Shown here: piece by piece, positions 1 through 64,000 of the stretch
Numbering within the stretch: the stretch's first letter is position 1
Layout: each line of letters starts with the position of its first letter
IMG/VR virus record: IMGVR_UViG_3300025141_000025
Location: 96,001-160,000 of that record
Reading direction: 5' to 3' (one strand)
Source of the DNA: a virus
Length of the DNA: 64,000 nucleotides
Notes under the pieces: generated by a model
What the model saw: only the letters and a program-made list of their open reading frames with translations
Told to the model about the DNA's origin: nothing
Database searches by the model: none
Program-made: the position numbers and the translations under genes

Positions 1-819
1 AGTAAAAAACTGTTCCTCACTAACCTCTTTGGCCTCTGTGGTGTGAGCGATAAACACGATCTCGGTCTTATCATATTTTGTTCGAATAAATTGGTACAAT
101 AAAAAGAAAAAACTTCTAGCAAGAAATTTCTTGTTTTTTGACATTGAACCTGATATATCCATCATCATTACGATTACTGCATTAGTGTTTTCTTTTAATT
201 TTGGTTTGTAATGTCTGTAGGTGAGATCGTCTTGATGAAATGACCCTTCGAGATTATCCTCTGGGTTGTTTTCACTCATTTCACTTCTTTGTGATGCCTT
301 TAATCTCTTGATTCTGTTTATTGCTGTCTTCTTTTTGTCGAGCCTAGGAATAATCCCTTGAGGTCTGTAACCTGTTCTTTTTAGTTTTTCCGACTTTGAC
401 TTTGTGAACGACTTCCTTTCCATATCTGGTAGTTCAAGCTCATCAAAGAGATACCTTGCCAACTCGTCTAAAGAAATTTCAACTTCATAAAATTCATCGC
501 CCCTTTTATTACCGGCTTTCGCTGGATCACCCTTGGACGATTTTTCCTTTTTTCTAACAATCTGGTCTCTTTCCAATTCCTTACCAGGCGCCGACCCAAC
601 ATTTTTATTAGATGGACCACCACCATAAACAAATCGATATTCTTTAATACCTCTAACAGGAATACGAAATTTTTTCTTTCCATCCTGCCCGATAATGGAT
701 TCATCTGCTACGATATCATGAATTCCGTCTCGAATTGCTTTCTCAATTTTCCGCTTATGGCGTCGACGATCTGATGCAGATCGATCGGCAGTCGTTTTAT
801 GATATGAAAATCCTGACAT
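1..819 (-). CDS. YeaH/YhbH family (DUF444) vWA-like protein, 3'-truncated by window edge
   Basis: Not in the ORF track. Manual translation from ATG at 819 (SD AGGAG) gives MSGFSYHKTTADRSASDRRRHKRKIEKAIRDG...KFRIPVRGIKEYRFVYG...NAVIVMMMDISGSMSKNKKFLARSFFFLLYQF...IVFIAHTTEAKEV, typical of YhbH/YeaH. Confidence 0.9.
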   Translation of the reverse strand, partial: MSGFSYHKTTADRSASDRRRHKRKIEKAIRDGIHDIVADESIIGQDGKKKFRIPVRGIKEYRFVYGGGPSNKNVGSAPGKELERDQIVRKKEKSSKGDPAKAGNKRGDEFYEVEISLDELARYLFDELELPDMERKSFTKSKSEKLKRTGYRPQGIIPRLDKKKTAINRIKRLKASQRSEMSENNPEDNLEGSFHQDDLTYRHYKPKLKENTNAVIVMMMDISGSMSKNKKFLARSFFFLLYQFIRTKYDKTEIVFIAHTTEAKEVSEEQFFT

Positions 820-871
820 TCGCAACTCCTAAACATAAGTATCTCCAGAAATTGTAGTAAAAAATAATGTT

Positions 872-2470
872 CTAGTGAAATTCTGGACCAAACAATTTTT
901 TATTCTTTAACAGAAACCGTTGCCATGAAGAATCTAAAATATAAGTTACAGCAGTATCTGTTTCACTTCTAACTGATCTTCCTACACCTTGAATTATGGT
1001 TTTTGCTGTCTGGAGATCGTACCACCAATTCCATTTATTCATTTTTTTGCGAATCAGCTTGTCACCTAAATATGGAAAAGGAACCTTGCAGATTATTTGA
1101 AACCTTGAAAGGTCATCTTTGAGGTCAACACCTTCTGTCATTGACGGTGATAATAAAACAGTGCAATTTTTTGATTTTATGTGGCGCTGCAGGACCTCGT
1201 CTCGATTTGTACTATCATGGATTAGAAGTCGGGAGCTTTTAATTGTCTTTTTAAGGTGCCAGGCAATTTTATAAGAATGACAATGGATAATGCCCTTTTC
1301 ATTTTTGTGCTCTTGTAATATTGCCTTGACAGCCTCAGTTAATTTGGGCAGTGTTTGATTAATTTCTGCAGCCGACATTTTACCAATACCAGAATAAATT
1401 ATGGGACGATTTTCAACTGGAAAAGGGCACGGTAACTTTAAAGACCCATAATCTTGTACCCCTGATAATTGTGCAAATTTATCTATGTCAACAATAGTGG
1501 CTGACATCAATAAAACAAACTGTCCCATTTTATACAAGTAATCATGCGCGTATGGCGCCACATCAATAGGTTTAAATTCGACCTTCCGCCCAGATCGCTC
1601 CTCAGGAGGAATTTCAGTCATAAGCCAGTTTTCTTTATCATATAAGGCTATGAAAGTCAATACCTTCTGTTCATGACCTGTTAAAATTTCAATCTGTCGA
1701 CTAAGTTTTGAAAATTCCCCACTTTGCATTCTTGCCTTAATGGAGGAATACTTCTCTAGGCCTTTATTGAATTTTTTTATTTTCTTAGATAACGCAGGAT
1801 AATATTCGTTCTTTACCCATTTGACAAACATACCAGGTGTAATTTTTTCTGGTAATGAAATTCCAATAAATGATTTTGCAAAACGTTCAGAAAATGTTAC
1901 TTCAATAAACCTGCTTAATTCTCCGGGAACGTTGTGTGCCTCATCAATGGCAAGCAGTGTTTTTTTTGGTAATTTTCCGCTATAGCGCGTTTCAGTTAGA
2001 AAATAAGAAAAATTTGTTACCCCGTAAGGATCTTCAATAAATTTATCCTTGGCTTTCTTATAGATGCAATTAAACGCACACCGCTTAAAGAAAGGGGAGG
2101 AACGATCGGCTGTTTGTAGCATCTTTCTAGATTCATTACAATTTTGTGTACGATGAAATGTACATGCATAATTTGAAGAAGATTTTAGCGAATTAATTTC
2201 CGGATAATCTTTTCTGTATTGTGTTTGTAATAATTTTTGTGTAGTAAGAATATTAGTTCCACTAGACAAGTCATCACCTTTTTGAAAATAATTTTCAATA
2301 TATCTTGCTACTGTAATGGCAATCGCTGACTTGCCAACACCGGTACCAGCCTCTAAAATGAAGTAATGTTTGCCTGCTTCGAATGCATCTAGAATTGAAT
2401 TAATGGCCTCATCCTGGCCAGGTCTTACATTTTCATACGGAAAAAATTTCTTCCAATCATGTTTTGGCAC
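872..2470 (-). CDS. DinG/XPD(Rad3)-like SF2 helicase with Fe-S cysteines
   Basis: Q motif RPGQ, Walker A AGTGVGKS, DEAH, MSAT, EGVDL, QGVGRSVR; Cys cluster after motif Ia. Confidence 0.9.
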   Translation of the reverse strand: MPKHDWKKFFPYENVRPGQDEAINSILDAFEAGKHYFILEAGTGVGKSAIAITVARYIENYFQKGDDLSSGTNILTTQKLLQTQYRKDYPEINSLKSSSNYACTFHRTQNCNESRKMLQTADRSSPFFKRCAFNCIYKKAKDKFIEDPYGVTNFSYFLTETRYSGKLPKKTLLAIDEAHNVPGELSRFIEVTFSERFAKSFIGISLPEKITPGMFVKWVKNEYYPALSKKIKKFNKGLEKYSSIKARMQSGEFSKLSRQIEILTGHEQKVLTFIALYDKENWLMTEIPPEERSGRKVEFKPIDVAPYAHDYLYKMGQFVLLMSATIVDIDKFAQLSGVQDYGSLKLPCPFPVENRPIIYSGIGKMSAAEINQTLPKLTEAVKAILQEHKNEKGIIHCHSYKIAWHLKKTIKSSRLLIHDSTNRDEVLQRHIKSKNCTVLLSPSMTEGVDLKDDLSRFQIICKVPFPYLGDKLIRKKMNKWNWWYDLQTAKTIIQGVGRSVRSETDTAVTYILDSSWQRFLLKNKKLFGPEFH

Positions 2471-2896
2471 TTATGATCTCCTAGGTTGCCTTTCCCATGC
2501 AATTTTCGTCTTTAACATTGTCGTAGAATAACCGTGATCTCTTTTATGATAATACACGGTCTTACCCAATTCTGCACCGGTATAGTCTTCTACATCAATG
2601 TAATCAGTTCCAAGTATTCTAACATCATGGTGCTCTTGCTTTAAAAGCTCCAAAAGATCAGACTCAGTATTATATGTAACGATTTTATTAATATACTTGA
2701 TAGATTCTAGAATCTCGATCCTGTCTTCCAACGATTGTACGGGCTTACACTTGTCAGGCCTGTCAATAGTTGGATCACCTTGAAGAGCGACAGTTACAAA
2801 ATCACAATGTTCATGTGCGTCTCGAAACATTCTAATATATCCCGGGTGTAAAATGTCAAATGATCCACAGATAATTCCAGTTCCAAATTTTTTCAT
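2471..2896 (-). CDS. cytidylyltransferase family protein (TagD/RfaE-like)
   Basis: GSFDILHPGY (HIGH-like), KYIN, GTDY, YSTT; start moved to MKKFG (SD GGGGGT). Confidence 0.85.
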   Translation of the reverse strand: MKKFGTGIICGSFDILHPGYIRMFRDAHEHCDFVTVALQGDPTIDRPDKCKPVQSLEDRIEILESIKYINKIVTYNTESDLLELLKQEHHDVRILGTDYIDVEDYTGAELGKTVYYHKRDHGYSTTMLKTKIAWERQPRRS

Positions 2897-2910
2897 TATT
2901 ACCCCCAAAG

Positions 2911-3534
2911 TTAATTGATAGCATCTACCAGGCCTAACTCAAGGCATCTTTCAGCAGAAAACCAAAGCTCATGCTTAAGCATTTCTTCTAATTCTTCTTC
3001 TTCAATGTTGGAAGTTTCCAAATATATTTGTTTCACAGTGGCAAATATGTTTTTTTGATTTTCAATCTCATCAATAAACTCATCATGTTTACCTGCCCAT
3101 AAAATTTGAGGTTGATGAATTAGCATAAAAGATCTTTTAGATATAAACCTTTTTTTACCTCGTGATGAAATTAATGTAGCAGCACTGGCTGCCGATCCTT
3201 CAATGTATGTGTAGACATCGGTTTTGCAATTATCAATGGCATCACACACATTTAAACCTGAGAATATATCACCGCCTGGACTCTGAATATGTAGGTGAAT
3301 GGGAGGTCTTCGTTTGAGACCAATACGTTCAGAGAGGTATCCCATTTCGATATCCAATCTTCGAATAATTCTCACCAACTCAAGAGCCTCTTTATCGGTA
3401 ACAGGTGCATAAAAATAAATGTGGTTTTCCTCTACTTCTACACCAGATAACTTACCTTTATCATCGGCCATTAATAATGAAGCCAATCCATGGGCAGCCT
3501 CATCAGTCAAAGAGTTGTTTTCTTCTTCGTTCAT
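2911..3534 (-). CDS. clpP: ClpP-like protease
   Basis: HIQSPGG, GSAASAA (catalytic Ser), FMLIHQP (His), GLVD; start at the ATGA overlap. Confidence 0.85.
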   Translation of the reverse strand: MNEEENNSLTDEAAHGLASLLMADDKGKLSGVEVEENHIYFYAPVTDKEALELVRIIRRLDIEMGYLSERIGLKRRPPIHLHIQSPGGDIFSGLNVCDAIDNCKTDVYTYIEGSAASAATLISSRGKKRFISKRSFMLIHQPQILWAGKHDEFIDEIENQKNIFATVKQIYLETSNIEEEELEEMLKHELWFSAERCLELGLVDAIN

Positions 3535-3974
3535 TCTGTATTTTTTGTCAATGGAAAAGTTCCTAACTGAGTTTTTACTTCTGCGCATGTTATTCCTTTA
3601 AACGCCTTTTGTGGTAGTTCAACAGCATTTGCTACTAATATTTGAAATTTTGCCTGCATTGTGATGACCCTGCTGTTATTGTCTAGGTCCTCAATTTTAG
3701 GCTTTGTGATGATTCTATAATAATTTAATATTCCATTTTCCCATTCTTCGCTATTTTGGTCTACATGTCTTCCTTGAAATACATGCCACACAGTGGGATT
3801 ACGATCAGGAAAAGGTCCACATTGTAAATACATTTTCGCATCTTCTAAAAAGGAAGATGGTACGTCAGCGGTTATACCTTTTTTTACAATGTATGTATAT
3901 GTTTTCTCGACCGTCAACGAATCCAACGGAGCGAACAGTTTCTTCAATTTTTCAATTTCGTTTAATGATTGCAT
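3531..3974 (-). CDS. hypothetical protein
   Basis: 147-aa ORF, ATGA-coupled to clpP. Confidence 0.6.
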   Translation of the reverse strand: MQSLNEIEKLKKLFAPLDSLTVEKTYTYIVKKGITADVPSSFLEDAKMYLQCGPFPDRNPTVWHVFQGRHVDQNSEEWENGILNYYRIITKPKIEDLDNNSRVITMQAKFQILVANAVELPQKAFKGITCAEVKTQLGTFPLTKNTE

Positions 3975-3989
3975 AGTTATTTTTATATC

Positions 3990-4793
3990 ATGGGCATTTT
4001 TACTACTAAAAATATTCTATGCATTTTTTTGATAATTTTCACGATGTCATGGGTATCTTGTACCCAAAGACCTACAAAAATCATACCAAATAGAATCATT
4101 GATCAAAACTCACAGGGCACATACACCACTCTGGTTGAACAAACTGCCCTGGTCGATGTGACAACCTTTGCAAAACCTGTTGGGTGTAAACACGGTGAAT
4201 CCGATGAGATGAAAAAACTGTGTGAGAAGCTTTTAGAAGAGCTACCACCAATCGCTACCCGGGTTGTTGGGACCGGTACATTCATAAGACATGATAAAAA
4301 AATTAAAGTTATTTCTGCAGCGCATGTTTGTGTCCCAGACGACATCCCGGCAGAAATAAAAAATAAAGAAATTACACTAATCATTAAAACAGAGATTACG
4401 ATTGACATTTTATCACAGTCATTTTCAACAAAAGGAACTATCGAAAAACTTGATAACGAAAATGATCTTTGTTTGTTGTCACTCGGTGAAGAGCCCAGCG
4501 TGTTACCTGTTACATTTGCAACAGAAGAACCCCCTAGGGGATCAAAAATTTATTATGCTGGTGCGCCACATGGTATGATGTCAGACACATTTTTAATGAC
4601 ATTTCATGGTACCTTTGCTGGAACATTGCAAAGTGGCCTAATCTTTTCGCTACCTTGCGAATCAGGCACATCAGGATCGCTAATAAGGGATCAACATGGA
4701 AATGCATTTTCTATGGTTCAAAGAATGAATCCAAGATTTAAGCACATGTGCTACGGGCCCAGAACCGAACTTCTTTTGAAATTTCTCAAATAG
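3990..4793 (+). CDS. secreted trypsin-like (S1) serine protease
   Basis: Hydrophobic N-terminus with a lipobox-like WVSC; SAAHVC, NDLCLL, GTSGS triad. One of only two credible plus-strand genes. Confidence 0.75.
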   Translation: MGIFTTKNILCIFLIIFTMSWVSCTQRPTKIIPNRIIDQNSQGTYTTLVEQTALVDVTTFAKPVGCKHGESDEMKKLCEKLLEELPPIATRVVGTGTFIRHDKKIKVISAAHVCVPDDIPAEIKNKEITLIIKTEITIDILSQSFSTKGTIEKLDNENDLCLLSLGEEPSVLPVTFATEEPPRGSKIYYAGAPHGMMSDTFLMTFHGTFAGTLQSGLIFSLPCESGTSGSLIRDQHGNAFSMVQRMNPRFKHMCYGPRTELLLKFLK

Positions 4794-5073
4794 TTTTGCT
4801 ATTTTTATTCATAAAATCAACGCGAAATTTATCAACAACCATTCGAGCATGATGTTCAGCATCCTGTTGAGATCCGAACCTAGAGGTTGGTAAAAGCTTT
4901 TGATCTTTAAAAGAAATATCTAAAAGGCATGTGCCATTGTCTTGAGGATAATATTCAATTTCAAAATCTTGAAATGAATCCCATGTGTTTGGATCTGGAT
5001 CTATTGTATGGTAATTTCTACCAATCTCTTCACGTATTATTTCGTGAATTATTTCTCGTAATACACCGCTCAT
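4786..5073 (-). CDS. hypothetical protein with LRExI-type leader
   Basis: MSGVLREIIHEIIREE; overlap-coupled. Confidence 0.7.
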   Translation of the reverse strand: MSGVLREIIHEIIREEIGRNYHTIDPDPNTWDSFQDFEIEYYPQDNGTCLLDISFKDQKLLPTSRFGSQQDAEHHARMVVDKFRVDFMNKNSKTI

Positions 5074-5522
5074 TATTTACTTGCGACAAAAAGTTCTATA
5101 TCAACTGCAGCGGTATCGGCTGATGCCTTCAAGGAATCAAAATTAGCAAATGACCCAAACGCATCTCCGCCGGCTGATCCTGATATTGAAGGGGATGTGA
5201 ACATCGCTGTTCTTTTTGCAGGAAGTTTGACGTCATAGCGATTTGCAGCACCGGAGGTAAAACTGATTCTTATAAAATTTGTGTCATCCAAATTAGAAAT
5301 CCTGATATACTGAAGATCACCGGTGACGTAGGTACCTGCACCAGCTGTACCACTCAGGGCGAGAATCTCTGTTTCGTATGTGGGTACCGACAGGATTCTT
5401 CGTGATGCTTCGTTAATATCAGTTATTGTTTGAACTACTTTTGCGCCTACTTGATTTCCATTTAGTTTAACATCCTCACTCACGGTAAGGGTGAGTGTGG
5501 CGTTGCTGACAGTACTAGCCAT
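5073..5522 (-). CDS. hypothetical, beta-rich, possible virion protein
   Basis: Thr/Ser/Ala-rich 149-aa ORF in an operon. Confidence 0.65.
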   Translation of the reverse strand: MASTVSNATLTLTVSEDVKLNGNQVGAKVVQTITDINEASRRILSVPTYETEILALSGTAGAGTYVTGDLQYIRISNLDDTNFIRISFTSGAANRYDVKLPAKRTAMFTSPSISGSAGGDAFGSFANFDSLKASADTAAVDIELFVASK

Positions 5523-5754
5523 TATTTTCCTCCATTATAATTCTTTTAAGAATCATTTCTATCAATTCATCGGTACTTTCGTTATTTTCATACGGGCCCT
5601 CAATTGCAGCAATTTGCCCTTGCGCATTTTTTTTGGATGTGTGACAAGCTCGATGTTTTTTACCTTTCTTGTCCGTATAAGTTAAAGACCAATTTCCTTT
5701 ATCACCATCACTTTGCTTACATGGGTTTTTTAGCTTGTTAATCCTATAAGGCAT
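5515..5754 (-). CDS. hypothetical protein
   Basis: 79-aa ORF overlapping both neighbours. Confidence 0.65.
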   Translation of the reverse strand: MPYRINKLKNPCKQSDGDKGNWSLTYTDKKGKKHRACHTSKKNAQGQIAAIEGPYENNESTDELIEMILKRIIMEENNG

Positions 5755-7237
5755 TTCTTTTCCGATGCTCCGAGATTTCGGTATAAATGGCCTCTCTGAT
5801 TATTTTACGAAGCTGTTTTTTGCTCATTTTTATTTTTGTTGTCTTTGTTTCTACTACCACATCCTGAAATGCTGTGGGTGTTAGATCTATATTGAATTTT
5901 TTTGCCAGCTTGACTAACGCAACTGTGGCAATTCCTCCGCCCGGCAGGGCCAACAATCCTAGAAGTGGCAACCCCTTTCCAATATCCTTAACTTGAATTT
6001 TTAATTCTTCTTTTTCTTGTGGAGATAATTTCTGCCCAGCGGCAACTTTACCAAGTAACTTGGCACTTTCCTTAGTTTCAGACATTTCCTGTTTTAATTT
6101 AAGCAGAAAATCCTTGGTTGAAGACACAGCGGCTTTACCCTTTTCTTTAATAAACGACATGGCATCTTGAAATATACCTTCTTGCAGTATGGCATCTTGA
6201 TTTTGTTTCTTAACTTTATAAACCAATGTTCTAATCCTTTCTTCTCCAATAGTACAACTGAATGTTGGGTCTGTCGGCGTCTCTCCCTTAGCGAACTCGT
6301 AGTTGTATATGTCAAGCTCAGTACCCTCGAGACCCTCCGCGGCGTCGTCATGACAGAGTTGTGCAACCCGTCGTGCATTTTCTGGATCATCATCATAAAA
6401 GTGGATGTTCTCTATATTAGGGTTGTGGACTTTGCCTATTAGGTCTTTCTTTGCAGTAGCCGGGTCTGTGGGGTTAAAGTCTGCAGCTCCGTAAACAACA
6501 TCAGCATTTGTACCAAGTTCAGAAGCCAGGAAGTCCTGAATATCTGCCGCATTGGTCGCCGGAATTTTACCTCCGCCCAAAGCATCAAGGTCTGTTTTTC
6601 CTTTTCTTGCAGTCACCACCGCCGTCATGGCACCGTCATTTTCCGCTGCCTGAAATACGTCGAGCATGTTTTCTATTGGTTTTACGTCTGTTCCTATTGT
6701 GCTAGAGGGACTGAAGTCAGCGATGTGTATTTCACCGGTTTTACCTTGATCGAACATGGCTCGTCCTGCCCGACGAATATCATTGCTTACATTTGGACTG
6801 ATTACCAATCTGACATGGTCCCCACCGGGTATGTACTTTTCTTTCCAGTCACGATACTGTTCAGTATCTAGGACTATGGCTTCCGCATCATCAAGCTCAT
6901 CATTACTTCGGACATTATTACCTGACAGACCTGGAGAGTTAAGGCCTGATTGTTGGGGCGATTTTATGCCCTTGATTTTTGAGCCCACCCTCGACCCCAG
7001 GTCTTTGACAGGAGCATAAGAAGTCGGATCGTCCGGGTCTCCCCCATTATACTCAACTGCAGCAACAAGGGTAGGACTAGTGGTAACCCCTAACGTGTCA
7101 TCAAAATCAAACACATGTAAATCACGACTGGGCATTGAATCTATGCCCATTCTAGGGTTGGGATCACCCGATGCCGCGTCTAACTGTTCAGTTAGTAAAC
7201 CAGCTAACTTACACCATCTTTTGTTCACATCACTCAT
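5744..7237 (-). CDS. HAD-superfamily domain protein with C-terminal hydrophobic segment and tag motifs
   Basis: VFDFDDTL, VVTAR, FYDDD; N-terminal RWCKLAGLL and C-terminal MSKKQLRKIIRE. Confidence 0.7.
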   Translation of the reverse strand: MSDVNKRWCKLAGLLTEQLDAASGDPNPRMGIDSMPSRDLHVFDFDDTLGVTTSPTLVAAVEYNGGDPDDPTSYAPVKDLGSRVGSKIKGIKSPQQSGLNSPGLSGNNVRSNDELDDAEAIVLDTEQYRDWKEKYIPGGDHVRLVISPNVSNDIRRAGRAMFDQGKTGEIHIADFSPSSTIGTDVKPIENMLDVFQAAENDGAMTAVVTARKGKTDLDALGGGKIPATNAADIQDFLASELGTNADVVYGAADFNPTDPATAKKDLIGKVHNPNIENIHFYDDDPENARRVAQLCHDDAAEGLEGTELDIYNYEFAKGETPTDPTFSCTIGEERIRTLVYKVKKQNQDAILQEGIFQDAMSFIKEKGKAAVSSTKDFLLKLKQEMSETKESAKLLGKVAAGQKLSPQEKEELKIQVKDIGKGLPLLGLLALPGGGIATVALVKLAKKFNIDLTPTAFQDVVVETKTTKIKMSKKQLRKIIREAIYTEISEHRKRNAL

Positions 7238-7486
7238 GAATTACCTCATTGACCCTAACCTTTACTAATTATTGTGCTGAAAGTCATTCTGAATTTTATA
7301 TGGAACATGTTTTTATGAATGCATACCTGCTGTATATGACACGTTTATCATGAGGTGTTACCAGAAGCTCTCTGGTAAATTCTGGTCATGGCCTTTTGGT
7401 ATACTGGTATGTTTGGTAATGGATTGTCATATGAATCAACCAGGGACCCTCTATGAACATTTATCATGAAAGCCTAGTTTGTGCTG

Positions 7487-8611
7487 CTATGACTTTAAAA
7501 TACCCGCCAATTTTTGCCATCTTTCAAGCACAACTGATTCGTCTTTTCGGACAGGTTCTTTATAGTTTGTGTCACCAGTTGACAGGGTTTTCATTACGTT
7601 TGAGGCATCAAGTTTCGGTCCGGTATCACCACCTGTAAATTGAGGCATGTAAGACCTCTCGGGGCCTTCACCTTTTTTCATTGCAGCCAGGTTTTCTCCA
7701 ACAGTTGTTGCAACCTTTTCACGGACTGTTGCCATATCATCATCTTCTTCTATACCAAACTTTTCTGAATACATTTCTTTAAAGTGATTTGTAATATCAT
7801 CGTTTAGCAATTCGCCTGCTTCACTTGGCTCGCCGACCCTATCAAGAATCATTGTTTTAATTTCGCCAGCACCTTTTCCCAAGATGTTATTGGCTGCACC
7901 ACCTGTTGTCGCCTTTGGAACCGGTTTTACACCAACCTCTGGTTGCGACGCAATAGCGATCTGGGCAACTGCCAACTTTTTGTCTGCATCACCTGGTAAT
8001 CCTAAATCAATAACTTTCAAGTTTGCGCCTGGATTAATTGCCGCGACAGAAGACCAACGATGATGACCATCAATAATATGTTCTCCTGACGCAATAATAT
8101 CACCTATTTCAACTGTACTCTGCATAGAATTGTCTAATGAACCTTTGTCAGACAGGGGATAAGAAATAGATTTCATGAGATCAATTTCATTCTGGGTTGG
8201 AATCATACCCCCAACCGCGGGTGTCTCGCTTCCGACGGATATTTCCTCATCGCCGGGCTCACCGTCTGCAGTTCCCTGCCTGAGAAAATGACGAACTTTT
8301 GGATCTGTGCCTAGTGGACTGTTTAAAAAATCAACAACCGTCGTCACATCCTGCCCGGGAATATTTTTTTCAATTGCTTCTACAGCTTCTTCATCTGTAA
8401 AGATGCTGTTTTCAACTTGTTCTTTATCAGCAGGTTCGTCACTCTGTTTTTTCTCGTCATCAAGATCAGTTGTTTCCTTTTCAACGAGAATAGACATTTC
8501 TTCTTGCAAAATAAGTCGCTGCAATTCACGAGAACTTAATCTTGTAATTTTTCTTTTATTGTTTGAAACTTCTTCTTTGTTTAAACCAAAGATCTCAACT
8601 AGTTTTTTCAT
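7487..8611 (-). CDS. ParB/Srx-like domain protein
   Basis: PTQNEI...IIDGHHRW; C-terminal ERWQKLAGIL; paralog of 18959..20023. Confidence 0.7.
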   Translation of the reverse strand: MKKLVEIFGLNKEEVSNNKRKITRLSSRELQRLILQEEMSILVEKETTDLDDEKKQSDEPADKEQVENSIFTDEEAVEAIEKNIPGQDVTTVVDFLNSPLGTDPKVRHFLRQGTADGEPGDEEISVGSETPAVGGMIPTQNEIDLMKSISYPLSDKGSLDNSMQSTVEIGDIIASGEHIIDGHHRWSSVAAINPGANLKVIDLGLPGDADKKLAVAQIAIASQPEVGVKPVPKATTGGAANNILGKGAGEIKTMILDRVGEPSEAGELLNDDITNHFKEMYSEKFGIEEDDDMATVREKVATTVGENLAAMKKGEGPERSYMPQFTGGDTGPKLDASNVMKTLSTGDTNYKEPVRKDESVVLERWQKLAGILKS

Positions 8612-8663
8612 GAAATGTATCTCCTACTCAAACTAAATATCTAGATATCGTAAAAATGATGAT

Positions 8664-10769
8664 TTATTCGCTAGGAGGCATACAAATTTCATCTAATATT
8701 TCCATGAGATAATTGTACATTTCGACCGTGTTGTTACTTAGCGGATAGTATTTTCCACCACATGAATTGGCAATTTCATCCCATTCCCACTGTTCATTAA
8801 CTGAAAATGTGTATGTTTTTAATTGTGGTGTTGCCTGACAGGTGCCAATCACATCCGCCGGACTGAGTTGCGGACTCAAATAACTTTGAGGTGCCTCGTC
8901 ACTAAAAACGATAATAACACGATCTGCCCCGGGTCTCCAGCTTAGTTTAAATTGATCTTTGGTAGGAACTGATTCTCCGACCCAGTTATTCCATGGGGTT
9001 ATTGCGAGATCTATGGGGGTATTTCCGGAAATATTTTGAAGTGAAAGGTAAATAGCGTCTAGCAGCATTTCGCTACCTGTGTTCATCCCAGTATTTCCTA
9101 AACCTGCAAAATCCCCCAGAAAATCAGGAAACGAAGAAATATCAGAAATCATGTATAATCTTTCTTCAAAATCGCCAGGTGCCTCTCTAGGACCAACAAT
9201 AAGTCCCCAGTGAAGTTTGTCTTGTAAGGAATAATGTCCAGCAAACTGATTTAAGGCAGTTAACACGGCACTAATTTCATCGCCCATAGACCCTGACCAA
9301 TCAATGATAAAAAGAATGTCAGTCTCAGGAACCTCTTTACCCCAGTCAACCATGCCGTCACAGTCATCATCCAGACCATTACATTCTTCATCCTGTGGAA
9401 CGACCTCATCCATACACATACCAGCCAAGAAATTGTCTTGGTCATCATACCCACCCCAAACACCGGTGAGGCATGTCATCATTCCAGGTTCGCATATTCC
9501 TACATTTAATGTTCCCTCTGGGCCCGTGTAACAACCAACAAATAAATCCTCATCAATTAACTGATTACAATTATCATCAAAATTATTACATTCTTCTTCT
9601 TGCAGGGGCATACCAACAAGAGAGTCGCAAAGTGGATCAGACCCGGGTGGGTCAGCTAGCCAATGGCATGCAGCAAAGCATTCCGTCGTTGTTATCTCTA
9701 GGCATGCAGGATCTACACATTCACATGTTTTGAAGCCTTGACCACAAAGTAATGGTGGTTCAGCACATGGAAAAAGAGATCCCACATCCTGTATTGTACA
9801 AAGACATTCAATTCCATCATCGATCTGCCCGTTACAGTCGTTATCTAGACCATCACAAATCTCTGGTGATGGTTGTTGTGCTGTACAACTAGCCCATACA
9901 CCGTTGGTACAAACTTCAACCCCACTACCACATGATGTTGTGCATACCTTGACCAAATCCTCGTCGGTATCTCCATCACAATCGTTATCTAGGCCATCAC
10001 ATACCTCAGCTGGGACAGGCCCACACTCGTTACAAACGTTTGTCTGAAATTCATCAATTTCACCATCACAATCGTTATCTAGATAATCGCAGATTTCCTC
10101 TTGAGGTTCCGGGCCGAAGCACACCTCCTCGCCGTCAACACACACGGCATTACCGGCGCCACAGATTGTTTCGCATGCCATGACACCCAAATCTTCGTCC
10201 ACCAAGCCATCACAGTCGTTGTCCAGACCATCACATTGTTCAGGATTACAGGGTTGACATTCTGAATGATATAATTGCCCTTTGTCACATGTAACCTGTT
10301 GTTTTCCAACAGTCCCGTCGTCCATCTCACACCATTGCCAACCATAATCCAGGCTCTGAGCCATGGGTGAGCATTCGTATGCCTCGGTACATTCACCCAT
10401 GAATATAATTTCTGGTGGCGGGCAGTCAGGATCATGACCATACATGCATGGTTCATTATCATCATTGCAAATATCAACAGTAACTTCTTTTTTGTGATAT
10501 GTAGGCTGTCCAAATTCAGGAGGACAGAACCATTGCTGTGATTGACAACATTCAGGATAACAGCTACACCAACCAGAATCCGAAACACTAATTTGAAGGC
10601 AAGGATCTGGTGGGGCTACATCAACATCATTGTGTAGTGTGTCTAGTTCTTCTCGAGGCATTGGATAAATTGGTGTATCCGAATTTTCTACACCATCATT
10701 TTTATCCGAACATCCAAGTGGGTATGTAAAAAAAACTAGAAATAGTAAAGGTATTATCTTCGCCTTCAT
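8664..10769 (-). CDS. lipoprotein with myxobacterial-type Cys-rich repeats (CDGLDNDCDG) and a C-terminal vWA domain
   Basis: Signal peptide ending LGC; about 6 ExCD/NxxDxDCD/NGxxDE repeats; MIDAS-like DWSGSM and VIIVFSDE. Confidence 0.85.
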   Translation of the reverse strand: MKAKIIPLLFLVFFTYPLGCSDKNDGVENSDTPIYPMPREELDTLHNDVDVAPPDPCLQISVSDSGWCSCYPECCQSQQWFCPPEFGQPTYHKKEVTVDICNDDNEPCMYGHDPDCPPPEIIFMGECTEAYECSPMAQSLDYGWQWCEMDDGTVGKQQVTCDKGQLYHSECQPCNPEQCDGLDNDCDGLVDEDLGVMACETICGAGNAVCVDGEEVCFGPEPQEEICDYLDNDCDGEIDEFQTNVCNECGPVPAEVCDGLDNDCDGDTDEDLVKVCTTSCGSGVEVCTNGVWASCTAQQPSPEICDGLDNDCNGQIDDGIECLCTIQDVGSLFPCAEPPLLCGQGFKTCECVDPACLEITTTECFAACHWLADPPGSDPLCDSLVGMPLQEEECNNFDDNCNQLIDEDLFVGCYTGPEGTLNVGICEPGMMTCLTGVWGGYDDQDNFLAGMCMDEVVPQDEECNGLDDDCDGMVDWGKEVPETDILFIIDWSGSMGDEISAVLTALNQFAGHYSLQDKLHWGLIVGPREAPGDFEERLYMISDISSFPDFLGDFAGLGNTGMNTGSEMLLDAIYLSLQNISGNTPIDLAITPWNNWVGESVPTKDQFKLSWRPGADRVIIVFSDEAPQSYLSPQLSPADVIGTCQATPQLKTYTFSVNEQWEWDEIANSCGGKYYPLSNNTVEMYNYLMEILDEICMPPSE

Positions 10770-10822
10770 TATTCATAAGTATACATTTTTTTTGCGATTT
10801 TCATCCAATCAAAAAAAATATC

Positions 10823-11476
10823 TTACAGGTTAGCCTCAAGTAGCCGTAATAAGACAGCCTCAGTGATGTCTGCAATTTTGCTTTGTTGTAAAGCTATGTC
10901 ATCTTTTGAGGGACTTCCCGTACCCCAGTCAGGCAACGAGTTATCAGTCATACATGCACTAATATTAATTTTTTTTGAACCCTGCACACCGCCTCCGGTG
11001 TATAAAATTCCTACATGTCCCTTGTCAGGATACACAAATAAATCTGTTCCAGCGGCATTGGCTATTTGACATGCCTGTTTTAAAGGAATGGCATCGTCCA
11101 TACCACCGGCAATAGTAACAGATCCTCCGGGTAAAGTTGGAATGGGAGCGCTGGTCCATCCTCGCAAAGCAGCTGGAGCCATATAGGTAATCGGTGGAAT
11201 GGCCGCGGGCATGTATTCGCTTTGCATTGCCCTGTTCAGCGCCGCGGCGCCACGGGAATAAGCAAAAATTCGTTCAGGTCGTTCAGCTGCAATTTTTTTA
11301 GCAATGGCATCAGCTTCTTCATCAGTGACTGGTCCACTTTTTCCTATTTCTATTCCGCCGTATCCAAGCCTGGCTTCAAGATCGTCCTCTGACATACCGG
11401 CGCCATGAAGTCCTAAGGGAACTTCTAACAAACATTGTCTAATAAGATTGGTAAGATCGCTGCGTGTGATAATCAT
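10823..11476 (-). CDS. alpha/beta-hydrolase-like protein with divergent KITK leader
   Basis: AYSRGA elbow, GGMDD, GH; N-terminal MIITRSDLTNLIRQCLLE. Confidence 0.55.
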   Translation of the reverse strand: MIITRSDLTNLIRQCLLEVPLGLHGAGMSEDDLEARLGYGGIEIGKSGPVTDEEADAIAKKIAAERPERIFAYSRGAAALNRAMQSEYMPAAIPPITYMAPAALRGWTSAPIPTLPGGSVTIAGGMDDAIPLKQACQIANAAGTDLFVYPDKGHVGILYTGGGVQGSKKINISACMTDNSLPDWGTGSPSKDDIALQQSKIADITEAVLLRLLEANL

Positions 11477-11724
11477 CTTACAAAATCTTTTTTAAGCGCC
11501 TCTATAGCTTCGCTCAACGCATCTTCAAATTTTGTAAATGCCTCTTTGCTAATCGACACTGAGCCAGGTTCTATCATTGCAACATCATCATACAAAACAT
11601 CATAAAGGTAATTTTTATCAAAAACTCCAAGTGGTGCAGCGTTACCACTTTCATCGTTCTTACTGGAAAACATTGATGATCGTTCTAAAATAATTTCTCT
11701 AATCATGTTTCTGGAAATTTTCAT
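11473..11724 (-). CDS. KITK-leader protein
   Basis: MKISRNMIREIILE; shares GVFDKxYLxD with 20910..21230. Confidence 0.75.
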   Translation of the reverse strand: MKISRNMIREIILERSSMFSSKNDESGNAAPLGVFDKNYLYDVLYDDVAMIEPGSVSISKEAFTKFEDALSEAIEALKKDFVR

Positions 11725-11741
11725 ATTTTTATTTTATCCAA

Positions 11742-12011
11742 TTATTTGAAAATTTTTTCCTTGGCTGTGTTAAACAATTGCGGCAAAAAAGACTTTTTTA
11801 ATCGCAGCAGTCTTTCAAACCTCACACGTTTTCTTGCATCTGTGTAAAGTGTTGTAGGTCGTCTAATCTCGCCATCAATGATTTGTTCACTAAAGTCGTA
11901 AAATTTAGATTTACCACTTGATTTAGGGGGTGCAGCATACGCAACGTTGAAAAAAATAAAAAAGAACAGCAAAAGAATTATAAATGAAATTCTTTTGTTG
12001 CTGATTTTCAT
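11742..12011 (-). CDS. CglF/GltF-like adventurous gliding motility protein homolog
   Basis: Signal peptide followed by YDFSEQIIDGEIRRP...ARKRVRFERLLRLKKSF, matching my recollection of the myxobacterial CglF pattern DFEDDxIEGxLxKP...ARKKVxxxxLIRxRxxF. Confidence 0.7.
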   Translation of the reverse strand: MKISNKRISFIILLLFFFIFFNVAYAAPPKSSGKSKFYDFSEQIIDGEIRRPTTLYTDARKRVRFERLLRLKKSFLPQLFNTAKEKIFK

Positions 12012-12277
12012 GATTTATTTTTCACTTTTTTGACGATATTCTTAATTCTACGTCGTAGAAGTCTTTCACCCAAAACTGGACCTCCTACATCTAATGTCTC
12101 TGGTCTTTTTGTGGTCTCTTCACCACCGGCAGCTTTTGAATGATCAATATCCAATTCCAAATTACCTGCCTCGGGACACCCTGCCCATACATTTTCAATA
12201 GGTTCAACTTCTTCCGGGTGATCAGAATCAAGCATTTCTTTAATTAGTTTTCTGAGTTGTCGTTTTGTAATTTTCAC
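12008..12277 (-). CDS. KITK-leader protein
   Basis: MKITKRQLRKLIKE. Confidence 0.8.
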   Translation of the reverse strand: MKITKRQLRKLIKEMLDSDHPEEVEPIENVWAGCPEAGNLELDIDHSKAAGGEETTKRPETLDVGGPVLGERLLRRRIKNIVKKVKNKS

Positions 12278-12759
12278 TAGTCAATACTCCTATCGATTGC
12301 TTTATATACAGGATACATCTCATCCCATGTCGCCCAGTCAATATCTCCGGATTCTACGGCAGCTTCTAATACATCTGGAATATTAGAGGTGAAGCCGCCC
12401 TTAGGATGAGCGCCCGGTCCTTTGGGTTTGGAAAAAGGATCAACATACATGTTGCCGTCTCTTCCCTCGAAACCTTTATAAAAACCAATGTCGATAAGAT
12501 ACTGGTGCACCTTCTGTGTCAGTTCCTGCTTAGATCCTTTCCATTTTTTTCCTGGTCGGCTTGAAGATTGCTGCGATGGTTGCGGCGCTCTGGATGGTGT
12601 GGTTTGACCCGTGGAGCCGGCTTCAAAATCCCTAACAAGCTGCTCATACTCGGCTCGAGTAATCGTGCCGGCCCTATAGTCTTTGTAATAATCTGCAGGC
12701 TCTTCGAGTAAAAGTGATTCTCGAATAATTCTTCTAAGTTGTCTCTTTGTGATTTTCAT
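12277..12759 (-). CDS. KITK-leader protein
   Basis: MKITKRQLRRIIRESLLLE. Confidence 0.8.
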   Translation of the reverse strand: MKITKRQLRRIIRESLLLEEPADYYKDYRAGTITRAEYEQLVRDFEAGSTGQTTPSRAPQPSQQSSSRPGKKWKGSKQELTQKVHQYLIDIGFYKGFEGRDGNMYVDPFSKPKGPGAHPKGGFTSNIPDVLEAAVESGDIDWATWDEMYPVYKAIDRSID

Positions 12760-13098
12760 TTATAACTCTTCTCGATATCTTGGATCAATTGCTATTAACC
12801 TTTTATAGTCGTGATCTGTTTCATATCCGTTTGCTTGTAATATTGCTTCAATATCCTGTGCTCGCACACCCATTTTCCTTTCTAGTCCCATTAGTTCGCC
12901 ATTGGTGGCGATGTGATACTGCCCCGGAAAATCAGTCGATAAATAAAACTTAAAACCTTTAAGGTCTAGTTCAGTACCAAGCAATTGCTCTATTTTATCT
13001 AGGTTTGGATCACTATCCCACTTATCATAGTCACTGTATTTTACCTTTTCGATCTCTTCTTTGATGATTCTCTTTAGTTGTCGTTTTGTAATTTTCAT
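12760..13098 (-). CDS. KITK-leader protein
   Basis: MKITKRQLKRIIKEE. Confidence 0.8.
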   Translation of the reverse strand: MKITKRQLKRIIKEEIEKVKYSDYDKWDSDPNLDKIEQLLGTELDLKGFKFYLSTDFPGQYHIATNGELMGLERKMGVRAQDIEAILQANGYETDHDYKRLIAIDPRYREEL

Positions 13099-13100
13099 AA

Positions 13101-13316
13101 TCAAAATCCTAAGACTGCACCTTCATCGTGATGTCGATCTTCTAGTTCATCGGCTAATTCCCGGAGCGCTTCTGCACGCTCAAGATCAGAGCGAAGCGTA
13201 GTGCCCACTAACTGATCAATCAATCTCCATTGTTCTTCACGATTGTCGCCGAACATGTTATCCTTATCCCGGGCTTCCTTAATGATTCTTCTGAGCTGTC
13301 GTTTTGTAATTTTCAT
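13101..13316 (-). CDS. KITK-leader protein
   Basis: MKITKRQLRRIIKE. Confidence 0.8.
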   Translation of the reverse strand: MKITKRQLRRIIKEARDKDNMFGDNREEQWRLIDQLVGTTLRSDLERAEALRELADELEDRHHDEGAVLGF

Positions 13317-13564
13317 TAGCTTATTATTCCTTTTATTTTTTCGAGGTAATCATCTGCAATTTCTGGCTTCACTCCCATGCTCTTGTTCATGAAAGCTGTC
13401 TTTATTATATCCTGTATTTGTAGCAATTGCTGGTGAGATGTAGGTGCCATCGAATCTTTCCATTCTTCATATGCACCGGGATTGTTCGGATCCATACGTT
13501 CGGAAATTATTTTAGCGCTCTCTTCTTTGATGATTCGTCTTAGTTGTCGTTTTGTAATTTTCAT
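13316..13564 (-). CDS. KITK-leader protein
   Basis: MKITKRQLRRIIKEE; start at the TAATG overlap. Confidence 0.8.
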   Translation of the reverse strand: MKITKRQLRRIIKEESAKIISERMDPNNPGAYEEWKDSMAPTSHQQLLQIQDIIKTAFMNKSMGVKPEIADDYLEKIKGIIS

Positions 13565-13989
13565 TATGGACATACCCATTTTCCCATTCTTTGTTGCCAA
13601 TACGGCTCAGTAGCCTCTCCGGTCCTTCGATCTTTGCAACCCATTTGTTCTCCAGTGGGTTTTTTATCCCGCCTGCTGGTATCTACACGGCCTGACCGGT
13701 CTATGCCGGGAGCCCAGTATTCTTCTAAATCATCTTCTTTAAGGAGGTCGGTTCCATGTGAAAGATCATCGATTAGGTTTTCATAGTCCTCAACAGGTAC
13801 CTCATGGCCTAGGTCATCCATAAAATCGTCATATAAAAGTGATTTAATTGCGCCTGCTCCACCAGTGGCTAAAGCAGGATCAGCATGATAAGATTTTGCC
13901 CTATCGGTTAAATAAGTTATGATCTCATCGTTGGACGCAACCATGGCTTCTCTGATTATTCTTCTTAGTTGTCGTTTTGTGATTTTCAT
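13564..13989 (-). CDS. KITK-leader protein
   Basis: MKITKRQLRRIIRE. Confidence 0.8.
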   Translation of the reverse strand: MKITKRQLRRIIREAMVASNDEIITYLTDRAKSYHADPALATGGAGAIKSLLYDDFMDDLGHEVPVEDYENLIDDLSHGTDLLKEDDLEEYWAPGIDRSGRVDTSRRDKKPTGEQMGCKDRRTGEATEPYWQQRMGKWVCP

Positions 13990-14276
13990 CGCTTCCAGTC
14001 ATCCCCCATGAGCTCATCGATCTCGCGCCAGCTTGCCTTCGTGATAAGGTACTTGTATCGAGGGTAAAACTTGCCATCGATATAGTCACGAATCGCATTC
14101 TCACCCTGTAGGACGACCTCGGTGGGGACAACGTAGCTAATCCCTTCACCCTCAGTGTGCTCATGGCCATACCACTCAACCTCAACTGAGGTCACTGGTG
14201 TACCCACAGGTAAACCAGTCATGCGGTCTATTTCTTCTCGGATGATTCTTCTTAGTTGCCGTTTGGTGATCTTCAT
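13986..14276 (-). CDS. KITK-leader protein
   Basis: MKITKRQLRRIIREE. Confidence 0.8.
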   Translation of the reverse strand: MKITKRQLRRIIREEIDRMTGLPVGTPVTSVEVEWYGHEHTEGEGISYVVPTEVVLQGENAIRDYIDGKFYPRYKYLITKASWREIDELMGDDWKR

Positions 14277-14536
14277 GTCTGGTTCCCTATATCAATTGCT
14301 CTTTGTAGCGCGATCTCATATGCGTCGCCACGTTGTCCGCCGAGCCCGGTAATCTTCTCAAGCGCTGTATCAGCTATTTCGGCCGGGGTTGCATTTCTGT
14401 AACCGGGTTCATGTGCTATATGGTCGACCCACATGTGAACCTCTCCGGTCAAACCGGCACCAGGTACTATTCCGCCATCCTTCCCGACAAACGCTTCTTT
14501 GATAATTCTTCGGAGTTGTCGTTTTGTGATTTTCAT
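14273..14536 (-). CDS. KITK-leader protein
   Basis: MKITKRQLRRIIKE. Confidence 0.8.
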   Translation of the reverse strand: MKITKRQLRRIIKEAFVGKDGGIVPGAGLTGEVHMWVDHIAHEPGYRNATPAEIADTALEKITGLGGQRGDAYEIALQRAIDIGNQT

Positions 14537-14958
14537 GAATAATACTCCTCAAAAGCACTTGTTCCATCATCTTCACCAGCGTACATTTCATCGGGATCTT
14601 TTTCCTCAACTTCCTCAACCTGCATTCCATTTTGTTTTGCATAAAGCTGAATGAGTTTATCGACATCTACACCATAGTAATCAGGGAATACGTCTGAATC
14701 CCATCTCTCCAAACCCCCTTGTACACCTTCTGCATCAGCTTTAAGCATTGCAGCGAGACCTTGCTCTGAAGTAAACCCTTGTACCCCTTCATCCAGAAGT
14801 GATCTTACCATCTCACCGAGACTGATCCATTCGCCGCCTTCATCTTCAACACTAAACCCGCCGTATGGAAGGCGCTTGACATAAAGCGTACCTTCGGACA
14901 TTACGTTCGAAATTTCTTCTTTGATAATTCGTCTGAGTTGTCTCTTTGTGATTTTCAT
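14533..14958 (-). CDS. KITK-leader protein
   Basis: MKITKRQLRRIIKEE. Confidence 0.8.
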   Translation of the reverse strand: MKITKRQLRRIIKEEISNVMSEGTLYVKRLPYGGFSVEDEGGEWISLGEMVRSLLDEGVQGFTSEQGLAAMLKADAEGVQGGLERWDSDVFPDYYGVDVDKLIQLYAKQNGMQVEEVEEKDPDEMYAGEDDGTSAFEEYYS

Positions 14959-14966
14959 TTTTTATC

Positions 14967-15599
14967 TCAATCGTACATTGGGGGTATGTGCTTGACTGGC
15001 TTGCGCTTCTTCCTAAGAGTCGCGCCACCCTTCTCTAACACCTTTATAATCTTGTCTACTGTCGTCCCTGACTGTTTCGCCCATTGTTCATCAACGACAA
15101 AACTTGAACGCCCAAGCGGCATCGTACCCCATGGGGTCTCGTCGTCTTCGACCATAAACGCCACAACTTTACCACCCCTGCGAATGGGTTGGTAAGTCAA
15201 GTATTTTACCTCGCGAGGCTCGACAGCACCGTAGCTATCACCTCCGATGGCCTTGAGTTCTTTTTTGTCAGGAGAAGCACCAACTCGTTTTTGATGATCT
15301 TTATCCAGTGCCATCGAGATTGCCAACCGGATGTTTTCGAGATCAGGATATGGTGTAACCCCTAAGTCTGCCAACGTACCTCGGTCGTCGTCGTAGAAAG
15401 CGTCGGCCTGATCTAGACCGTATTCATCGATAAAGAGTTGTGCCACTTTTTGATGATCAGCATGGCTCATTTTTGAAGGGTCTTCAGGGAGGGCATCAAC
15501 AAGTTTTTTCTCCCATGCATCCAACTCGGCCTGGCGTTCTTTCCAGGATTTCATCTGTTCTTTGATGATTTTTCTAAGTTGTCGTTTTGTAACTCTCAT
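14967..15599 (-). CDS. KITK-leader protein
   Basis: MRVTKRQLRKIIKE. Confidence 0.8.
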   Translation of the reverse strand: MRVTKRQLRKIIKEQMKSWKERQAELDAWEKKLVDALPEDPSKMSHADHQKVAQLFIDEYGLDQADAFYDDDRGTLADLGVTPYPDLENIRLAISMALDKDHQKRVGASPDKKELKAIGGDSYGAVEPREVKYLTYQPIRRGGKVVAFMVEDDETPWGTMPLGRSSFVVDEQWAKQSGTTVDKIIKVLEKGGATLRKKRKPVKHIPPMYD

Positions 15600-15600
15600 A

Positions 15601-15981
15601 TTACATTCTCCACTTGCAGTTTCTAGCTAACCTGTCACATTTAATAAGTGCTTCTTTAATTAGTCTTTCTAACCCAAACAAATTCGCTGTTTTCCAATCA
15701 TCAAAATCTTCTAATTGTGAAGCAGATAGTTTTTTATCTGCACACCTCAATAAATGAGCCGCTTCGTAATACTTTGACTCGGCCAGCGCAAACATTTTGT
15801 GTTTGTGATGTTGTTCGGCTTCACTCATGATTGCTGATGCTTTATTATACAATAAAGCGGCGCAGTCTGCTGTAGGACCACATGTCACGATCGTCGTGCA
15901 CATTTTAGTTTTATAATCAATGGTACTTGTGGCACAAGAAGTACAAAGTAAAAATAGCATTACCGTGGCAAGAAATCTCAT
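15601..15981 (-). CDS. putative lipoprotein, helical
   Basis: MRFLATVMLFLLCTSC signal/lipobox. Confidence 0.6.
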   Translation of the reverse strand: MRFLATVMLFLLCTSCATSTIDYKTKMCTTIVTCGPTADCAALLYNKASAIMSEAEQHHKHKMFALAESKYYEAAHLLRCADKKLSASQLEDFDDWKTANLFGLERLIKEALIKCDRLARNCKWRM

Positions 15982-15983
15982 TT

Positions 15984-16283
15984 TTAACTGCCAAGCATCT
16001 CGTCTAAACCAAGCATAGATTTGCACATAAAATAAGAATAATGTAATCTTTCGAAAGTTTGCCAAACATATTCAACACTCACAGGTCTCACGGACATCTT
16101 TAACCAGTAATCCGGATTAATGTCGACTGCGACGTCCTCAGCCTCTCTGATGTTTTCTGCCCTGATAAATTGTACATGGCTTTTAAATTCCCTGTGGGGA
16201 GTTTTTTCATATAATTCAAAAATACTGCCTTCCATTTCTTCATTATTTTTGAACAGATCCATCTGTATTGCTAGATTATTCAT
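15984..16283 (-). CDS. hypothetical protein
   Basis: 99-aa ORF with SD GAGGAG. Confidence 0.65.
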   Translation of the reverse strand: MNNLAIQMDLFKNNEEMEGSIFELYEKTPHREFKSHVQFIRAENIREAEDVAVDINPDYWLKMSVRPVSVEYVWQTFERLHYSYFMCKSMLGLDEMLGS

Positions 16284-16292
16284 TTTCGTATG

Positions 16293-16445
16293 TCACTCCT
16301 CTTTATTCCACGGTGCGTCTGGGTCTTCCATTATCGATACCATACTTTTTTCGAATCCGCGGGTCGCTATCCAAGCACCCAAGACCATTCCCACAGCCGT
16401 ACAGCCAAGAAATGTAAGTGCCACCAGTATGGAATCCCAGCTCAT
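16293..16445 (-). CDS. small membrane protein (50 aa, not in ORF track)
   Basis: MSWDSILVALTFLGCTAVGMVLGAWIATRG...; fills the gap in the operon. Confidence 0.55.
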   Translation of the reverse strand: MSWDSILVALTFLGCTAVGMVLGAWIATRGFEKSMVSIMEDPDAPWNKEE

Positions 16446-16447
16446 CT

Positions 16448-16630
16448 CTACTTAATTCTCACATGCGATTTCAAAATTTCGTCTAAGCTTTTTACAATTG
16501 ATGACAATGTGTAGGCAGTGTCTTGTGCTCGCATCATTGCCAATGGATTTTCTTTTCCCTCAATAGTTTGAAAAGATTTTATGGTAAATTCACGAAGCTG
16601 TATTAACATTTGAATTTCTTTTTGTGTCAT
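16448..16630 (-). CDS. hypothetical protein
   Basis: 60-aa ORF, TAATG-coupled. Confidence 0.6.
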   Translation of the reverse strand: MTQKEIQMLIQLREFTIKSFQTIEGKENPLAMMRAQDTAYTLSSIVKSLDEILKSHVRIK

Positions 16631-17313
16631 TATTCATTAGCCCAATCAGACGCGCCTAACAGGTATTGTCCTAAATCACTCGCATCTAATTTATCCAAAC
16701 TCAATCTAAATGAATTACCGAATTCTATGGTGATCATATCTCCCACAACAGAAACCCTTGTTGCATAAGGCGTGTTATTGTCTAGGTCCCTAAGCGTAAC
16801 TCTTCGTTCCCACTGAGCCCCGGGCTTTGTAATTGGACTTTCATCAATTCGAGCTTTCTCTTCCTTGATGATTCTTCTAAGCTGTCGCTTTGAAATTTTC
16901 GTTCTGCCTTCTTTAAAGCTGCGCTGGTGAATCTCTTCATCGCTTAAGACACCACCAGCATCGTACTCTTTTCGTGCAATCTTGAGTTCTCTACTGAGGT
17001 CATCATGATCTATACCAAATTCATCAGCCAGAGTCCGGTGATTCCACCCCTGCGTCGCCGGATCATCTCGATCGCGGGAAACAAAATATGTTGCCATGAC
17101 GGAAGATGATGCAGGTGTTATGTGACCGTATTCTTTTGCCCATTTCTTATAGTGATTAATTAATTTTTCCGCCGTCTGATCTCCACCCATGGGAGCATCG
17201 CCGGTCGGATTATCGCGATACCGTTCGTAGTCTCCAGGAACAGTTGGGTCATAAGGTCGGCCACCATACTCTTTTATGATTCTTCTTAGTTGTTGCTTTG
17301 TGATTTTCATCAT
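16630..17313 (-). CDS. KITK-leader protein with a second internal tag
   Basis: MKITKQQLRRIIKE plus internal FKEGRTKISKRQLRRIIKEE. Confidence 0.8.
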   Translation of the reverse strand: MMKITKQQLRRIIKEYGGRPYDPTVPGDYERYRDNPTGDAPMGGDQTAEKLINHYKKWAKEYGHITPASSSVMATYFVSRDRDDPATQGWNHRTLADEFGIDHDDLSRELKIARKEYDAGGVLSDEEIHQRSFKEGRTKISKRQLRRIIKEEKARIDESPITKPGAQWERRVTLRDLDNNTPYATRVSVVGDMITIEFGNSFRLSLDKLDASDLGQYLLGASDWANE

Positions 17314-17573
17314 CTAGCTCCATGTACCTTTTCAGCCATAAGCCTAAGTGCCTCTTTTCTAATTCCGGGTGAGCGAAACCCACCGCCAATACGTTCGGCT
17401 GAGATTCGGATAAACTCTATTAGCTCATCAGTCTGCATCTCAACCTCAGCTAGAAAATCAGCACGCATTTCATCTTCATCATCAGAAATAGTCCCGTCGG
17501 GATTCATTTCCCTAACAAGGCGAGATTTCTCTTCTTTGATGATTCTTCTCAGCTGTCTTTTTGTTATTTTCAT
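17310..17573 (-). CDS. KITK-leader protein
   Basis: MKITKRQLRRIIKEEKSRLVRE. Confidence 0.8.
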   Translation of the reverse strand: MKITKRQLRRIIKEEKSRLVREMNPDGTISDDEDEMRADFLAEVEMQTDELIEFIRISAERIGGGFRSPGIRKEALRLMAEKVHGAR

Positions 17574-17809
17574 CTTGTCGGTCCTCTTAAATTGTCCTTT
17601 AGTTCTCTAATGATCTTTTCTAACCCACCAACGATACCCATTGCCGTCTCGGGATCCTCTAAATTCCATCCCATACCTGCAGCAAGATCATCAATTGTTG
17701 TCCATACACCTTCGAATGTGTCGATATTGACCTGACCACGATTCTCATTGAGAAGTTTAGTTTTCTCTTCTTTGATGATTCTTCGAAGTTGGCGATCTGT
17801 GATTTTCAA
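17570..17809 (-). CDS. KITK-leader protein
   Basis: MKITDRQLRRIIKEEKTKLLNE (TTG start). Confidence 0.8.
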   Translation of the reverse strand: MKITDRQLRRIIKEEKTKLLNENRGQVNIDTFEGVWTTIDDLAAGMGWNLEDPETAMGIVGGLEKIIRELKDNLRGPTR

Positions 17810-18045
17810 CTTTGGTTCCCTTTTCTTAGTTCACTTGCTACAGTTTCCAATGCATCAGCAAATGTACCTTGAACCGCAGGGTCTGACATATCTACAGTGC
17901 CGGCCATTGCTTCGTCATCGAGCCAACGCCATATACCATCAACTGCATTTTGCCAGAGTCCGCCCTGAACATCTGGTTCGACACGCATGGATTGCGCTGT
18001 TTCTTCCTTGATGATTCTTCTAAGTTGTCGTTTTGTAATTTTCAT
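17806..18045 (-). CDS. KITK-leader protein
   Basis: MKITKRQLRRIIKEE; body resembles 17570..17809. Confidence 0.8.
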   Translation of the reverse strand: MKITKRQLRRIIKEETAQSMRVEPDVQGGLWQNAVDGIWRWLDDEAMAGTVDMSDPAVQGTFADALETVASELRKGNQS

Positions 18046-18152
18046 TTTACGTTACACTTTCCTAAACAGTTACTGCAGCCACAACAGCCACAGCAACAAC
18101 AGCAGTGTGCGGAATTAAATAGGTTCCAAAGGCGGTGAAAAAAAGCTTTCAT
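18042..18152 (-). CDS. Cys-rich micropeptide (36 aa, 10 Cys; not in ORF track)
   Basis: MKAFFHRLWNLFNSAHCCCCCGCCGCSNCLGKCNVK; TAATG overlap upstream and ATGA overlap downstream. Confidence 0.7.
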   Translation of the reverse strand: MKAFFHRLWNLFNSAHCCCCCGCCGCSNCLGKCNVK

Positions 18153-18514
18153 TATGAATAATCTCCATTAATAAGCTTATCAGTAAACTCTTCCATGGTT
18201 TTGTACGCCAATTGCCTAATTCTTCTTGTAAGTTCGTTTTCAAGGTCAATTGCTGCGTCATCCACCTGTGCTTTCCATGCAGTTTTTGCATCGCCGGCCG
18301 TATCACCCATAGCCATCATAGAGGGATCACCCTTGTCAAATGCTTTGACTTCTGCATCGTGCCATTTATCGACAAGTTCACCTACGTCCTTCCAGTCAAC
18401 CCGGGGCCAGTGGTGAGCTCGTCGTTCCAAGCTAGGCATATCATCCTGTTCATCAAGGACTTTGGCCTTCTCTTCTTTGATAATTCTTCTTAGTTGCCTT
18501 TTCGTAATTTTCAT
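18152..18514 (-). CDS. KITK-leader protein
   Basis: MKITKRQLRRIIKEEKAKVLDE. Confidence 0.8.
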   Translation of the reverse strand: MKITKRQLRRIIKEEKAKVLDEQDDMPSLERRAHHWPRVDWKDVGELVDKWHDAEVKAFDKGDPSMMAMGDTAGDAKTAWKAQVDDAAIDLENELTRRIRQLAYKTMEEFTDKLINGDYS

Positions 18515-18954
18515 TTTTTATCCTTAGGGGTTGGCTTTTGTGTTTTTTTGATTTCATAAAATACAATATTAACGAATTCACCACTCTGTCCAAGCTGATC
18601 TAATTTAAGAAACTTGGCAGAGAATATTTCGTCAGATGATGTAGCATTTTGATATTCAACATACATCAGCATTAAAAGTTTAGCACCGGTCATATGTTTT
18701 TCAGACGAATCACCTGGAAATGTTACCATTAAAACATCATTCACACCTAGACAGTTGCTGTGTCTTATTACCTTCGCGACCATTGGAAATCTAAAAGCAG
18801 GTACATCATGCACCTCGACCGGAGAATTACATTTATCTATCACGGCCTGCACAGTCAGGTGATCATAAGATGGAATCACATTTTTAGTTGTAGTGGTACA
18901 AGATCCGCACCCAATCACAAATGTAAGCAATAAAACTGTTAAAATATTCTTCAT
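18511..18954 (-). CDS. putative lipoprotein
   Basis: MKNILTVLLLTFVIGC lipobox. Confidence 0.65.
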   Translation of the reverse strand: MKNILTVLLLTFVIGCGSCTTTTKNVIPSYDHLTVQAVIDKCNSPVEVHDVPAFRFPMVAKVIRHSNCLGVNDVLMVTFPGDSSEKHMTGAKLLMLMYVEYQNATSSDEIFSAKFLKLDQLGQSGEFVNIVFYEIKKTQKPTPKDKK

Positions 18955-18958
18955 TCAA

Positions 18959-20023
18959 TTAACCTTTCATAAGACCAGATAGCTTTTGCCACCGCTCCAA
19001 GATAATTACATCCTCGGGTCGGAGATTATAAGATTCAGTCTTTGTTTTGTTTCCTAGCGCATTACCTATAGCGGTAAGATATTCCAGCGTTTTGTCAGTG
19101 CCCAGTTTTTTAAGGTCAACTTTGGCTATAGTTTTGATATCAGCACTCGGATCATTAAGCATTGTGGCGGCCCACCGATGATGACCATCGAGAATCTCAT
19201 CGTCGAGAGAGGCATATGCTTTAAGGTTACCACCGGAAACACCATTTACTGCCATTCCGAGTGCCTTGGGTAAGAGAATATTAGTTTGTGTGGGTACTGC
19301 TTTTTGTGCTGCCATACCTCCACCCAGCTTAATTTCAATACTGTCATCACTATCTTCACCGTCATTGGCACCAAGTCCAGCAGTCATAAATTCTTCAGCA
19401 CCGGGTGCGTCCATACCAAGAAATGCATTGGGAGCGGGAGCATCGCGCTCAACCAAATAATGTAACCCCTGTTTCCAGGCTGCCTCCTTAAACGGTTCAG
19501 CAATGTCGATATTGTATTTTCCGCCAGGTGTCAAAGCATCAGCAACATCTTTGACATCACCGGTTGCATCTTTCGGCCCGGGCAAGAAAGGCATCTTACT
19601 TTTTGGAAGTCCGCTACCGGGAATTTTTGAACCAACTGCTTCAACCCTTTTAATAAACGTTCCAGTACCCAGTTCTTCCAACCAGTCAGCAACCTTATCC
19701 GGATCTGGTTTGACAACAGTCTCCTCACCATCATCGCCCTTATCGGTAAATTCCATAGCCTTGAAAATAGGCTGTTCAGGATCACGAGTTAAAATTTGAG
19801 CAGCGACCTCTTTCGCATCGGCACCTTTAAAGTTTAACTGGTTGTCAAATGCAGTGCCTTTTGGCTCGCCTACATCAACAACCTCTTTTTCTCCCTCGGC
19901 CGATTCTTCTTTTGTTTCTTCAAAAAGAAATGTTGATAACATTGAGCGTGATGATTTAGGTTTACGGTGCTCAAGTATCACATCATGAATAATTTTTTGA
20001 AGATGTGCCTTTGTGATCTTCAT
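18959..20023 (-). CDS. KITK-leader ParB/Srx-like domain protein
   Basis: MKITKAHLQKIIHD; PTQTNI...ILDGHHRW; C-terminal ERWQKLSGL. Confidence 0.75.
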   Translation of the reverse strand: MKITKAHLQKIIHDVILEHRKPKSSRSMLSTFLFEETKEESAEGEKEVVDVGEPKGTAFDNQLNFKGADAKEVAAQILTRDPEQPIFKAMEFTDKGDDGEETVVKPDPDKVADWLEELGTGTFIKRVEAVGSKIPGSGLPKSKMPFLPGPKDATGDVKDVADALTPGGKYNIDIAEPFKEAAWKQGLHYLVERDAPAPNAFLGMDAPGAEEFMTAGLGANDGEDSDDSIEIKLGGGMAAQKAVPTQTNILLPKALGMAVNGVSGGNLKAYASLDDEILDGHHRWAATMLNDPSADIKTIAKVDLKKLGTDKTLEYLTAIGNALGNKTKTESYNLRPEDVIILERWQKLSGLMKG

Positions 20024-20025
20024 GA

Positions 20026-20433
20026 TTAAATTTCCCCAGAAAGATCGCCCAAGTTTAATTCAGCACTTTCTGATAGGACATCAACTTGAGCTTCTAGCAT
20101 CTCTTGTAAGGCTGCAGCCTGAGCTGCCAATGCCTCAACAATCGGGGCCTTTTCGTTGATTTCTGGTCCACAATTAGTACAATGTTGCGCTGCATTTTGA
20201 ACAGACTCAACAACCAAGTCCAAGGATCTTGCAGCGACCTCCATTTCAGTAAGCATGTCACCGGCTGGATCTTCACTTTCATTTACAAGCTCACCCACAG
20301 CGTCTGCCACATCCACAGCAGGCAGCTCAAGTGCCACAGCCTCAGGCGCAGGTCCATGATCTCCACATGCTTCCTGTAATTTTCGGCGTTCGTTTCTAAT
20401 AATTCTTCTTAGTTGTCGTTTTGTGATTTTCAT
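20026..20433 (-). CDS. KITK-leader protein
   Basis: MKITKRQLRRIIRNERRKLQE. Confidence 0.8.
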   Translation of the reverse strand: MKITKRQLRRIIRNERRKLQEACGDHGPAPEAVALELPAVDVADAVGELVNESEDPAGDMLTEMEVAARSLDLVVESVQNAAQHCTNCGPEINEKAPIVEALAAQAAALQEMLEAQVDVLSESAELNLGDLSGEI

Positions 20434-20523
20434 TTTTTGCTCCTATTTTCATCACATTTATTACAAATAAACTATTTCATCCTTTGAAATAATTTTATAG
20501 TGTTTTTTACCTTTTGATCATTT

Positions 20524-20907
20524 TCAAAAGCTGGCCCCTAAATCAATTTCAATAGATCGATCCTCAGCCCATTGTTCAACATCAAGTGGACCGATAAAAC
20601 CATCCTGCGGTGGCTTACTATCAAGCCATGTTCGATTGGGTGCTCCAGCATGCTGAGCCAGGTCATCCAAATCTTCAAACCCTAACCCTCTTTGGTCTAG
20701 CCATTCACCCCAGCCTTTTTCAAGCTCGGCATCAGTCCTTTGTTCACCTTCGCCTCCAGGTGCGTAGTAATCTTCCTCACCTGGAGGTGCAGAAAAATCT
20801 CGATCATCTGAGTGCCATAGGTCTCTAACTTGGCGATCCACACCCGGCATACCTTCGCTAAGTGACTCCTTGATAATCTTTCTTAGTTGTCGGCAGGTAA
20901 GTTTCAT
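20524..20907 (-). CDS. KITK-leader protein
   Basis: MKLTCRQLRKIIKESLSE. Confidence 0.8.
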   Translation of the reverse strand: MKLTCRQLRKIIKESLSEGMPGVDRQVRDLWHSDDRDFSAPPGEEDYYAPGGEGEQRTDAELEKGWGEWLDQRGLGFEDLDDLAQHAGAPNRTWLDSKPPQDGFIGPLDVEQWAEDRSIEIDLGASF

Positions 20908-20909
20908 GA

Positions 20910-21230
20910 TTAGCCCTCCACTAAATCCATAACAACGGAATTAGTTGCACTGTTAATTGTTCGTTCAATTAGCTTGGCCTCATCAGGATCGAGGTAATCA
21001 GCGCCAATAGAATTCAAATAATCCATAATTTCTTCTCTAATAATGTCTGACAGATAACTCTTGTCAAAGACACCGTGATCTGGTTTAGGGTGAAGTGCTT
21101 GCATTCTAGCTCGAAAGTCATCATCCATCTTTGCTGCAGCCATACCCATATCAGCTGGAGTCATCTGCTCCATTAGTCTAGCCTTCTCTTCTTTGATGAT
21201 GCACCTGAGTTGTCGTTTGGTGATTTTCAT
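20910..21230 (-). CDS. KITK-leader protein
   Basis: MKITKRQLRCIIKEEKARLME. Confidence 0.8.
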   Translation of the reverse strand: MKITKRQLRCIIKEEKARLMEQMTPADMGMAAAKMDDDFRARMQALHPKPDHGVFDKSYLSDIIREEIMDYLNSIGADYLDPDEAKLIERTINSATNSVVMDLVEG

Positions 21231-21235
21231 GATTG

Positions 21236-21508
21236 TTAACGCTCCTGCAGCGACTGTATGACAAAGTTGATTACTTGGCGGGTTGTCAAAGGGCCATCTT
21301 GATAGTCTAAGTCGACCAGCCCTGAGGCATTTTCAATGGCCTCGTCCACCGCGACCATTAAATCCTCAAGGACAGATTCACCGGGAGCATATTCACCTTG
21401 GATACCCTGATTAAACTTATAGTCCGGCCGGCGGGTAGGCTGTTCATTCATAAGTCTAGCCTTCTCTTCCTTGATGATTCTTTTTAGCTGTCTTTTTGTG
21501 ATTTTCAT
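21236..21508 (-). CDS. KITK-leader protein
   Basis: MKITKRQLKRIIKEEKARLMNE (start corrected). Confidence 0.8.
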   Translation of the reverse strand: MKITKRQLKRIIKEEKARLMNEQPTRRPDYKFNQGIQGEYAPGESVLEDLMVAVDEAIENASGLVDLDYQDGPLTTRQVINFVIQSLQER

Positions 21509-21509
21509 T

Positions 21510-22121
21510 TTAATCCCCTGTGTATCCCACATGTAGTCTTTTGTCTTCCAACGCAGCAATTACCATTTTTTGATCGGAATATTCTCCACTACTTCGATCA
21601 AGAGTCTTCAGAACTCTGTAAGCTGCTTCGATTTCCTCTTGAACTTCCGAGACTGCCTTCTGCTTGCTCTTGTAATAATCAGCAATCCCTGCGTCTTCTT
21701 TAAAGAGTTTGGCTTTCTCTTCTTTAATGATTCTTCTGAGTTGTCTTTTTGAGATTTTCATTTTTCCTTCTCTAATGACTTCGAGCGATCCGTTTGGAAA
21801 ACCCGTCTTAAATCCTAGTTGGTTAAGATAGCCTTGAATCTCATATGTTCTATCGCTACTTCCAAACCCTTCCATGCTGTCTTCATATCGCCAAGCTAAC
21901 TCGTCCGCAAGGTCTATCGCCAATATAGCATGCCTCGTCTCAACGCTCTGAAACTCTTCTGGGGTCAATAGTTGCTCAGCTGCCCGTGTATATTCATCTG
22001 GATACATTATGTAATCGACACCTGGCTCTGGACCTTGTGCAGTCATAGAACCTCTCTCTAAAAGATTCCGCTTTTCTTTTCTAATAATTTTTCTTAGATT
22101 TCTTTTTGTGATTTTCATCAA
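21510..22121 (-). CDS. KITK-leader protein with a second internal tag
   Basis: MKITKRNLRKIIRKE plus internal IREGKMKISKRQLRRIIKEE. Confidence 0.8.
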   Translation of the reverse strand: MMKITKRNLRKIIRKEKRNLLERGSMTAQGPEPGVDYIMYPDEYTRAAEQLLTPEEFQSVETRHAILAIDLADELAWRYEDSMEGFGSSDRTYEIQGYLNQLGFKTGFPNGSLEVIREGKMKISKRQLRRIIKEEKAKLFKEDAGIADYYKSKQKAVSEVQEEIEAAYRVLKTLDRSSGEYSDQKMVIAALEDKRLHVGYTGD

Positions 22122-22423
22122 ACGCCTCGCCTCTTCATGTCATGTGCTAAATCTGACATCTCTTCGCCGGCATCCATCAAAAGTTCTTCCAGTTTGTCAT
22201 ACCTGGACGTACCGAATTCGTTACCGTCATCAAGCCACTCCGGAGGTACAGACTTTATCTTTCGATACTCAAAGAACATTTTGTCCAATGCTGATCTCAT
22301 GGCCTCAACCTTATCAACCTCATCCTGGTTGAGGGTCAGTTGTCGGACATCTTTCTCAGCTCGGATCTCATTTACAAGTTTGCCCTTAATAATTCTTTTT
22401 AGTTGTTGTTTAGTAATTTTCAT
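22118..22423 (-). CDS. KITK-leader protein
   Basis: MKITKQQLKRIIKGKLVNE (start corrected). Confidence 0.8.
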   Translation of the reverse strand: MKITKQQLKRIIKGKLVNEIRAEKDVRQLTLNQDEVDKVEAMRSALDKMFFEYRKIKSVPPEWLDDGNEFGTSRYDKLEELLMDAGEEMSDLAHDMKRRGV

Positions 22424-22719
22424 GAATTTTCCTTCGTGCCAAAGATCCAATTATAAATGCTAGCCGGAATTTCTTCACGCGGAGGGTACTCTAAAGTTCC
22501 AATAAACAACCTTAAATTTTGTGATCCCGTTATTGATCCCGTCTTGATTTCTTCAAGTACCTGGTCCCTGACATATTCCAACGCAACGGCATCATCACGA
22601 TATAACATTTTCATGGTGGCATCTGTTTCTGATAACAGGTGACTACGAATAAACCCTATTTTTCTGTTGATAGCCGCGATGCCGTTTTCTAATTCTTGGC
22701 GTGTAATTCGACTACCCAT
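22420..22719 (-). CDS. hypothetical protein
   Basis: Likely start MGSRITRQEL (SD GGAG). Confidence 0.6.
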   Translation of the reverse strand: MGSRITRQELENGIAAINRKIGFIRSHLLSETDATMKMLYRDDAVALEYVRDQVLEEIKTGSITGSQNLRLFIGTLEYPPREEIPASIYNWIFGTKENS

Positions 22720-23236
22720 TGTTTTTCTCCAACATGTGACGAACCATGGTCGTAATGTCCCCACGGGTGATTCGTAAAATTTGTGATTTCGATCGAGCTG
22801 ATTCGGCGATGCGGCGGCCCATACCGGATTGTCTAGGCACATCTTGAAAATCAAATTCACCAGGCATCAGCTCTTCAAGTTCTCGCCTTTCTTTTTCGAT
22901 GGCAGCCTGTTGCTCGACATCCAGTTTCTCCTGTTCGATCATGGCGTCGTAATAGTCATCCAAGTCTTTAATGGCTGTGTTGTATTCTTCCACAGTCTTG
23001 TATGGTCTGTGGCGAGGTCGAAACCCGTGGAGCTCTTTAAAATAATCAGAGTAAGTCTGCCCTAGAACTGATAGAGCCAAATCCTTACCTGTTACGACGC
23101 CCTGCCTCTCCCAAAAGGCTTGGTCTGTCACGTACCCGGCGCCGGTTTGAGCATTTATTTTTTCTGCTTCTTCCTGCGCGGTAGGTGCGAATTGCATGGC
23201 TTCGCGAATTATTCGTTTAAGTTGAGTTCTTTTCAC
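22712..23236 (-). CDS. KITK-like leader protein
   Basis: MKRTQLKRIIRE; SD GAGGAG. Confidence 0.75.
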   Translation of the reverse strand: MKRTQLKRIIREAMQFAPTAQEEAEKINAQTGAGYVTDQAFWERQGVVTGKDLALSVLGQTYSDYFKELHGFRPRHRPYKTVEEYNTAIKDLDDYYDAMIEQEKLDVEQQAAIEKERRELEELMPGEFDFQDVPRQSGMGRRIAESARSKSQILRITRGDITTMVRHMLEKNNG

Positions 23237-23309
23237 TTCATCTCCTCAGCGAACAATGACAACACTGCTAAGTATCGACAAAAAGCCAGACTTGAACGGT
23301 GAAACGAAG

Positions 23310-23723
23310 TTATTTCTTCGGAGCTGACTCTTCCATGGCTTCGAGCGTCTTGGTGAGCAACTGAAGTGCCAGGTTATCCGGATCGGCGGCTTCACTCATC
23401 TTTTGTAGCGCTTCGATGAGGTCCCCGGCTTTTTCTGTGTTTTCTTTGATTCGGGCAATGGCATCATCCAGGGCCTGAAACTGGTCGTCGTGTGTTTGGG
23501 CTTTTAACACCATGAAATCTTGAGTGCTGAGGCTTGGGGCGCTGTAGAAATTGTCGACGGCCTCGGTGTTGCCAGCTTCCGGTTTTTCCCATTGGGTGTG
23601 TTGGTCCCGGGACGGAACTGCTGTCGTCTCAATCTTTTCGGCGTGGGACCTGGTGCGGTCCGCGGCAGAGGTGGGTTGAACGATGTTGGGATTGTGGGCA
23701 GCGCCCACGGAGTTGATACTCAT
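23310..23723 (-). CDS. hypothetical helical protein
   Basis: Likely start MSINSVG. Confidence 0.65.
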   Translation of the reverse strand: MSINSVGAAHNPNIVQPTSAADRTRSHAEKIETTAVPSRDQHTQWEKPEAGNTEAVDNFYSAPSLSTQDFMVLKAQTHDDQFQALDDAIARIKENTEKAGDLIEALQKMSEAADPDNLALQLLTKTLEAMEESAPKK

Positions 23724-23794
23724 TTTTCGCCTGTTTTTTTCCCTGTCGGGGTCGAATCCTGCCAAAGGTAGGTACATCTAAATATCCCTTTTCA

Positions 23795-24136
23795 TTAAGA
23801 AAAAATTTTATTTGCGTGTGAGCATCGGTAAAAAGCGTTTCGCTTTAAAAAATTTTTACTCCGGAGAAAGGGGGCATGATTGAGCGTGCTACCAAGCGAG
23901 CCGCGCTCGCAATCCAGCACACTCACAGATTCACCGGTGGCCTCACGTTGGACGCTGGACATGTCTAGAGCGCTCTCTGGCGGCCCCAACACGCGAATCC
24001 GATTTACCCCATGGCTTGGGAGGAAAGCCCCTCCAGAACACACTCCTGCGAAACGGTAAATCCGGGCCCGATGGGCGAACAAACCGCGACAGGCGGCCGG
24101 GGTCTCGGCTTTCAGAAAGGCCGGTTCGACCGTCAT
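23795..24136 (-). CDS. possible hypothetical protein
   Basis: ATGA overlap with the 24133 stop, but atypical composition. Confidence 0.3.
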   Translation of the reverse strand: MTVEPAFLKAETPAACRGLFAHRARIYRFAGVCSGGAFLPSHGVNRIRVLGPPESALDMSSVQREATGESVSVLDCERGSLGSTLNHAPFLRSKNFLKRNAFYRCSHANKIFS

Positions 24137-24543
24137 TCCCCTTCCAGGCCAAAAAGCGTGGCCAGCGTGGGCACCGCGGCCGCAGGGGCCGGATCGGGTG
24201 TACCGGCGTCTTCCGCCTGTTCGGCCTTGTGAAGCTTGTGATCCAGGTGGTTCTTTATCTCGTCCATATCGTCCTGCATGGCTGCCAGCTTTGACTGTAC
24301 CCACTCAGGTAGCTCGTCCTCGTCATTCAATCGGTCGTGGAGGGATTGGGCTCCCCGTGAGACGTTGAACAGGGCCGACCGGGCCATTTTGGCCGAGCCG
24401 CCGTGTCCCATGACTCGACCCTCCTCGTTTTCCGAAGTCTCGTCGGGGTGGTAGAACTCCCTGACCAATTGGCGGATCCTGTCACGGCTGCGGGCCGTCT
24501 CGGCGTCCACGCCCTTGTCGTCTTTAAAATTATTGTCTTTCAT
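24133..24543 (-). CDS. hypothetical, probable head-associated protein
   Basis: MARSAL...LPEWVQSKL, a motif I associate with large-phage hypotheticals. Confidence 0.65.
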   Translation of the reverse strand: MKDNNFKDDKGVDAETARSRDRIRQLVREFYHPDETSENEEGRVMGHGGSAKMARSALFNVSRGAQSLHDRLNDEDELPEWVQSKLAAMQDDMDEIKNHLDHKLHKAEQAEDAGTPDPAPAAAVPTLATLFGLEGE

Positions 24544-24549
24544 GTGTGA

Positions 24550-24747
24550 TTACTCCATCGGATGCGTTATCTGCAACGGAAGGTCCATGTCCAGGTCCGG
24601 GCCGCTGGCGCGCGGGGCTGAGGCTTTGGCGGCCGTTTGGCTGGCCTTGCGCTCCGCTCGTGCGTCCATGTGTGCCACCGCTGTCCACGCTAGTCTCCAC
24701 ATCCAGTACCTTCTCTCCCTGTCACTTAGGTCCATTAGATTTTTCAT
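24550..24747 (-). CDS. hypothetical protein
   Basis: 65 aa; SD GGAG; putative late motif upstream. Confidence 0.5.
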   Translation of the reverse strand: MKNLMDLSDRERRYWMWRLAWTAVAHMDARAERKASQTAAKASAPRASGPDLDMDLPLQITHPME

Positions 24748-24999
24748 AGTCTCTCTGCTCCTGTGCCCCTCACAGTGTAAATATCACCTACCCGCGTTTT
24801 TAGCGGTGCAAGATTATATGCGGCACAACGGATATGGAAACTTTTTCTAGAAATTTTTTTTGTTACAGGGCCCATTTTGAAACCGAAAACCCCCCAGAAA
24901 AAAATTTTCGAAAGAGAGGGCGGCCGAAAGTCAAAAAGTCCCGGGAATTTTTTTTGCTCTGGGGTTTAGCCCAAAGTTGGCCCTTTTTACACTGAGTTT

Positions 25000-25040
25000 G
25001 GGGGCTATTTTAGGGGGTATTTTGGGGGCTCTCTTGGGGC
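25000..25040 (+). repeat. four G5 tracts, G-quadruplex candidate
   Basis: GGGGG-ctatttta-GGGGG-tatttt-GGGGG-ctctctt-GGGGG. Confidence 0.55.
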
Positions 25041-25104
25041 CCTCTGTGTAGCCCCCTCTATAGGGGCTCTAGAGCAGCTGTCTCACACTCCTGTTGGCCA
25101 TACT

Positions 25105-25136
25105 AAAAGGGGCCCAGTCTGGCGACCGAACCCCCT
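25105..25136 (-). terminator. intrinsic terminator after the radA-like gene
   Basis: Minus strand AGGGGGTTCGGTC-GCCA-GACTGGGCCCC followed by TTTT. Confidence 0.6.
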
Positions 25137-25167
25137 CGAAATTCTAGATTACCGTGTCCTGTCCGGA

Positions 25168-25914
25168 TTAGGCGCTCACCTTAGCAACCACCTTGAACCC
25201 GTGACCCTTGAGGTCCAGGTAGTAACGGTGTCCCGCTCCGCCGAACCGGTTCTTGGTCATGGTAAGGATGCGACACCCGTGAAGCTCGGACCGGATGTCC
25301 TCTTCAACAGTAAGCTCCAGCATGGAGTCCACCATGTGCTTGAGGACGTTCCTACCAGCGAACTGACCGTTCTTACCCACCTGACCGATGACGATGGCTG
25401 AGGTGTTGTGCTCCTTGCACCAGTCGGTGATTAGAGCCAACGCTCGTTCCGGGGTGCGGCTGTTGGTGGTACCGTTCTCGTACTTGCCATCATCCATGGT
25501 CTGCAGCGAGTCAATCACCAGGACGAAGCTTTTATTAGGATTAGCCGCGCGCATCTCGTCGCACTTCTTGAGGAGCGTGGGGACATGGGTCTCTTCACCC
25601 ACCGCAAATCCGTTCTTAAGTCGCAGGCGCTCGCTCGTCATCTTGACCTGGTAGAGGCTCTCCTCTCCGGTGTTGAAGACGCCGATGGAGCCGTTGCCGA
25701 CCAGGCTGTCCACCAGCTTGAGCATCATGGTGGTCTTACCAGCGCCGGGCGTACCGGTGAAAAGGGTGACAGCAGAAGGAGTCAACCCCTGTCCGCCGAA
25801 GCTTCCGTCGATATAATCCACACCGGTCTTGATTCTAGAACGTAGGGCAGCAGGTACCTTGACGTCGAGGATGTTGGTGCCAAAGTCGAATCCGTTCTTG
25901 GTGTTAAGCTTCAT
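25168..25914 (-). CDS. RadA/Sms-like RecA-fold ATPase (ATPase core only)
   Basis: GTPGAGKTT, GEES, VIDSLQT, HMVD, KNRFG; no N-terminal Zn finger or C-terminal Lon-like domain. Confidence 0.85.
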   Translation of the reverse strand: MKLNTKNGFDFGTNILDVKVPAALRSRIKTGVDYIDGSFGGQGLTPSAVTLFTGTPGAGKTTMMLKLVDSLVGNGSIGVFNTGEESLYQVKMTSERLRLKNGFAVGEETHVPTLLKKCDEMRAANPNKSFVLVIDSLQTMDDGKYENGTTNSRTPERALALITDWCKEHNTSAIVIGQVGKNGQFAGRNVLKHMVDSMLELTVEEDIRSELHGCRILTMTKNRFGGAGHRYYLDLKGHGFKVVAKVSA

Positions 25915-25969
25915 GAGGTCTCTCTCCTATTATTTTGAAAACACTCTGTTCCCCTCCCGGGAACATGTA

Positions 25970-26003
25970 TATTATACCACGGCTGGGGACATCTTACACA
26001 AAA
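25970..26003 (-). promoter_or_regulatory. strong early-type promoter GTGTAA-N17-TATAAT
   Basis: TTTTGTGTAAGATGTCCCCAGCCGTGGTATAATA. Confidence 0.8.
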
Positions 26004-26018
26004 GCGCTACTATTTTAT

Positions 26019-26582
26019 CTAATCTTCTAGCGGCTTTACGCTCAACTTTTTGTGCCACTCTTCGACACCATTGACCAGCAGCTTGACGTAGGCATCTTTT
26101 AGAACTTGCTTGGCCTGCTTTTTTCTAACTGACGTGCCCCGGGAATACTGGCCCAACACCATACCGATGTCTCCTGACTTGGTCATGACCAGGTTGCCGT
26201 CACCTAAGGCAGGGTCCCATTCAATGTCGACACGCTGAATCCGTACATCGCGGTGGGCTTCACGGTTGAGGATGACAGTCTTAGACTTCACGTTCTTCTT
26301 GGACTTTTTCTTAAACCTAGCGCGCTGACGTGCCTTGTCGCGGTAGTTGTCCGGATAGTGCTCGTCAAAGAATGACTGCCACGCCGTCCGAGCCTCTTCC
26401 TCGCGGTCCAGTAACTCCTGGGGAATGGGCAAGCCGGCATTCGTTAGCTCGAACATCTCATCTGCAACCAGTTGAACTGGGCGATAGAAGCGTTCGCGGT
26501 TCTCTTCAAAGTAATCGTAGCGTGACTCACGGGCCTGCGCTAGCACGCTTTGATATTCAGAATTGGTCAATCGTCTGGGCAT
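26019..26582 (-). CDS. hypothetical protein with C-terminal SH3-like segment
   Basis: Start MPRRL (SD AAGGAG) downstream of a promoter. Confidence 0.7.
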   Translation of the reverse strand: MPRRLTNSEYQSVLAQARESRYDYFEENRERFYRPVQLVADEMFELTNAGLPIPQELLDREEEARTAWQSFFDEHYPDNYRDKARQRARFKKKSKKNVKSKTVILNREAHRDVRIQRVDIEWDPALGDGNLVMTKSGDIGMVLGQYSRGTSVRKKQAKQVLKDAYVKLLVNGVEEWHKKLSVKPLED

Positions 26583-26618
26583 GTAAACTCTCCTTGCCCT
26601 CCTCCCGAAGGACATTTA

Positions 26619-26652
26619 TATTATACCACACCTACGAGCTTCTTACACAAAA
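26619..26652 (-). promoter_or_regulatory. early-type promoter
   Basis: GTGTAA-GAAGCTCGTAGGTGTGG-TATAAT. Confidence 0.8.
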
Positions 26653-26653
26653 T

Positions 26654-26706
26654 AAAAAAACCAATCGACTGGCCTCCGGAGAGAGTGGAAAACCAGTCGA
26701 TTGGTT
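26654..26706 (-). terminator. intrinsic terminator after the MoxR gene
   Basis: AACCAATCGACTGG/CCAGTCGATTGGTT inverted repeat with a T-run on the minus strand. Confidence 0.65.
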
Positions 26707-26755
26707 GGGCAAACACGTGACCATTCGGGAGGGGCCACCTGCGGATTGACCCGGA

Positions 26756-27838
26756 TTACTTACCCAGGTCGCGAGCCTTTCGAATCAAAGTGACAATATC
26801 CTGTCCGATTCGGGAGTGCAGGCACTTGATTGGCTGCATGTTCTTGGTTGCCATCACGGCATTCCAGAGGTGAACCATCTGCTCGTCCGGCAGGCACTTG
26901 GCAAAGGCGACGACGTTGTCAGCCTCCTCTTCGCTCCAGTCGTTATTACCAGCATGGTCCACAATCTTATCGAGGACAGCCAGCGACTCGGAAGCCTTGA
27001 GAGACTCAGCAGTATCAGTGTCAACAGACCCGGACAGGACGTCCTGGACTGAAATCTGCTTTTCGTACTTGGCGATGAACTCCACGAAGGAGATGGCAGC
27101 CTCAGTACCGACAAAGCCCTGTGCCAGAGCGTACACACCATCCTGACGTGTTCCCGCCAGCGAGCTAGGCGCCCAACCCATATGTTGGAGACTGGTGTCC
27201 AACCGGTGCCAAGAGGCAGGGTTAGGAGCAACAGTGCCAGGCTCTACCGAGCCGACGTCCACACGGAGGTGGGCAGGATTCTGACGAATAAAGTCGATGG
27301 TGACCGAATCAACGGCGTTGTTCTTGGCCCATCCAATCCAATCCTCATTGGTAGGATCGAGGTCAACAGTCCAGAAACGCCGGAGCAGAGCCGGGTCCAT
27401 ATCGTTGACATCGTACTCGGCACCATGGTTGACAGCAGCGAAGATACGCGTCTCGGGGTGAAGCTCCATGGGGTTACCAGCAGCATCATTACCCAGCGAG
27501 CGATCCAGGACGACCTGGAAGAAGGCCTGTTGGACCTGCGGCATGGAGCGGTTGAGCTCGTCCAGCATGATGACCACCGGCTCGCGGCAGCCACGAACGA
27601 ACCATGAGGGGAGCACGAAGGTAGCCACACCGGACTCCTTGCTCACCTCAAAATCGGGAATACCCGTCACCTTAGACTCGTCCATGGTTGACCCACGCAC
27701 GTCGATGAAAGGAAGCTTGAGCTCCTTAGCCGCTGCTGCAGCCAGGTGACTCTTACCCACACCGGTCGGTCCACGCATGAGGATCGCGATCTGCGGGGGA
27801 AGCTGTGTTGCCAGGTTTTTGAATGTCTTGATGTCCAT
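26756..27838 (-). CDS. MoxR-like AAA+ ATPase
   Basis: GPTGVGKS, LDELNR, AAVN, MDPALLRRF. Confidence 0.9.
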   Translation of the reverse strand: MDIKTFKNLATQLPPQIAILMRGPTGVGKSHLAAAAAKELKLPFIDVRGSTMDESKVTGIPDFEVSKESGVATFVLPSWFVRGCREPVVIMLDELNRSMPQVQQAFFQVVLDRSLGNDAAGNPMELHPETRIFAAVNHGAEYDVNDMDPALLRRFWTVDLDPTNEDWIGWAKNNAVDSVTIDFIRQNPAHLRVDVGSVEPGTVAPNPASWHRLDTSLQHMGWAPSSLAGTRQDGVYALAQGFVGTEAAISFVEFIAKYEKQISVQDVLSGSVDTDTAESLKASESLAVLDKIVDHAGNNDWSEEEADNVVAFAKCLPDEQMVHLWNAVMATKNMQPIKCLHSRIGQDIVTLIRKARDLGK

Positions 27839-27895
27839 CTAAGCTCTCTCCTATTTCGGACGTTTTCTCTTATCCCCCCTCCCGGAGGACATTTA

Positions 27896-27929
27896 TATTA
27901 TACCACGTCTTGGGCTTCTTTACACAGAA
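27896..27929 (-). promoter_or_regulatory. early-type promoter
   Basis: GTGTAA-AGAAGCCCAAGACGTGG-TATAAT. Confidence 0.8.
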
Positions 27930-28000
27930 CGACTAACTTTTTTGAGAAGTAGCCTTCCAAATGTAAATAACGGCCGCAAGTCCTACAATTAATTCAAACA

Positions 28001-28390
28001 CTAGATCACCTCCAGGAGATCGCGCTTTATATATGTCTCTTCGCCTGTGACAGTACAGACGATTTTGGCCATACCAGGAGTCGGGTTGCCCCACCCCAGC
28101 CGGACCCTGCATCGTGCCCTTTCGACTTGGTACACTCTGTCACGATGAATAAGAACTCGCCTAGACTGGGGCGGGAGCTTTGTTTCACCGGCACTGGTCA
28201 TGCCTTTTGAAGCATCGGAGTCATACCACGCTGCTGTCTCTTCCGCGGTTGTAGGTCGGTGAGAAGCTACCGTTCCAGCCTCATCCATGGCGCTGTTTGT
28301 CCATGGATATTGCAGGCCGCCGCCTTGTTTTGTGGTAAAACACTTGTTGATATCAAGCCTGACGAGGCAACCTTTGGAAAGCTTTTTCAC
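28001..28390 (-). CDS. hypothetical protein
   Basis: Probable GTG start (VKKLSKG). Confidence 0.6.
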   Translation of the reverse strand: MKKLSKGCLVRLDINKCFTTKQGGGLQYPWTNSAMDEAGTVASHRPTTAEETAAWYDSDASKGMTSAGETKLPPQSRRVLIHRDRVYQVERARCRVRLGWGNPTPGMAKIVCTVTGEETYIKRDLLEVI

Positions 28391-28507
28391 TAACACACCT
28401 TTTCGCAAAAACGAACTGCAACACTTGCAATAAAAACCAGCCAGAACAGAACTTCAAATTTTGTTGTGGCTTCAAATTTCATCCGGTCCCCTCCCTGGGA
28501 ACATTAA

Positions 28508-28541
28508 TATTATACCACAGCGGGAGAAGACTTACACAGAA
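28508..28541 (-). promoter_or_regulatory. early-type promoter
   Basis: GTGTAA-GTCTTCTCCCGCTGTGG-TATAAT. Confidence 0.8.
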
Positions 28542-28551
28542 CTGCAGTTTA

Positions 28552-28800
28552 TTAGAACCCGGGTGGCAGGTTATCAGGCCATGGACCGCCGGGCTCTGAC
28601 AGGGTTGTGGCCTTACGGGGCTCATTGTACGTATACATGTGCGCGGCATGAATGCCAGGAATCATTGCGATAATCTCGGCCTTGGGCAGTTTTTCCTGCG
28701 CAACCCCATGGGCACGTTCAGCGCCATCAGGTGCCTCGATAATACATGCAGCAACGCCGCCGGATCCCTTGAATACACAGGTAAAGGGTCGCTTAAACAT
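28552..28800 (-). CDS. hypothetical protein
   Basis: 82 aa; SD AGGAG. Confidence 0.65.
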   Translation of the reverse strand: MFKRPFTCVFKGSGGVAACIIEAPDGAERAHGVAQEKLPKAEIIAMIPGIHAAHMYTYNEPRKATTLSEPGGPWPDNLPPGF

Positions 28801-29023
28801 CGTGTTCTCCTTTTGAACAATTGGAAATCAAAATTGGTAGTCTTCGTAAGCTATTGTAATCATTGAACATTATTGTCTTTACGTTGGTATCTCTAATTTC
28901 TTTCATTTCGCCATTTTCCATTACGACAAAATTTCTACCTACCGTGGTCTCATGAATCTCTAAAACCAACAATATCCTGTCAGCTATTCGCCACAATTCA
29001 CCGGGTAGGGGATCCCAAAACAT
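28793..29023 (-). CDS. hypothetical SH3-like protein
   Basis: PGELW...LLVLE. Confidence 0.55.
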   Translation of the reverse strand: MFWDPLPGELWRIADRILLVLEIHETTVGRNFVVMENGEMKEIRDTNVKTIMFNDYNSLRRLPILISNCSKGEHDV

Positions 29024-29037
29024 GTATTTTGATCTTG

Positions 29038-29280
29038 TTAAGCCAATATCTGCAATCTGCCTATTCTGTAAAATTCCAGCAGCATTATCTGCGACAACAC
29101 CATGATCGAACCATTAGATCGCAGCAGCTCATAATTCCAATGATTTCCATCTGAATACGAACGTCGGACATCAACAATTGTGACCGCCTCACCGGTATCT
29201 TCCAATTCAAAGTCATCGGCGCCCACCCACAGGACTTGACCTGAATCAAAGGCAGGTGAGTCTTTTTCTTCTTCGTTCAA
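29038..29280 (-). CDS. hypothetical protein
   Basis: 80-aa ORF in an operon. Confidence 0.55.
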   Translation of the reverse strand: MNEEEKDSPAFDSGQVLWVGADDFELEDTGEAVTIVDVRRSYSDGNHWNYELLRSNGSIMVLSQIMLLEFYRIGRLQILA

Positions 29281-29286
29281 CTATAA

Positions 29287-30522
29287 TCACTCCCCTGCCG
29301 GCCACTTCATTCTAGCGACTGAATCCAGCTTGTCAGGGGAGAACAACAGCTTGGTGCCGGGAACCAACATCCAACACCGCTTCAACTTGGACGGCTTGGG
29401 CTTGGCTGCCTCACCATCTGTGATGATAATGTAACCGTCAAATCGATGCCTGTTCTTGTTGGCATGTTCGGTGACACAACCGAAATCGGTACCACCACAG
29501 CGTGTTCGACCGGTCTCAGGCGTACGATTCTTCTTCCACGCAGTCTCAGACTTTTCGTCAACCTCCGTGTCGAAGTGGAATGTAACGAACTCAGTCCGCC
29601 GCGACAGGTTACGAAGCTCACCAAAGGCCAGCTCCAACTCCTTGTTTCCAACCGAACCGCTCTGGTCAATGTAGACAGCGATTGAGCTGGTGTATCCTCG
29701 TTTGGCGCCGGTTGCCAAAGGCCCGTGCTCCGGGTGCATGTGAACCACGTTGACATTGGACCAGGTCGTTGTCCGAGTGCCACGCTTTGAGAATCCACAA
29801 AACTGCTTAAGGATGGCGCGCCAGTCCACTTCGGTGCTCACCATTTCGCGCAGTTTAGAGCGCATGTCACCACCAATGGAACCCCACTTACCGGTGCGAT
29901 CGGCTTCTTTCACAGCTTCCTTGACCGCCTCACGGATCTTGCCCTTGACGAGCTCCTTCTCTTCATCGGTCATTTCTCCCCAACCACCATGGTCGTCGAA
30001 GCCGTTACCCTCACCCTCTGCTTGTTCCTTGGCTTCCTCGTCCTGCATGATCTTGGTGAAGTACCACTCTTGGGACTTGTGCTTGGGAAGCGAAGCAATC
30101 AGCTTAGCCAGCGGGCTGTCGGCATTAGGAGACTCCGGGTCGATTTCCTTACCCGGGACCAGGCCACCCTCAGGCAACTCGTTCTCCGGAATGTCTGAAT
30201 TGATCGCCAGGTCAGCTGCGATGTTTGCGACATTGTGAGGCTCGAGTTTTCGCGAAGTGCAGTGCTCAAACGCCAGGTGAAAACACTCGTGCTTAAGCAG
30301 GCCCTTGATGTGATTGTCTTCAAGCGCGCTGATGAAATCCGGATTAATCAACATGTGAACGTCCGCTTCCTTCACCATCACACCGGCGGTCGGAATCTGT
30401 TCACCGAACTCGATGTTGATTCCGCGCAGGATACGGGCGAAGAAGGGCTCGTCAAACATCATCCGCAACAGGTGCGGGCTGAGCTCTTTCTTCGTTGAAA
30501 TTTTTCGGACAGCTTCGGTCAT
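29287..30522 (-). CDS. metallopeptidase-like + vWA domain protein (DUF2201-like), MoxR partner
   Basis: PTAGV, HECFH (HExxH), NIAADLAIN, YIDQSGSV, GGTDF, IITDG. Confidence 0.85.
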   Translation of the reverse strand: MTEAVRKISTKKELSPHLLRMMFDEPFFARILRGINIEFGEQIPTAGVMVKEADVHMLINPDFISALEDNHIKGLLKHECFHLAFEHCTSRKLEPHNVANIAADLAINSDIPENELPEGGLVPGKEIDPESPNADSPLAKLIASLPKHKSQEWYFTKIMQDEEAKEQAEGEGNGFDDHGGWGEMTDEEKELVKGKIREAVKEAVKEADRTGKWGSIGGDMRSKLREMVSTEVDWRAILKQFCGFSKRGTRTTTWSNVNVVHMHPEHGPLATGAKRGYTSSIAVYIDQSGSVGNKELELAFGELRNLSRRTEFVTFHFDTEVDEKSETAWKKNRTPETGRTRCGGTDFGCVTEHANKNRHRFDGYIIITDGEAAKPKPSKLKRCWMLVPGTKLLFSPDKLDSVARMKWPAGE

Positions 30523-30547
30523 TGGCTCCCCTCCCTGGGTTCACCTC

Positions 30548-30581
30548 TATTATACCACACCCGGGGGCGTCTTACACAAAA
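30548..30581 (-). promoter_or_regulatory. early-type promoter
   Basis: GTGTAA-GACGCCCCCGGGTGTGG-TATAAT. Confidence 0.8.
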
Positions 30582-30586
30582 CTGTC

Positions 30587-30621
30587 AAAAAAAAGAGGGG
30601 CCGGCATCACCCGAACCCCTC
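30587..30621 (-). terminator. intrinsic terminator
   Basis: GAGGGGTTCGG-GTGATG-CCGGCCCCTC followed by T8. Confidence 0.7.
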
Positions 30622-30646
30622 AAAACACTATTCACCCGAACCGAAG

Positions 30647-30886
30647 TTACGCGTTAATCACGTCGCTGGACTCGCTGGAATCGCTAAGCGACTCGTTCAA
30701 GAAGGACTGAAGCGCAGTCGCCTCCTTGATAGTCATCTGCAGCTGGGTCGTTCCAACCGAATACTGCTGTCCGCTAGCTGGAAGCGTCGCGATCGTGACG
30801 ACATTGCTGCCGGCCTTCTTGGCAGTGTTATTTCGGTAGCAACCGAACTCGAATCGACTAGTTGTCTTAGTGTTGTTGTAGCTCAT
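30647..30886 (-). CDS. hypothetical protein
   Basis: SD TAAGGAG; own promoter variant (TTGTAA-N17-TATAAT near 30946-30977) and terminator. Confidence 0.75.
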   Translation of the reverse strand: MSYNNTKTTSRFEFGCYRNNTAKKAGSNVVTIATLPASGQQYSVGTTQLQMTIKEATALQSFLNESLSDSSESSDVINA

Positions 30887-31116
30887 AGACGTATCTCCTT
30901 ATGTGTTGTTTCGTCTTTTTTTTGTCGCCCCTTTGGACGCACGTATATTATAGCTGAACGTGAGGGCATTTACAAAATTAATTCTTCTGCTTTTCGCGGG
31001 GGCTGGAGTCAAAAATTTTCCCATACTGGGCCCGGCAAACTGTACTAGTACTTCTCATGTACCGCTGCCATGTTTTTACAAAAATTCTTCTACTTTTAAC
31101 GGGGGAGAGAGGCATG

Positions 31117-31371
31117 TCAGCCGAGCCAGTCGTGGGTGGGGCGGCCAGGATTATCGGGAATTGCCTCCATCACAGCGTCAATCACCTGTGGGATCAGGCG
31201 AGCCGGTACGTGTACTTTCCATGACGGATTTTCCCAATTGGCCTTCAGCGAGCATCCGATAGAGACTACTGCCTCCGAACCCTCGCCGTAGGGGGCCTCC
31301 AAGAACTTGACGGTGATACCCGCGCGTTCCCTGTCTCCGTACATCACAACCCTAACGTCGTCTTCTGCCAT
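31117..31371 (-). CDS. hypothetical protein
   Basis: SD AGGAGG/GAGG; promoter upstream. Confidence 0.7.
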   Translation of the reverse strand: MAEDDVRVVMYGDRERAGITVKFLEAPYGEGSEAVVSIGCSLKANWENPSWKVHVPARLIPQVIDAVMEAIPDNPGRPTHDWLG

Positions 31372-31391
31372 GCCTCTCGTCCTCCTACCAA

Positions 31392-31424
31392 TATTATACC
31401 ACAGCCACCCGGGTTTTACACAGG
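31392..31424 (-). promoter_or_regulatory. early-type promoter
   Basis: GTGTAA-AACCCGGGTGGCTGTGG-TATAAT. Confidence 0.8.
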
Positions 31425-31922
31425 GAAAGTGGGTTACGAGGGCACATCTTTTTTTTCTTTATTTTGTGTACAAACGTCTAAGAAAGGGCCAAACCCCGTT
31501 ACCCCCTGTCACCGTCCCTGAGGACAGGTCAGCAGCTTCGTCCGGGTCCGAGCTCACCTGGGAAAGTGGGAAAGTGTGATCACATGTTACCCGTTTTTCC
31601 GTTTTACCGTTACCAGGGTGGGCAGGGCCGGGATCAGCTTCTCCCTGAGGAGTGTTGTCACCAGTGTGCGCTCTTCCCCTACTATCAGGTATCTCTCTCC
31701 CCTGTTCTCCCCTCTCTCCCTTTTCTGTTTTTACTACTTTATGATGTAGCGCCCGAGAGTTCCAATGGACATTTTGTCATTAGCGGGAGACAATAGTAAT
31801 CATACGCAGGCCTCTAGAACCATTCACACGTACATCCAGAGGGCCACGTGTTCTACTTGATTACGAACTATGATGAGGACTGTTTACTGGAACAAAAGAT
31901 CGACCAGGGATGCCCGTGCTCT

Positions 31923-32732
31923 TCATACAATTTTTCTTTGTGCGATCGAAGTTAGCATACCCATACAATCTTGATTTCGAACCCATACGGGAACTGCCGA
32001 TAACAAGAGTCGAAGCATTTCTTCGTAATCATGCTCTTGCATGTTGGTTCGATTTAGAGACATTTTCTGGACGTTCTTAATTTTGGGTAGCTGTGAGACC
32101 TTTGAAGATGCTACCATTCTCCACTGTTTCTCGCCGCGGCCCATGATCGCCATTCGATGGGGATCTTCCATTGCTTCCCTTACAAAGGGTCCGCAGAAAT
32201 TCACGTGAATGTCGGACGTTATCATATCATCTGACCATCTTCGAGATCGCCATGGAACGACCTCCATCATGCATACATGTTGCGACAAAAAGAGCCAGAC
32301 TTTCTCATCTTGCCACTGTAACTTTTCTTTAATGTCAGCGTGCAAATCTCGAAAAAGATCAGCATGCCACGTATCTTTATTCCTGTAATTTGGATGCAAG
32401 TGAGGATTGTGATACTCGTCGGAGCCGAATGTACAGTGGGCTGTTTTTTCAAATCTTTCGAAATGATCCGGTTCGGTTACAAGATCGAGTGTTTTGATAT
32501 CCCAGCTTGGATTCTTAAGTAAAAGCAAAACAGTCGCTTCAAAAGGATTTCCTGACCAGCATAAGGGTGGCAAAAGCTTTTGTGTATTTGGATGCCTATA
32601 CAGCAGTTCTAAATCGCTTCCATTTTTTCTATTCTTGACACGGATATTGTGCTCATGAATCAATTTTTCTTCTAATTGTGAAGTAAAAGATTGATCGCTT
32701 CCAATTTTTCTGTCATGGAACGGAAAAACCAA
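31923..32732 (-). CDS. hypothetical, possible uracil-DNA-glycosylase-superfamily fold
   Basis: PPLCWSGNPFEATVLLLLKNPS and MEVVPWRS resemble UDG-like motifs. Confidence 0.45.
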   Translation of the reverse strand: MVFPFHDRKIGSDQSFTSQLEEKLIHEHNIRVKNRKNGSDLELLYRHPNTQKLLPPLCWSGNPFEATVLLLLKNPSWDIKTLDLVTEPDHFERFEKTAHCTFGSDEYHNPHLHPNYRNKDTWHADLFRDLHADIKEKLQWQDEKVWLFLSQHVCMMEVVPWRSRRWSDDMITSDIHVNFCGPFVREAMEDPHRMAIMGRGEKQWRMVASSKVSQLPKIKNVQKMSLNRTNMQEHDYEEMLRLLLSAVPVWVRNQDCMGMLTSIAQRKIV

Positions 32733-32733
32733 C

Positions 32734-32940
32734 TTACTGCTCCGGTGTAATAAGATGATCAGGGTTTATTTCAATCGCTGCGAGGTACCTTTTAGAAGAA
32801 TCAATCCGAGACCCAGGATGAACAGATCTCCATGCCAAAGTATTCGGATCCCATGCCAGCATCATGTCATATCTAATCTGAATTGTCATTATCTTATGAA
32901 AGAAATATCCACATCCAAATCCTATTATGAAGTAAAGCAC
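32734..32940 (-). CDS. small membrane protein
   Basis: N-terminal hydrophobic helix. Confidence 0.55.
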   Translation of the reverse strand: MLYFIIGFGCGYFFHKIMTIQIRYDMMLAWDPNTLAWRSVHPGSRIDSSKRYLAAIEINPDHLITPEQ

Positions 32941-33168
32941 TTATTTTCCCTTTATTGAATTATCGATAAATGCTCTTATCGTTTGCGGCAAGATCACGTA
33001 AACTGCGCTCAGATACAACTCGTCCCATTTCATCATTCTTCATTGCATTTTTATACAAAAAAGCAGACAGGCACACACCACATCCAACTGCAATAGAAAC
33101 ATAAAACATAAAAACACCTCTTGGCTAGTTCAATTACATTATATGAACATTATCGGTAATTTTCACTA

Positions 33169-34263
33169 TTAGATTTCGTTGTGAAACATGTCATTAAAGG
33201 CAGCGAAATTTGGTAATTCATTAAAACCATGAACACCCGCAACGGCCAAGGCAGCACTTGAAACTAGTGAATTGCCGTCCTGTGGCGTAAACGCAAACCC
33301 GACAACATGTGTATTCTCGCCCGCGTGAAACACTGTGATGCTTGGCACACTAACAACGACTTGGTTGTAAATTCTTCCATAGAAGCCGTGATCCCTGCCA
33401 AAACTAAAAATTCTGTTTGCCGATTTATGCCGAGTCAGCGCAACCATTTTGTCGACAGTAAATTTCTCAATTACATCCTGCTTTGTCATAATTCCGCTAA
33501 CTTCGATATTGAATCTAATTGTATGCATGTACTGAGAATTTGTTTTCATTGCTGAGGATTTGACATTTTTAAAAATATCTCCGTGCACAGTTGTCAACAA
33601 GTCATGTACATCTCTCGCGTGATGTGTACCAAATTCAGCATCTCCATGCGATCCAGCGGTCGGTGATGGAACGAATCCGTTGTCCTGACTTGCATCATTT
33701 GCCCTTCTGATGCATACAAAATCGCCACTGACAAAACGTTCATAGCCACCATTTTCAGACAAAGCCTTACATAATCGTGAAATTGCATGTGTATTGCAAC
33801 TTACGACCTGAACATAATTTGTGTCATTGTTATCAAGTTCATTCACTGCCGAATCATTCAATAAAAATCCGTAAGGTGTTCCAAACCCTTTTTCGCTGCC
33901 TTGCGCAACGAATAACGCACCAGGCGAAATATTTTGATAAAATGCTTCTTTGTTTTGTAGTCCTGCCGGCGTACAGTCAATCACAACCTTGCAACTTTCT
34001 ATAGTTTTGGAAAAAGTTCCTGCAACTTCCAAGTCGATGGATTGAAAATCATCTTTTCTGTTTTCATCAACAATAAGTTTTGCGCCCTGGCCTAGAAGAC
34101 TTTTTACTTTTGGAATCTCATCTAACAAAGGTGTTCTTTTATGAAAATAAACATCACCCAAATCTAATTTTTCTTTTAATCGTGCCAACATTCCAATCAG
34201 CGGTTCGCCAATCGTTCCTGTTCCTACAACTAATACACCCTTTTTATCTTTAACATTACTCAT
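33169..34263 (-). CDS. archaeal-type (class II) glyceraldehyde-3-phosphate dehydrogenase-like protein
   Basis: VVGTGTIG, VIDCTPAG, AQGSEK, VQVVSCNTHAISR, IRRAND. Confidence 0.75.
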   Translation of the reverse strand: MSNVKDKKGVLVVGTGTIGEPLIGMLARLKEKLDLGDVYFHKRTPLLDEIPKVKSLLGQGAKLIVDENRKDDFQSIDLEVAGTFSKTIESCKVVIDCTPAGLQNKEAFYQNISPGALFVAQGSEKGFGTPYGFLLNDSAVNELDNNDTNYVQVVSCNTHAISRLCKALSENGGYERFVSGDFVCIRRANDASQDNGFVPSPTAGSHGDAEFGTHHARDVHDLLTTVHGDIFKNVKSSAMKTNSQYMHTIRFNIEVSGIMTKQDVIEKFTVDKMVALTRHKSANRIFSFGRDHGFYGRIYNQVVVSVPSITVFHAGENTHVVGFAFTPQDGNSLVSSAALAVAGVHGFNELPNFAAFNDMFHNEI

Positions 34264-34314
34264 GTGAACCTCACTTCATCTGCAAAAAATATAATTCTTC
34301 ATTGCAATTTGTAC

Positions 34315-34340
34315 AAAAAAACCCGCGTGAAAGCGGGTTT
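34315..34340 (-). terminator. intrinsic terminator
   Basis: AAACCCGC/GCGGGTTT hairpin plus T-run. Confidence 0.7.
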
Positions 34341-34366
34341 GAAAGCTTGTTAGTAAAGAACCAGTG

Positions 34367-34819
34367 TTATGTACGTTTTTTTCTAGTTCCAAAAACCCAG
34401 TCAAAAATCGGTGTTGTTACACCCCAATTTGCATTTTGGTTTTTTCCCATATGATGATCGTAATGCCATGGCAGCCATTTTTTACCCCACTCGACATCAA
34501 TGTGGCTCTTTCGATGCAGAAGATAATAAACAACAGCATGAAAGACTAAGCCAAGCCACAAATAAAAACTAAACAGCATGATGGGTGTGGTGGCAACTAC
34601 GGCTGAAATTAACAAAACAACCTCTGCTAATCCATTTTCCAAATCCGTAGGAGGAAAATTCAAATAATCATCGTCGAAGTTGTTATTTTTTCGACATTTT
34701 TTATGGTGCACGCTGAAGTGTGATTTTGAAAAAAGCCTATTTGGCACATTATGTAGCAAGTACTTATGCGCATTCCACTCAATAAAGATACCTAAAAAAA
34801 TTCCAATTAGGAAATCCAT
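34367..34819 (-). CDS. fatty acid hydroxylase/sterol desaturase family
   Basis: HKYLLH, HFSVHH, HRKSH, HYDHH, NWGVT, DWVFGT; TM helices. Confidence 0.85.
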   Translation of the reverse strand: MDFLIGIFLGIFIEWNAHKYLLHNVPNRLFSKSHFSVHHKKCRKNNNFDDDYLNFPPTDLENGLAEVVLLISAVVATTPIMLFSFYLWLGLVFHAVVYYLLHRKSHIDVEWGKKWLPWHYDHHMGKNQNANWGVTTPIFDWVFGTRKKRT

Positions 34820-35092
34820 GACACTCCCGAATCACTGCACCTATAAAAATATTCTCCAATCTTATCAAATTATTATTTGAGTTCAAAAAATTCTCAAATT
34901 CATAATTCACCAACAGCGTAGAGAAGGCAAGCAGTTTAAACTACTCACGCGCTGCATAATCTTGTCGATTCACGGCGAATCAAACCAAAATCAAATCACT
35001 TCGTACTAAAAATCGATGAAATTTTTCGTACATACAATAACTATTATGAAAAATCGGCACGAACCGGCTTTAAGTCATTTTAGTTGAAAATT

Positions 35093-35431
35093 TTACGAAT
35101 TTTTTCCAATGACCTTTTCCAACCACAGCTCGGCTGCCCCAACGCAATTTGAATCTGGCCATTTTCTTCCATCAAAAGCCCCGGAGTTGAGCGCCGTTTG
35201 CAAACGATCAGATAACAGCTTTGCGCTGTGGGCGATGTCGGCCAGCGTTTCAGCACCTGCCTCTGACATCCCAGGGGATGCTAAAATCGCTGACCAGTTT
35301 ACGACATCAAGGAGCTCTTCATTAATTTCCTGAACAAGCTTGGGAACTGGTGCATAAAAAGATTCATCACCGTATTCAATTGCCCCTGCTTTCAATCTAC
35401 ATAAACATTCATTATAAAATTTATTTGTCAT
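35093..35431 (-). CDS. hypothetical, MazG-like helical motif
   Basis: GAIEYG...EINEELLD. Confidence 0.5.
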   Translation of the reverse strand: MTNKFYNECLCRLKAGAIEYGDESFYAPVPKLVQEINEELLDVVNWSAILASPGMSEAGAETLADIAHSAKLLSDRLQTALNSGAFDGRKWPDSNCVGAAELWLEKVIGKNS

Positions 35432-35467
35432 TACTTTCCTTTCGATTGTTTATCTACTACATTGATC

Positions 35468-35647
35468 TTATGAAATAACTTCATAATTTTCAACCAGAGA
35501 TGTCCTTATTTTTCCACTCGACTCCATTACCTTGATCGCAGTATATGCCCGTTCAATAACAATTCCAACTTGATCAGAATAATCCTTTCGAGATCTAAGC
35601 TTCCACCACATTTCATACTTCATTTTAACAAGGTCACCGACTTTCAC
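35468..35647 (-). CDS. MKVGDLV KOW/SH3-like mini-protein
   Basis: VKVGDLV...GIVIE...YEVIS. Confidence 0.7.
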   Translation of the reverse strand: MKVGDLVKMKYEMWWKLRSRKDYSDQVGIVIERAYTAIKVMESSGKIRTSLVENYEVIS

Positions 35648-35719
35648 GAATTTCTCCAATGATACATAGAAAAATCCATATCAAAATTATCAATGCAGCC
35701 ATTTTACCAAGTGTCAAGA

Positions 35720-35908
35720 TTACCTCCCCATGACAAGGTCGATGGGTCCAAGATCTGAATCAGACACGGTGACGGTTTCACCACGTGTGAGAACATCATA
35801 CATTGTCCTCTTTTCATTTTCAAACTTATGAACAATAAGCCCGGGTAATAAAAAACGGGTCGTACCCGTTTCATGTAACCTCACTGTCACTAAATCTCCA
35901 ACATCCAT
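35720..35908 (-). CDS. MKVGDLV mini-protein
   Basis: MDVGDLV...GLIV. Confidence 0.7.
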   Translation of the reverse strand: MDVGDLVTVRLHETGTTRFLLPGLIVHKFENEKRTMYDVLTRGETVTVSDSDLGPIDLVMGR

Positions 35909-35921
35909 GCCAATAAATACA

Positions 35922-36152
35922 TCATACTATCTCCAATTCACACTCATGAAACCACTCTGGGTCATTTTGTAACTCCGGTAGCATTGCCAAGACAGCCATT
36001 CCGGTTGGGTTCATTTCCAACGTAATAGACTTATGACCTCGTGCCGGCTTGACCTCGAGAACTAAGCCTGGCGCATCGCAGTAACCTTGCGACCACACCA
36101 CCAAATCACCAACGTTAATCTGTTCTTTTCCCACCCAGTTACGAAATCCCAT
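35922..36152 (-). CDS. MKVGDLV-like mini-protein
   Basis: INVGDLV...GLVLE...LEIV. Confidence 0.7.
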   Translation of the reverse strand: MGFRNWVGKEQINVGDLVVWSQGYCDAPGLVLEVKPARGHKSITLEMNPTGMAVLAMLPELQNDPEWFHECELEIV

Positions 36153-36501
36153 TTTTTACCTCTTTTAGTTTTTTCTCTAAAAGAGATTCAAATGTTTCAG
36201 ATTCGTTGTTCACGGATTCCAAAATGAGGCAATCTTCAAATCCACCATTTTTATCTTTTTTATCTTGGGCAGCAAACACAACATCACAAAAGTTGATGTT
36301 GTGTAATTTCAAAATTGTAAGAAAAACTTCGTATATGTCACCTGCCTCTTCTAAGCATGGTGTATCAATAAACTCATCAAATTCTTCACGCAGCTTTTCA
36401 TATAAACGAAGTTTAAATTCATCATGTTCGGCCACATGATATTCACATGTCTTCCCATCTCTTTCAATGATTTTAGGGATGTAATCTCTAACGAGTTTCA
36501 T
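36139..36501 (-). CDS. MazG-like nucleoside triphosphate pyrophosphohydrolase (PRA-PH-like)
   Basis: MKLVRDYIPKII, KLREEFDE, EEAGDIYEV, KNGGF. Confidence 0.85.
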   Translation of the reverse strand: MKLVRDYIPKIIERDGKTCEYHVAEHDEFKLRLYEKLREEFDEFIDTPCLEEAGDIYEVFLTILKLHNINFCDVVFAAQDKKDKNGGFEDCLILESVNNESETFESLLEKKLKEVKNGIS

Positions 36502-36685
36502 GAATAATCATAGCCTCATCAGAAAATATTGTTTCAATATCGCCGGAATCCCACAGAACATCAACCCGTGAAGGAACAATTTCATTGCCCTCCCAAATTT
36601 CATCCATTTTAACAACCATACCCCAGCTATCTAATCGTGTAAGATACATTTCGTCGGTGTAGGCAATTAGATCTCCAATTTTCAT
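36488..36685 (-). CDS. MKVGDLV mini-protein
   Basis: MKIGDLI...HETR. Confidence 0.7.
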   Translation of the reverse strand: MKIGDLIAYTDEMYLTRLDSWGMVVKMDEIWEGNEIVPSRVDVLWDSGDIETIFSDEAMIIHETR

Positions 36686-36951
36686 CTGTTGTTTTTCTCA
36701 AAATATGACGGCGCCAATACAATAACAATTGTTACAATTCCCATAATCACAAAAATCATCCCATCAGTTGGAACTTGCGATGCAGCAATATCAGCTGCCT
36801 GAGTTATGTCATGGTAAAATTTCCACATTAAATTACCCCCACACCATCCATCCTACAATCGATCCAATTATAATTCCAAAAAGAAACACAGATAAAAGCT
36901 GTCCTGCGTAGTACCTTGTTTCCGCAGTTCTCAATTCTTCAGCCAAATCTT

Positions 36952-37206
36952 TCATGAAATAACCTCCAGGTCATGAGCCTTAAAATATTCAGGTAAACTA
37001 TCAGTCCAACAAACCATCACTCGGTCTTGTTTTCCATTCTTTGTTGGACCATATCCATCAACCATTCCTGGTCTAATACATTTTCCGCGAGGGATTTTCT
37101 TGTAAATCTTGAATGCCTGTCCCGCTCCGTAGTAGTCAACATCAATTTTTTCGACGATCCCGCAGCGGCCAGTCGTTACTTCCCTAACCAGGTCACCGAC
37201 TTTCAT
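36952..37206 (-). CDS. MKVGDLV mini-protein
   Basis: MKVGDLV...LEVIS. Confidence 0.75.
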   Translation of the reverse strand: MKVGDLVREVTTGRCGIVEKIDVDYYGAGQAFKIYKKIPRGKCIRPGMVDGYGPTKNGKQDRVMVCWTDSLPEYFKAHDLEVIS

Positions 37207-37284
37207 AGTATGTACGACAATATAACCAGAATCGCCGATATCATCCCTGCAATACTAATGTTTTTAGTTATGCAGATCTTTTTC

Positions 37285-37470
37285 TTACATTGCTTCATTA
37301 ATCACCATACACGCGTCTGCATCCCACCAATCCTCACCCCACTCTCCCATGACCATAACTGCAGTGTCACCAGTGGGCATGCTGGGTTCGTCCCCCACGT
37401 GTTTGACGACTTTGATCGCAATTGCGTAACCTTCGCCCTGAGGTAGTCTGATCAGGTCACCGACTTTCAA
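37285..37470 (-). CDS. MKVGDLV mini-protein
   Basis: MKVGDLI. Confidence 0.7.
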   Translation of the reverse strand: MKVGDLIRLPQGEGYAIAIKVVKHVGDEPSMPTGDTAVMVMGEWGEDWWDADACMVINEAM

Positions 37471-37742
37471 TCGTTTACCTCAATCTCAGTGGTACAAGTC
37501 CTGAGCACATCAAAATCCACATCTAACCAAATCTCGGTCGGCTCATCAGAGTCCTTCATTTTGCAAAACCACTGTGTACGCATTTCTACGTCATTGTGGG
37601 GAAACTGCATGCCTAGCACATGCGTCCCGGCTGGATCTACTGATTGGACAAAACGATCTTCATACACACTCCTGTTACGACCCGATGCGTTTGTCACAAG
37701 GTGCATGATTCCCGGTGTGTTAGTTACTGTTGCTTTCATCAA
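37467..37742 (-). CDS. hypothetical protein
   Basis: 91 aa, coupled. Confidence 0.65.
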   Translation of the reverse strand: MMKATVTNTPGIMHLVTNASGRNRSVYEDRFVQSVDPAGTHVLGMQFPHNDVEMRTQWFCKMKDSDEPTEIWLDVDFDVLRTCTTEIEVND

Positions 37743-37911
37743 TTACCTCTAATCGCCAGTTATACGTAAATTGTTCTTCACAGTCAAAAGTAGGCCATGA
37801 AACTTTAACACGATAAGTTACACTGTCATGAATGTTAGGATCACACCAAGTTATGATACCCGGGCCGCCCGCATGCCCAACTTTACGCTTCACCAAATCG
37901 CCCACTTTCAT
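37720..37911 (-). CDS. MKVGDLV mini-protein
   Basis: MKVGDLV...LEVIDES. Confidence 0.7.
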   Translation of the reverse strand: MKVGDLVKRKVGHAGGPGIITWCDPNIHDSVTYRVKVSWPTFDCEEQFTYNWRLEVIDESNSN

Positions 37912-37989
37912 ATTGACATCAAAATCATCGTACCGATTGTGCCTATGATGGTAAAGGCTAAACCCCAACCAAAGACGTAGTAAATCATA

Positions 37990-38229
37990 TTACGAACCCG
38001 CATTTAGCACCTCGCAACTATCTTCGTGAACCATGGTTGTCTTAGTACCAAACATTACATACCAGTAGTTGTCGTCGGTGATCGTCACGTTCCCAAACGC
38101 CGTGTACTTGCCGTAGAGCCCCAGCAGCTCCACGTCGAAGACCAGGGTGCCGTAGGGGCCACCGGGCCGCCCGACCACAATGCCAAAATCCTTGCCCCAC
38201 TTGTGTTTAATTAAATCACCGACTTTCAA
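37990..38229 (-). CDS. MKVGDLV mini-protein
   Basis: TTG start, KVGDLI. Confidence 0.7.
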   Translation of the reverse strand: MKVGDLIKHKWGKDFGIVVGRPGGPYGTLVFDVELLGLYGKYTAFGNVTITDDNYWYVMFGTKTTMVHEDSCEVLNAGS

Positions 38230-38281
38230 TCCATGTTCTCCATGTAACATAACATAAAGAAGAATACTAGTAGCAACAATA

Positions 38282-38491
38282 TCATGCTAGCACCTCCAAT
38301 GCGGTATACGCTAGGGGATGTTCATATCCTCCGAGTTGCGGAAACATAACTTTCGGTGTGCCATAACTGCTAATGCTCACGATGATACCCAACTCGCCCT
38401 TGATCTTATGCTCCATGCGAATAGCGATATCATTTTCTACCCGTGAAGTTTTGGGTTGAAAAATGCATTTGACGAGGTCACCGACTTTCAA
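38282..38491 (-). CDS. MKVGDLV mini-protein
   Basis: TTG start, KVGDLV...LEVLA. Confidence 0.7.
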   Translation of the reverse strand: MKVGDLVKCIFQPKTSRVENDIAIRMEHKIKGELGIIVSISSYGTPKVMFPQLGGYEHPLAYTALEVLA

Positions 38492-38702
38492 CAGTATACC
38501 ACCCAGGAGCGTCATTTGACGTCTTGCTAAGATGAATGATTCGATTACCCATGGGTTTTAGAAAATCCTGGTGAATCTGATCGTATCCAGAATATCCCTT
38601 TGACTGTAGAATCACATCTGCAGGTAGAGAAATTTTACCTTCCTCATAATACGAAATGTCAAAATTGTAACATTGCTCTCTGTCCAAATAAATTTGTTTC
38701 AC
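38478..38702 (-). CDS. hypothetical protein
   Basis: Ends VESR in the 14-bp junction. Confidence 0.6.
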   Translation of the reverse strand: MKQIYLDREQCYNFDISYYEEGKISLPADVILQSKGYSGYDQIHQDFLKPMGNRIIHLSKTSNDAPGWYTVESR

Positions 38703-38893
38703 TTGAGTACCTCCGCAGTTCTTTTGAGCATGTGTTCAGTCATCCAAGTGTAGCCATTAGCGCATGGTGTATCTTTCAGGACATCACCAAGAACATGAAG
38801 GCTCATTGATGTATACCCACCCTCCTCAGAGGTTTCAAGAATTAAGGCAATCGCCCCAGTCTTATTGAACTTTACCAGGTCACCGGTTTTCAT
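38699..38893 (-). CDS. MKVGDLV mini-protein
   Basis: MKTGDLV. Confidence 0.7.
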   Translation of the reverse strand: MKTGDLVKFNKTGAIALILETSEEGGYTSMSLHVLGDVLKDTPCANGYTWMTEHMLKRTAEVLK

Positions 38894-39087
38894 GATCTTG
38901 TCGTCTTCTCCGCTCGACATACCTCATCAGCCTCGAGGCGACGTTTCATCTCGCAACCTTCTTCGTAACTGTTAACAGGACAGAGCATACCGCCGCCAAC
39001 AAAGTACCACCCATCCTTTCGCTGGGTGACTCGATAGGGACCGTCGGTATCGAATGATACGCCATCTGTGAATGTCAGTTTACTCAT
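38890..39087 (-). CDS. hypothetical, paralog of 40283..40477
   Basis: DGWYFVGGGMLCPV. Confidence 0.7.
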   Translation of the reverse strand: MSKLTFTDGVSFDTDGPYRVTQRKDGWYFVGGGMLCPVNSYEEGCEMKRRLEADEVCRAEKTTRS

Positions 39088-39431
39088 TACGCAGCACGCT
39101 CTTCAAACTTTGCCATGTACACCTCCTTAAACCAGGCATCGTGCCCGGCCTTGGTGGTGGGATACCCATCCTGCTTGAGCCACTTCTTGATGTGGGGGAG
39201 GAGATAGCCCGTCGACTCAGCAATGTTGAGGGGACCCTTGCCAGCATCCAGCTCAGCGAAGTAATCCTCGACCGTCCAGTTCTTTCGAAGGTGAGTCATG
39301 AAAGAACCGATGCCACCCACGCGCTTGAACCGAGCCACGAACTTGGCATCAGGGGCATAGGGGTTGCCGGTCGGGCTGTAGAAGACGTACGCCCCGTCTT
39401 TGACGAGATTCTCTTTAGTGAAGCGAGTCAT
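39087..39431 (-). CDS. hypothetical early protein
   Basis: Start MTRF after promoter and leader hairpin. Confidence 0.75.
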   Translation of the reverse strand: MTRFTKENLVKDGAYVFYSPTGNPYAPDAKFVARFKRVGGIGSFMTHLRKNWTVEDYFAELDAGKGPLNIAESTGYLLPHIKKWLKQDGYPTTKAGHDAWFKEVYMAKFEERAA

Positions 39432-39474
39432 GTTTTTCCTTTGTCTTTCGGGGGCCATCCCCACCAGACATTTA

Positions 39475-39508
39475 TATTATACCACAGTAAGGGGAGACTT
39501 ACACAGAA
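39475..39508 (-). promoter_or_regulatory. early-type promoter
   Basis: GTGTAA-GTCTCCCCTTACTGTGG-TATAAT. Confidence 0.8.
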
Positions 39509-39521
39509 CCGCATAAACTTG

Positions 39522-39701
39522 CTAATTTGTGTTTATGGATTTAAGTTGTAAATCTGAATACCATCCTACTTCATAGGGGGTTGAGCAAACAACTTCATAC
39601 ATCGACCATCCATCCTCGCATAGAAGAATATCGGTAACGATACCCACCATTTCCACTGTATAAAGCGGTGAGTCATATTGTACTAAATCACCGATTTTCA
39701 C
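39522..39701 (-). CDS. MKVGDLV mini-protein (59 aa, not in ORF track)
   Basis: GTG start, KIGDLVQYDSPLYTVEMVGIVTD... Confidence 0.7.
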   Translation of the reverse strand: MKIGDLVQYDSPLYTVEMVGIVTDILLCEDGWSMYEVVCSTPYEVGWYSDLQLKSINTN

Positions 39702-39912
39702 TTATCACCTGCATTTCAGCCCCGTAAAGCCTCCACTCACCTACATCAAACAGTACAGACCAATACCCTGCGGAATGTTTTACTCCCTTTTCATTCAATC
39801 TTTCAATTATGACACCTATTCGATTGCTGCCATGCGCGCAAAAAAAACAAAAACAATGGGGATCACCAACACAATGAGGGTCTTGGGCCTCTATAAGATC
39901 ACCGACTTTCAT
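39688..39912 (-). CDS. MKVGDLV mini-protein with Cys/His insert
   Basis: MKVGDLI...HCVGDPHCFCFFC...ISENR. Confidence 0.7.
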   Translation of the reverse strand: MKVGDLIEAQDPHCVGDPHCFCFFCAHGSNRIGVIIERLNEKGVKHSAGYWSVLFDVGEWRLYGAEMQVISENR

Positions 39913-40093
39913 AGTATCTTTTCCAGGCTCTTTCAAAAGCATAATGGCATATAGTCAACAGGGCGTGAAGAAATACTGTAATGCCTGTTGCAGACTTTAT
40001 ATCTCCCGTAACAGCGCTGACAACAATTAAAGTTATCATGATAGAAATTAGTCGCCACAAGGCAACTTTTTTTGCCAAATTATCGACTTTCAC
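39899..40093 (-). CDS. DUF2061-like small membrane protein
   Basis: KVALWRLIS...TGD...HYAFERAW. Confidence 0.65.
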   Translation of the reverse strand: MKVDNLAKKVALWRLISIMITLIVVSAVTGDIKSATGITVFLHALLTICHYAFERAWKRYYESR

Positions 40094-40283
40094 TTATCAC
40101 ACTGATCCATTTTTCATGCATGTCAACAATTCTTTTTTCATAGGGGTCATACATTTCGTACAGTCGACCCAGTACAACCCCTGTAGGGTTAGGGATGTTA
40201 TTTTCTCGCCCGGGATCTTCCCCAATAATCAAATACACACCCGCTTGTGCAGGTTTCACCGTAACGAGATCGCCGATATCCAT
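40080..40283 (-). CDS. MKVGDLV mini-protein
   Basis: MDIGDLV...ISESR. Confidence 0.7.
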   Translation of the reverse strand: MDIGDLVTVKPAQAGVYLIIGEDPGRENNIPNPTGVVLGRLYEMYDPYEKRIVDMHEKWISVISESR

Positions 40284-40477
40284 TAGTCGCAAACAGCTTC
40301 GTTTTTCAAACGATCGATTGATCGCATTTCAGCGATCACTTGCTGACCTTCATCGTAACCCCTAACAGGGCACAACATTCCTTTACCAACAACGTACCAC
40401 CCATCATGACGATGTGTTAGATGATAATCGCCTGTCGTTTCAAACTCAATTCCGTCACTAAGCCTAATTTTTTCCAC
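40283..40477 (-). CDS. hypothetical, paralog of 38890..39087
   Basis: DGWYVVGKGMLCPV. Confidence 0.7.
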   Translation of the reverse strand: MEKIRLSDGIEFETTGDYHLTHRHDGWYVVGKGMLCPVRGYDEGQQVIAEMRSIDRLKNEAVCD

Positions 40478-40590
40478 GAGCGAACCTCTTTTTATTTCTA
40501 TATTCTCGATATCTCAACCATAATTCAGCAGGTAAAAGTACCGGTAAGCACAAAATTAAACATGCCATGATAAGACCTGACAAAACATAA

Positions 40591-40788
40591 TCACCGATCC
40601 GCATTGATAACCTCTAGTGATCTTACACTAACACCTTCAAATACCTGTGTGCCAAAGATAACAGTGGCGACCTGAAATGGAAACATTGGAGTGGGCTCTG
40701 ATAGTTCTGATATCACGCCAACACTTTTATCATTTGTCATCCACAAATCATATCCCCTTTGAAACCTAACAAGATCACCAATTTTCAT
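40591..40788 (-). CDS. MKVGDLV mini-protein
   Basis: MKIGDLV...LEVINADR. Confidence 0.75.
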   Translation of the reverse strand: MKIGDLVRFQRGYDLWMTNDKSVGVISELSEPTPMFPFQVATVIFGTQVFEGVSVRSLEVINADR

Positions 40789-41048
40789 GGTATGCTTACA
40801 CCTTTTCTGATCACATCAAATTCACTCCTGCAATTGTGAATATTGACGCCGGCGTAGCCATGTTTCTCATTATATTGTCTAGGTGGGTCGGTCGACCATT
40901 CAATCAAAACATTACGTTGGTGTCCCCAATTATCGAGATGGATGTCTAACACAATCCCTACATGTTTCTTGCTTTTATTATGACATTCACATACGGGACC
41001 CACACCAGCCTGACACGTGACAACCAACATGTCACCAATTTGAGGCAT
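40785..41048 (-). CDS. MKVGDLV-like mini-protein
   Basis: MPQIGDML...GIVLD. Confidence 0.65.
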   Translation of the reverse strand: MPQIGDMLVVTCQAGVGPVCECHNKSKKHVGIVLDIHLDNWGHQRNVLIEWSTDPPRQYNEKHGYAGVNIHNCRSEFDVIRKGVSIP

Positions 41049-41062
41049 TCTACTTTGTCTTT

Positions 41063-41929
41063 TTAGGACCATACACCTGTCGCTTCCGAACTGTAATATT
41101 CAATATTGTTAGATTTGTTATCAAGTACAACTACTGCATAACCGCTTGAATTTCCTAATCCCGCCTGTATTCTTGTATTTCGATCGACAGTGCAATCACA
41201 CATTAAATGAGGAATTCCTGCGCGCAGCATAAGTCCATGTCCATTTAGACGATTATCGTGACCATGAACAATGTATTGTACACCCATCTTCTTGAAAATA
41301 CGGGCACCTGCATCCGTTAATGGGTAATCTCTTTCTCTGTATTTAGTGCGAAAAACGGTGCCAAACGGACCATAATAAAAGCTATAAAGACCCTCTTTGT
41401 CATTTTTTTGTTCTAAAAATTTTGCCTGTAAAATGTCAGGTGTAATTTTTTTCATGGCTACTGCCAGTTCATCACCAACACCTGCATGAACAAAAAGGGC
41501 ACCGTTATCGTAATGAAATAGATACAATGATTCAAAAAACCATCCAAATTTTCCGGATGGATTCAAGAACATTTCCTTCGCGGCGTCGATGCCTCCACAC
41601 TCATCAAGAAAAGGCGTAATTCTTTTTTTGTATCTCTTAGGGGTAAAAATTTTTTCTAGTCGAGGGTCTGATTGGTTCTCCCAATTTTGTAGCACCATCA
41701 ACATGCGCAAGTCGTGATTTCCAGCGAGGAGCTTTACTTCAACCCGTTCAGATAGTTTTTTGATTTCAGAAAGTAGTTTAAGATTGCTAGGACCTTTATC
41801 TAAACAATCTCCCCCAATGAGATATAACGCATCTTCATCATCACAGTATTGCAGTGATTTAACAAATGCGTCTCGATCAGCATGTAAATCAGTAAAAAAA
41901 TAAGTTTTTCTTTTTACAAGCGTGTTCAT
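41063..41929 (-). CDS. calcineurin-like metallophosphoesterase
   Basis: TDLH, GDCLDKG, GNHD, HAG, HGH. Confidence 0.85.
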   Translation of the reverse strand: MNTLVKRKTYFFTDLHADRDAFVKSLQYCDDEDALYLIGGDCLDKGPSNLKLLSEIKKLSERVEVKLLAGNHDLRMLMVLQNWENQSDPRLEKIFTPKRYKKRITPFLDECGGIDAAKEMFLNPSGKFGWFFESLYLFHYDNGALFVHAGVGDELAVAMKKITPDILQAKFLEQKNDKEGLYSFYYGPFGTVFRTKYRERDYPLTDAGARIFKKMGVQYIVHGHDNRLNGHGLMLRAGIPHLMCDCTVDRNTRIQAGLGNSSGYAVVVLDNKSNNIEYYSSEATGVWS

Positions 41930-41948
41930 CAGAGTTTCAAACCCTTAC

Positions 41949-42215
41949 TCACCATTCCCAGCCCATTAGGGCACAAACTTCCTGGAAAAAGTCATCGTAA
42001 TGTCCAGGGTAGTTATAATCACGGATTGACTGCCACTTGATTCCATCTCCATTTTCATCAACTTCAATAGGATCCCCACAGTAGACCGCTTCGCCGCCGT
42101 CCCCGCCATTCGCCATGTCGGCGTATTGCCATTTAACCTCCCTGAGCATTGAGCTGTTCGGGACACTTTCTTCCATCACCTTATAATGAAGCACAGTTTC
42201 TAATGCTGATTTCAT
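41949..42215 (-). CDS. hypothetical protein
   Basis: 88 aa; SD GGAG. Confidence 0.6.
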   Translation of the reverse strand: MKSALETVLHYKVMEESVPNSSMLREVKWQYADMANGGDGGEAVYCGDPIEVDENGDGIKWQSIRDYNYPGHYDDFFQEVCALMGWEW

Positions 42216-42371
42216 TTAGCACTCCACACACTGGTCGGTACAAACGTCATGTTCAGTTTTCTCTTCACAACCATGACAATAAGTAACGTAGTATTCATCA
42301 TTTCCGCCACGATCCTCATCATGACAGTCATCATCGTAGTGATCATAATTTGACCAACCCATTATTTTCTC

Positions 42372-42584
42372 CTATTTACCAAAAATTTGAATCATGTGTA
42401 GAATGTTGGGGTGCGCAGTAGCCTTCCAGCCCTTAAGCATTCCGATCAGCTTTACAGCGCTATCGGTGCTCTCCTGGTTCTGGAAAGTAACAAGCCAGCC
42501 ATCAGTTCCGCCTAGCTCTTCCACGCCACCAAAAGCCTTGATGATGTGATTGACTGCTTTGACCGGGGCATCTGGATACGTCAT
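42372..42584 (-). CDS. hypothetical protein
   Basis: SD TAAGGAG. Confidence 0.65.
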   Translation of the reverse strand: MTYPDAPVKAVNHIIKAFGGVEELGGTDGWLVTFQNQESTDSAVKLIGMLKGWKATAHPNILHMIQIFGK

Positions 42585-42596
42585 CTTCTTTTCTCC

Positions 42597-42854
42597 TTAG
42601 GTTAGTTCGACCGAGTTCGTTTCGCCACCCATCAGTTTCCGTGTACCGTTTACCGGCGGGTAAACCTTTTTCGGCCAAGCATCACGCTCCTCACCACCAA
42701 AGACAGCGCGTTCGACTGCGATAACATATCGATCGCAGCCACCGTGAGGCTCGATTCCAATAACTTCGCCTTCCACATAACAGGCTCGTTCACCTGTAAG
42801 GTCGCGACAATAATCGAAATCAAAGGAGCGAACTTTAGAACCGACTTGAATCAT
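42597..42854 (-). CDS. SH3-like early protein
   Basis: MIQVGSKV; follows promoter and leader hairpin. Confidence 0.7.
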   Translation of the reverse strand: MIQVGSKVRSFDFDYCRDLTGERACYVEGEVIGIEPHGGCDRYVIAVERAVFGGEERDAWPKKVYPPVNGTRKLMGGETNSVELT

Positions 42855-42897
42855 GATTTTTCCTTGTCTTTCGGAGTCCATCCCCTCGAGACATTAG

Positions 42898-42931
42898 TAT
42901 TATACCACAAGATAAGCTTGCTTACACAGAA
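42898..42931 (-). promoter_or_regulatory. early-type promoter
   Basis: GTGTAA-GCAAGCTTATCTTGTGG-TATAAT. Confidence 0.8.
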
Positions 42932-43081
42932 GTGGTTGATTATTGTAATTTTATCATTTGTGGAAGCACATAACCATAATCATCAGAACTCTCCCACCGA
43001 ACCAGGATCGTTCCCTGGAATGCTTGAAAACTGATAATCACTCCTTTTCCAAGGGACGGATTGTTTTTGTGGATAACGATA

Positions 43082-43342
43082 TCACCGATTTTCATTGTAA
43101 TTAAATCCCACTTTTGTTAGTTCACTTTCATACGCGTGAAAATCAACATCTTCACACAACACATCAAAAACCTTCTCACCTAAAAGCTCTGCTTCAACTG
43201 GACCTTCTCCAAACTCGTATTCTTTTATCACAAGCATGGGGGTTTTATTTTTTGCACAGTTTTTCAGCCACAAGGTGTGATCTCTTCTTATCGCCGATAT
43301 TTTAAATCGAACTAAATCACCAGTTTTTATAAAATGTTTCAA
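43082..43342 (-). CDS. MKVGDLV-like mini-protein
   Basis: IKTGDLV...YNENR. Confidence 0.65.
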   Translation of the reverse strand: MKHFIKTGDLVRFKISAIRRDHTLWLKNCAKNKTPMLVIKEYEFGEGPVEAELLGEKVFDVLCEDVDFHAYESELTKVGFNYNENR

Positions 43343-43443
43343 GCTTATAGTCCCAAAAAACGAAATGGAAAAGTTATGACCGTGAATGCGAGCTTTATGA
43401 TTGCAAAAAACGATTCAATAAAAAATCTTAAAATATTCATGAT

Positions 43444-43641
43444 CTAAACTACCTCCTCAAGCCAGTCTTCCGGAACATTATGCGTTTCTTGTTTTGTCAC
43501 CCAAAACACAGTGCATCCTCTCATCGTGTACTCCGTCGGATGAGGACCATTCATAACAACTCCAATGCCTTCAGATGCACCACGTCTCCAACTGTATTTT
43601 GATGATGGTCCTTTCATTTGAACTAGATCACCGGCTTTCAT
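43444..43641 (-). CDS. MKVGDLV mini-protein
   Basis: MKAGDLV...LEEVV. Confidence 0.7.
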   Translation of the reverse strand: MKAGDLVQMKGPSSKYSWRRGASEGIGVVMNGPHPTEYTMRGCTVFWVTKQETHNVPEDWLEEVV

Positions 43642-43644
43642 GGG

Positions 43645-43845
43645 TTACCTTCGAAACCTGTCCGGTCCACACACATACACTTTTCTCCCAGTATCTACAT
43701 CTATCATAACTTCACACCTCTCTCCTCGCCAATTGGTAGGTCGATTCGAGCTGGTAGCACTTCTTCCGACACTGGGGTAGCGAACATACCAGGAGCAACC
43801 CGAAAACAGAGTCAAGACAATTATCACAACGACTAGCTTCTTCAT
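43645..43845 (-). CDS. small lipoprotein
   Basis: MKKLVVVIIVLTLFSGC. Confidence 0.65.
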   Translation of the reverse strand: MKKLVVVIIVLTLFSGCSWYVRYPSVGRSATSSNRPTNWRGERCEVMIDVDTGRKVYVCGPDRFRR

Positions 43846-44021
43846 ATAACCTCCACCAGATACTCAATATTGACTTCTTCAGCCCGGATAGGCGTCATGA
43901 CAACATACGTCCCCCAAGTCGTTTCTTCTATAATAACACCGGGCATGCCATCAGGCCAGTCCTCTCGCCAATCATGACGGTGAGCCGGAAAGTCAGACAA
44001 TACCATGTCACCGACTCTCAT
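43842..44021 (-). CDS. MKVGDLV mini-protein (59 aa, not in ORF track)
   Basis: MRVGDMVLSDF...PGVIIE...LVEVI. Confidence 0.7.
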   Translation of the reverse strand: MRVGDMVLSDFPAHRHDWREDWPDGMPGVIIEETTWGTYVVMTPIRAEEVNIEYLVEVI

Positions 44022-44175
44022 TTATTACCTCATAACAACGGGCAGCAATCCATTTATTAGGGTGCTCTGGAAATACTTTAACAAGCGCTTCCCTGTACTT
44101 GTTGGGGTACACGTGTTCAATTATCACTGAGTATTTTCCCGTCCTTATATTAACGACAATATCACCTATCTTCAT
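44008..44175 (-). CDS. MKVGDLV mini-protein (55 aa, not in ORF track)
   Basis: MKIGDIVVNIRTG...YEVINESR. Confidence 0.7.
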   Translation of the reverse strand: MKIGDIVVNIRTGKYSVIIEHVYPNKYREALVKVFPEHPNKWIAARCYEVINESR

Positions 44176-44362
44176 CAAATAAATTCTCTAGTTGCCATGG
44201 ATACCACTGCAAAATTTTACCATCATCATGCATCACTTCGATCATACCGACCACAGTTGAATTAGGACCATGGATAATGGCGTCTAGCACTAGACCATAC
44301 TTTGTAAGAGAACCAGTGCCGAAGCCAGGCGTCTTAGTTTTTACCATGTCACCCATCTTCAT
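44162..44362 (-). CDS. MKVGDLV mini-protein
   Basis: MKMGDMV...DEDR. Confidence 0.7.
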   Translation of the reverse strand: MKMGDMVKTKTPGFGTGSLTKYGLVLDAIIHGPNSTVVGMIEVMHDDGKILQWYPWQLENLFDEDR

Positions 44363-44531
44363 ATTTCAGGTTCCTGTGCAGTTTTTGTGCTTTCATTTCA
44401 AGTTCTTTAACCTCAAGAAATTGATTTCGATTAATTTCATCGCTTCTTAGCAGTTGATGTGCATACCTCACCATTTGCTCAACTTGACACACAACTTCTG
44501 CTGCCTGATTCACGATATCAACCTGTCCCAT
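44349..44531 (-). CDS. hypothetical helical protein
   Basis: Start MGQVD (SD GGAGG). Confidence 0.55.
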   Translation of the reverse strand: MGQVDIVNQAAEVVCQVEQMVRYAHQLLRSDEINRNQFLEVKELEMKAQKLHRNLKYEDG

Positions 44532-44532
44532 A

Positions 44533-44742
44533 TCACACCTCCCGTTCATTGACAACTTCCAATAAACCCTCTTCGATCCATCTCATTCCATCATCAGGCC
44601 AGTAGACCTTATGTTGTGTTAAATTCTGTGTGCCTTCAATATTATGCTCCCATGCTTCATCGCGTGTTTCTATAATAATCCCTCCTGTCCACGGATTATC
44701 AAAACATGAAGGGTTATGATTTACCAAATCACCGACTTGCAT
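44533..44742 (-). CDS. MKVGDLV mini-protein
   Basis: MQVGDLV...LEVVNE. Confidence 0.75.
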   Translation of the reverse strand: MQVGDLVNHNPSCFDNPWTGGIIIETRDEAWEHNIEGTQNLTQHKVYWPDDGMRWIEEGLLEVVNEREV

Positions 44743-44935
44743 TTACAACCTCAAGGTGTTCGGTCTTATAAAGTTTAGCTTCCCCGCTTCCCAATAGAAC
44801 TCGTGAAAACTCTGCGTCAGGACACCCGCTACGATTGGTCATCAATTTTGTTTCTAGGAGAATACCAACCTCACCTTCATGTTCATACGAAGACCACATG
44901 CTCCCCCGCAACAATACTAGATCACCGATTTTCAT
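44729..44935 (-). CDS. MKVGDLV mini-protein
   Basis: MKIGDLV...LEVVNASR. Confidence 0.75.
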   Translation of the reverse strand: MKIGDLVLLRGSMWSSYEHEGEVGILLETKLMTNRSGCPDAEFSRVLLGSGEAKLYKTEHLEVVNASR

Positions 44936-45110
44936 TGACGACCTCGATTATAGAGCACGCGATGCCATAAGTGTTACCATCATTTGTCCAAAGGACGTTT
45001 GCACATTTGTGAGAAGGTTTTCCGGCATGATATAATGCCACAATGAAACCGTACCCTCCACAACCCTGATACTCACCTTTCTTTCTTTTTACCAAATCAC
45101 CGACTTTCAT
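44922..45110 (-). CDS. MKVGDLV mini-protein
   Basis: MKVGDLV...IEVVNENR. Confidence 0.75.
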   Translation of the reverse strand: MKVGDLVKRKKGEYQGCGGYGFIVALYHAGKPSHKCANVLWTNDGNTYGIACSIIEVVNENR

Positions 45111-45319
45111 ACTGCTCTCACCAGGTCACGTTCCTTAACCCACACCGGATTCTTCTCTACCTTGGGTGAGCTCCAATAAACTTGATGACTATTTAGGTCT
45201 CTCCCCCTGAGGCGAACCTGTTCAGTCGACAGGCCATGTATAGAGACCATGGTCTTAGAGTCAAGAATGACTCCGACAAAGAGTCCTGATTTCGTTGTCA
45301 CCAAATCTCCAGGTTTCAA
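45107..45319 (-). CDS. MKVGDLV mini-protein
   Basis: MKPGDLV...HQVYW...WVKERDL. Confidence 0.7.
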   Translation of the reverse strand: MKPGDLVTTKSGLFVGVILDSKTMVSIHGLSTEQVRLRGRDLNSHQVYWSSPKVEKNPVWVKERDLVRAV

Positions 45320-45519
45320 GCCAAAATCTCCAGGTTATGTTCACTCCACGCGAGCTCTTCTCCTGACTCAGGGTAGTGAACTGTGACAAGAAGTTCGTCT
45401 TCTCGCACGCTGGCCCATCGCGACTGGATGCCAACGACAACCCCCATCCAGCCGTGATGTTTAGTGTCTGAACTAGTTCGGACCAATCGCCCAATCTCCA
45501 TGGAATACAAAGGAGTCAT
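45316..45519 (-). CDS. MKVGDLV-like mini-protein
   Basis: MEIGRLV...GVVV...LEILA. Confidence 0.65.
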   Translation of the reverse strand: MTPLYSMEIGRLVRTSSDTKHHGWMGVVVGIQSRWASVREDELLVTVHYPESGEELAWSEHNLEILA

Positions 45520-45728
45520 TAGCTCACCACCTGCGTCAAATCTCGTTCCATGACCCACACAACTGTGTAAGAAGGAGCACCCCAACACACTTGATGAACG
45601 TATGTCGAATTCCCTCGATCCACCCGTCGAGTAGCAGCCACCTTTTTAGAATTGACAATAATTCCAAGAGAACCATCGGGATGGTAGTTTTTATCCGTAC
45701 CTACTTGCACGACATCACCGACTTGCAT
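45519..45728 (-). CDS. MKVGDLV mini-protein
   Basis: MQVGDVV...HQVCW...WVMERDL. Confidence 0.7.
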   Translation of the reverse strand: MQVGDVVQVGTDKNYHPDGSLGIIVNSKKVAATRRVDRGNSTYVHQVCWGAPSYTVVWVMERDLTQVVS

Positions 45729-46072
45729 TAGACACTCTCCCCGTACTTGGCGATGTGGTCAGCGAGGGGGACCGGCTTAAGCCAGTTCTCGCTCGAACTC
45801 CAGCTACGAGGACCGCTATTCCGAAAGGTGTCCGCACGCTCCGGGTCCTTGAGAACCTGCCGGGTGTACTCCGACCGAATCCACGCAAGGTCATTGAGGA
45901 ACATGTTGGACTTGCTCCACTCCTTGAGGGCGTCGAAGGTGAGGTAGTACTTGTTGTAGTGCCAGATGTCGCTGCTGAACAGCGTGAGCGACACACCCTT
46001 AGCGTCGAACTCGGCCTCGATGGCCCAGTCCTTCTTCCACTCCGGTCGCAAGCTTCGGTAACCGTAACCCAA
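45728..46072 (-). CDS. hypothetical early protein
   Basis: TTG start, SD AGGAG, GC-rich; follows a promoter variant. Confidence 0.7.
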   Translation of the reverse strand: MGYGYRSLRPEWKKDWAIEAEFDAKGVSLTLFSSDIWHYNKYYLTFDALKEWSKSNMFLNDLAWIRSEYTRQVLKDPERADTFRNSGPRSWSSSENWLKPVPLADHIAKYGESV

Positions 46073-46112
46073 TGTTAGCTCCTAATTCGGGGGGCATCCC
46101 CAACCAACATTT

Positions 46113-46146
46113 ATATCATATCACATAAATTGCGATGTTACACAGG
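46113..46146 (-). promoter_or_regulatory. early-type promoter variant
   Basis: GTGTAA-CATCGCAATTTATGTGA-TATGAT. Confidence 0.65.
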
Positions 46147-46149
46147 AAG

Positions 46150-47055
46150 CTAAAAATTGTTCAAATAATTCGTATATTTTTGAGGAGGATTGCCATGAAA
46201 GAGAAAAACTAAGGCATGATTACCGATTTTTCCATGGGACCAGGCGCCTGTAAGCACATGTGAAACAGCTTTATGAGAATACTTTTTGTGCTTTTTTCTC
46301 CACTTTACATAGCTTTTCCATGGCTTTTGCCACTTGTCAGTGAGAATGATTAATTTAAGTTGATCCTTTCTAACATGATGACCAACACACCCTCTCCACG
46401 TTCTTTCCAGCCACCTGCCATATGTTGCATCTGAAAATAAAACAGTCTTTGGATTAACGGCGCACAAATCCCCAACAACAGATGCAGAAGCAATTGCAGA
46501 GCCACCCGCTGAGTGTCCCACAAAGTGCCTTCGAAATTTAATTTGTTTCTTGTAGATGTATTGTGTAATTGTTTCCGCCTCATCAACCATGTTAACAAGT
46601 TGATTTTTTCTTAGAAAGATTCTGCCCTGCCTACCTCTTGGGGTTGTTGTATAATGACTCCATGGCAACTCAGGAACAATAAGCACAACATCTTTACCTA
46701 ATTTCTTTCTAATATATTCATATTGAGGCATCAATCTTTTTGAAAATGTTTTTTTACTAAAACCATTTAAACCATGAAACCAATAAACCACATCAACTTC
46801 TGTCGTGCTTTTAGAAATTTTAGGTAACATCATCATCACTTGTCTTTTTAGAAACTTATGACGAACATCACGTTTTCCAATTGACTCAAATGTCGAGACG
46901 AGTAAAAAACCACAAAATTTTCGTGACAATAGTTCATTTTTTGCGATATTGGCAACTTGGGCAGTTTTTGGATTGTCGACGATAAAAGTAAATGTGCAGG
47001 CTAACGCTGCCTGCACACTTGAAAAATACAATAAAACTGCAAAAATGTATTTCAT
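46150..47055 (-). CDS. secreted alpha/beta-hydrolase-like protein
   Basis: Signal peptide; YWFHG, GHSAGG, SDATY, SHG. Confidence 0.6.
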   Translation of the reverse strand: MKYIFAVLLYFSSVQAALACTFTFIVDNPKTAQVANIAKNELLSRKFCGFLLVSTFESIGKRDVRHKFLKRQVMMMLPKISKSTTEVDVVYWFHGLNGFSKKTFSKRLMPQYEYIRKKLGKDVVLIVPELPWSHYTTTPRGRQGRIFLRKNQLVNMVDEAETITQYIYKKQIKFRRHFVGHSAGGSAIASASVVGDLCAVNPKTVLFSDATYGRWLERTWRGCVGHHVRKDQLKLIILTDKWQKPWKSYVKWRKKHKKYSHKAVSHVLTGAWSHGKIGNHALVFLFHGNPPQKYTNYLNNF

Positions 47056-47059
47056 GACA

Positions 47060-47299
47060 TCACTTATTTCTCTTTTTCTTTTTTGTATTGTTCTTTTCTT
47101 GCACTTTTTGTAAATTTCGATAATGCACTGTGAAACAACTGTCAGCATCACGACGTCGAACCTTTGCTTGGGTTCCTTCATTTTTCAAAATTTTATTTCG
47201 CTTTGCATCGGCTTCATCAAATGTATCAAACTTGCCTGCAAGAATCCATGCCTTTCCAAACATGTTGCCTATTTTTTCGTTCGTCTTTTTCTTACCCAT
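47060..47299 (-). CDS. basic hypothetical protein
   Basis: 79 aa, Lys-rich. Confidence 0.6.
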   Translation of the reverse strand: MGKKKTNEKIGNMFGKAWILAGKFDTFDEADAKRNKILKNEGTQAKVRRRDADSCFTVHYRNLQKVQEKNNTKKKKRNK

Positions 47300-47311
47300 A
47301 AAAAATCACCC

Positions 47312-47587
47312 TTACTCTAAAATCTTATCTGCAATCTTTTTTGCACAGTCTTTTCGCGTAGTCTCTGATGCCAAGTTCAATTGTTTATCTGACATTTCAT
47401 TTAGGCATATCATAATCTTGTGTTCCAGAGCATCTGGTTGTAACAATTTTTCAAGCCTATTACATTTATTTTCAAGCTCTACAAAAGTGTGTTTGAGAGA
47501 GACATAATCCCAGCACGCTTCAGCTAGTTCCCTTTCAACACGATCCAGTTTTTCTAGCTTTTGCTTTACCTCTTGTAAGTTATTCAT
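47312..47587 (-). CDS. coiled-coil hypothetical protein
   Basis: ORF coupled to def. Confidence 0.6.
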   Translation of the reverse strand: MNNLQEVKQKLEKLDRVERELAEACWDYVSLKHTFVELENKCNRLEKLLQPDALEHKIMICLNEMSDKQLNLASETTRKDCAKKIADKILE

Positions 47588-48104
47588 TTTTTCCACCCTT
47601 AAAATTAATCATTCTGTCGATATAGAGAATTCCGTCTAGGTGATCACATTCATGTTGAATTACGCCTGCTAAAGGCCAACCAATAATGACTTCATGCATT
47701 TTACCCGTTAAATCCTGATATGACAGTTTTAATCCTGTACTTCTCACCACTTCTCCAAAATAGCCTGGAACAGAAAGACATGCTTCGTTCCACTTTGTTG
47801 AATCACCCAAAAAATCCATGACAGGATTTATTATCACAATGTGATCACGATACAAATTAAAATGTGCAGCCTCAGAAGGATCAACAAATCCTGGAAAATT
47901 TGCACAAATTACAACAACTCTTTTTGTAACACCTACCTGCGGTGCTGCCAATCCAATTCCATTTTGTTGTTTAAGCGTATCAATTAGGTCATCAACCAAG
48001 TTCTTGCAAAAGTTAGTTTCAAAATTAATGACACTATCCGAAATGACATTTAAGTTTTCGTCAGGATATGTCAATATCTTTTTGATCACCAATTTTTGCC
48101 TCAT
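47580..48104 (-). CDS. def: peptide deformylase
   Basis: GIGLAAPQVG, EACLS, QHECDHLDG. Confidence 0.95.
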   Translation of the reverse strand: MRQKLVIKKILTYPDENLNVISDSVINFETNFCKNLVDDLIDTLKQQNGIGLAAPQVGVTKRVVVICANFPGFVDPSEAAHFNLYRDHIVIINPVMDFLGDSTKWNEACLSVPGYFGEVVRSTGLKLSYQDLTGKMHEVIIGWPLAGVIQHECDHLDGILYIDRMINFKGGKNE

Positions 48105-48140
48105 TTAAATGATATAAATTATCGACTCAAATTACAAAAT

Positions 48141-49193
48141 TTACAGCCCTAATTTAGATATTTTTTTCAATGCCTCATGCTGGTCGCTGTTTAAAGAATC
48201 AGGAACCTCGACAATAATTGTCACAAAATGATCGCCCTGTCCAGGTACCCTTAATTTTGAAATACCCTTTTTGGCTAATCTAAGTGTAGTTCCTGACTGT
48301 GTGCCGGCTGGCAAAACAATTTTTTCATTGCCATGTAAAGTTTCAACCTCGACTTTTGTCCCCAAAGCAGCATCGCTAAATTTAACTTTTGCAGTTGAAT
48401 ATATATTTGACCCCTCTCTTTTGAAACGTGGATGGGTGCCTACAGCAACATGAATATAAACATCCCCTCTGTGGCCTCCAGGACCAGCTTCGCCTTCACC
48501 CGAAATCTTTATTCGAGAATCAGCGTTTACACCAGCTGGTATGTTCACGTTAATTGTACATTCTTCAATTCCGGCCCCGGCACCATTACAGTCGTCACAC
48601 GGGGTTTCGGGAAAGATGCCATGACCGTTGCATGCCTGACATGTCATTTGAATGATAAAGGAACCTTGCTGATGTTGGATATTACCTGCTCCGCCACACG
48701 AACTACACGAAACACTTCGAGTGCCCGGCTTTTCACCGGAGCCTTTACACGTTGTACATACACCTTGTCGTTTGAATGTAACGGTTTGTGTGCAGCCGAA
48801 TGCAGCTTCTTCAAAGGTTAGTTGCAGATTACCTTGCAAATCAGCGCCTTTTTGACTTCGGTGACCCCTTTTTGACCTACCAAAAATATCGCCAAACATA
48901 TCACCGAATCCGCCAAAAATGTCTTCAAACCCACCGAATCCTCGGTTGTGACCCGACCGCTGTGTAGATCGAGGACCGGTGTGACCAAATTGGTCATACT
49001 CTTTTTTCTTTTCGGGATCCCCCAGGACGGCATATGCCTCTGAGCATTGTTTGAATATCTCCTCAGCTTCTTCATTGTCGGGATTTTTATCAGGGTGATA
49101 CTTGTGTGCCATTTTACGATAAGCACTTTTAATTTGCGATACATTTGCACTTTTATCCAGACCAAGAATATTATAATAATCTGATTTTTTCAT
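48141..49193 (-). CDS. dnaJ: chaperone DnaJ
   Basis: J-domain HPD, G/F region, four CxxCxGxG, C-terminal domain. Confidence 0.97.
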   Translation of the reverse strand: MKKSDYYNILGLDKSANVSQIKSAYRKMAHKYHPDKNPDNEEAEEIFKQCSEAYAVLGDPEKKKEYDQFGHTGPRSTQRSGHNRGFGGFEDIFGGFGDMFGDIFGRSKRGHRSQKGADLQGNLQLTFEEAAFGCTQTVTFKRQGVCTTCKGSGEKPGTRSVSCSSCGGAGNIQHQQGSFIIQMTCQACNGHGIFPETPCDDCNGAGAGIEECTINVNIPAGVNADSRIKISGEGEAGPGGHRGDVYIHVAVGTHPRFKREGSNIYSTAKVKFSDAALGTKVEVETLHGNEKIVLPAGTQSGTTLRLAKKGISKLRVPGQGDHFVTIIVEVPDSLNSDQHEALKKISKLGL

Positions 49194-49215
49194 ATTATGC
49201 TTACCCTAATATAGA

Positions 49216-49249
49216 ATTTCCCGGGGTTCAAACTTGAACCCCGGGAAAT
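49216..49249. terminator. perfect 16-bp inverted repeat between dnaK and dnaJ
   Basis: ATTTCCCGGGGTTCAA-AC-TTGAACCCCGGGAAAT. Confidence 0.6.
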
Positions 49250-49269
49250 AAATGACGTGCTAATACGTC

Positions 49270-51132
49270 TTACACAAATTCAGCATCAATTACATCATCG
49301 TTTGGCGGTGGCGAATTGTCCGGTTGCTCATCATCCGACGTCGTATCATATGCCTGCTTTGCGATTTGTTGCAACACATCATTCAGCGTAGAAAACGCAT
49401 CATCAAGTTCTGACTTTGTATCACATGCAAGCTTTGCCTCTGCAGCAGAAACCGCTGTATTGATAGCCGAAACATCCTCATCAGACAATTTGTCACCAAG
49501 TGCTTCTGTGGAGTTTTTCGCCTGATGTATCAGGTTGTCCAGCATGTTTCTTGATTCGACAACTGCCTTCTTCTTTTGATCCTCAGCCTCATATTTAGAT
49601 GCGTCCTTTACCATTTGATCAATTTCAGTATCTGACAGGCCACTTGAGTTTGTAATTGTGATCTTTTGATCCTTACCTGTTGCCTTATCAACTGCTGCAA
49701 CCGTCAAGATTCCATTTACATCAATGTCAAAAGTAACTTCAATTTGTGGAACACCCCGGGGTGCAGGAGGAATACCATCCAAAGTGAAACGGCCCAAGGT
49801 TCTGTTGTCGCCCGCCATTTCTCTTTCTCCCTGCAGGACATGTATATCAACTTGCATCTGATTATCAGCTGCCGTTGAAAAGACCTCAGACTTCTTCGTG
49901 GGAATAGTCGTATTCCTAGGGATCAGTTTTGTTGTGACTGATCCCATTGTCTCAATCCCTAGGCTAAGTGGAGTTACATCGAGCAGGAGCATATCCTTGA
50001 CATCACCTGTAAGGACACCTCCTTGCACGGCGGCACCTAATGCCACAACCTCATCAGGGTTGACGCCTTGATGTGGAGATTTGCCAAAGAATTTTTCAAC
50101 CTTCTGCATAACCAAAGGAATTCGTGTAGACCCACCGACCAAAATAACCTGGTCAATGTCAGTCGCCTTCTTTCCTGCATCTTTCAGCGCTTGCTTGCAA
50201 GACTTAAATGTCTTATCCACGATCCCATCAGCCAGCTGCTCAAATTTAGAACGACTAATCGAACATGTCAAATGCTTAGGACCGGTAGCATCAGCTGTCA
50301 AGAAAGGCAAATTAATGTCTGAAACCTGTGTAGAACTCAGTTCAATCTTTGCCTTCTCAGCTGCTTCACGAATTCTTTGCATAACCATTGAGTCACCGCT
50401 GACATCCAGCCCTGCCTGTTGTTTAAATTCCTCTAGCAAATGATCGATCAAAGCTTCATCGATATTATCACCGCCAAGATATGTGTCACCGCTCGTAGAT
50501 AAAACCTCTACAACATCACCACTTACCTCCAAAACAGAAACATCAAATGTACCACCACCGAAATCGTAAACAGCCACAAGTTGTTCACTCTTGGCACCTA
50601 GGCCATAAGCCAGGGCCGCTGCTGTAGGCTCATTGATGATTCGTTTGACGTTCAATCCGGCAATCTTACCGGCATCCTTAGTGGCCTGTCGTTGACTGTC
50701 ATTGAAATACGCCGGAACCGTAACCACAGCTTCGGTGACAGGTTCGCCAAGATACTTCTCAGCAGCTCTCTTTAGCTTCTGGAGCACCTTAGCGCTAATC
50801 TCCGGTGGTGAATAAACCTTGCCGTCAACATTGATACAGGCGTCACCTGCCGCATTCGCAGTTACATCAAAGGCAACCTTCTCAGCGGCATTTTTTACCT
50901 CATCAAGCTTTGACCCGATGAACCGTTTGGCGGAATAGATGGTTTTATCAGGATTTACGACTGCTTGCCGGCGTGCTGTCACCCCAACAAGAACATCATT
51001 ATCGTTAAAAGCAACGACTGATGGTGTCGTTCGACTACCCTCCTCATTGACAATTACATGAGGTTCTCCTCCCTCAACAATTGCAACGCACGAGTTTGTC
51101 GTGCCCAAATCAATACCAATAATCTTACTCAT
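49270..51132 (-). CDS. dnaK: chaperone DnaK (Hsp70)
   Basis: [32 protein letters not shown]. Confidence 0.98.
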
Positions 51133-51236
51133 TTTTTATCTCCTTGTTATAAAGCGAGTATCATAAAAGCTAAGCCCCAAGTGGCAGCTTTACCTTGTAA
51201 ATTGATTATAAAACATTCATATAATTTTTTCAAAAC

Positions 51237-51425
51237 TCATGGACGATTACATTCAACGACGACCTCCAGGTCCTCATCATGATACCACAAGCTCGCAGAG
51301 TCCCATTGCACGTGAACGCTGAGATTGTCAGGATCATATTTCTCAATCTGAATCACGATGCCTACACCTCCGTCAACAGACATACATGCACCTTCAGTGC
51401 ATCTTACCAGGTCACCTACTTTCAT
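51237..51425 (-). CDS. MKVGDLV mini-protein
   Basis: MKVGDLV...LEVVV. Confidence 0.75.
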   Translation of the reverse strand: MKVGDLVRCTEGACMSVDGGVGIVIQIEKYDPDNLSVHVQWDSASLWYHDEDLEVVVECNRP

Positions 51426-51606
51426 GAATAACCCTTAGCCTGTCAACGGCGTACTTTATAGTGATACCTCCAAAATTCACTAGTGCCGCCCCGCCCGGAT
51501 AGCCTTTTTCGTTTGTAATTTCAATCACAATTCCTGGCCGGGTTTCCCATACGTGCCCCTTCATGGTTTCTCTTAGGCCGAGCCTTACTAAATCACCCGG
51601 TTTCAC
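51412..51606 (-). CDS. MKVGDLV mini-protein
   Basis: MKPGDLV...VIHESR. Confidence 0.75.
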   Translation of the reverse strand: MKPGDLVRLGLRETMKGHVWETRPGIVIEITNEKGYPGGAALVNFGGITIKYAVDRLRVIHESR

Positions 51607-51836
51607 TTGTGGTGCCTATTTTGTGCATTTATCATGCTAAGATAGTCGTGATACCCTGTAAAATCCATGATTGATCCGCTGTTGAACATTACTAAAAATG
51701 AATGATCGGAAATTTCTATAACCAACCCAACTTTATTAAAGTGCGTCCATTCAATCGGATTAAAATCAGGAGACAGCGGTTTTCCGCCATCTAAGATAAC
51801 CAAATCTCCAATACTGATTTTTTGACTAGTTTGCAA
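51603..51836 (-). CDS. MKVGDLV-like mini-protein
   Basis: ISIGDLV...GLVIE. Confidence 0.65.
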   Translation of the reverse strand: MQTSQKISIGDLVILDGGKPLSPDFNPIEWTHFNKVGLVIEISDHSFLVMFNSGSIMDFTGYHDYLSMINAQNRHHK

Positions 51837-52064
51837 TTAAAGAGCTAATGAAAAAACATCAGCCTGGTTATAAATTCTATTTTCAGAATTGCTTAAGTGA
51901 ACATGCACAAGCGACCATTTTTTGTTGTATTTTTGAATGTCAATAACAATACCAAATATATTTTCATCCATCTGTGGCTTGAGGGGCCACGCTGTGCATT
52001 TGACAATACTACCAATTTTAATATTGTTATTCACTATATCAACGCCATAAACCTTTTTCTTCAT
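51837..52064 (-). CDS. SH3-like mini-protein
   Basis: IKIGSIV...GIVID. Confidence 0.6.
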   Translation of the reverse strand: MKKKVYGVDIVNNNIKIGSIVKCTAWPLKPQMDENIFGIVIDIQKYNKKWSLVHVHLSNSENRIYNQADVFSLAL

Positions 52065-52118
52065 TCCAAATAAATAAGATGATTCCTGTTATCGGAATTA
52101 GCAAACCCAATAACTCCA

Positions 52119-53048
52119 CTAGGCCACCTTTGACATGGAACAAAAGTCATCACGATATTTGAACAATGCCAATTCCTTAGCCTTACACTCGAGCACAACA
52201 TCAGTAGGCTCGTTATACGACTCAAATGGTGTATAAAACCACGTGCTGTGCGCCATTTTATTGGCGGTGTGATCCTCGTACCGCCGGCGGCTGTTGCTAT
52301 GGTGACACTGTTGCTTGATACCAACTGGCCACGTACCTCGTGCTAGATAATATGAATCATGATAGTCAAAATCCTGTGGGCCAATCTCGAAATGATGCGA
52401 GTCAAATACGATAGGAATGCCAATACGACTGTATACACCATCATGCAGCATTTTGGTAGAATACAGGTTAGGTTTATCATCGTTTTCGACAGTGAGACGA
52501 CACTGTGCCGAAGGTGAGAGACGTTTGAAATTGTCGCAAAATCGAGCCAACGCCTTTTCATGTTCACCATATGCACCACCTACATGAATATTAATTTTAG
52601 CGCCTGGTGTGTTTGGCATACCAAGCATATCCATAATTTGTGCAGTTTGATCAAGTTCACGAAGAGACTTAGCAACGGTCGACTCATTTGGACTAGCCAG
52701 GACGCAGAATTGACCTGGATGAAATGAAAGACGTTGACCACAGGAGCGAGCAATTTGTCCCGCCTCAGCAAGCGTATTTGCAATTTCTTGATAGTCAGGA
52801 AGATCTGTGATTTCGTATTCTGACATCCATGGAAACAAGCAGGACGTAACCCGGTATACACTGATGTCGTTCTTGTTGTTCCAGTCAACAACAGCACGAA
52901 GCCCTTTGACATTTGACAGTGCTAACATACTGGCATAGGGCATGCCCTTGGCCAGCCACGTACGGTTAATCATACCTCGATTGCACATAATTTTAGACTG
53001 CTTTTGTAGCGTGGTATTAATGCACGCATAACCTAAATTAACTGACAT
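52119..53048 (-). CDS. uvsE: UV damage endonuclease UvsE/UVDE
   Basis: LGYACIN, RLSFHPGQF, INIHVGG, LTVENDD, FDSHH. Confidence 0.95.
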   Translation of the reverse strand: MSVNLGYACINTTLQKQSKIMCNRGMINRTWLAKGMPYASMLALSNVKGLRAVVDWNNKNDISVYRVTSCLFPWMSEYEITDLPDYQEIANTLAEAGQIARSCGQRLSFHPGQFCVLASPNESTVAKSLRELDQTAQIMDMLGMPNTPGAKINIHVGGAYGEHEKALARFCDNFKRLSPSAQCRLTVENDDKPNLYSTKMLHDGVYSRIGIPIVFDSHHFEIGPQDFDYHDSYYLARGTWPVGIKQQCHHSNSRRRYEDHTANKMAHSTWFYTPFESYNEPTDVVLECKAKELALFKYRDDFCSMSKVA

Positions 53049-53114
53049 ATTTCGACCTGCTTTTTTGTGTATTGTATAAAATTATATCATAATTTGGTGC
53101 GTATTACATGCGTT

Positions 53115-53324
53115 TCATGTTGGCATAAAATCTTTTTTTCCGGCCTTTTCTACGAGCTGTGCTCTCACACGAATAGGTTGCCCCTCATACAAGATAGTAG
53201 CTGCCTTGTTTAAACTGTCGTATTCAACTAAGAGACCAATTCGTTTCTTAGGCGTAGTTGACCAATCATTTACATCTACAATATCTAACCATTCAGCAAA
53301 TCTAACGATGTCACCTGGCCTCAA
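53115..53324 (-). CDS. MKVGDLV-like mini-protein
   Basis: TTG start, RPGDIV...GLLVE. Confidence 0.65.
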   Translation of the reverse strand: MRPGDIVRFAEWLDIVDVNDWSTTPKKRIGLLVEYDSLNKAATILYEGQPIRVRAQLVEKAGKKDFMPT

Positions 53325-53502
53325 CAACGGTCTCCAAGTCTCGTATACGCAATGTTGTTCTTTGATGTGTGCACCCTGGCGCCCAAAGCACATTAACTAA
53401 TCCAATTGAGGGGTGTGCCTTACCTCGTTTGATATTGAGCACAATACCTAACTCATCGTCTCGTCCGTCAAAACGATGCCTGACCATGTCACCGACTTTC
53501 AT
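53311..53502 (-). CDS. MKVGDLV mini-protein
   Basis: MKVGDMV...VVEAR. Confidence 0.75.
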   Translation of the reverse strand: MKVGDMVRHRFDGRDDELGIVLNIKRGKAHPSIGLVNVLWAPGCTHQRTTLRIRDLETVVEAR

Positions 53503-53747
53503 TCTGCCTCCGCAAATAAGCTGATATCTTCTTCAAAGTCGGCATCGTCATACCACTGTGCCCAATCCTCAATGGCCTTGCTCCACCCAACGTCTTCGAT
53601 GTCGTCAAGCCAAGTAATTTGAACTCCGTGTGGTTCCTTCAGCGCCATCCCGGACGGGCTCTCCTGCTTAATGTCAGTGATCACCCCCAGGCCGCCATTT
53701 TCCCATGAAGTGTGATTTACGTATTGTACCATATCACCGACTTTCAT
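53499..53747 (-). CDS. MKVGDLV mini-protein
   Basis: MKVGDMV. Confidence 0.75.
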   Translation of the reverse strand: MKVGDMVQYVNHTSWENGGLGVITDIKQESPSGMALKEPHGVQITWLDDIEDVGWSKAIEDWAQWYDDADFEEDISLFAEAE

Positions 53748-53886
53748 TTATCACCTCTAGTTCATTTTCAAAACGATTGCTATAAACGCCATCAGCCCAT
53801 TGAACACGAAACATATCACTTCGAATAGACACAATCAACCCGAGCATGTCATTAGCTTTAAATTTTACCAAATCGCCAACACTCAT
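53734..53886 (-). CDS. MKVGDLV mini-protein (50 aa, not in ORF track)
   Basis: MSVGDLVKFKANDMLGLIV...LEVINESR. Confidence 0.7.
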   Translation of the reverse strand: MSVGDLVKFKANDMLGLIVSIRSDMFRVQWADGVYSNRFENELEVINESR

Positions 53887-54698
53887 TTTGGGTTTCTCTT
53901 GCTAACATTGTCCAGGGGGAGTATTTCTGGGTTTCCATCGATCAGAACTTCAATCGCAGGTTTCCCCCTGTCATCGACAAAAGGCGAACCAATGATCAAT
54001 CCGGGGGAACCTTTTGGAATTGCTGGAGCGCTCGAGTGGTGGCCATGCGTTTCACCACGTCGCTTTGTTACAACGAGCGTTCCGACCGGCCATCGGTCAT
54101 AGGCATCGGCGATCAGCTTACGATCGCCCTTGCAGACATTCATCATTTTTTGTGCCGACCACTCTTCCAAGTATTCTATATCACCATTCAGCCAGGATTT
54201 GCACTCTTGCAATGCCCTTGCTTTTCCTGGTTGGCCGCCTAGGTAATAAGAAGTATATCGCCGACAGAAATTTACACCAATTTCAATCTGTGCCTTCTGT
54301 TCAGGTGTAGGTTGCCAAATACCATTTTGACGAATATCAGCTGCTTTAGCCATCAGCTTTTTCATGAACTTGTCTTGCTTTTCGCTTAACGACCAGCCTC
54401 GGGCCACTTTTCGAGCGAAATCCCGGAGTGTATTGCTTACTTTTTCCATCCCTGGCGTATCGGCATCGCGAAGAAGCTGCTCTACAAGCAGGACATTCTT
54501 TGGCTCAGGAGGATCTGAAATCACTGCACTGTCATACCATTCACGCTGGCGCTTTGTCAACGCCCGGCCTCGCTCCAGGCGCGTCAGCATATCTTCTACA
54601 AAACGAACGCTACGATCGTCAGCACAATTTTTTGCCTGCCAACGCTCAACCATGATTTTGCCAAGTTCAATTCTTTTTGCTGCGCTCATTCGTGGCAT
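53883..54698 (-). CDS. hypothetical early protein (repeated LT/SxxQ helical units plus C-terminal SH3-like domain)
   Basis: LTKRQ, LSEKQ, PTPEQ repeats; promoter upstream. Confidence 0.7.
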   Translation of the reverse strand: MPRMSAAKRIELGKIMVERWQAKNCADDRSVRFVEDMLTRLERGRALTKRQREWYDSAVISDPPEPKNVLLVEQLLRDADTPGMEKVSNTLRDFARKVARGWSLSEKQDKFMKKLMAKAADIRQNGIWQPTPEQKAQIEIGVNFCRRYTSYYLGGQPGKARALQECKSWLNGDIEYLEEWSAQKMMNVCKGDRKLIADAYDRWPVGTLVVTKRRGETHGHHSSAPAIPKGSPGLIIGSPFVDDRGKPAIEVLIDGNPEILPLDNVSKRNPK

Positions 54699-54729
54699 AA
54701 AATCTTCTCCCTTCCTCAAAAGACATTAA

Positions 54730-54763
54730 TATTATACCACATCTTTAGAACACTTACACAGAA
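54730..54763 (-). promoter_or_regulatory. early-type promoter
   Basis: GTGTAA-GTGTTCTAAAGATGTGG-TATAAT. Confidence 0.8.
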
Positions 54764-54988
54764 CTAAAGCCTCATCGGATCAAATAAACATAACGTTTTA
54801 CACTGTGACAGTGTTTTATTGCAAATATCACCGGAACTATCTAAAAGCATAACTTTATAAGCTGGTTCGTTCATGATTCGGCGTGCTCTGCCAATTATTA
54901 CACCAATGGCATGTGTACCAACCCAATTGATTTCTACAATATCACCGGATTTCAAGTCATACTTCCTTATTACTGTTGTTGTTTTCAC
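54764..54988 (-). CDS. SH3-like mini-protein
   Basis: LKSGDIV...GVII. Confidence 0.6.
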   Translation of the reverse strand: MKTTTVIRKYDLKSGDIVEINWVGTHAIGVIIGRARRIMNEPAYKVMLLDSSGDICNKTLSQCKTLCLFDPMRL

Positions 54989-55098
54989 AATGTAATGTAA
55001 CCACCTTTCCAGCCGGTGGAGTACTTAGAGATTTACATGCCCACCTAAGAGCTGACAAACACTTTGCCTTTATCCAATACATTAAAACTTTCATATTA

Positions 55099-55449
55099 CT
55101 ATAGCTCTTCTATTCTTTTTGCTTTGTCATCAATGACAAGGTCAAAATGAGGCTTGGGATTTGTGCTTGTTCCTGTTACAAGGTCATGATGTTTGCAACC
55201 CCATTCCTCTAATTGACTACGTGTGTGCTCGGTATAATCCTTACCAGAAACCGATCCACGAGCTGTCCAATAAACAACTCTCCACCCCTCATCATATAGC
55301 TTATTAATTTTAGTGATATTTTCATAATTGGGCTCCGAAAGATTGTATTTTCTCTCACCTGAATAAAAACAAATTGTTTCATCAATATCAACCAAAACAG
55401 TTTTTTGCTTATCATCATCAGTAAATCTAGATGCTGCGTGAAATTCCAA
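55099..55449 (-). CDS. small HAD-family phosphatase
   Basis: VDIDETIC, WTARG, KP, IDDKA. Confidence 0.8.
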   Translation of the reverse strand: MEFHAASRFTDDDKQKTVLVDIDETICFYSGERKYNLSEPNYENITKINKLYDEGWRVVYWTARGSVSGKDYTEHTRSQLEEWGCKHHDLVTGTSTNPKPHFDLVIDDKAKRIEEL

Positions 55450-55575
55450 AATATCTCCTTTTATTGTATCATGTGGTGATCACATGTCAATAACAATTAT
55501 AACCATGTGCATAAAGAAATATAAAAGAATACTTATAATTGATGCTGCTGACATTACAAAAGCCTATAACATAAA

Positions 55576-55995
55576 ATGAAAAATGACATTTTTAAAGAAG
55601 AGGACCTGCTTGCTGTAGTCGGTGGTTCTGTCGGAAAAGAAGATAAAAAAACTGATACTGCAGTTATAGCAACAGTTGTTGCCGTTGGATTGCATGATCT
55701 CATTGTAGAAACACAAAATGGCATTCACAAAGTGTCAAAAGAAATTTGTCAAAAAATTGATTTTTCGCCAGGTGTCCTGAAGCGCTGCAAAGTTAAAATA
55801 CCAGAGCTAGGTGATTTAGTACTAAGCTATGAAAAAAAACCATATTCAGTTGACCCACCTAAAAAAACAACAGGTGTTCTCTATAAGATAAGTTATAAAA
55901 TGGGTACACCAGATACATGTGTTATTATGTGTGGCACTGATATGGTTGAAACTAGATTTTCTAATATTGTCTTGTTGCAGTCACGACAATCTTAG
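55576..55995 (+). CDS. hypothetical tandem SH3-like protein
   Basis: 139 aa; PELGDLV...GVL. Confidence 0.6.
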   Translation: MKNDIFKEEDLLAVVGGSVGKEDKKTDTAVIATVVAVGLHDLIVETQNGIHKVSKEICQKIDFSPGVLKRCKVKIPELGDLVLSYEKKPYSVDPPKKTTGVLYKISYKMGTPDTCVIMCGTDMVETRFSNIVLLQSRQS

Positions 55996-56156
55996 GTTTG
56001 CAATTTATCGTATTTTTCCAAATCACCAAAATGTTCTTTTAATATGATATGATCACACCAATTTACTGTGCACCATTTTGTTCCATGAATCTTCACAATG
56101 GTACCTGTCAATTTATTGATGTTACCACGATATTGTATTTTGTCACCAATCTTCAT
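55992..56156 (-). CDS. MKVGDLV-like mini-protein (54 aa, not in ORF track)
   Basis: MKIGDKIQYRG...GTIVK...VNW. Confidence 0.6.
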   Translation of the reverse strand: MKIGDKIQYRGNINKLTGTIVKIHGTKWCTVNWCDHIILKEHFGDLEKYDKLQT

Positions 56157-56171
56157 GGTGACTAATTATCG

Positions 56172-57794
56172 TTACACCTTAATTCGGTCTATCAAGCCAG
56201 GATAACTAATAGCGAGTTCACGATAAAGCTTCTTTATAACTTTCTTAGAAATGTCGGCGACCTGCTGTTGGGCTGACTTATCCCTCAACCACTTCTCTGC
56301 AGCATCCTGCGTGACGTCTGAGACGAACTTGTTGATGTCACCTTTGGTTCCCATAAAGGTCTTCCCTAAAGCCTTTCTAATGGCATCCTCTGCCTGCTTT
56401 TTGGCCAACTTTTCAACATCTTTTTTGTCAAGTGAATCTCTCTTGATTGCTATAGCAGCTTGTTTTTTGGCGATAGTTTCGATAGTCTTTTTATCAGCTG
56501 CAGATAATTCTTCCGTTAAAAGCATTTCTCTTATTGTACGCCTTAGTAATTTAGTGTGGTCACTTTTTTCGTTTATAGTTTTTCCATGTCGTTTAAAGTG
56601 TGCCCACAGTGGTGTGCCCTCTTCATCCCAGTAGGGCCCAATGTCAAAATGACCCTTAGAGCGACCCCAATTTATAGTTTCAGTTGAAGCTTCAGGGTAT
56701 TTTGTTATCTTTATCTTGATTTCATTAGGAAGCACATTTCCCCTCTTACTGCCTCTTATCTCAACAGTAAATTTTGCGTCTGTATCAGTCTCAATATTAG
56801 CAGTAACTTGCTTTGAAGCGTCTTTTCCACCCTTACAATATCGTGGATAGCTAATGTTCACACTGGTAGGGGTACCAACCATATCAATGGCATCCTGTGG
56901 AGTTTCCAATAATTTTATCGTATATCCGCCCTCATGTCTTCTTGCGTATACATAGCCGTAGCCTAAACCTGATGCTAGATATTTTGCTACAACTGCTGCA
57001 TCAAAGGTTGAGGGCAGTTTCTTTTTACATGCGTTAGCTTTTGTGGGTGTACCGTTTGCATAATCCGTAATCCCTTGGGCAACTAATGACTTGTCAACCC
57101 CCAGTGCAGTGACAAACACATCCAAACTATGAGATGCAGGTGTAATTACACCACCATTTTGTACAAATGCGCCGGCATAACCAGCATTTGCAAAAGTAGA
57201 ACCAGTGGGATCTTTCAACGATATATAAAGTGGTTCTGCTTCACCTATGTCTAGGGTAATATCAGAAATAGCACTTCCTACATTGCTCACTTCCCCAGTA
57301 AGGGGTCGTCTACGAGCTGGTTTGAGATCTTCGACCCCCCTAATGCCTGTTGCAGGTAAGTTAAGGGCATCAAGAATTTCATCAGCCAACGGCCCCATTC
57401 GGGCCCGTAATTGTTTATGCAGCTGCTGTTCGAAAACCTCTCCTTTGTTGGGGCTTCCCATCACCACAGAAAAAGTTTCATTCGGACCCTGGACTATGTG
57501 TGTCTCATATTTATCCGATCTGCTCTGGGCGCCCCCTTTAGGTGGGACAGTATCTACAACATTAAAACCTGGAACTTTATTGATCGCGGTGGTCGCATCA
57601 ACTGAAGTGAGTGGAATCGTGGCATCATGTAATCCGAAACGCACTTCTTTTTCGCCTGGCTTTCGCCCTGGATTCATAGACTTAAAATCTGCGTTGGTTT
57701 TTAAAAATTGTTGCTTGAAAGCAGACTTGTCCATGTTCCGGCGCTCAAATAAAAGAACCCGGTTAAGATAATTTCTTAGTAATTCTTCACTCAC
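56172..57794 (-). CDS. hypothetical, possible PD-(D/E)xK nuclease-like domain, with LRxxI tags
   Basis: GEVFE...ISDITL...YISLK; N-terminal LLRNYLNRVLLFE; internal LLRRTIREMLLTEE. Confidence 0.55.
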   Translation of the reverse strand: MSEELLRNYLNRVLLFERRNMDKSAFKQQFLKTNADFKSMNPGRKPGEKEVRFGLHDATIPLTSVDATTAINKVPGFNVVDTVPPKGGAQSRSDKYETHIVQGPNETFSVVMGSPNKGEVFEQQLHKQLRARMGPLADEILDALNLPATGIRGVEDLKPARRRPLTGEVSNVGSAISDITLDIGEAEPLYISLKDPTGSTFANAGYAGAFVQNGGVITPASHSLDVFVTALGVDKSLVAQGITDYANGTPTKANACKKKLPSTFDAAVVAKYLASGLGYGYVYARRHEGGYTIKLLETPQDAIDMVGTPTSVNISYPRYCKGGKDASKQVTANIETDTDAKFTVEIRGSKRGNVLPNEIKIKITKYPEASTETINWGRSKGHFDIGPYWDEEGTPLWAHFKRHGKTINEKSDHTKLLRRTIREMLLTEELSAADKKTIETIAKKQAAIAIKRDSLDKKDVEKLAKKQAEDAIRKALGKTFMGTKGDINKFVSDVTQDAAEKWLRDKSAQQQVADISKKVIKKLYRELAISYPGLIDRIKV

Positions 57795-57876
57795 ATCAAC
57801 CCGCCTACAAGTTTTTCTTTCATAATCATTACCTTAGTAAATATCTGTCATTTGAAAACCTCAAAAAGATGATGTT

Positions 57877-58908
57877 TTATTTTAGGGTTTGGGATTTTTT
57901 GAGTTCTTTATCAATCCACTGCAACGCGGTTTGATTTTTCACAGGTGATAAAATAAAATTACTAATTTTCTTTTCAGCGGTCAAATTTTCTTTTTCCCTC
58001 AAATTGTCCCCGTCTAAAATTACAATATTACTGCCAAAAAGATCTATGTAGTTTTGCTTGTTTTTGTCGACTGCTGTCCAAGACCTTGTAAGATCCTTGT
58101 CACGCAATCGGCGGCCGCCTCTTTCACCCCGGGCAATGTTTCTTTGTTTTGCAACATCAAGTGAAGTTGCAACGTACACCATAAATGTATCATATCCAAG
58201 ATCTTCAAACTTTTTCTTTTGACTTTTTATTGTCGTATAATTTCCGCCGGTACCATCAATTATTAATCCTAAACGACCGTCAACGTAGTCCTCTTTTCTT
58301 TTCTTTGTTAGAGCTCTTGATTTATTGAACAGTTTTAGTTTTTTAATCCTATTTTCCCTGTCATCATCTTGCATGTCCATGCTTGAAAACTCACCCGACT
58401 CAATTCCTTTTTTCATTAGTAACTCAAAGGCATCATCTACATTTACAATCTTTAGTCCATATCGACCAGGAAAAACTAAATTCTTGACCGCAGTCGACTT
58501 GCCTGATCCGGGACCACCAGCAAGAAAAATTACCTTAAAAATCCCCTGGTCGTGGACACCCTCAGTCAGTAATGACAGGGTTTCATAAATTATTTTTCTT
58601 ATCTGTCGCCGTGTGGTTCTCATGTTTCCTTCATTCAGTTTACCAGGTGCCAACTGGTCTAATGTCTTTTCTAAGACTTCACCTTTTTTCCATCCTGGCC
58701 CCTGGTTCATGCATTGATACTCAGCAGTTTTTCCGGCGTTACCTGGAAGTATGTTAATAGAAATTACAATGCCAACGGAGCCATGGTGTTTACAGCTGGG
58801 ATTTACATTGACAACATGGTCACCCACTGCCGGCTCATGAGCATGGCTTTGAAAAGTATCAAGCGCTTCCCGAACAAGGCTTCTTAGTTTGCTTTTTGTA
58901 ATTTTCAT
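57877..58908 (-). CDS. KITK-leader zeta-toxin-like P-loop kinase
   Basis: MKITKSKLRSLVRE; internal MRTTRRQIRKIIYE; GGPGSGKS, NVDDAFE, IIDGTG, RNIAR. Confidence 0.75.
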   Translation of the reverse strand: MKITKSKLRSLVREALDTFQSHAHEPAVGDHVVNVNPSCKHHGSVGIVISINILPGNAGKTAEYQCMNQGPGWKKGEVLEKTLDQLAPGKLNEGNMRTTRRQIRKIIYETLSLLTEGVHDQGIFKVIFLAGGPGSGKSTAVKNLVFPGRYGLKIVNVDDAFELLMKKGIESGEFSSMDMQDDDRENRIKKLKLFNKSRALTKKRKEDYVDGRLGLIIDGTGGNYTTIKSQKKKFEDLGYDTFMVYVATSLDVAKQRNIARGERGGRRLRDKDLTRSWTAVDKNKQNYIDLFGSNIVILDGDNLREKENLTAEKKISNFILSPVKNQTALQWIDKELKKSQTLK

Positions 58909-59102
58909 TTTTTGTTTGATTTTCTAAACTGTTTTCTAAGTTGTTTAATTTCGATATTTTGTGAGCTTAATTTTTCACTTATCGATTCAACCTGTGTTTC
59001 AAGACTAGAAAGTCGGTGCTGGGTGGAATAATAAAATCCACCCAGCACCGCGACACAAGTGCCAATTGTAATTAGCGTCTTTATGTCTAAAGTTATTTTC
59101 AC
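58905..59102 (-). CDS. small membrane-anchored coiled-coil protein
   Basis: TM helix plus coiled coil. Confidence 0.6.
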   Translation of the reverse strand: MKITLDIKTLITIGTCVAVLGGFYYSTQHRLSSLETQVESISEKLSSQNIEIKQLRKQFRKSNKK

Positions 59103-59103
59103 C

Positions 59104-59550
59104 TTACTTTTCTTTTCCCTTAGATAATTTATCCTTTAGTCCTTTTAGTAAACCTATGAGCCAATTGTACCCACCAGTTAGTTTAGCTTTGACCCAAGAC
59201 AAGGTTCCTGTAACGGTTCCCCAAACTGTGTTCCATGCTTTATTAACCCAACCTTTTATGGTTCCCAAAACATCTGATACGACTTCAACAGCCTGATCCC
59301 ATGCCAGGTCTAGAATATCAACGATTAATTTAAGGGGTGAGCTTAGTACACGAAGGACTGGATGTCGGTCTCTTCGCAGCAAAAGCCACGCCAAAAGTAC
59401 ACCAATTAAAAGACCTTCAAGACGAGGGGCATCAGTGTGTAAATGACACAATAAATCCCAGCCCCACGTTGATACGGCTACAAGTAGCGCCCACGCAGAA
59501 ACTAAAAGACCATGTAATAAATCCCAGCCTGCAGTCATAACTTCATTCAT
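59104..59550 (-). CDS. hydrophobic Trp-rich membrane protein
   Basis: Amphipathic W-repeat helices. Confidence 0.65.
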   Translation of the reverse strand: MNEVMTAGWDLLHGLLVSAWALLVAVSTWGWDLLCHLHTDAPRLEGLLIGVLLAWLLLRRDRHPVLRVLSSPLKLIVDILDLAWDQAVEVVSDVLGTIKGWVNKAWNTVWGTVTGTLSWVKAKLTGGYNWLIGLLKGLKDKLSKGKEK

Positions 59551-59655
59551 TCGTTTTCTCCTTTATTTGAATTTGAATAATTTTTTAGTTATTCTCGACG
59601 GTGTTTACAGTTCAACCAACTTACCCGTCGTTCATTATCTATTTATCCTTGAGGA

Positions 59656-59991
59656 CTACATTTCATACTCTTCTGCCAAACCCTCGGAAATTAAAAAATT
59701 TTTCAAATCGATATCACCAAGAACGTAAACTGTAGCCAGCCACCGGCCGTATTTACCCTTACCGTGAGTTGTAATAATTACCTCTTTGTTCAAACAAAGA
59801 TCCCTAACCCTATCACGGGCTTTGAGGGCCATAACTTTTTCGTCTGGATCTTTTGAACGAATTTCAGGTGTATTCACACCCACTAACCTAAGTTTTATTT
59901 TCTTCGCCCACATCTTGAAGCCTAGATCAACTTCTGCCGTTAATGTATCACCATCATAGACTTTTGTAATGACAGCTCTGTACTCATACAT
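59656..59991 (-). CDS. thermonuclease (SNase) family
   Basis: VYDGDT, RLVGVNTPE, GKYGRWLA. Confidence 0.9.
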   Translation of the reverse strand: MYEYRAVITKVYDGDTLTAEVDLGFKMWAKKIKLRLVGVNTPEIRSKDPDEKVMALKARDRVRDLCLNKEVIITTHGKGKYGRWLATVYVLGDIDLKNFLISEGLAEEYEM

Positions 59992-60810
59992 TTACGCCCA
60001 CCCTCTCGACGTAAATTCTATGTGCGTCATTACAGGAATATCCAGGCCGGCCTTATCTAGTAGCGGTTGCCAAACGATATCAGCTTCCGCCGTGTCAGGA
60101 CCGGCAGGCTCCATCTTTTGTAAATCTTCATCCCAGTAACCCGGCTGATTTGACGAGTCAGGTACGATAATCGCCAATGGAGACCAGTTGTCGACGAGAG
60201 CCTCATTATTCTGTGAGCCGCGGGAGCCGCCGACAGAAGGGTTCCAGTCTTCTTTATCCAACACAATAATTTTGTATTCTTCGTAACCTTCTGGTTCGTA
60301 TATCTGCTCAGCGCCTTTGTTGACGCCAGACTGCTTCTTTCTTTCTGGAAAAGCTGCACGGTAAGTATCTGTAGACCCTGTGTACAGTTGGTCCATATCA
60401 TTTGCTAGAAGAGTAATGTGACCCTTGATTAAAATTCCATAGTCCCCAAACCTACCGGCACCCTTTATTTCGCCTGGTAAATACGCTGCAGCGGATAGTT
60501 CATCTTTGGAACTAAATGAACCGCCAATAAACATCCTCATCGTTCTCTGGTCGCGGAACCAATGCACCGTGACCAAACTGCTAAGGAAATCGCGGTCAGC
60601 GGTTTTGGCGAACGCCTTTTTAAGAAGCTTGCCTTGATCGAGAGCACCCTTAACGAGCCTTCTCCTCTCATCAGGATTACTCTCTACGGCGTAGGTTCCC
60701 GAGAAGTTTGCTTCGCTGTGGCCTGCATCAATGAGGTGTTGAGCAAATTGTTTGCGTCGGGCTGCATCTTCTAGCAGCAAAGACCTTATGTACTCGCGCA
60801 GTAGTTTCAT
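59992..60810 (-). CDS. MKLLREYIR-leader hypothetical protein
   Basis: MKLLREYIRSLLLE. Confidence 0.75.
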   Translation of the reverse strand: MKLLREYIRSLLLEDAARRKQFAQHLIDAGHSEANFSGTYAVESNPDERRRLVKGALDQGKLLKKAFAKTADRDFLSSLVTVHWFRDQRTMRMFIGGSFSSKDELSAAAYLPGEIKGAGRFGDYGILIKGHITLLANDMDQLYTGSTDTYRAAFPERKKQSGVNKGAEQIYEPEGYEEYKIIVLDKEDWNPSVGGSRGSQNNEALVDNWSPLAIIVPDSSNQPGYWDEDLQKMEPAGPDTAEADIVWQPLLDKAGLDIPVMTHIEFTSRGWA

Positions 60811-61436
60811 ATCATTACCAATTTTCCTGCTGCTTCGAGTGCATTCATCGTCGTGGGTGGCTTTGTGTATCTTTTACTGAGGGGCGAGGTTTGCCAATCA
60901 ATGTTTTTTGGCATGCCGTGATGGTTTGTATAGGAAGCGACACGCTGAACACAATTATCTTCTTCTTCCGGCGTTAGCGTATTTTCGAGGTCGTCCAATT
61001 GAATGCCCGTCACATCACCGCGATTGGATAAATAGTAATCCCACACCCTTCTAGCCTTTGGAGAAACAGCTCCACGATCAGAAATCAGGCCGCCACCGTT
61101 TTGAGTTGCATACTCCATCGCTACGTCATACAACATAGGGCCCCAACCCTGGGTAGCCTCTGTGTGATAGACTTCCCAAGCACCGCCACATTCTCCCATT
61201 CCGGTTCGACTTGCGACTCGAGGTACTGACGAGATTGCCACGGAGCCACGAGGCTTGAGGTAAAGCATATCAGCCCTCATCCACTGGTCCGTCTTCGAGT
61301 GATACGCGGCATAATAAATCCTGACCTCTGCACCGGTGCCCTCCTCTATCGCGACGGAGATTCCTTCTGGTAAATCAGCAGGTCCTCTAGCAGCCTCGGT
61401 TAACAGTGTTCTTATGTATTCACGTAGCAGTTTCAT
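60807..61436 (-). CDS. MKLLREYIR-leader GNAT-like acetyltransferase
   Basis: QGWGPMLYDVAME...SPKARRVW. Confidence 0.6.
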   Translation of the reverse strand: MKLLREYIRTLLTEAARGPADLPEGISVAIEEGTGAEVRIYYAAYHSKTDQWMRADMLYLKPRGSVAISSVPRVASRTGMGECGGAWEVYHTEATQGWGPMLYDVAMEYATQNGGGLISDRGAVSPKARRVWDYYLSNRGDVTGIQLDDLENTLTPEEEDNCVQRVASYTNHHGMPKNIDWQTSPLSKRYTKPPTTMNALEAAGKLVMI

Positions 61437-61771
61437 GATTCTATTCTCAATATTTGAATGGGTAGTTTTTCTACATTCCAGAACACAGCGATTCCCCTCT
61501 CACGGGTTGGGGCAACAGGGGTGGTAAATTTTATAAAAACAGGAGTCTCTTCGAAACCTCTTCCTCTGTATAAGACAGTTATATCTTCTTTATTTTCTGC
61601 TTCTTCTTCGGGATCATCAAAAAATGCGTGAATAAATCCCCGCTTACCCGGATAAAGACAGTTACATTTTTGAATAGCTTCTAGGCCGGCTTGAGTTGTA
61701 CCATGCATATAGATCTGCTGGCCCGACTGTTCTGTGAGCAAGCCTCTTATGTACTCGCGGAGTAGTTTCAT
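61433..61771 (-). CDS. MKLLREYIR-leader protein, possible ADP-ribosyltransferase-like fold
   Basis: YMHGTT...I...LYPG; start corrected. Confidence 0.5.
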   Translation of the reverse strand: MKLLREYIRGLLTEQSGQQIYMHGTTQAGLEAIQKCNCLYPGKRGFIHAFFDDPEEEAENKEDITVLYRGRGFEETPVFIKFTTPVAPTRERGIAVFWNVEKLPIQILRIES

Positions 61772-62835
61772 TTTGGCATCTCCACAGGGTGCCCTGCCCA
61801 AATTCCAAGATTTTCAACTACCGATGCTGCCTCTTTGGCATCATACCAGCCCCAATAAGTCTTCATAAGTTTCGACAGTTCATTATAGATCTCATGGTAA
61901 GACTCATTCCAGCGACCTTTTACTCCGCTCGGTGATGTGTAAATCTTTTTGAGACCTTGTTTCACTAACGGATACCAAACCCTTCTCGCCATGTCCGGTT
62001 GGTCCTGCGTCGGTGGCGAGTGACCTCCAACTATTACATCAAGCGCATCAATTACAACCTCCACTACTTCTTTCATCTCGTAGACTGCCGGATCATTGCC
62101 CAACCCAACCATGCCTGCTAGTTCTATTGCCTGAGCACCACCGTTGACGAACACTTCCTTAATCTTATCGAGCTCGGAGCGTTCCTGTTCCTGCTCGGTT
62201 AGCAGTCCCCTTATGTACTCGCGGAGTAGTCTTGATTCGGTCATGACCTCGGTATATCTATTCTCACCCTCATAAATAAAACTGTCAATATGGTTGAAAC
62301 TCAACCCTTGGGCTGTACCAAGTATCTCAACTTCGGCCATACACTCATTTCTGGCACCACCCGCAAGATCTGAACCATTCCATCGAGGCAAGACTTCTTC
62401 TAGTTCTGGCACCCAAAAACCGTAGTCCTCGAGGTCATCAACTAAGAGCTCACTCACACCAATTGCATCCACATCTTCTTCCTCTAGGTCGCGAATGTCC
62501 TGAATGTCATTGTCAATCATGTACTTTACGATCTTTACGATTGAGGTGCGGTCAAAACAAACACTTGAGTCCATGACGTCTCTGAAAAAGCCGTATCCCT
62601 TGTCGAAGAAGGTTGACTTGGAAAGCAGGTCATCAAACGCTTCTTCATCGTAGTCAAGCTTTTCGAAGTAGAAGTCTTTCAATGCAGATTCTGACACCAT
62701 GCCTAGTGTGTCTTCTCCATTATACAAGAAAAGAACATCGTCATAATCATTCACAGCGGTGTGTAACATGTCACCAATGTCGAAGTAGGTGTTACTTTCA
62801 TACTCGGGTTGTACATCTACGACAATTAATTTCAT
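61768..62835 (-). CDS. isochorismatase/cysteine-hydrolase-like domain fused to an LLREYIR-tagged domain
   Basis: LIVVDVQ, DKGYG, GGARNECM; internal SRLLREYIRGLLTE. Confidence 0.55.
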   Translation of the reverse strand: MKLIVVDVQPEYESNTYFDIGDMLHTAVNDYDDVLFLYNGEDTLGMVSESALKDFYFEKLDYDEEAFDDLLSKSTFFDKGYGFFRDVMDSSVCFDRTSIVKIVKYMIDNDIQDIRDLEEEDVDAIGVSELLVDDLEDYGFWVPELEEVLPRWNGSDLAGGARNECMAEVEILGTAQGLSFNHIDSFIYEGENRYTEVMTESRLLREYIRGLLTEQEQERSELDKIKEVFVNGGAQAIELAGMVGLGNDPAVYEMKEVVEVVIDALDVIVGGHSPPTQDQPDMARRVWYPLVKQGLKKIYTSPSGVKGRWNESYHEIYNELSKLMKTYWGWYDAKEAASVVENLGIWAGHPVEMPK

Positions 62836-64000
62836 AAATCCCCCTCTAACAGAGCATTCTGTATCATGCTTTTGTATGTGTCTTCTTGTAACCAGTCTTC
62901 TTGTGCGCTTTTACTTAGTGCATGAAGGGGGTCAAAATATAAAAACTTTTCCCCAGGTTTAACAGAAGGCGCAGTCCACCCACTTATTCCGCTATCTTTA
63001 TGATACCACTCATAAGAGTGGACGCAGCGTTTACCTCCACCTCCTGGAGCGTCAACAACAAACGTAGGCGTGTTAAATCCGGCTGTCACACCCCTCACGC
63101 ACTTTTCTACATCAAGTGCTGTTTGTAAAGATGTTCGCATATCTTCAGTACCGGCCGTTAGGTCATGTATGTAAACATAGTAGGGTTGAATGTTGATATA
63201 GCTTAGTTTTTTCACCAAAGAAATCATGCTATCAGCAGTGTCATTTACATGATTTTGAAACACAGACTGATTTCTGACCTTCACACCCCTCGAGAACAAA
63301 ACGTTCATGGCATCCTGTGTAATTCCTGTAATTTCATTTGAGTGGTTGAAATGGGTATGAATACATACTTCCTTGTACTGCTTTCTTGCCTTGCTTGTTA
63401 TCTCACATATTGCGTCGGTCCAGCCTGCGTCAGTCAAGATCTTCATTGGCATAATTGCAAGGCCTTTTGTAGCAAATCGAAATCGCCTAATGTGATCAAT
63501 CTTTAACAGCTCTTCACCAATCTCTTTTACTTGAGATGCTTTAAGTCTATAGGAATCCCCTCCAGAAATTACCACGTCTTGGATTTGCTTGTTTTCTCTC
63601 AGGTAATTGAACATAACATTCCATCTATCTCTAGACGCTTTGATAGAAACCTTCTCGGCGGTGTCTGTGTCTCCACCTACCGCATAAGCCCTTGTACAAT
63701 ATCGACAGTATACAGGACATGTGTCCAACGCAAGAAATAACACCTTATCTTCATACCGATGCGTCAGGCCTTTCACAGGGGAGTCTGCTTGTTCACCTAA
63801 GCTATCGAATCGCAACATAGGATGGTCAGGTTGGAGATGAGAAGCAAGTGTCAGGAACTGCCTTCTAATGGGACAGTTAGTTGGATCCTGCCAGTTCATA
63901 AGTGACAATAGATACGGCGTAATCCTGGTGGTCATCGGAGCTTTTTTAAAACCGGCTTTGGCATCTTCTAAAAATTCGTCATTCACAAGCTCCTGAATTG
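62832..64000 (-). CDS. KamA-family radical SAM (lysine 2,3-aminomutase-like), 5'-truncated by window edge
   Basis: THRY, CPVYCRYCTR, ISGGD, HFNH, NQSV, PYY, DAPGGGGK; frame stays open to the window end. Confidence 0.92.
   Translation of the reverse strand, partial: IQELVNDEFLEDAKAGFKKAPMTTRITPYLLSLMNWQDPTNCPIRRQFLTLASHLQPDHPMLRFDSLGEQADSPVKGLTHRYEDKVLFLALDTCPVYCRYCTRAYAVGGDTDTAEKVSIKASRDRWNVMFNYLRENKQIQDVVISGGDSYRLKASQVKEIGEELLKIDHIRRFRFATKGLAIMPMKILTDAGWTDAICEITSKARKQYKEVCIHTHFNHSNEITGITQDAMNVLFSRGVKVRNQSVFQNHVNDTADSMISLVKKLSYINIQPYYVYIHDLTAGTEDMRTSLQTALDVEKCVRGVTAGFNTPTFVVDAPGGGGKRCVHSYEWYHKDSGISGWTAPSVKPGEKFLYFDPLHALSKSAQEDWLQEDTYKSMIQNALLEGDL

Follow-up and report, generated by a model that had tools for sequence, protein, structure and literature searches.

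About 25 adjoining small genes in the window, by which we mean the whole 64,000-nucleotide stretch analysed, share a common N-terminal peptide, the leader MKITKRQLRRIIKE(E). The DNA comes from an uncultured marine relative of T4. Scoring with a profile of the first 20 leader residues, used for copy counts in the window and its relatives alike, gave 26 significant copies in the window: 23 are gene starts clustered between 11724 and 22423, two are internal (16902 and 21761) and one is an outlying gene start at 58908. The starts at 11476 (MIITRSDLTNLIRQCLLE) and 23236 (VKRTQLKRIIRE) carry a degenerate leader that falls under the profile threshold. The leader-tagged tandem array described in an earlier sequence-only reading is thus borne out, and each start listed there is a minus-strand ORF start with the leader or a variant. 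Two further copies were absent from that list, one C-terminal in ORF 5744-7237 (KMSKKQLRKIIRE) and one N-proximal in ORF 7487-8611. The features are as follows.

5744..7237, minus: 497-aa protein with tags at swapped ends, RWCKLAGLL-T-E N-terminal and KMSKKQLRKIIRE leader C-terminal
7487..8611, minus: 374-aa ParB/Srx-like paralogue, leader-like helix RELQRLILQEE N-proximal, V-L-E|RWQKLAGILKS C-terminal
10823..11476, minus: array's last gene, 217 aa, degenerate leader MIITRSDLTNLIRQCLLE
11473..11724, minus: leader gene, 83 aa, variant leader MKISRNMIREIILE (profile, 27.8 bits)
12008..12277, minus: leader gene, 89 aa, GTG start (ORF and profile)
12277..12759, minus: leader gene, 160 aa (ORF and profile)
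12760..13098, minus: leader gene, 112 aa (ORF and profile)
13101..13316, minus: leader gene, 71 aa (ORF and profile)
13316..13564, minus: leader gene, 82 aa (ORF and profile)
13564..13989, minus: leader gene, 141 aa (ORF and profile)
13986..14276, minus: leader gene, 96 aa (ORF and profile)
14273..14536, minus: leader gene, 87 aa (ORF and profile)
14533..14958, minus: leader gene, 141 aa, ~70 full-length metagenome homologues
14967..15599, minus: leader gene, 210 aa, MRVTKRQLRKIIKE (ORF and profile)
16630..17310, minus: two-module leader protein, 226 aa; F-K-E-G precedes internal copy 16902
17310..17573, minus: leader gene, 87 aa (ORF and profile)
17570..17809, minus: leader gene, 79 aa, TTG start (ORF and profile)
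17806..18045, minus: leader gene, 79 aa (ORF and profile)
18152..18514, minus: leader gene, 120 aa (ORF and profile)
18959..20023, minus: 354-aa two-tag protein, N-terminal leader MKITKAHLQKIIHD, C-terminal I-L-E|RWQKLSGLMKG
20026..20433, minus: leader gene, 135 aa; residue 14 is Asn, residues 19-21 are L-Q-E
20524..20907, minus: leader gene, 127 aa; G002 (see below) has a 79% homologue in its syntenic array
20910..21230, minus: leader gene, 106 aa (ORF and profile)
21236..21508, minus: leader gene, 90 aa (ORF and profile)
21510..22118, minus: two-module leader protein, 202 aa; I-R-E-G-K precedes internal copy 21761
22118..22423, minus: leader gene, 101 aa; residue 14 is Gly (ORF and profile)
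22712..23236, minus: array's first gene, 174 aa, GTG start, degenerate leader VKRTQLKRIIRE, sub-threshold
23778..23785, minus: ATATTTAG, weak promoter lead only, directly upstream of the gene heading the array
57877..58908, minus: outlying leader gene, 343 aa, basic body, Zeta-toxin/AAA_33 kinase-like domain

Leader included, the tagged proteins have a median size of ~100 aa. The array bodies are all acidic (pI 4.0-5.9) and, with the leader removed, body-to-body BLAST detected no similarity apart from the internal leader copies, in agreement with their earlier description as mostly unrelated and acidic. They are orphans in Pfam, PHROGs and PADLOC, with almost no Pfam matches. The 10823..11476 product gives a weak serine-hydrolase match under the Pfam cut-off, the body of 18959..20023 a weak ParB/Srx-like match, and the 5744..7237 product a HAD-like DxDxT motif, read from its sequence, and a weak PHROG polynucleotide-kinase match. 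The leader mostly carries a charge of +4 to +6, falling to +1 to +3 in degenerate or variant copies. Its Ile, Thr, Arg and Leu codons vary among copies at constant residues (three Ile, four Leu and five Arg codons are in use), indicating that selection acts on the peptide; the leader as a DNA repeat was ruled out on the same ground.

Conservation within the leader is highest at its I-x-E end. Among 415 copies, position 12 is Ile in 396 (95%) and position 14 is Glu in 405 and Asp once, in contrast to the tagged bodies, where E:D is 1:1. T4 gp21 cleaves after L/I-x-E and is blocked by an Asp at P1 (PMC9026906); the Ile12 and Glu14 pattern fits this rule. Glu also follows Glu14 in 62% of copies; at the known T4 sites considered here, that residue is Ala, Ser or Gly. 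The second L-x-E noticed earlier beyond the leader holds up on a larger sample, since 47% of 370 leader proteins from related contigs have [LI]xE with its Glu at positions 21-25, against ~6.5% expected. Such recurring L/I-x-E is also expected from a longer helix with a hydrophobic stripe. AlphaFold predicts a helix over leader residues 5-19/20; the leader had been called amphipathic, and here the helix stands but the hydrophobic moment is not above that of shuffles. The tags are modelled as helices detached from their bodies, as in the 14533..14958 product, where the body is globular, confidently modelled and without a match to any known fold. In the 141-aa family of this protein the leader is near-invariant and the body only 40-60% identical, with a variable insert between them and M-S-E|G preceding the body start. 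Tag and body are separable.

The internal copies carry a similar signal. E-G/S lies 2-5 residues upstream in 17/21 (9/170 in controls) and hydrophobic-x-E-G/S/A in 13/21 (3/170 in controls), and the linker Ser uses both TCN and AGY codons. On sequence grounds, the sites ahead of internal leader copies look protease-like. We note however that part of the E-G/S signal may reflect internal translation starts, since purine runs resembling Shine-Dalgarno sequences coincide with the linker, and 16/21 internal copies have ATG/GTG at position 1.

We also compared the window with related viral contigs. The closest comparison is with G002, a complete 284-kb IMG/VR phage that is syntenic with the window (helicase 80%, ClpP-like protein 76-78% and MopE-VWA 62% identical) and has its array at the same place. 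Flanking genes are 50-85% identical, and only ~7 of the 25 cassettes are shared. This fast cassette turnover resembles, by analogy, the variation of internal proteins in T-even phages, whose sets vary likewise (PMC3012670, PMC9026906). In the large leader-bearing viral contigs G001, G002, G003, G004 and G005 the leader copies form arrays and number 39, 42, 30, 17 and 10, respectively. Peptidase_S77 (gp21) and T4 Gp23 are encoded in 5/5 of these, a count that covers G001-G005 and leaves aside the window's own partial contig of 168,485 bp; the co-occurrence with a gp21-like prohead protease to which the sequence-only reading had pointed was therefore found, and NCLDV capsid in none (0/5). The leader is restricted to contigs of T4-type phages and is almost entirely missing from cellular genomes: 185,579 species genomes yielded 4 leader stretches, of which two share a 306-kb MAG contig that holds 30 leader matches and looks like a misbinned phage. 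INPHARED gave no leader match and no cultured relative with a leader, and the T4 and Mel-JY01 genomes have none. A 484-kb huge phage belonging to the same gp23 lineage has a diverged leader array (MRLSERKLRRIVKEEISRVLRE).

The arrays lie ~100 kb away from the head module, and leader-like peptides occur within that module. The gene directly after gp21 begins MSKISKSKLKTLIKECLVEILTE in G001 and MAKITKRMLKGIVKECLVEILSE in G002, where the profile detected it (E=2.6e-4), and the next gene is leader-like too; neither PHROG nor Pfam families match these head-module proteins. The clade scaffolds have a net charge of -54 to -125, their N-terminus L(L)KxAIAE|A matches MLKEQLIAE|A of T4 gp22, and the gp23 propeptide boundary keeps hydrophobic-x-E|A. 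In five clade members the scaffold ends C-terminally in RW/RMxKLA(G/D)I. Peptides of this RWxKLAGI type occur 5 times in 654,000 six-frame residues, three of them terminal in window proteins (C-terminal in 18959..20023 and 7487..8611, N-terminal in 5744..7237), always with hydrophobic-x-E on the body side. In the ParB/Srx-like family, hydrophobic-x-E stands directly before the C-terminal RWxKLAGI in 31/31 copies; T4 Alt is also trimmed at both its ends (PMC9026906).

With respect to assembly, 96% of the stretch is present in a second marine metagenome from a separate study, and independent contigs span most cassette junctions; among the contig pieces listed, a few junctions where the leader words are identical are unbridged. 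In public runs the De Bruijn contigs end or fork at leader copies, so that identical words recur across cassettes and across phages. We looked for a T4 late promoter and found neither one nor a clear alternative, and sigma-70-like sites were not enriched. ATATTTAG recurs upstream of one G002 head gene, with close variants before several other G001/G002 head genes, making it a weak promoter candidate.

With moderate confidence, we suggest that the leader is a prohead-core docking propeptide in large T4-related phages that form an abundant marine clade; comparison alone partly supports a T4-like reading. The basic leader helix, with hydrophobic residues I3, L8, I11, I12 and L19/20, would bind the very acidic gp22-like scaffold/core during prohead building and so enclose the tagged protein in the prohead. 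The gp21-family protease would then cleave after Glu14 (I-x-E), often again after a Glu near 22 (L-x-E), freeing a small acidic protein that would remain in the head and probably exit with the DNA at infection, where it may act in host takeover or anti-defence. Two-module proteins would be cut at the hydrophobic-x-E-G/S linker just ahead of the internal leader. RWxKLAGI, likewise set off from the body by hydrophobic-x-E, may be a second docking peptide, copied from the scaffold C-terminus, which would serve a few larger enzymes in the same way.

Alternatively, though we consider this rather unlikely, the leader could be the N-terminal helix of early or middle host-takeover proteins that are not packaged and have nothing to do with the capsid, bringing many small acidic proteins together on a single intracellular partner (for instance a hub protein of host or phage, a nucleic acid or a membrane) or oligomerising them. 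The genes are small, acidic and densely packed orphans in a hyperplastic, fast-turnover region, and arrays of small, close-set orphan genes are typical of early host-takeover regions too; the strongly basic helix unlike the T4 CTS, the distance of the arrays from the head module and the missing late promoter would all agree with such a role. It leaves unexplained, however, the near-absolute Glu14 and Ile12, the linker ahead of internal copies, the leader-like N-termini of the genes that lie between gp21 and the scaffold, and the scaffold C-terminal peptide behind hydrophobic-x-E on some tagged proteins.

It is improbable that the leader is a chaperone or unfoldase-protease recognition tag for folding help or timed degradation. 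The window does encode DnaK (49270-51132), DnaJ (48141-49193) and a ClpP-like protein (2911-3588), and the classic DnaK-binding pattern is a hydrophobic core flanked by basic residues, which the leader core LRRII with its K/R flanks presumably fits. However, a phage DnaK is missing from complete G002, the contig richest in leader copies, and from 92%-complete G004, whereas gp21 and gp23 are found throughout; a close ClpP-like homologue occurs in G002 and G004 only, and such a tag does not need an invariant Glu14. Still less probable is an element selected mainly as nucleic acid (a cassette-junction recombination repeat or translation-initiation region with the peptide as by-product), as the shared identical words, contig breaks, cassette turnover and the start codons and Shine-Dalgarno-like runs of internal copies might suggest, given the codon diversity at fixed residues, the persistence of the peptide in the 484-kb phage, where the codons differ widely and the residues are of like type, and the greater likelihood that recombination at leaders merely follows from the repeat than that the repeat serves it.

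The docking-propeptide reading has several counterparts. Polymorphic toxins and phage MuF-toxin fusions join a constant N-terminal delivery module to a variable C-terminal payload. The leader arrays likewise combine a constant address with interchangeable, fast-turnover payloads, but the address spans just 14-22 residues, and the payloads have no recognised toxin domain and no immunity gene beside them. In HK97-fold shells, the C-terminal coat-binding region of scaffolding proteins and encapsulin cargo-loading peptides tie proteins to the shell. RWxKLAGI, the scaffold's extreme C-terminus, recurs as a terminal enzyme add-on as a cargo-loading peptide would; it may bind gp23 and is unrelated in sequence to encapsulin peptides. 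Inner-body/ejection propeptides of the giant phages phiKZ, 201phi2-1 and SPN3US are cut at S/A-x-E by a gp21-related protease (PMC9026906, PMC5694885). These too are large phages with many head-loaded proteins, as proposed for the leader clade, and share a three-residue motif, cleavage after Glu and redundant propeptide sites with our prediction. A single common leader is not described for them (PMC9026906, PMC5694885); we take them as a different phage lineage, and their head proteins are paralogous families rather than unrelated cassettes.

The T4 CTS of IPI, IPII and IPIII is likewise a short N-terminal propeptide on unrelated non-essential proteins (PMC3012670, PMC9026906); removed by gp21, it also ends in (L/I)-x-E with P1 Glu. 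T4 and the leader clade have gp21, a gp22-like scaffold and gp23 in common, and in both the cargo set varies among relatives at similar size (~8-20 kDa). T4 Alt, gp67, gp68 and gp22 undergo gp21 processing at both termini or several internal sites (PMC9026906), as predicted for the two ends of the ParB/Srx-like proteins and the linkers of the two-module proteins. TIDLIKEEKIA of T4 gp67 recalls RRIIKEEKAK of the leader, a short stretch judged by eye. The T4 CTS (MKTYQEFIAE) has no sequence similarity to the leader; it is not basic and has 10 residues, whereas the leader is basic, has 14-22 residues and two nested sites, and also occurs internally and C-terminally. Tagged genes number 10-42 per genome against 3-4 in T4, with acidic rather than basic cargo. 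The leader appears to be analogous to the T4 CTS rather than copied from it.

The array at 10.8-23.2 kb consists of short abutting ORFs, all on one strand, and the gene starts listed by the sequence-only reading all bear the leader MKITKRQLRRIIKE or a variant of it, with degenerate versions at genes 11476 and 23236. Using a profile built from the first 20 residues, we identified 26 significant leader copies in the window: 23 at gene starts, two internal (at 16902 and at 21761) and one outlying, at 58908. Codons vary freely among the copies and residues stay constant (Ile as ATT, ATC or ATA, four Leu codons, five Arg codons); since synonymous codons differ between copies, the leader is conserved as a peptide and not as DNA. 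Its charge is mostly +4 to +6. The bodies behind it had been described as mostly unrelated and often acidic, and all 25 array bodies have a pI of 4.0-5.9 and lack mutual BLAST similarity. Among the leader genes stand a few without the leader, including two lipoprotein-like ORFs and one signal-peptide ORF, and a larger lipoprotein gene lies just downstream of it.

Non-leader genes in and beside the array (window coordinates)
8664-10769, minus strand: lipoprotein of 701 aa immediately downstream of the array, with a weak VWA match and at least four Cys-rich metal-binding repeats of the MopE type; 62% in the related viral contig G002
11742-12011: signal-peptide ORF inside the array
15601-16065: lipoprotein-like ORF inside the array
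18511-18954: lipoprotein-like ORF inside the array

Between two leader genes we also noted a 36-aa ORF (18042-18152, minus strand) with a dense Cys core, MKAFFHRLWNLFNSAHCCCCCGCCGCSNCLGKCNVK, whose translation was confirmed. The window's contig is partial (168,485 bp), and 96% of the stretch is also present in a second marine metagenome from a different study. Short-word contigs break at leader copies, yet most junctions are bridged.

The anatomy of the tag was derived from 416 unique leader proteins from related contigs, with a median length of 102 aa. The core comprises 14 residues and runs to ~22 residues in about half of the copies. Position 1 is the start codon (M, V or L) in 97%, and conservation is high at L8 (97%), I11 (93%), I12 (95%, 396/415) and E14 (97%). 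Position 14 is Glu in 405 of 415 proteins and Asp once, with an E:D ratio of ~1:1 in the bodies; position 15 holds E, A or S, Glu being the usual residue after Glu14. In about half of the proteins the leader continues as K-A-R/K-L-L-x-E. A second L-x-E behind the leader, noticed previously by eye, is borne out by the larger set, where [LI]xE with Glu at positions 21-25 occurs in 47% of proteins against ~6.5% expected. One family of 141-aa proteins (~70 homologues) combines a nearly invariant leader with a body of 40-60% identity; inserts of variable length lie between tag and body, and the body begins behind M-S-E↓G (arrow, cut point, predicted for the clade). AlphaFold models the leader of this family as a separate helix (pLDDT 60-69) and the globular body with confidence (pLDDT 85-97); the body model had no match in the PDB or BFVD. 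The proposed amphipathic nature of the leader thus stands only in part: a helix is modelled, and its hydrophobic moment is no higher than that of shuffles.

Searching IMG/VR with a degenerate DNA pattern for the leader gave 65 stretches, many of them on contigs of 130-293 kb. In five of these large viral contigs (G001-G005) the copies are clustered in arrays and number 39, 42, 30, 17 and 10, respectively. One of these, G002 (284 kb, rated 100% complete), is syntenic with the window and has its array in the same relative place. Flanking genes are 50-85% identical between the two (helicase 80%, ClpP-like protein 76-78%, MopE-VWA lipoprotein 62%, KaiC-like ATPase 85%), whereas only ~7 of 25 cassettes have homologues in the syntenic array. 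The expected co-occurrence with a gp21-like prohead protease was found in every case, a Peptidase_S77 and a T4-type Gp23 of ~640 aa being present in all five contigs; a gp22-like scaffold accompanies gp21 and gp23 in 5/5, including the complete G002. By capsid, the closest cultured relatives are Flavobacterium phage immuto, Microcystis phage Mel-JY01 and Rhodothermus phage RM378 (39-49% identity), and metagenomes hold ~8000 gp23 relatives. Judged from sequence, the leader-bearing phages are a deep branch of the T4 superfamily. The same capsid lineage includes the 484-kb huge phage LR756508, whose own array bears a diverged leader of the same type (MRLSERKLRRIVKEEISRVLRE and MKLTQTKLQKLIKEELKE are examples).

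Among cultured phages the array was without a match in INPHARED by megablast and tblastn. Nor is the leader common in cellular genomes: its pattern is confined to four stretches, all on MAG contigs, among 185,579 GTDB species genomes, and we reject a cellular origin. Two of the four lie on NHDW01000006.1 (G006:C5; 305,838 bp), filed under the 'Methylococcaceae bacterium TMED69' MAG; this contig carries 30 leader copies in two arrays and probably belongs to a phage of this clade that was binned wrongly. A giant-virus origin was considered, one matching contig being labelled GVMAG, but was rejected as the NCLDV capsid is absent from all five large contigs.

The head-module order in G001 and G002 is terminase, portal, an unknown gene, gp21, several small genes, a bS21 homologue (identified in G001), scaffold and gp23. 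The gene directly behind gp21 starts with MSKISKSKLKTLIKECLVEILTE or MAKITKRMLKGIVKECLVEILSE, and the next gene contains LLRKIVLEEKRRMQEVLE. In T4, gp21 cleaves after L/I-x-E, the motif being defined as (L/I)-x-E with Glu and not Asp at P1 (PMC9026906); the leader ends in this motif, I12-x-E14, with Glu at the predicted P1. Across the clade the gp23 propeptide boundary keeps hydrophobic-x-E↓A (QVLRE↓AN or QIVSE↓AN, for example, where T4 has FLTE↓AE), and the scaffold N-terminus reads LLKQAIAE↓AK compared to MLKEQLIAE↓AQ in T4 gp22. Because both sites are kept, the cut specificity of gp21 is probably conserved in the clade, and I12-x-E14 is consistent with it. The clade scaffolds are extremely acidic (net charge -54 to -125), which would suit a basic docking helix.

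The homologue of ribosomal protein bS21 lies between protease and scaffold in several clade members (locus L077, 11597-11821, in G001; L086, 6143-6370, in Mel-JY01), and an unannotated LR756508 ORF (L085, 6804-7043) resembles bS21 by eye. Downstream of the capsid gene in LR756508 (L085, 14787-19477) are five or six paralogues of ~250-280 aa, each with a short N-terminus of the M(R/K)LK(E/N)(I/V)LLE type ending in L-x-E; a reading of these as Alt-like ADP-ribosyltransferases was dropped after no Pfam family was found. In the window, 2911-3588 (minus strand) encodes a member of the ClpP family that is extended by 90 residues at its N-terminus and bears the PHROGs name head maturation protease. 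Since the lineage already has a gp21-type protease it is probably an extra one, and its close homologues are limited to G002 and G004 among the related contigs. Another window gene, a conserved framework gene of 95 aa (4786-5073, minus strand), opens with a leader-like helix, MSGVLREIIHEIIREEIG (MKKVLLATIREIILEEIG in the G002 version), and its product may be another core-docking protein.

Internal leader copies in the examined loci (n=21) were compared with 170 in-frame controls. E-G/S precedes the internal copy by 2-5 residues in 17/21 cases compared to 9/170 controls, and hydrophobic-x-E-G/S/A precedes it in 13/21 compared to 3/170, against a background of ~3%. These linkers overlap Shine-Dalgarno-like runs, and the first codon of the internal copy is ATG or GTG in 16/21; internal initiation may therefore contribute, although the linker Ser is encoded by TCN as well as AGY codons.

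The bodies are mostly orphans, searches of Pfam, PHROGs and PADLOC being almost empty. A few gave domain-level leads.

Leads among tagged proteins and their paralogues (window coordinates)
5744-7237: HAD-like motif and weak polynucleotide-kinase match
7487-8611: ParB/Srx-like, paralogue of 18959-20023; DGHHRW loop invariant in the family
10823-11476: weak serine-hydrolase match
18959-20023: ParB/Srx-like, paralogue of 7487-8611
57877-58908: Zeta-toxin/AAA_33 kinase-like domain, the leader outlier

The model of the ParB/Srx-like body has only a weak resemblance to ParB/sulfiredoxin (Srx): the best structural matches are all ParB/Srx proteins, at Z 3.0-4.1 over residues 232-320, with a Foldseek E of ~3, an Atlas lead to ParBc_2 at 0.88 and no Pfam match. 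PADLOC gave no match of note among the bodies, and an anti-defence role of the cargo is speculation. Elsewhere in the window the first ORF (1-825, minus strand) shows by eye a VWA-like DISGSM motif. Also encoded are a MoxR-type AAA_5 ATPase and a DUF2201 metallopeptidase/VWA pair (26756-27838 and 29287-30522, minus strand). The VWA and MoxR-type genes are stress or assembly-type modules, unusual in a phage.

A second peptide, RWxKLAGI, links some of these proteins in sequence to the scaffold, whose extreme C-terminus is conserved across the clade: RWQKLAGIIK in immuto, RMKKLAGIVK in Mel-JY01, RWAVLAGINNKNN in G001, RWAVLAGIGK in G002 and RMQKLADIS in LR756508. The same type of peptide recurs at the ends of non-scaffold proteins, closing the window ORFs 7487-8611 and 18959-20023 and opening ORF 5744-7237. 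Two proteins carry both tags, as the leader starts ORF 18959-20023 and a leader copy ends ORF 5744-7237. The motif is rare, with only five occurrences in 654,000 six-frame residues scanned. In the ParB/Srx-like family it is present in 31/48 members, and hydrophobic-x-E stands directly before it in 31/31. As exact strings, the leader and RWQKLAG were in no paper found, and a topic search returned no description of such arrays.

The T4 late promoter TATAAATA was not found. ATATTTAG occurs at chance frequency (three on the coding strand compared to ~2 expected), with two copies directly before genes, and as a possible promoter is a weak lead. Sigma-70-like sites and terminators were not above shuffle level. 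Among public sequencing runs containing the stretch we found DNA only and no RNA run.

We suggest that the leader docks nascent cargo on the acidic core during prohead formation, that gp21 would then cut behind Glu14, in many cases a second time behind a Glu close to position 22, and at the linkers as well, and that the small acidic products would remain in the head and exit with the DNA. As a single mechanism this seems to us somewhat better than an even bet. RWxKLAGI may be a second address, borrowed from the scaffold. More tentatively, and with rather less confidence, large T4-related phages of an abundant clade, marine and otherwise, may use a loading code with two addresses that can be read from sequence: a basic N-terminal leader docking on the acidic core, and a terminal peptide mimicking the scaffold. 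A protease site would join each address to its cargo, and the head would thereby be filled with tens of orphan proteins, exchanged rapidly, together with a few enzymes. Alternatively, the leader may be a helix with a non-capsid role in early takeover proteins; we regard this as unlikely, and neither the Glu-specific sites nor the two head links would be explained by it. A tag for a chaperone or protease is quite improbable. The window encodes a phage DnaJ and a full-length Hsp70, DnaK (48141-51132, minus strand), and a phage DnaK is also present in G001, G003 and LR756508; this explanation is weakened because neither the complete G002 nor G004 has a DnaK, and co-occurrence does not support a link of the leader to phage Hsp70. 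Least probable of all, and only barely credible, is a function at the nucleic-acid level, given the synonymous variation of the leader codons.

If head loading is correct, cargo for the head would take up 5-8% of a genome of 280 kb in these phages, with ten times more kinds than in T4, and sets of cargo or injected proteins could be listed from metagenome sequence alone for thousands of uncultured marine phages. They would represent a large unexplored pool of proteins active during the first seconds of an infection, among them candidates for takeover or counter-defence. Short address peptides and protease sites would make a natural plug-and-play cargo system, and the two peptides a new pair of loading tags for engineered protein delivery by phage heads. 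Should head loading prove wrong, the leader would remain the mark of a very large family of modular proteins confined to viruses, and their common helix would still call for an explanation.

The sequence-only reading likened the array to the T4 internal proteins, and this likeness holds for some features and fails for others. As with the T4 capsid targeting sequence (CTS), where such propeptides span 10-19 residues, a short putative propeptide is common to the N-termini of otherwise unrelated proteins and ends in I-x-E, and gp21 and gp23 are present in related contigs. The leader itself is dissimilar to the T4 CTS, MKTYQEFIAE: its profile matches nothing in T4, by eye nothing is common to the two but M-K at the start and I-x-E at the end, and their charge is opposite, the leader being basic. 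Likewise, T4 internal proteins are basic and DNA-associated, whereas the array bodies are acidic. T-even internal proteins are diverse, sharing only the CTS (PMC3012670; PMC9026906), and the cassette turnover between the window and G002 mirrors that diversity. T4 Alt is trimmed at both ends (PMC9026906), and the ParB/Srx-like ORF 18959-20023 is tagged at both. Features that go beyond those described for T4 are the tens of candidate cargo genes in each genome, the predicted sites that are nested or internal, and a putative second address derived from the scaffold. By analogy, the leader would work like the CTS and internal-protein system of T4, within the T4 superfamily, with a candidate role in the head.
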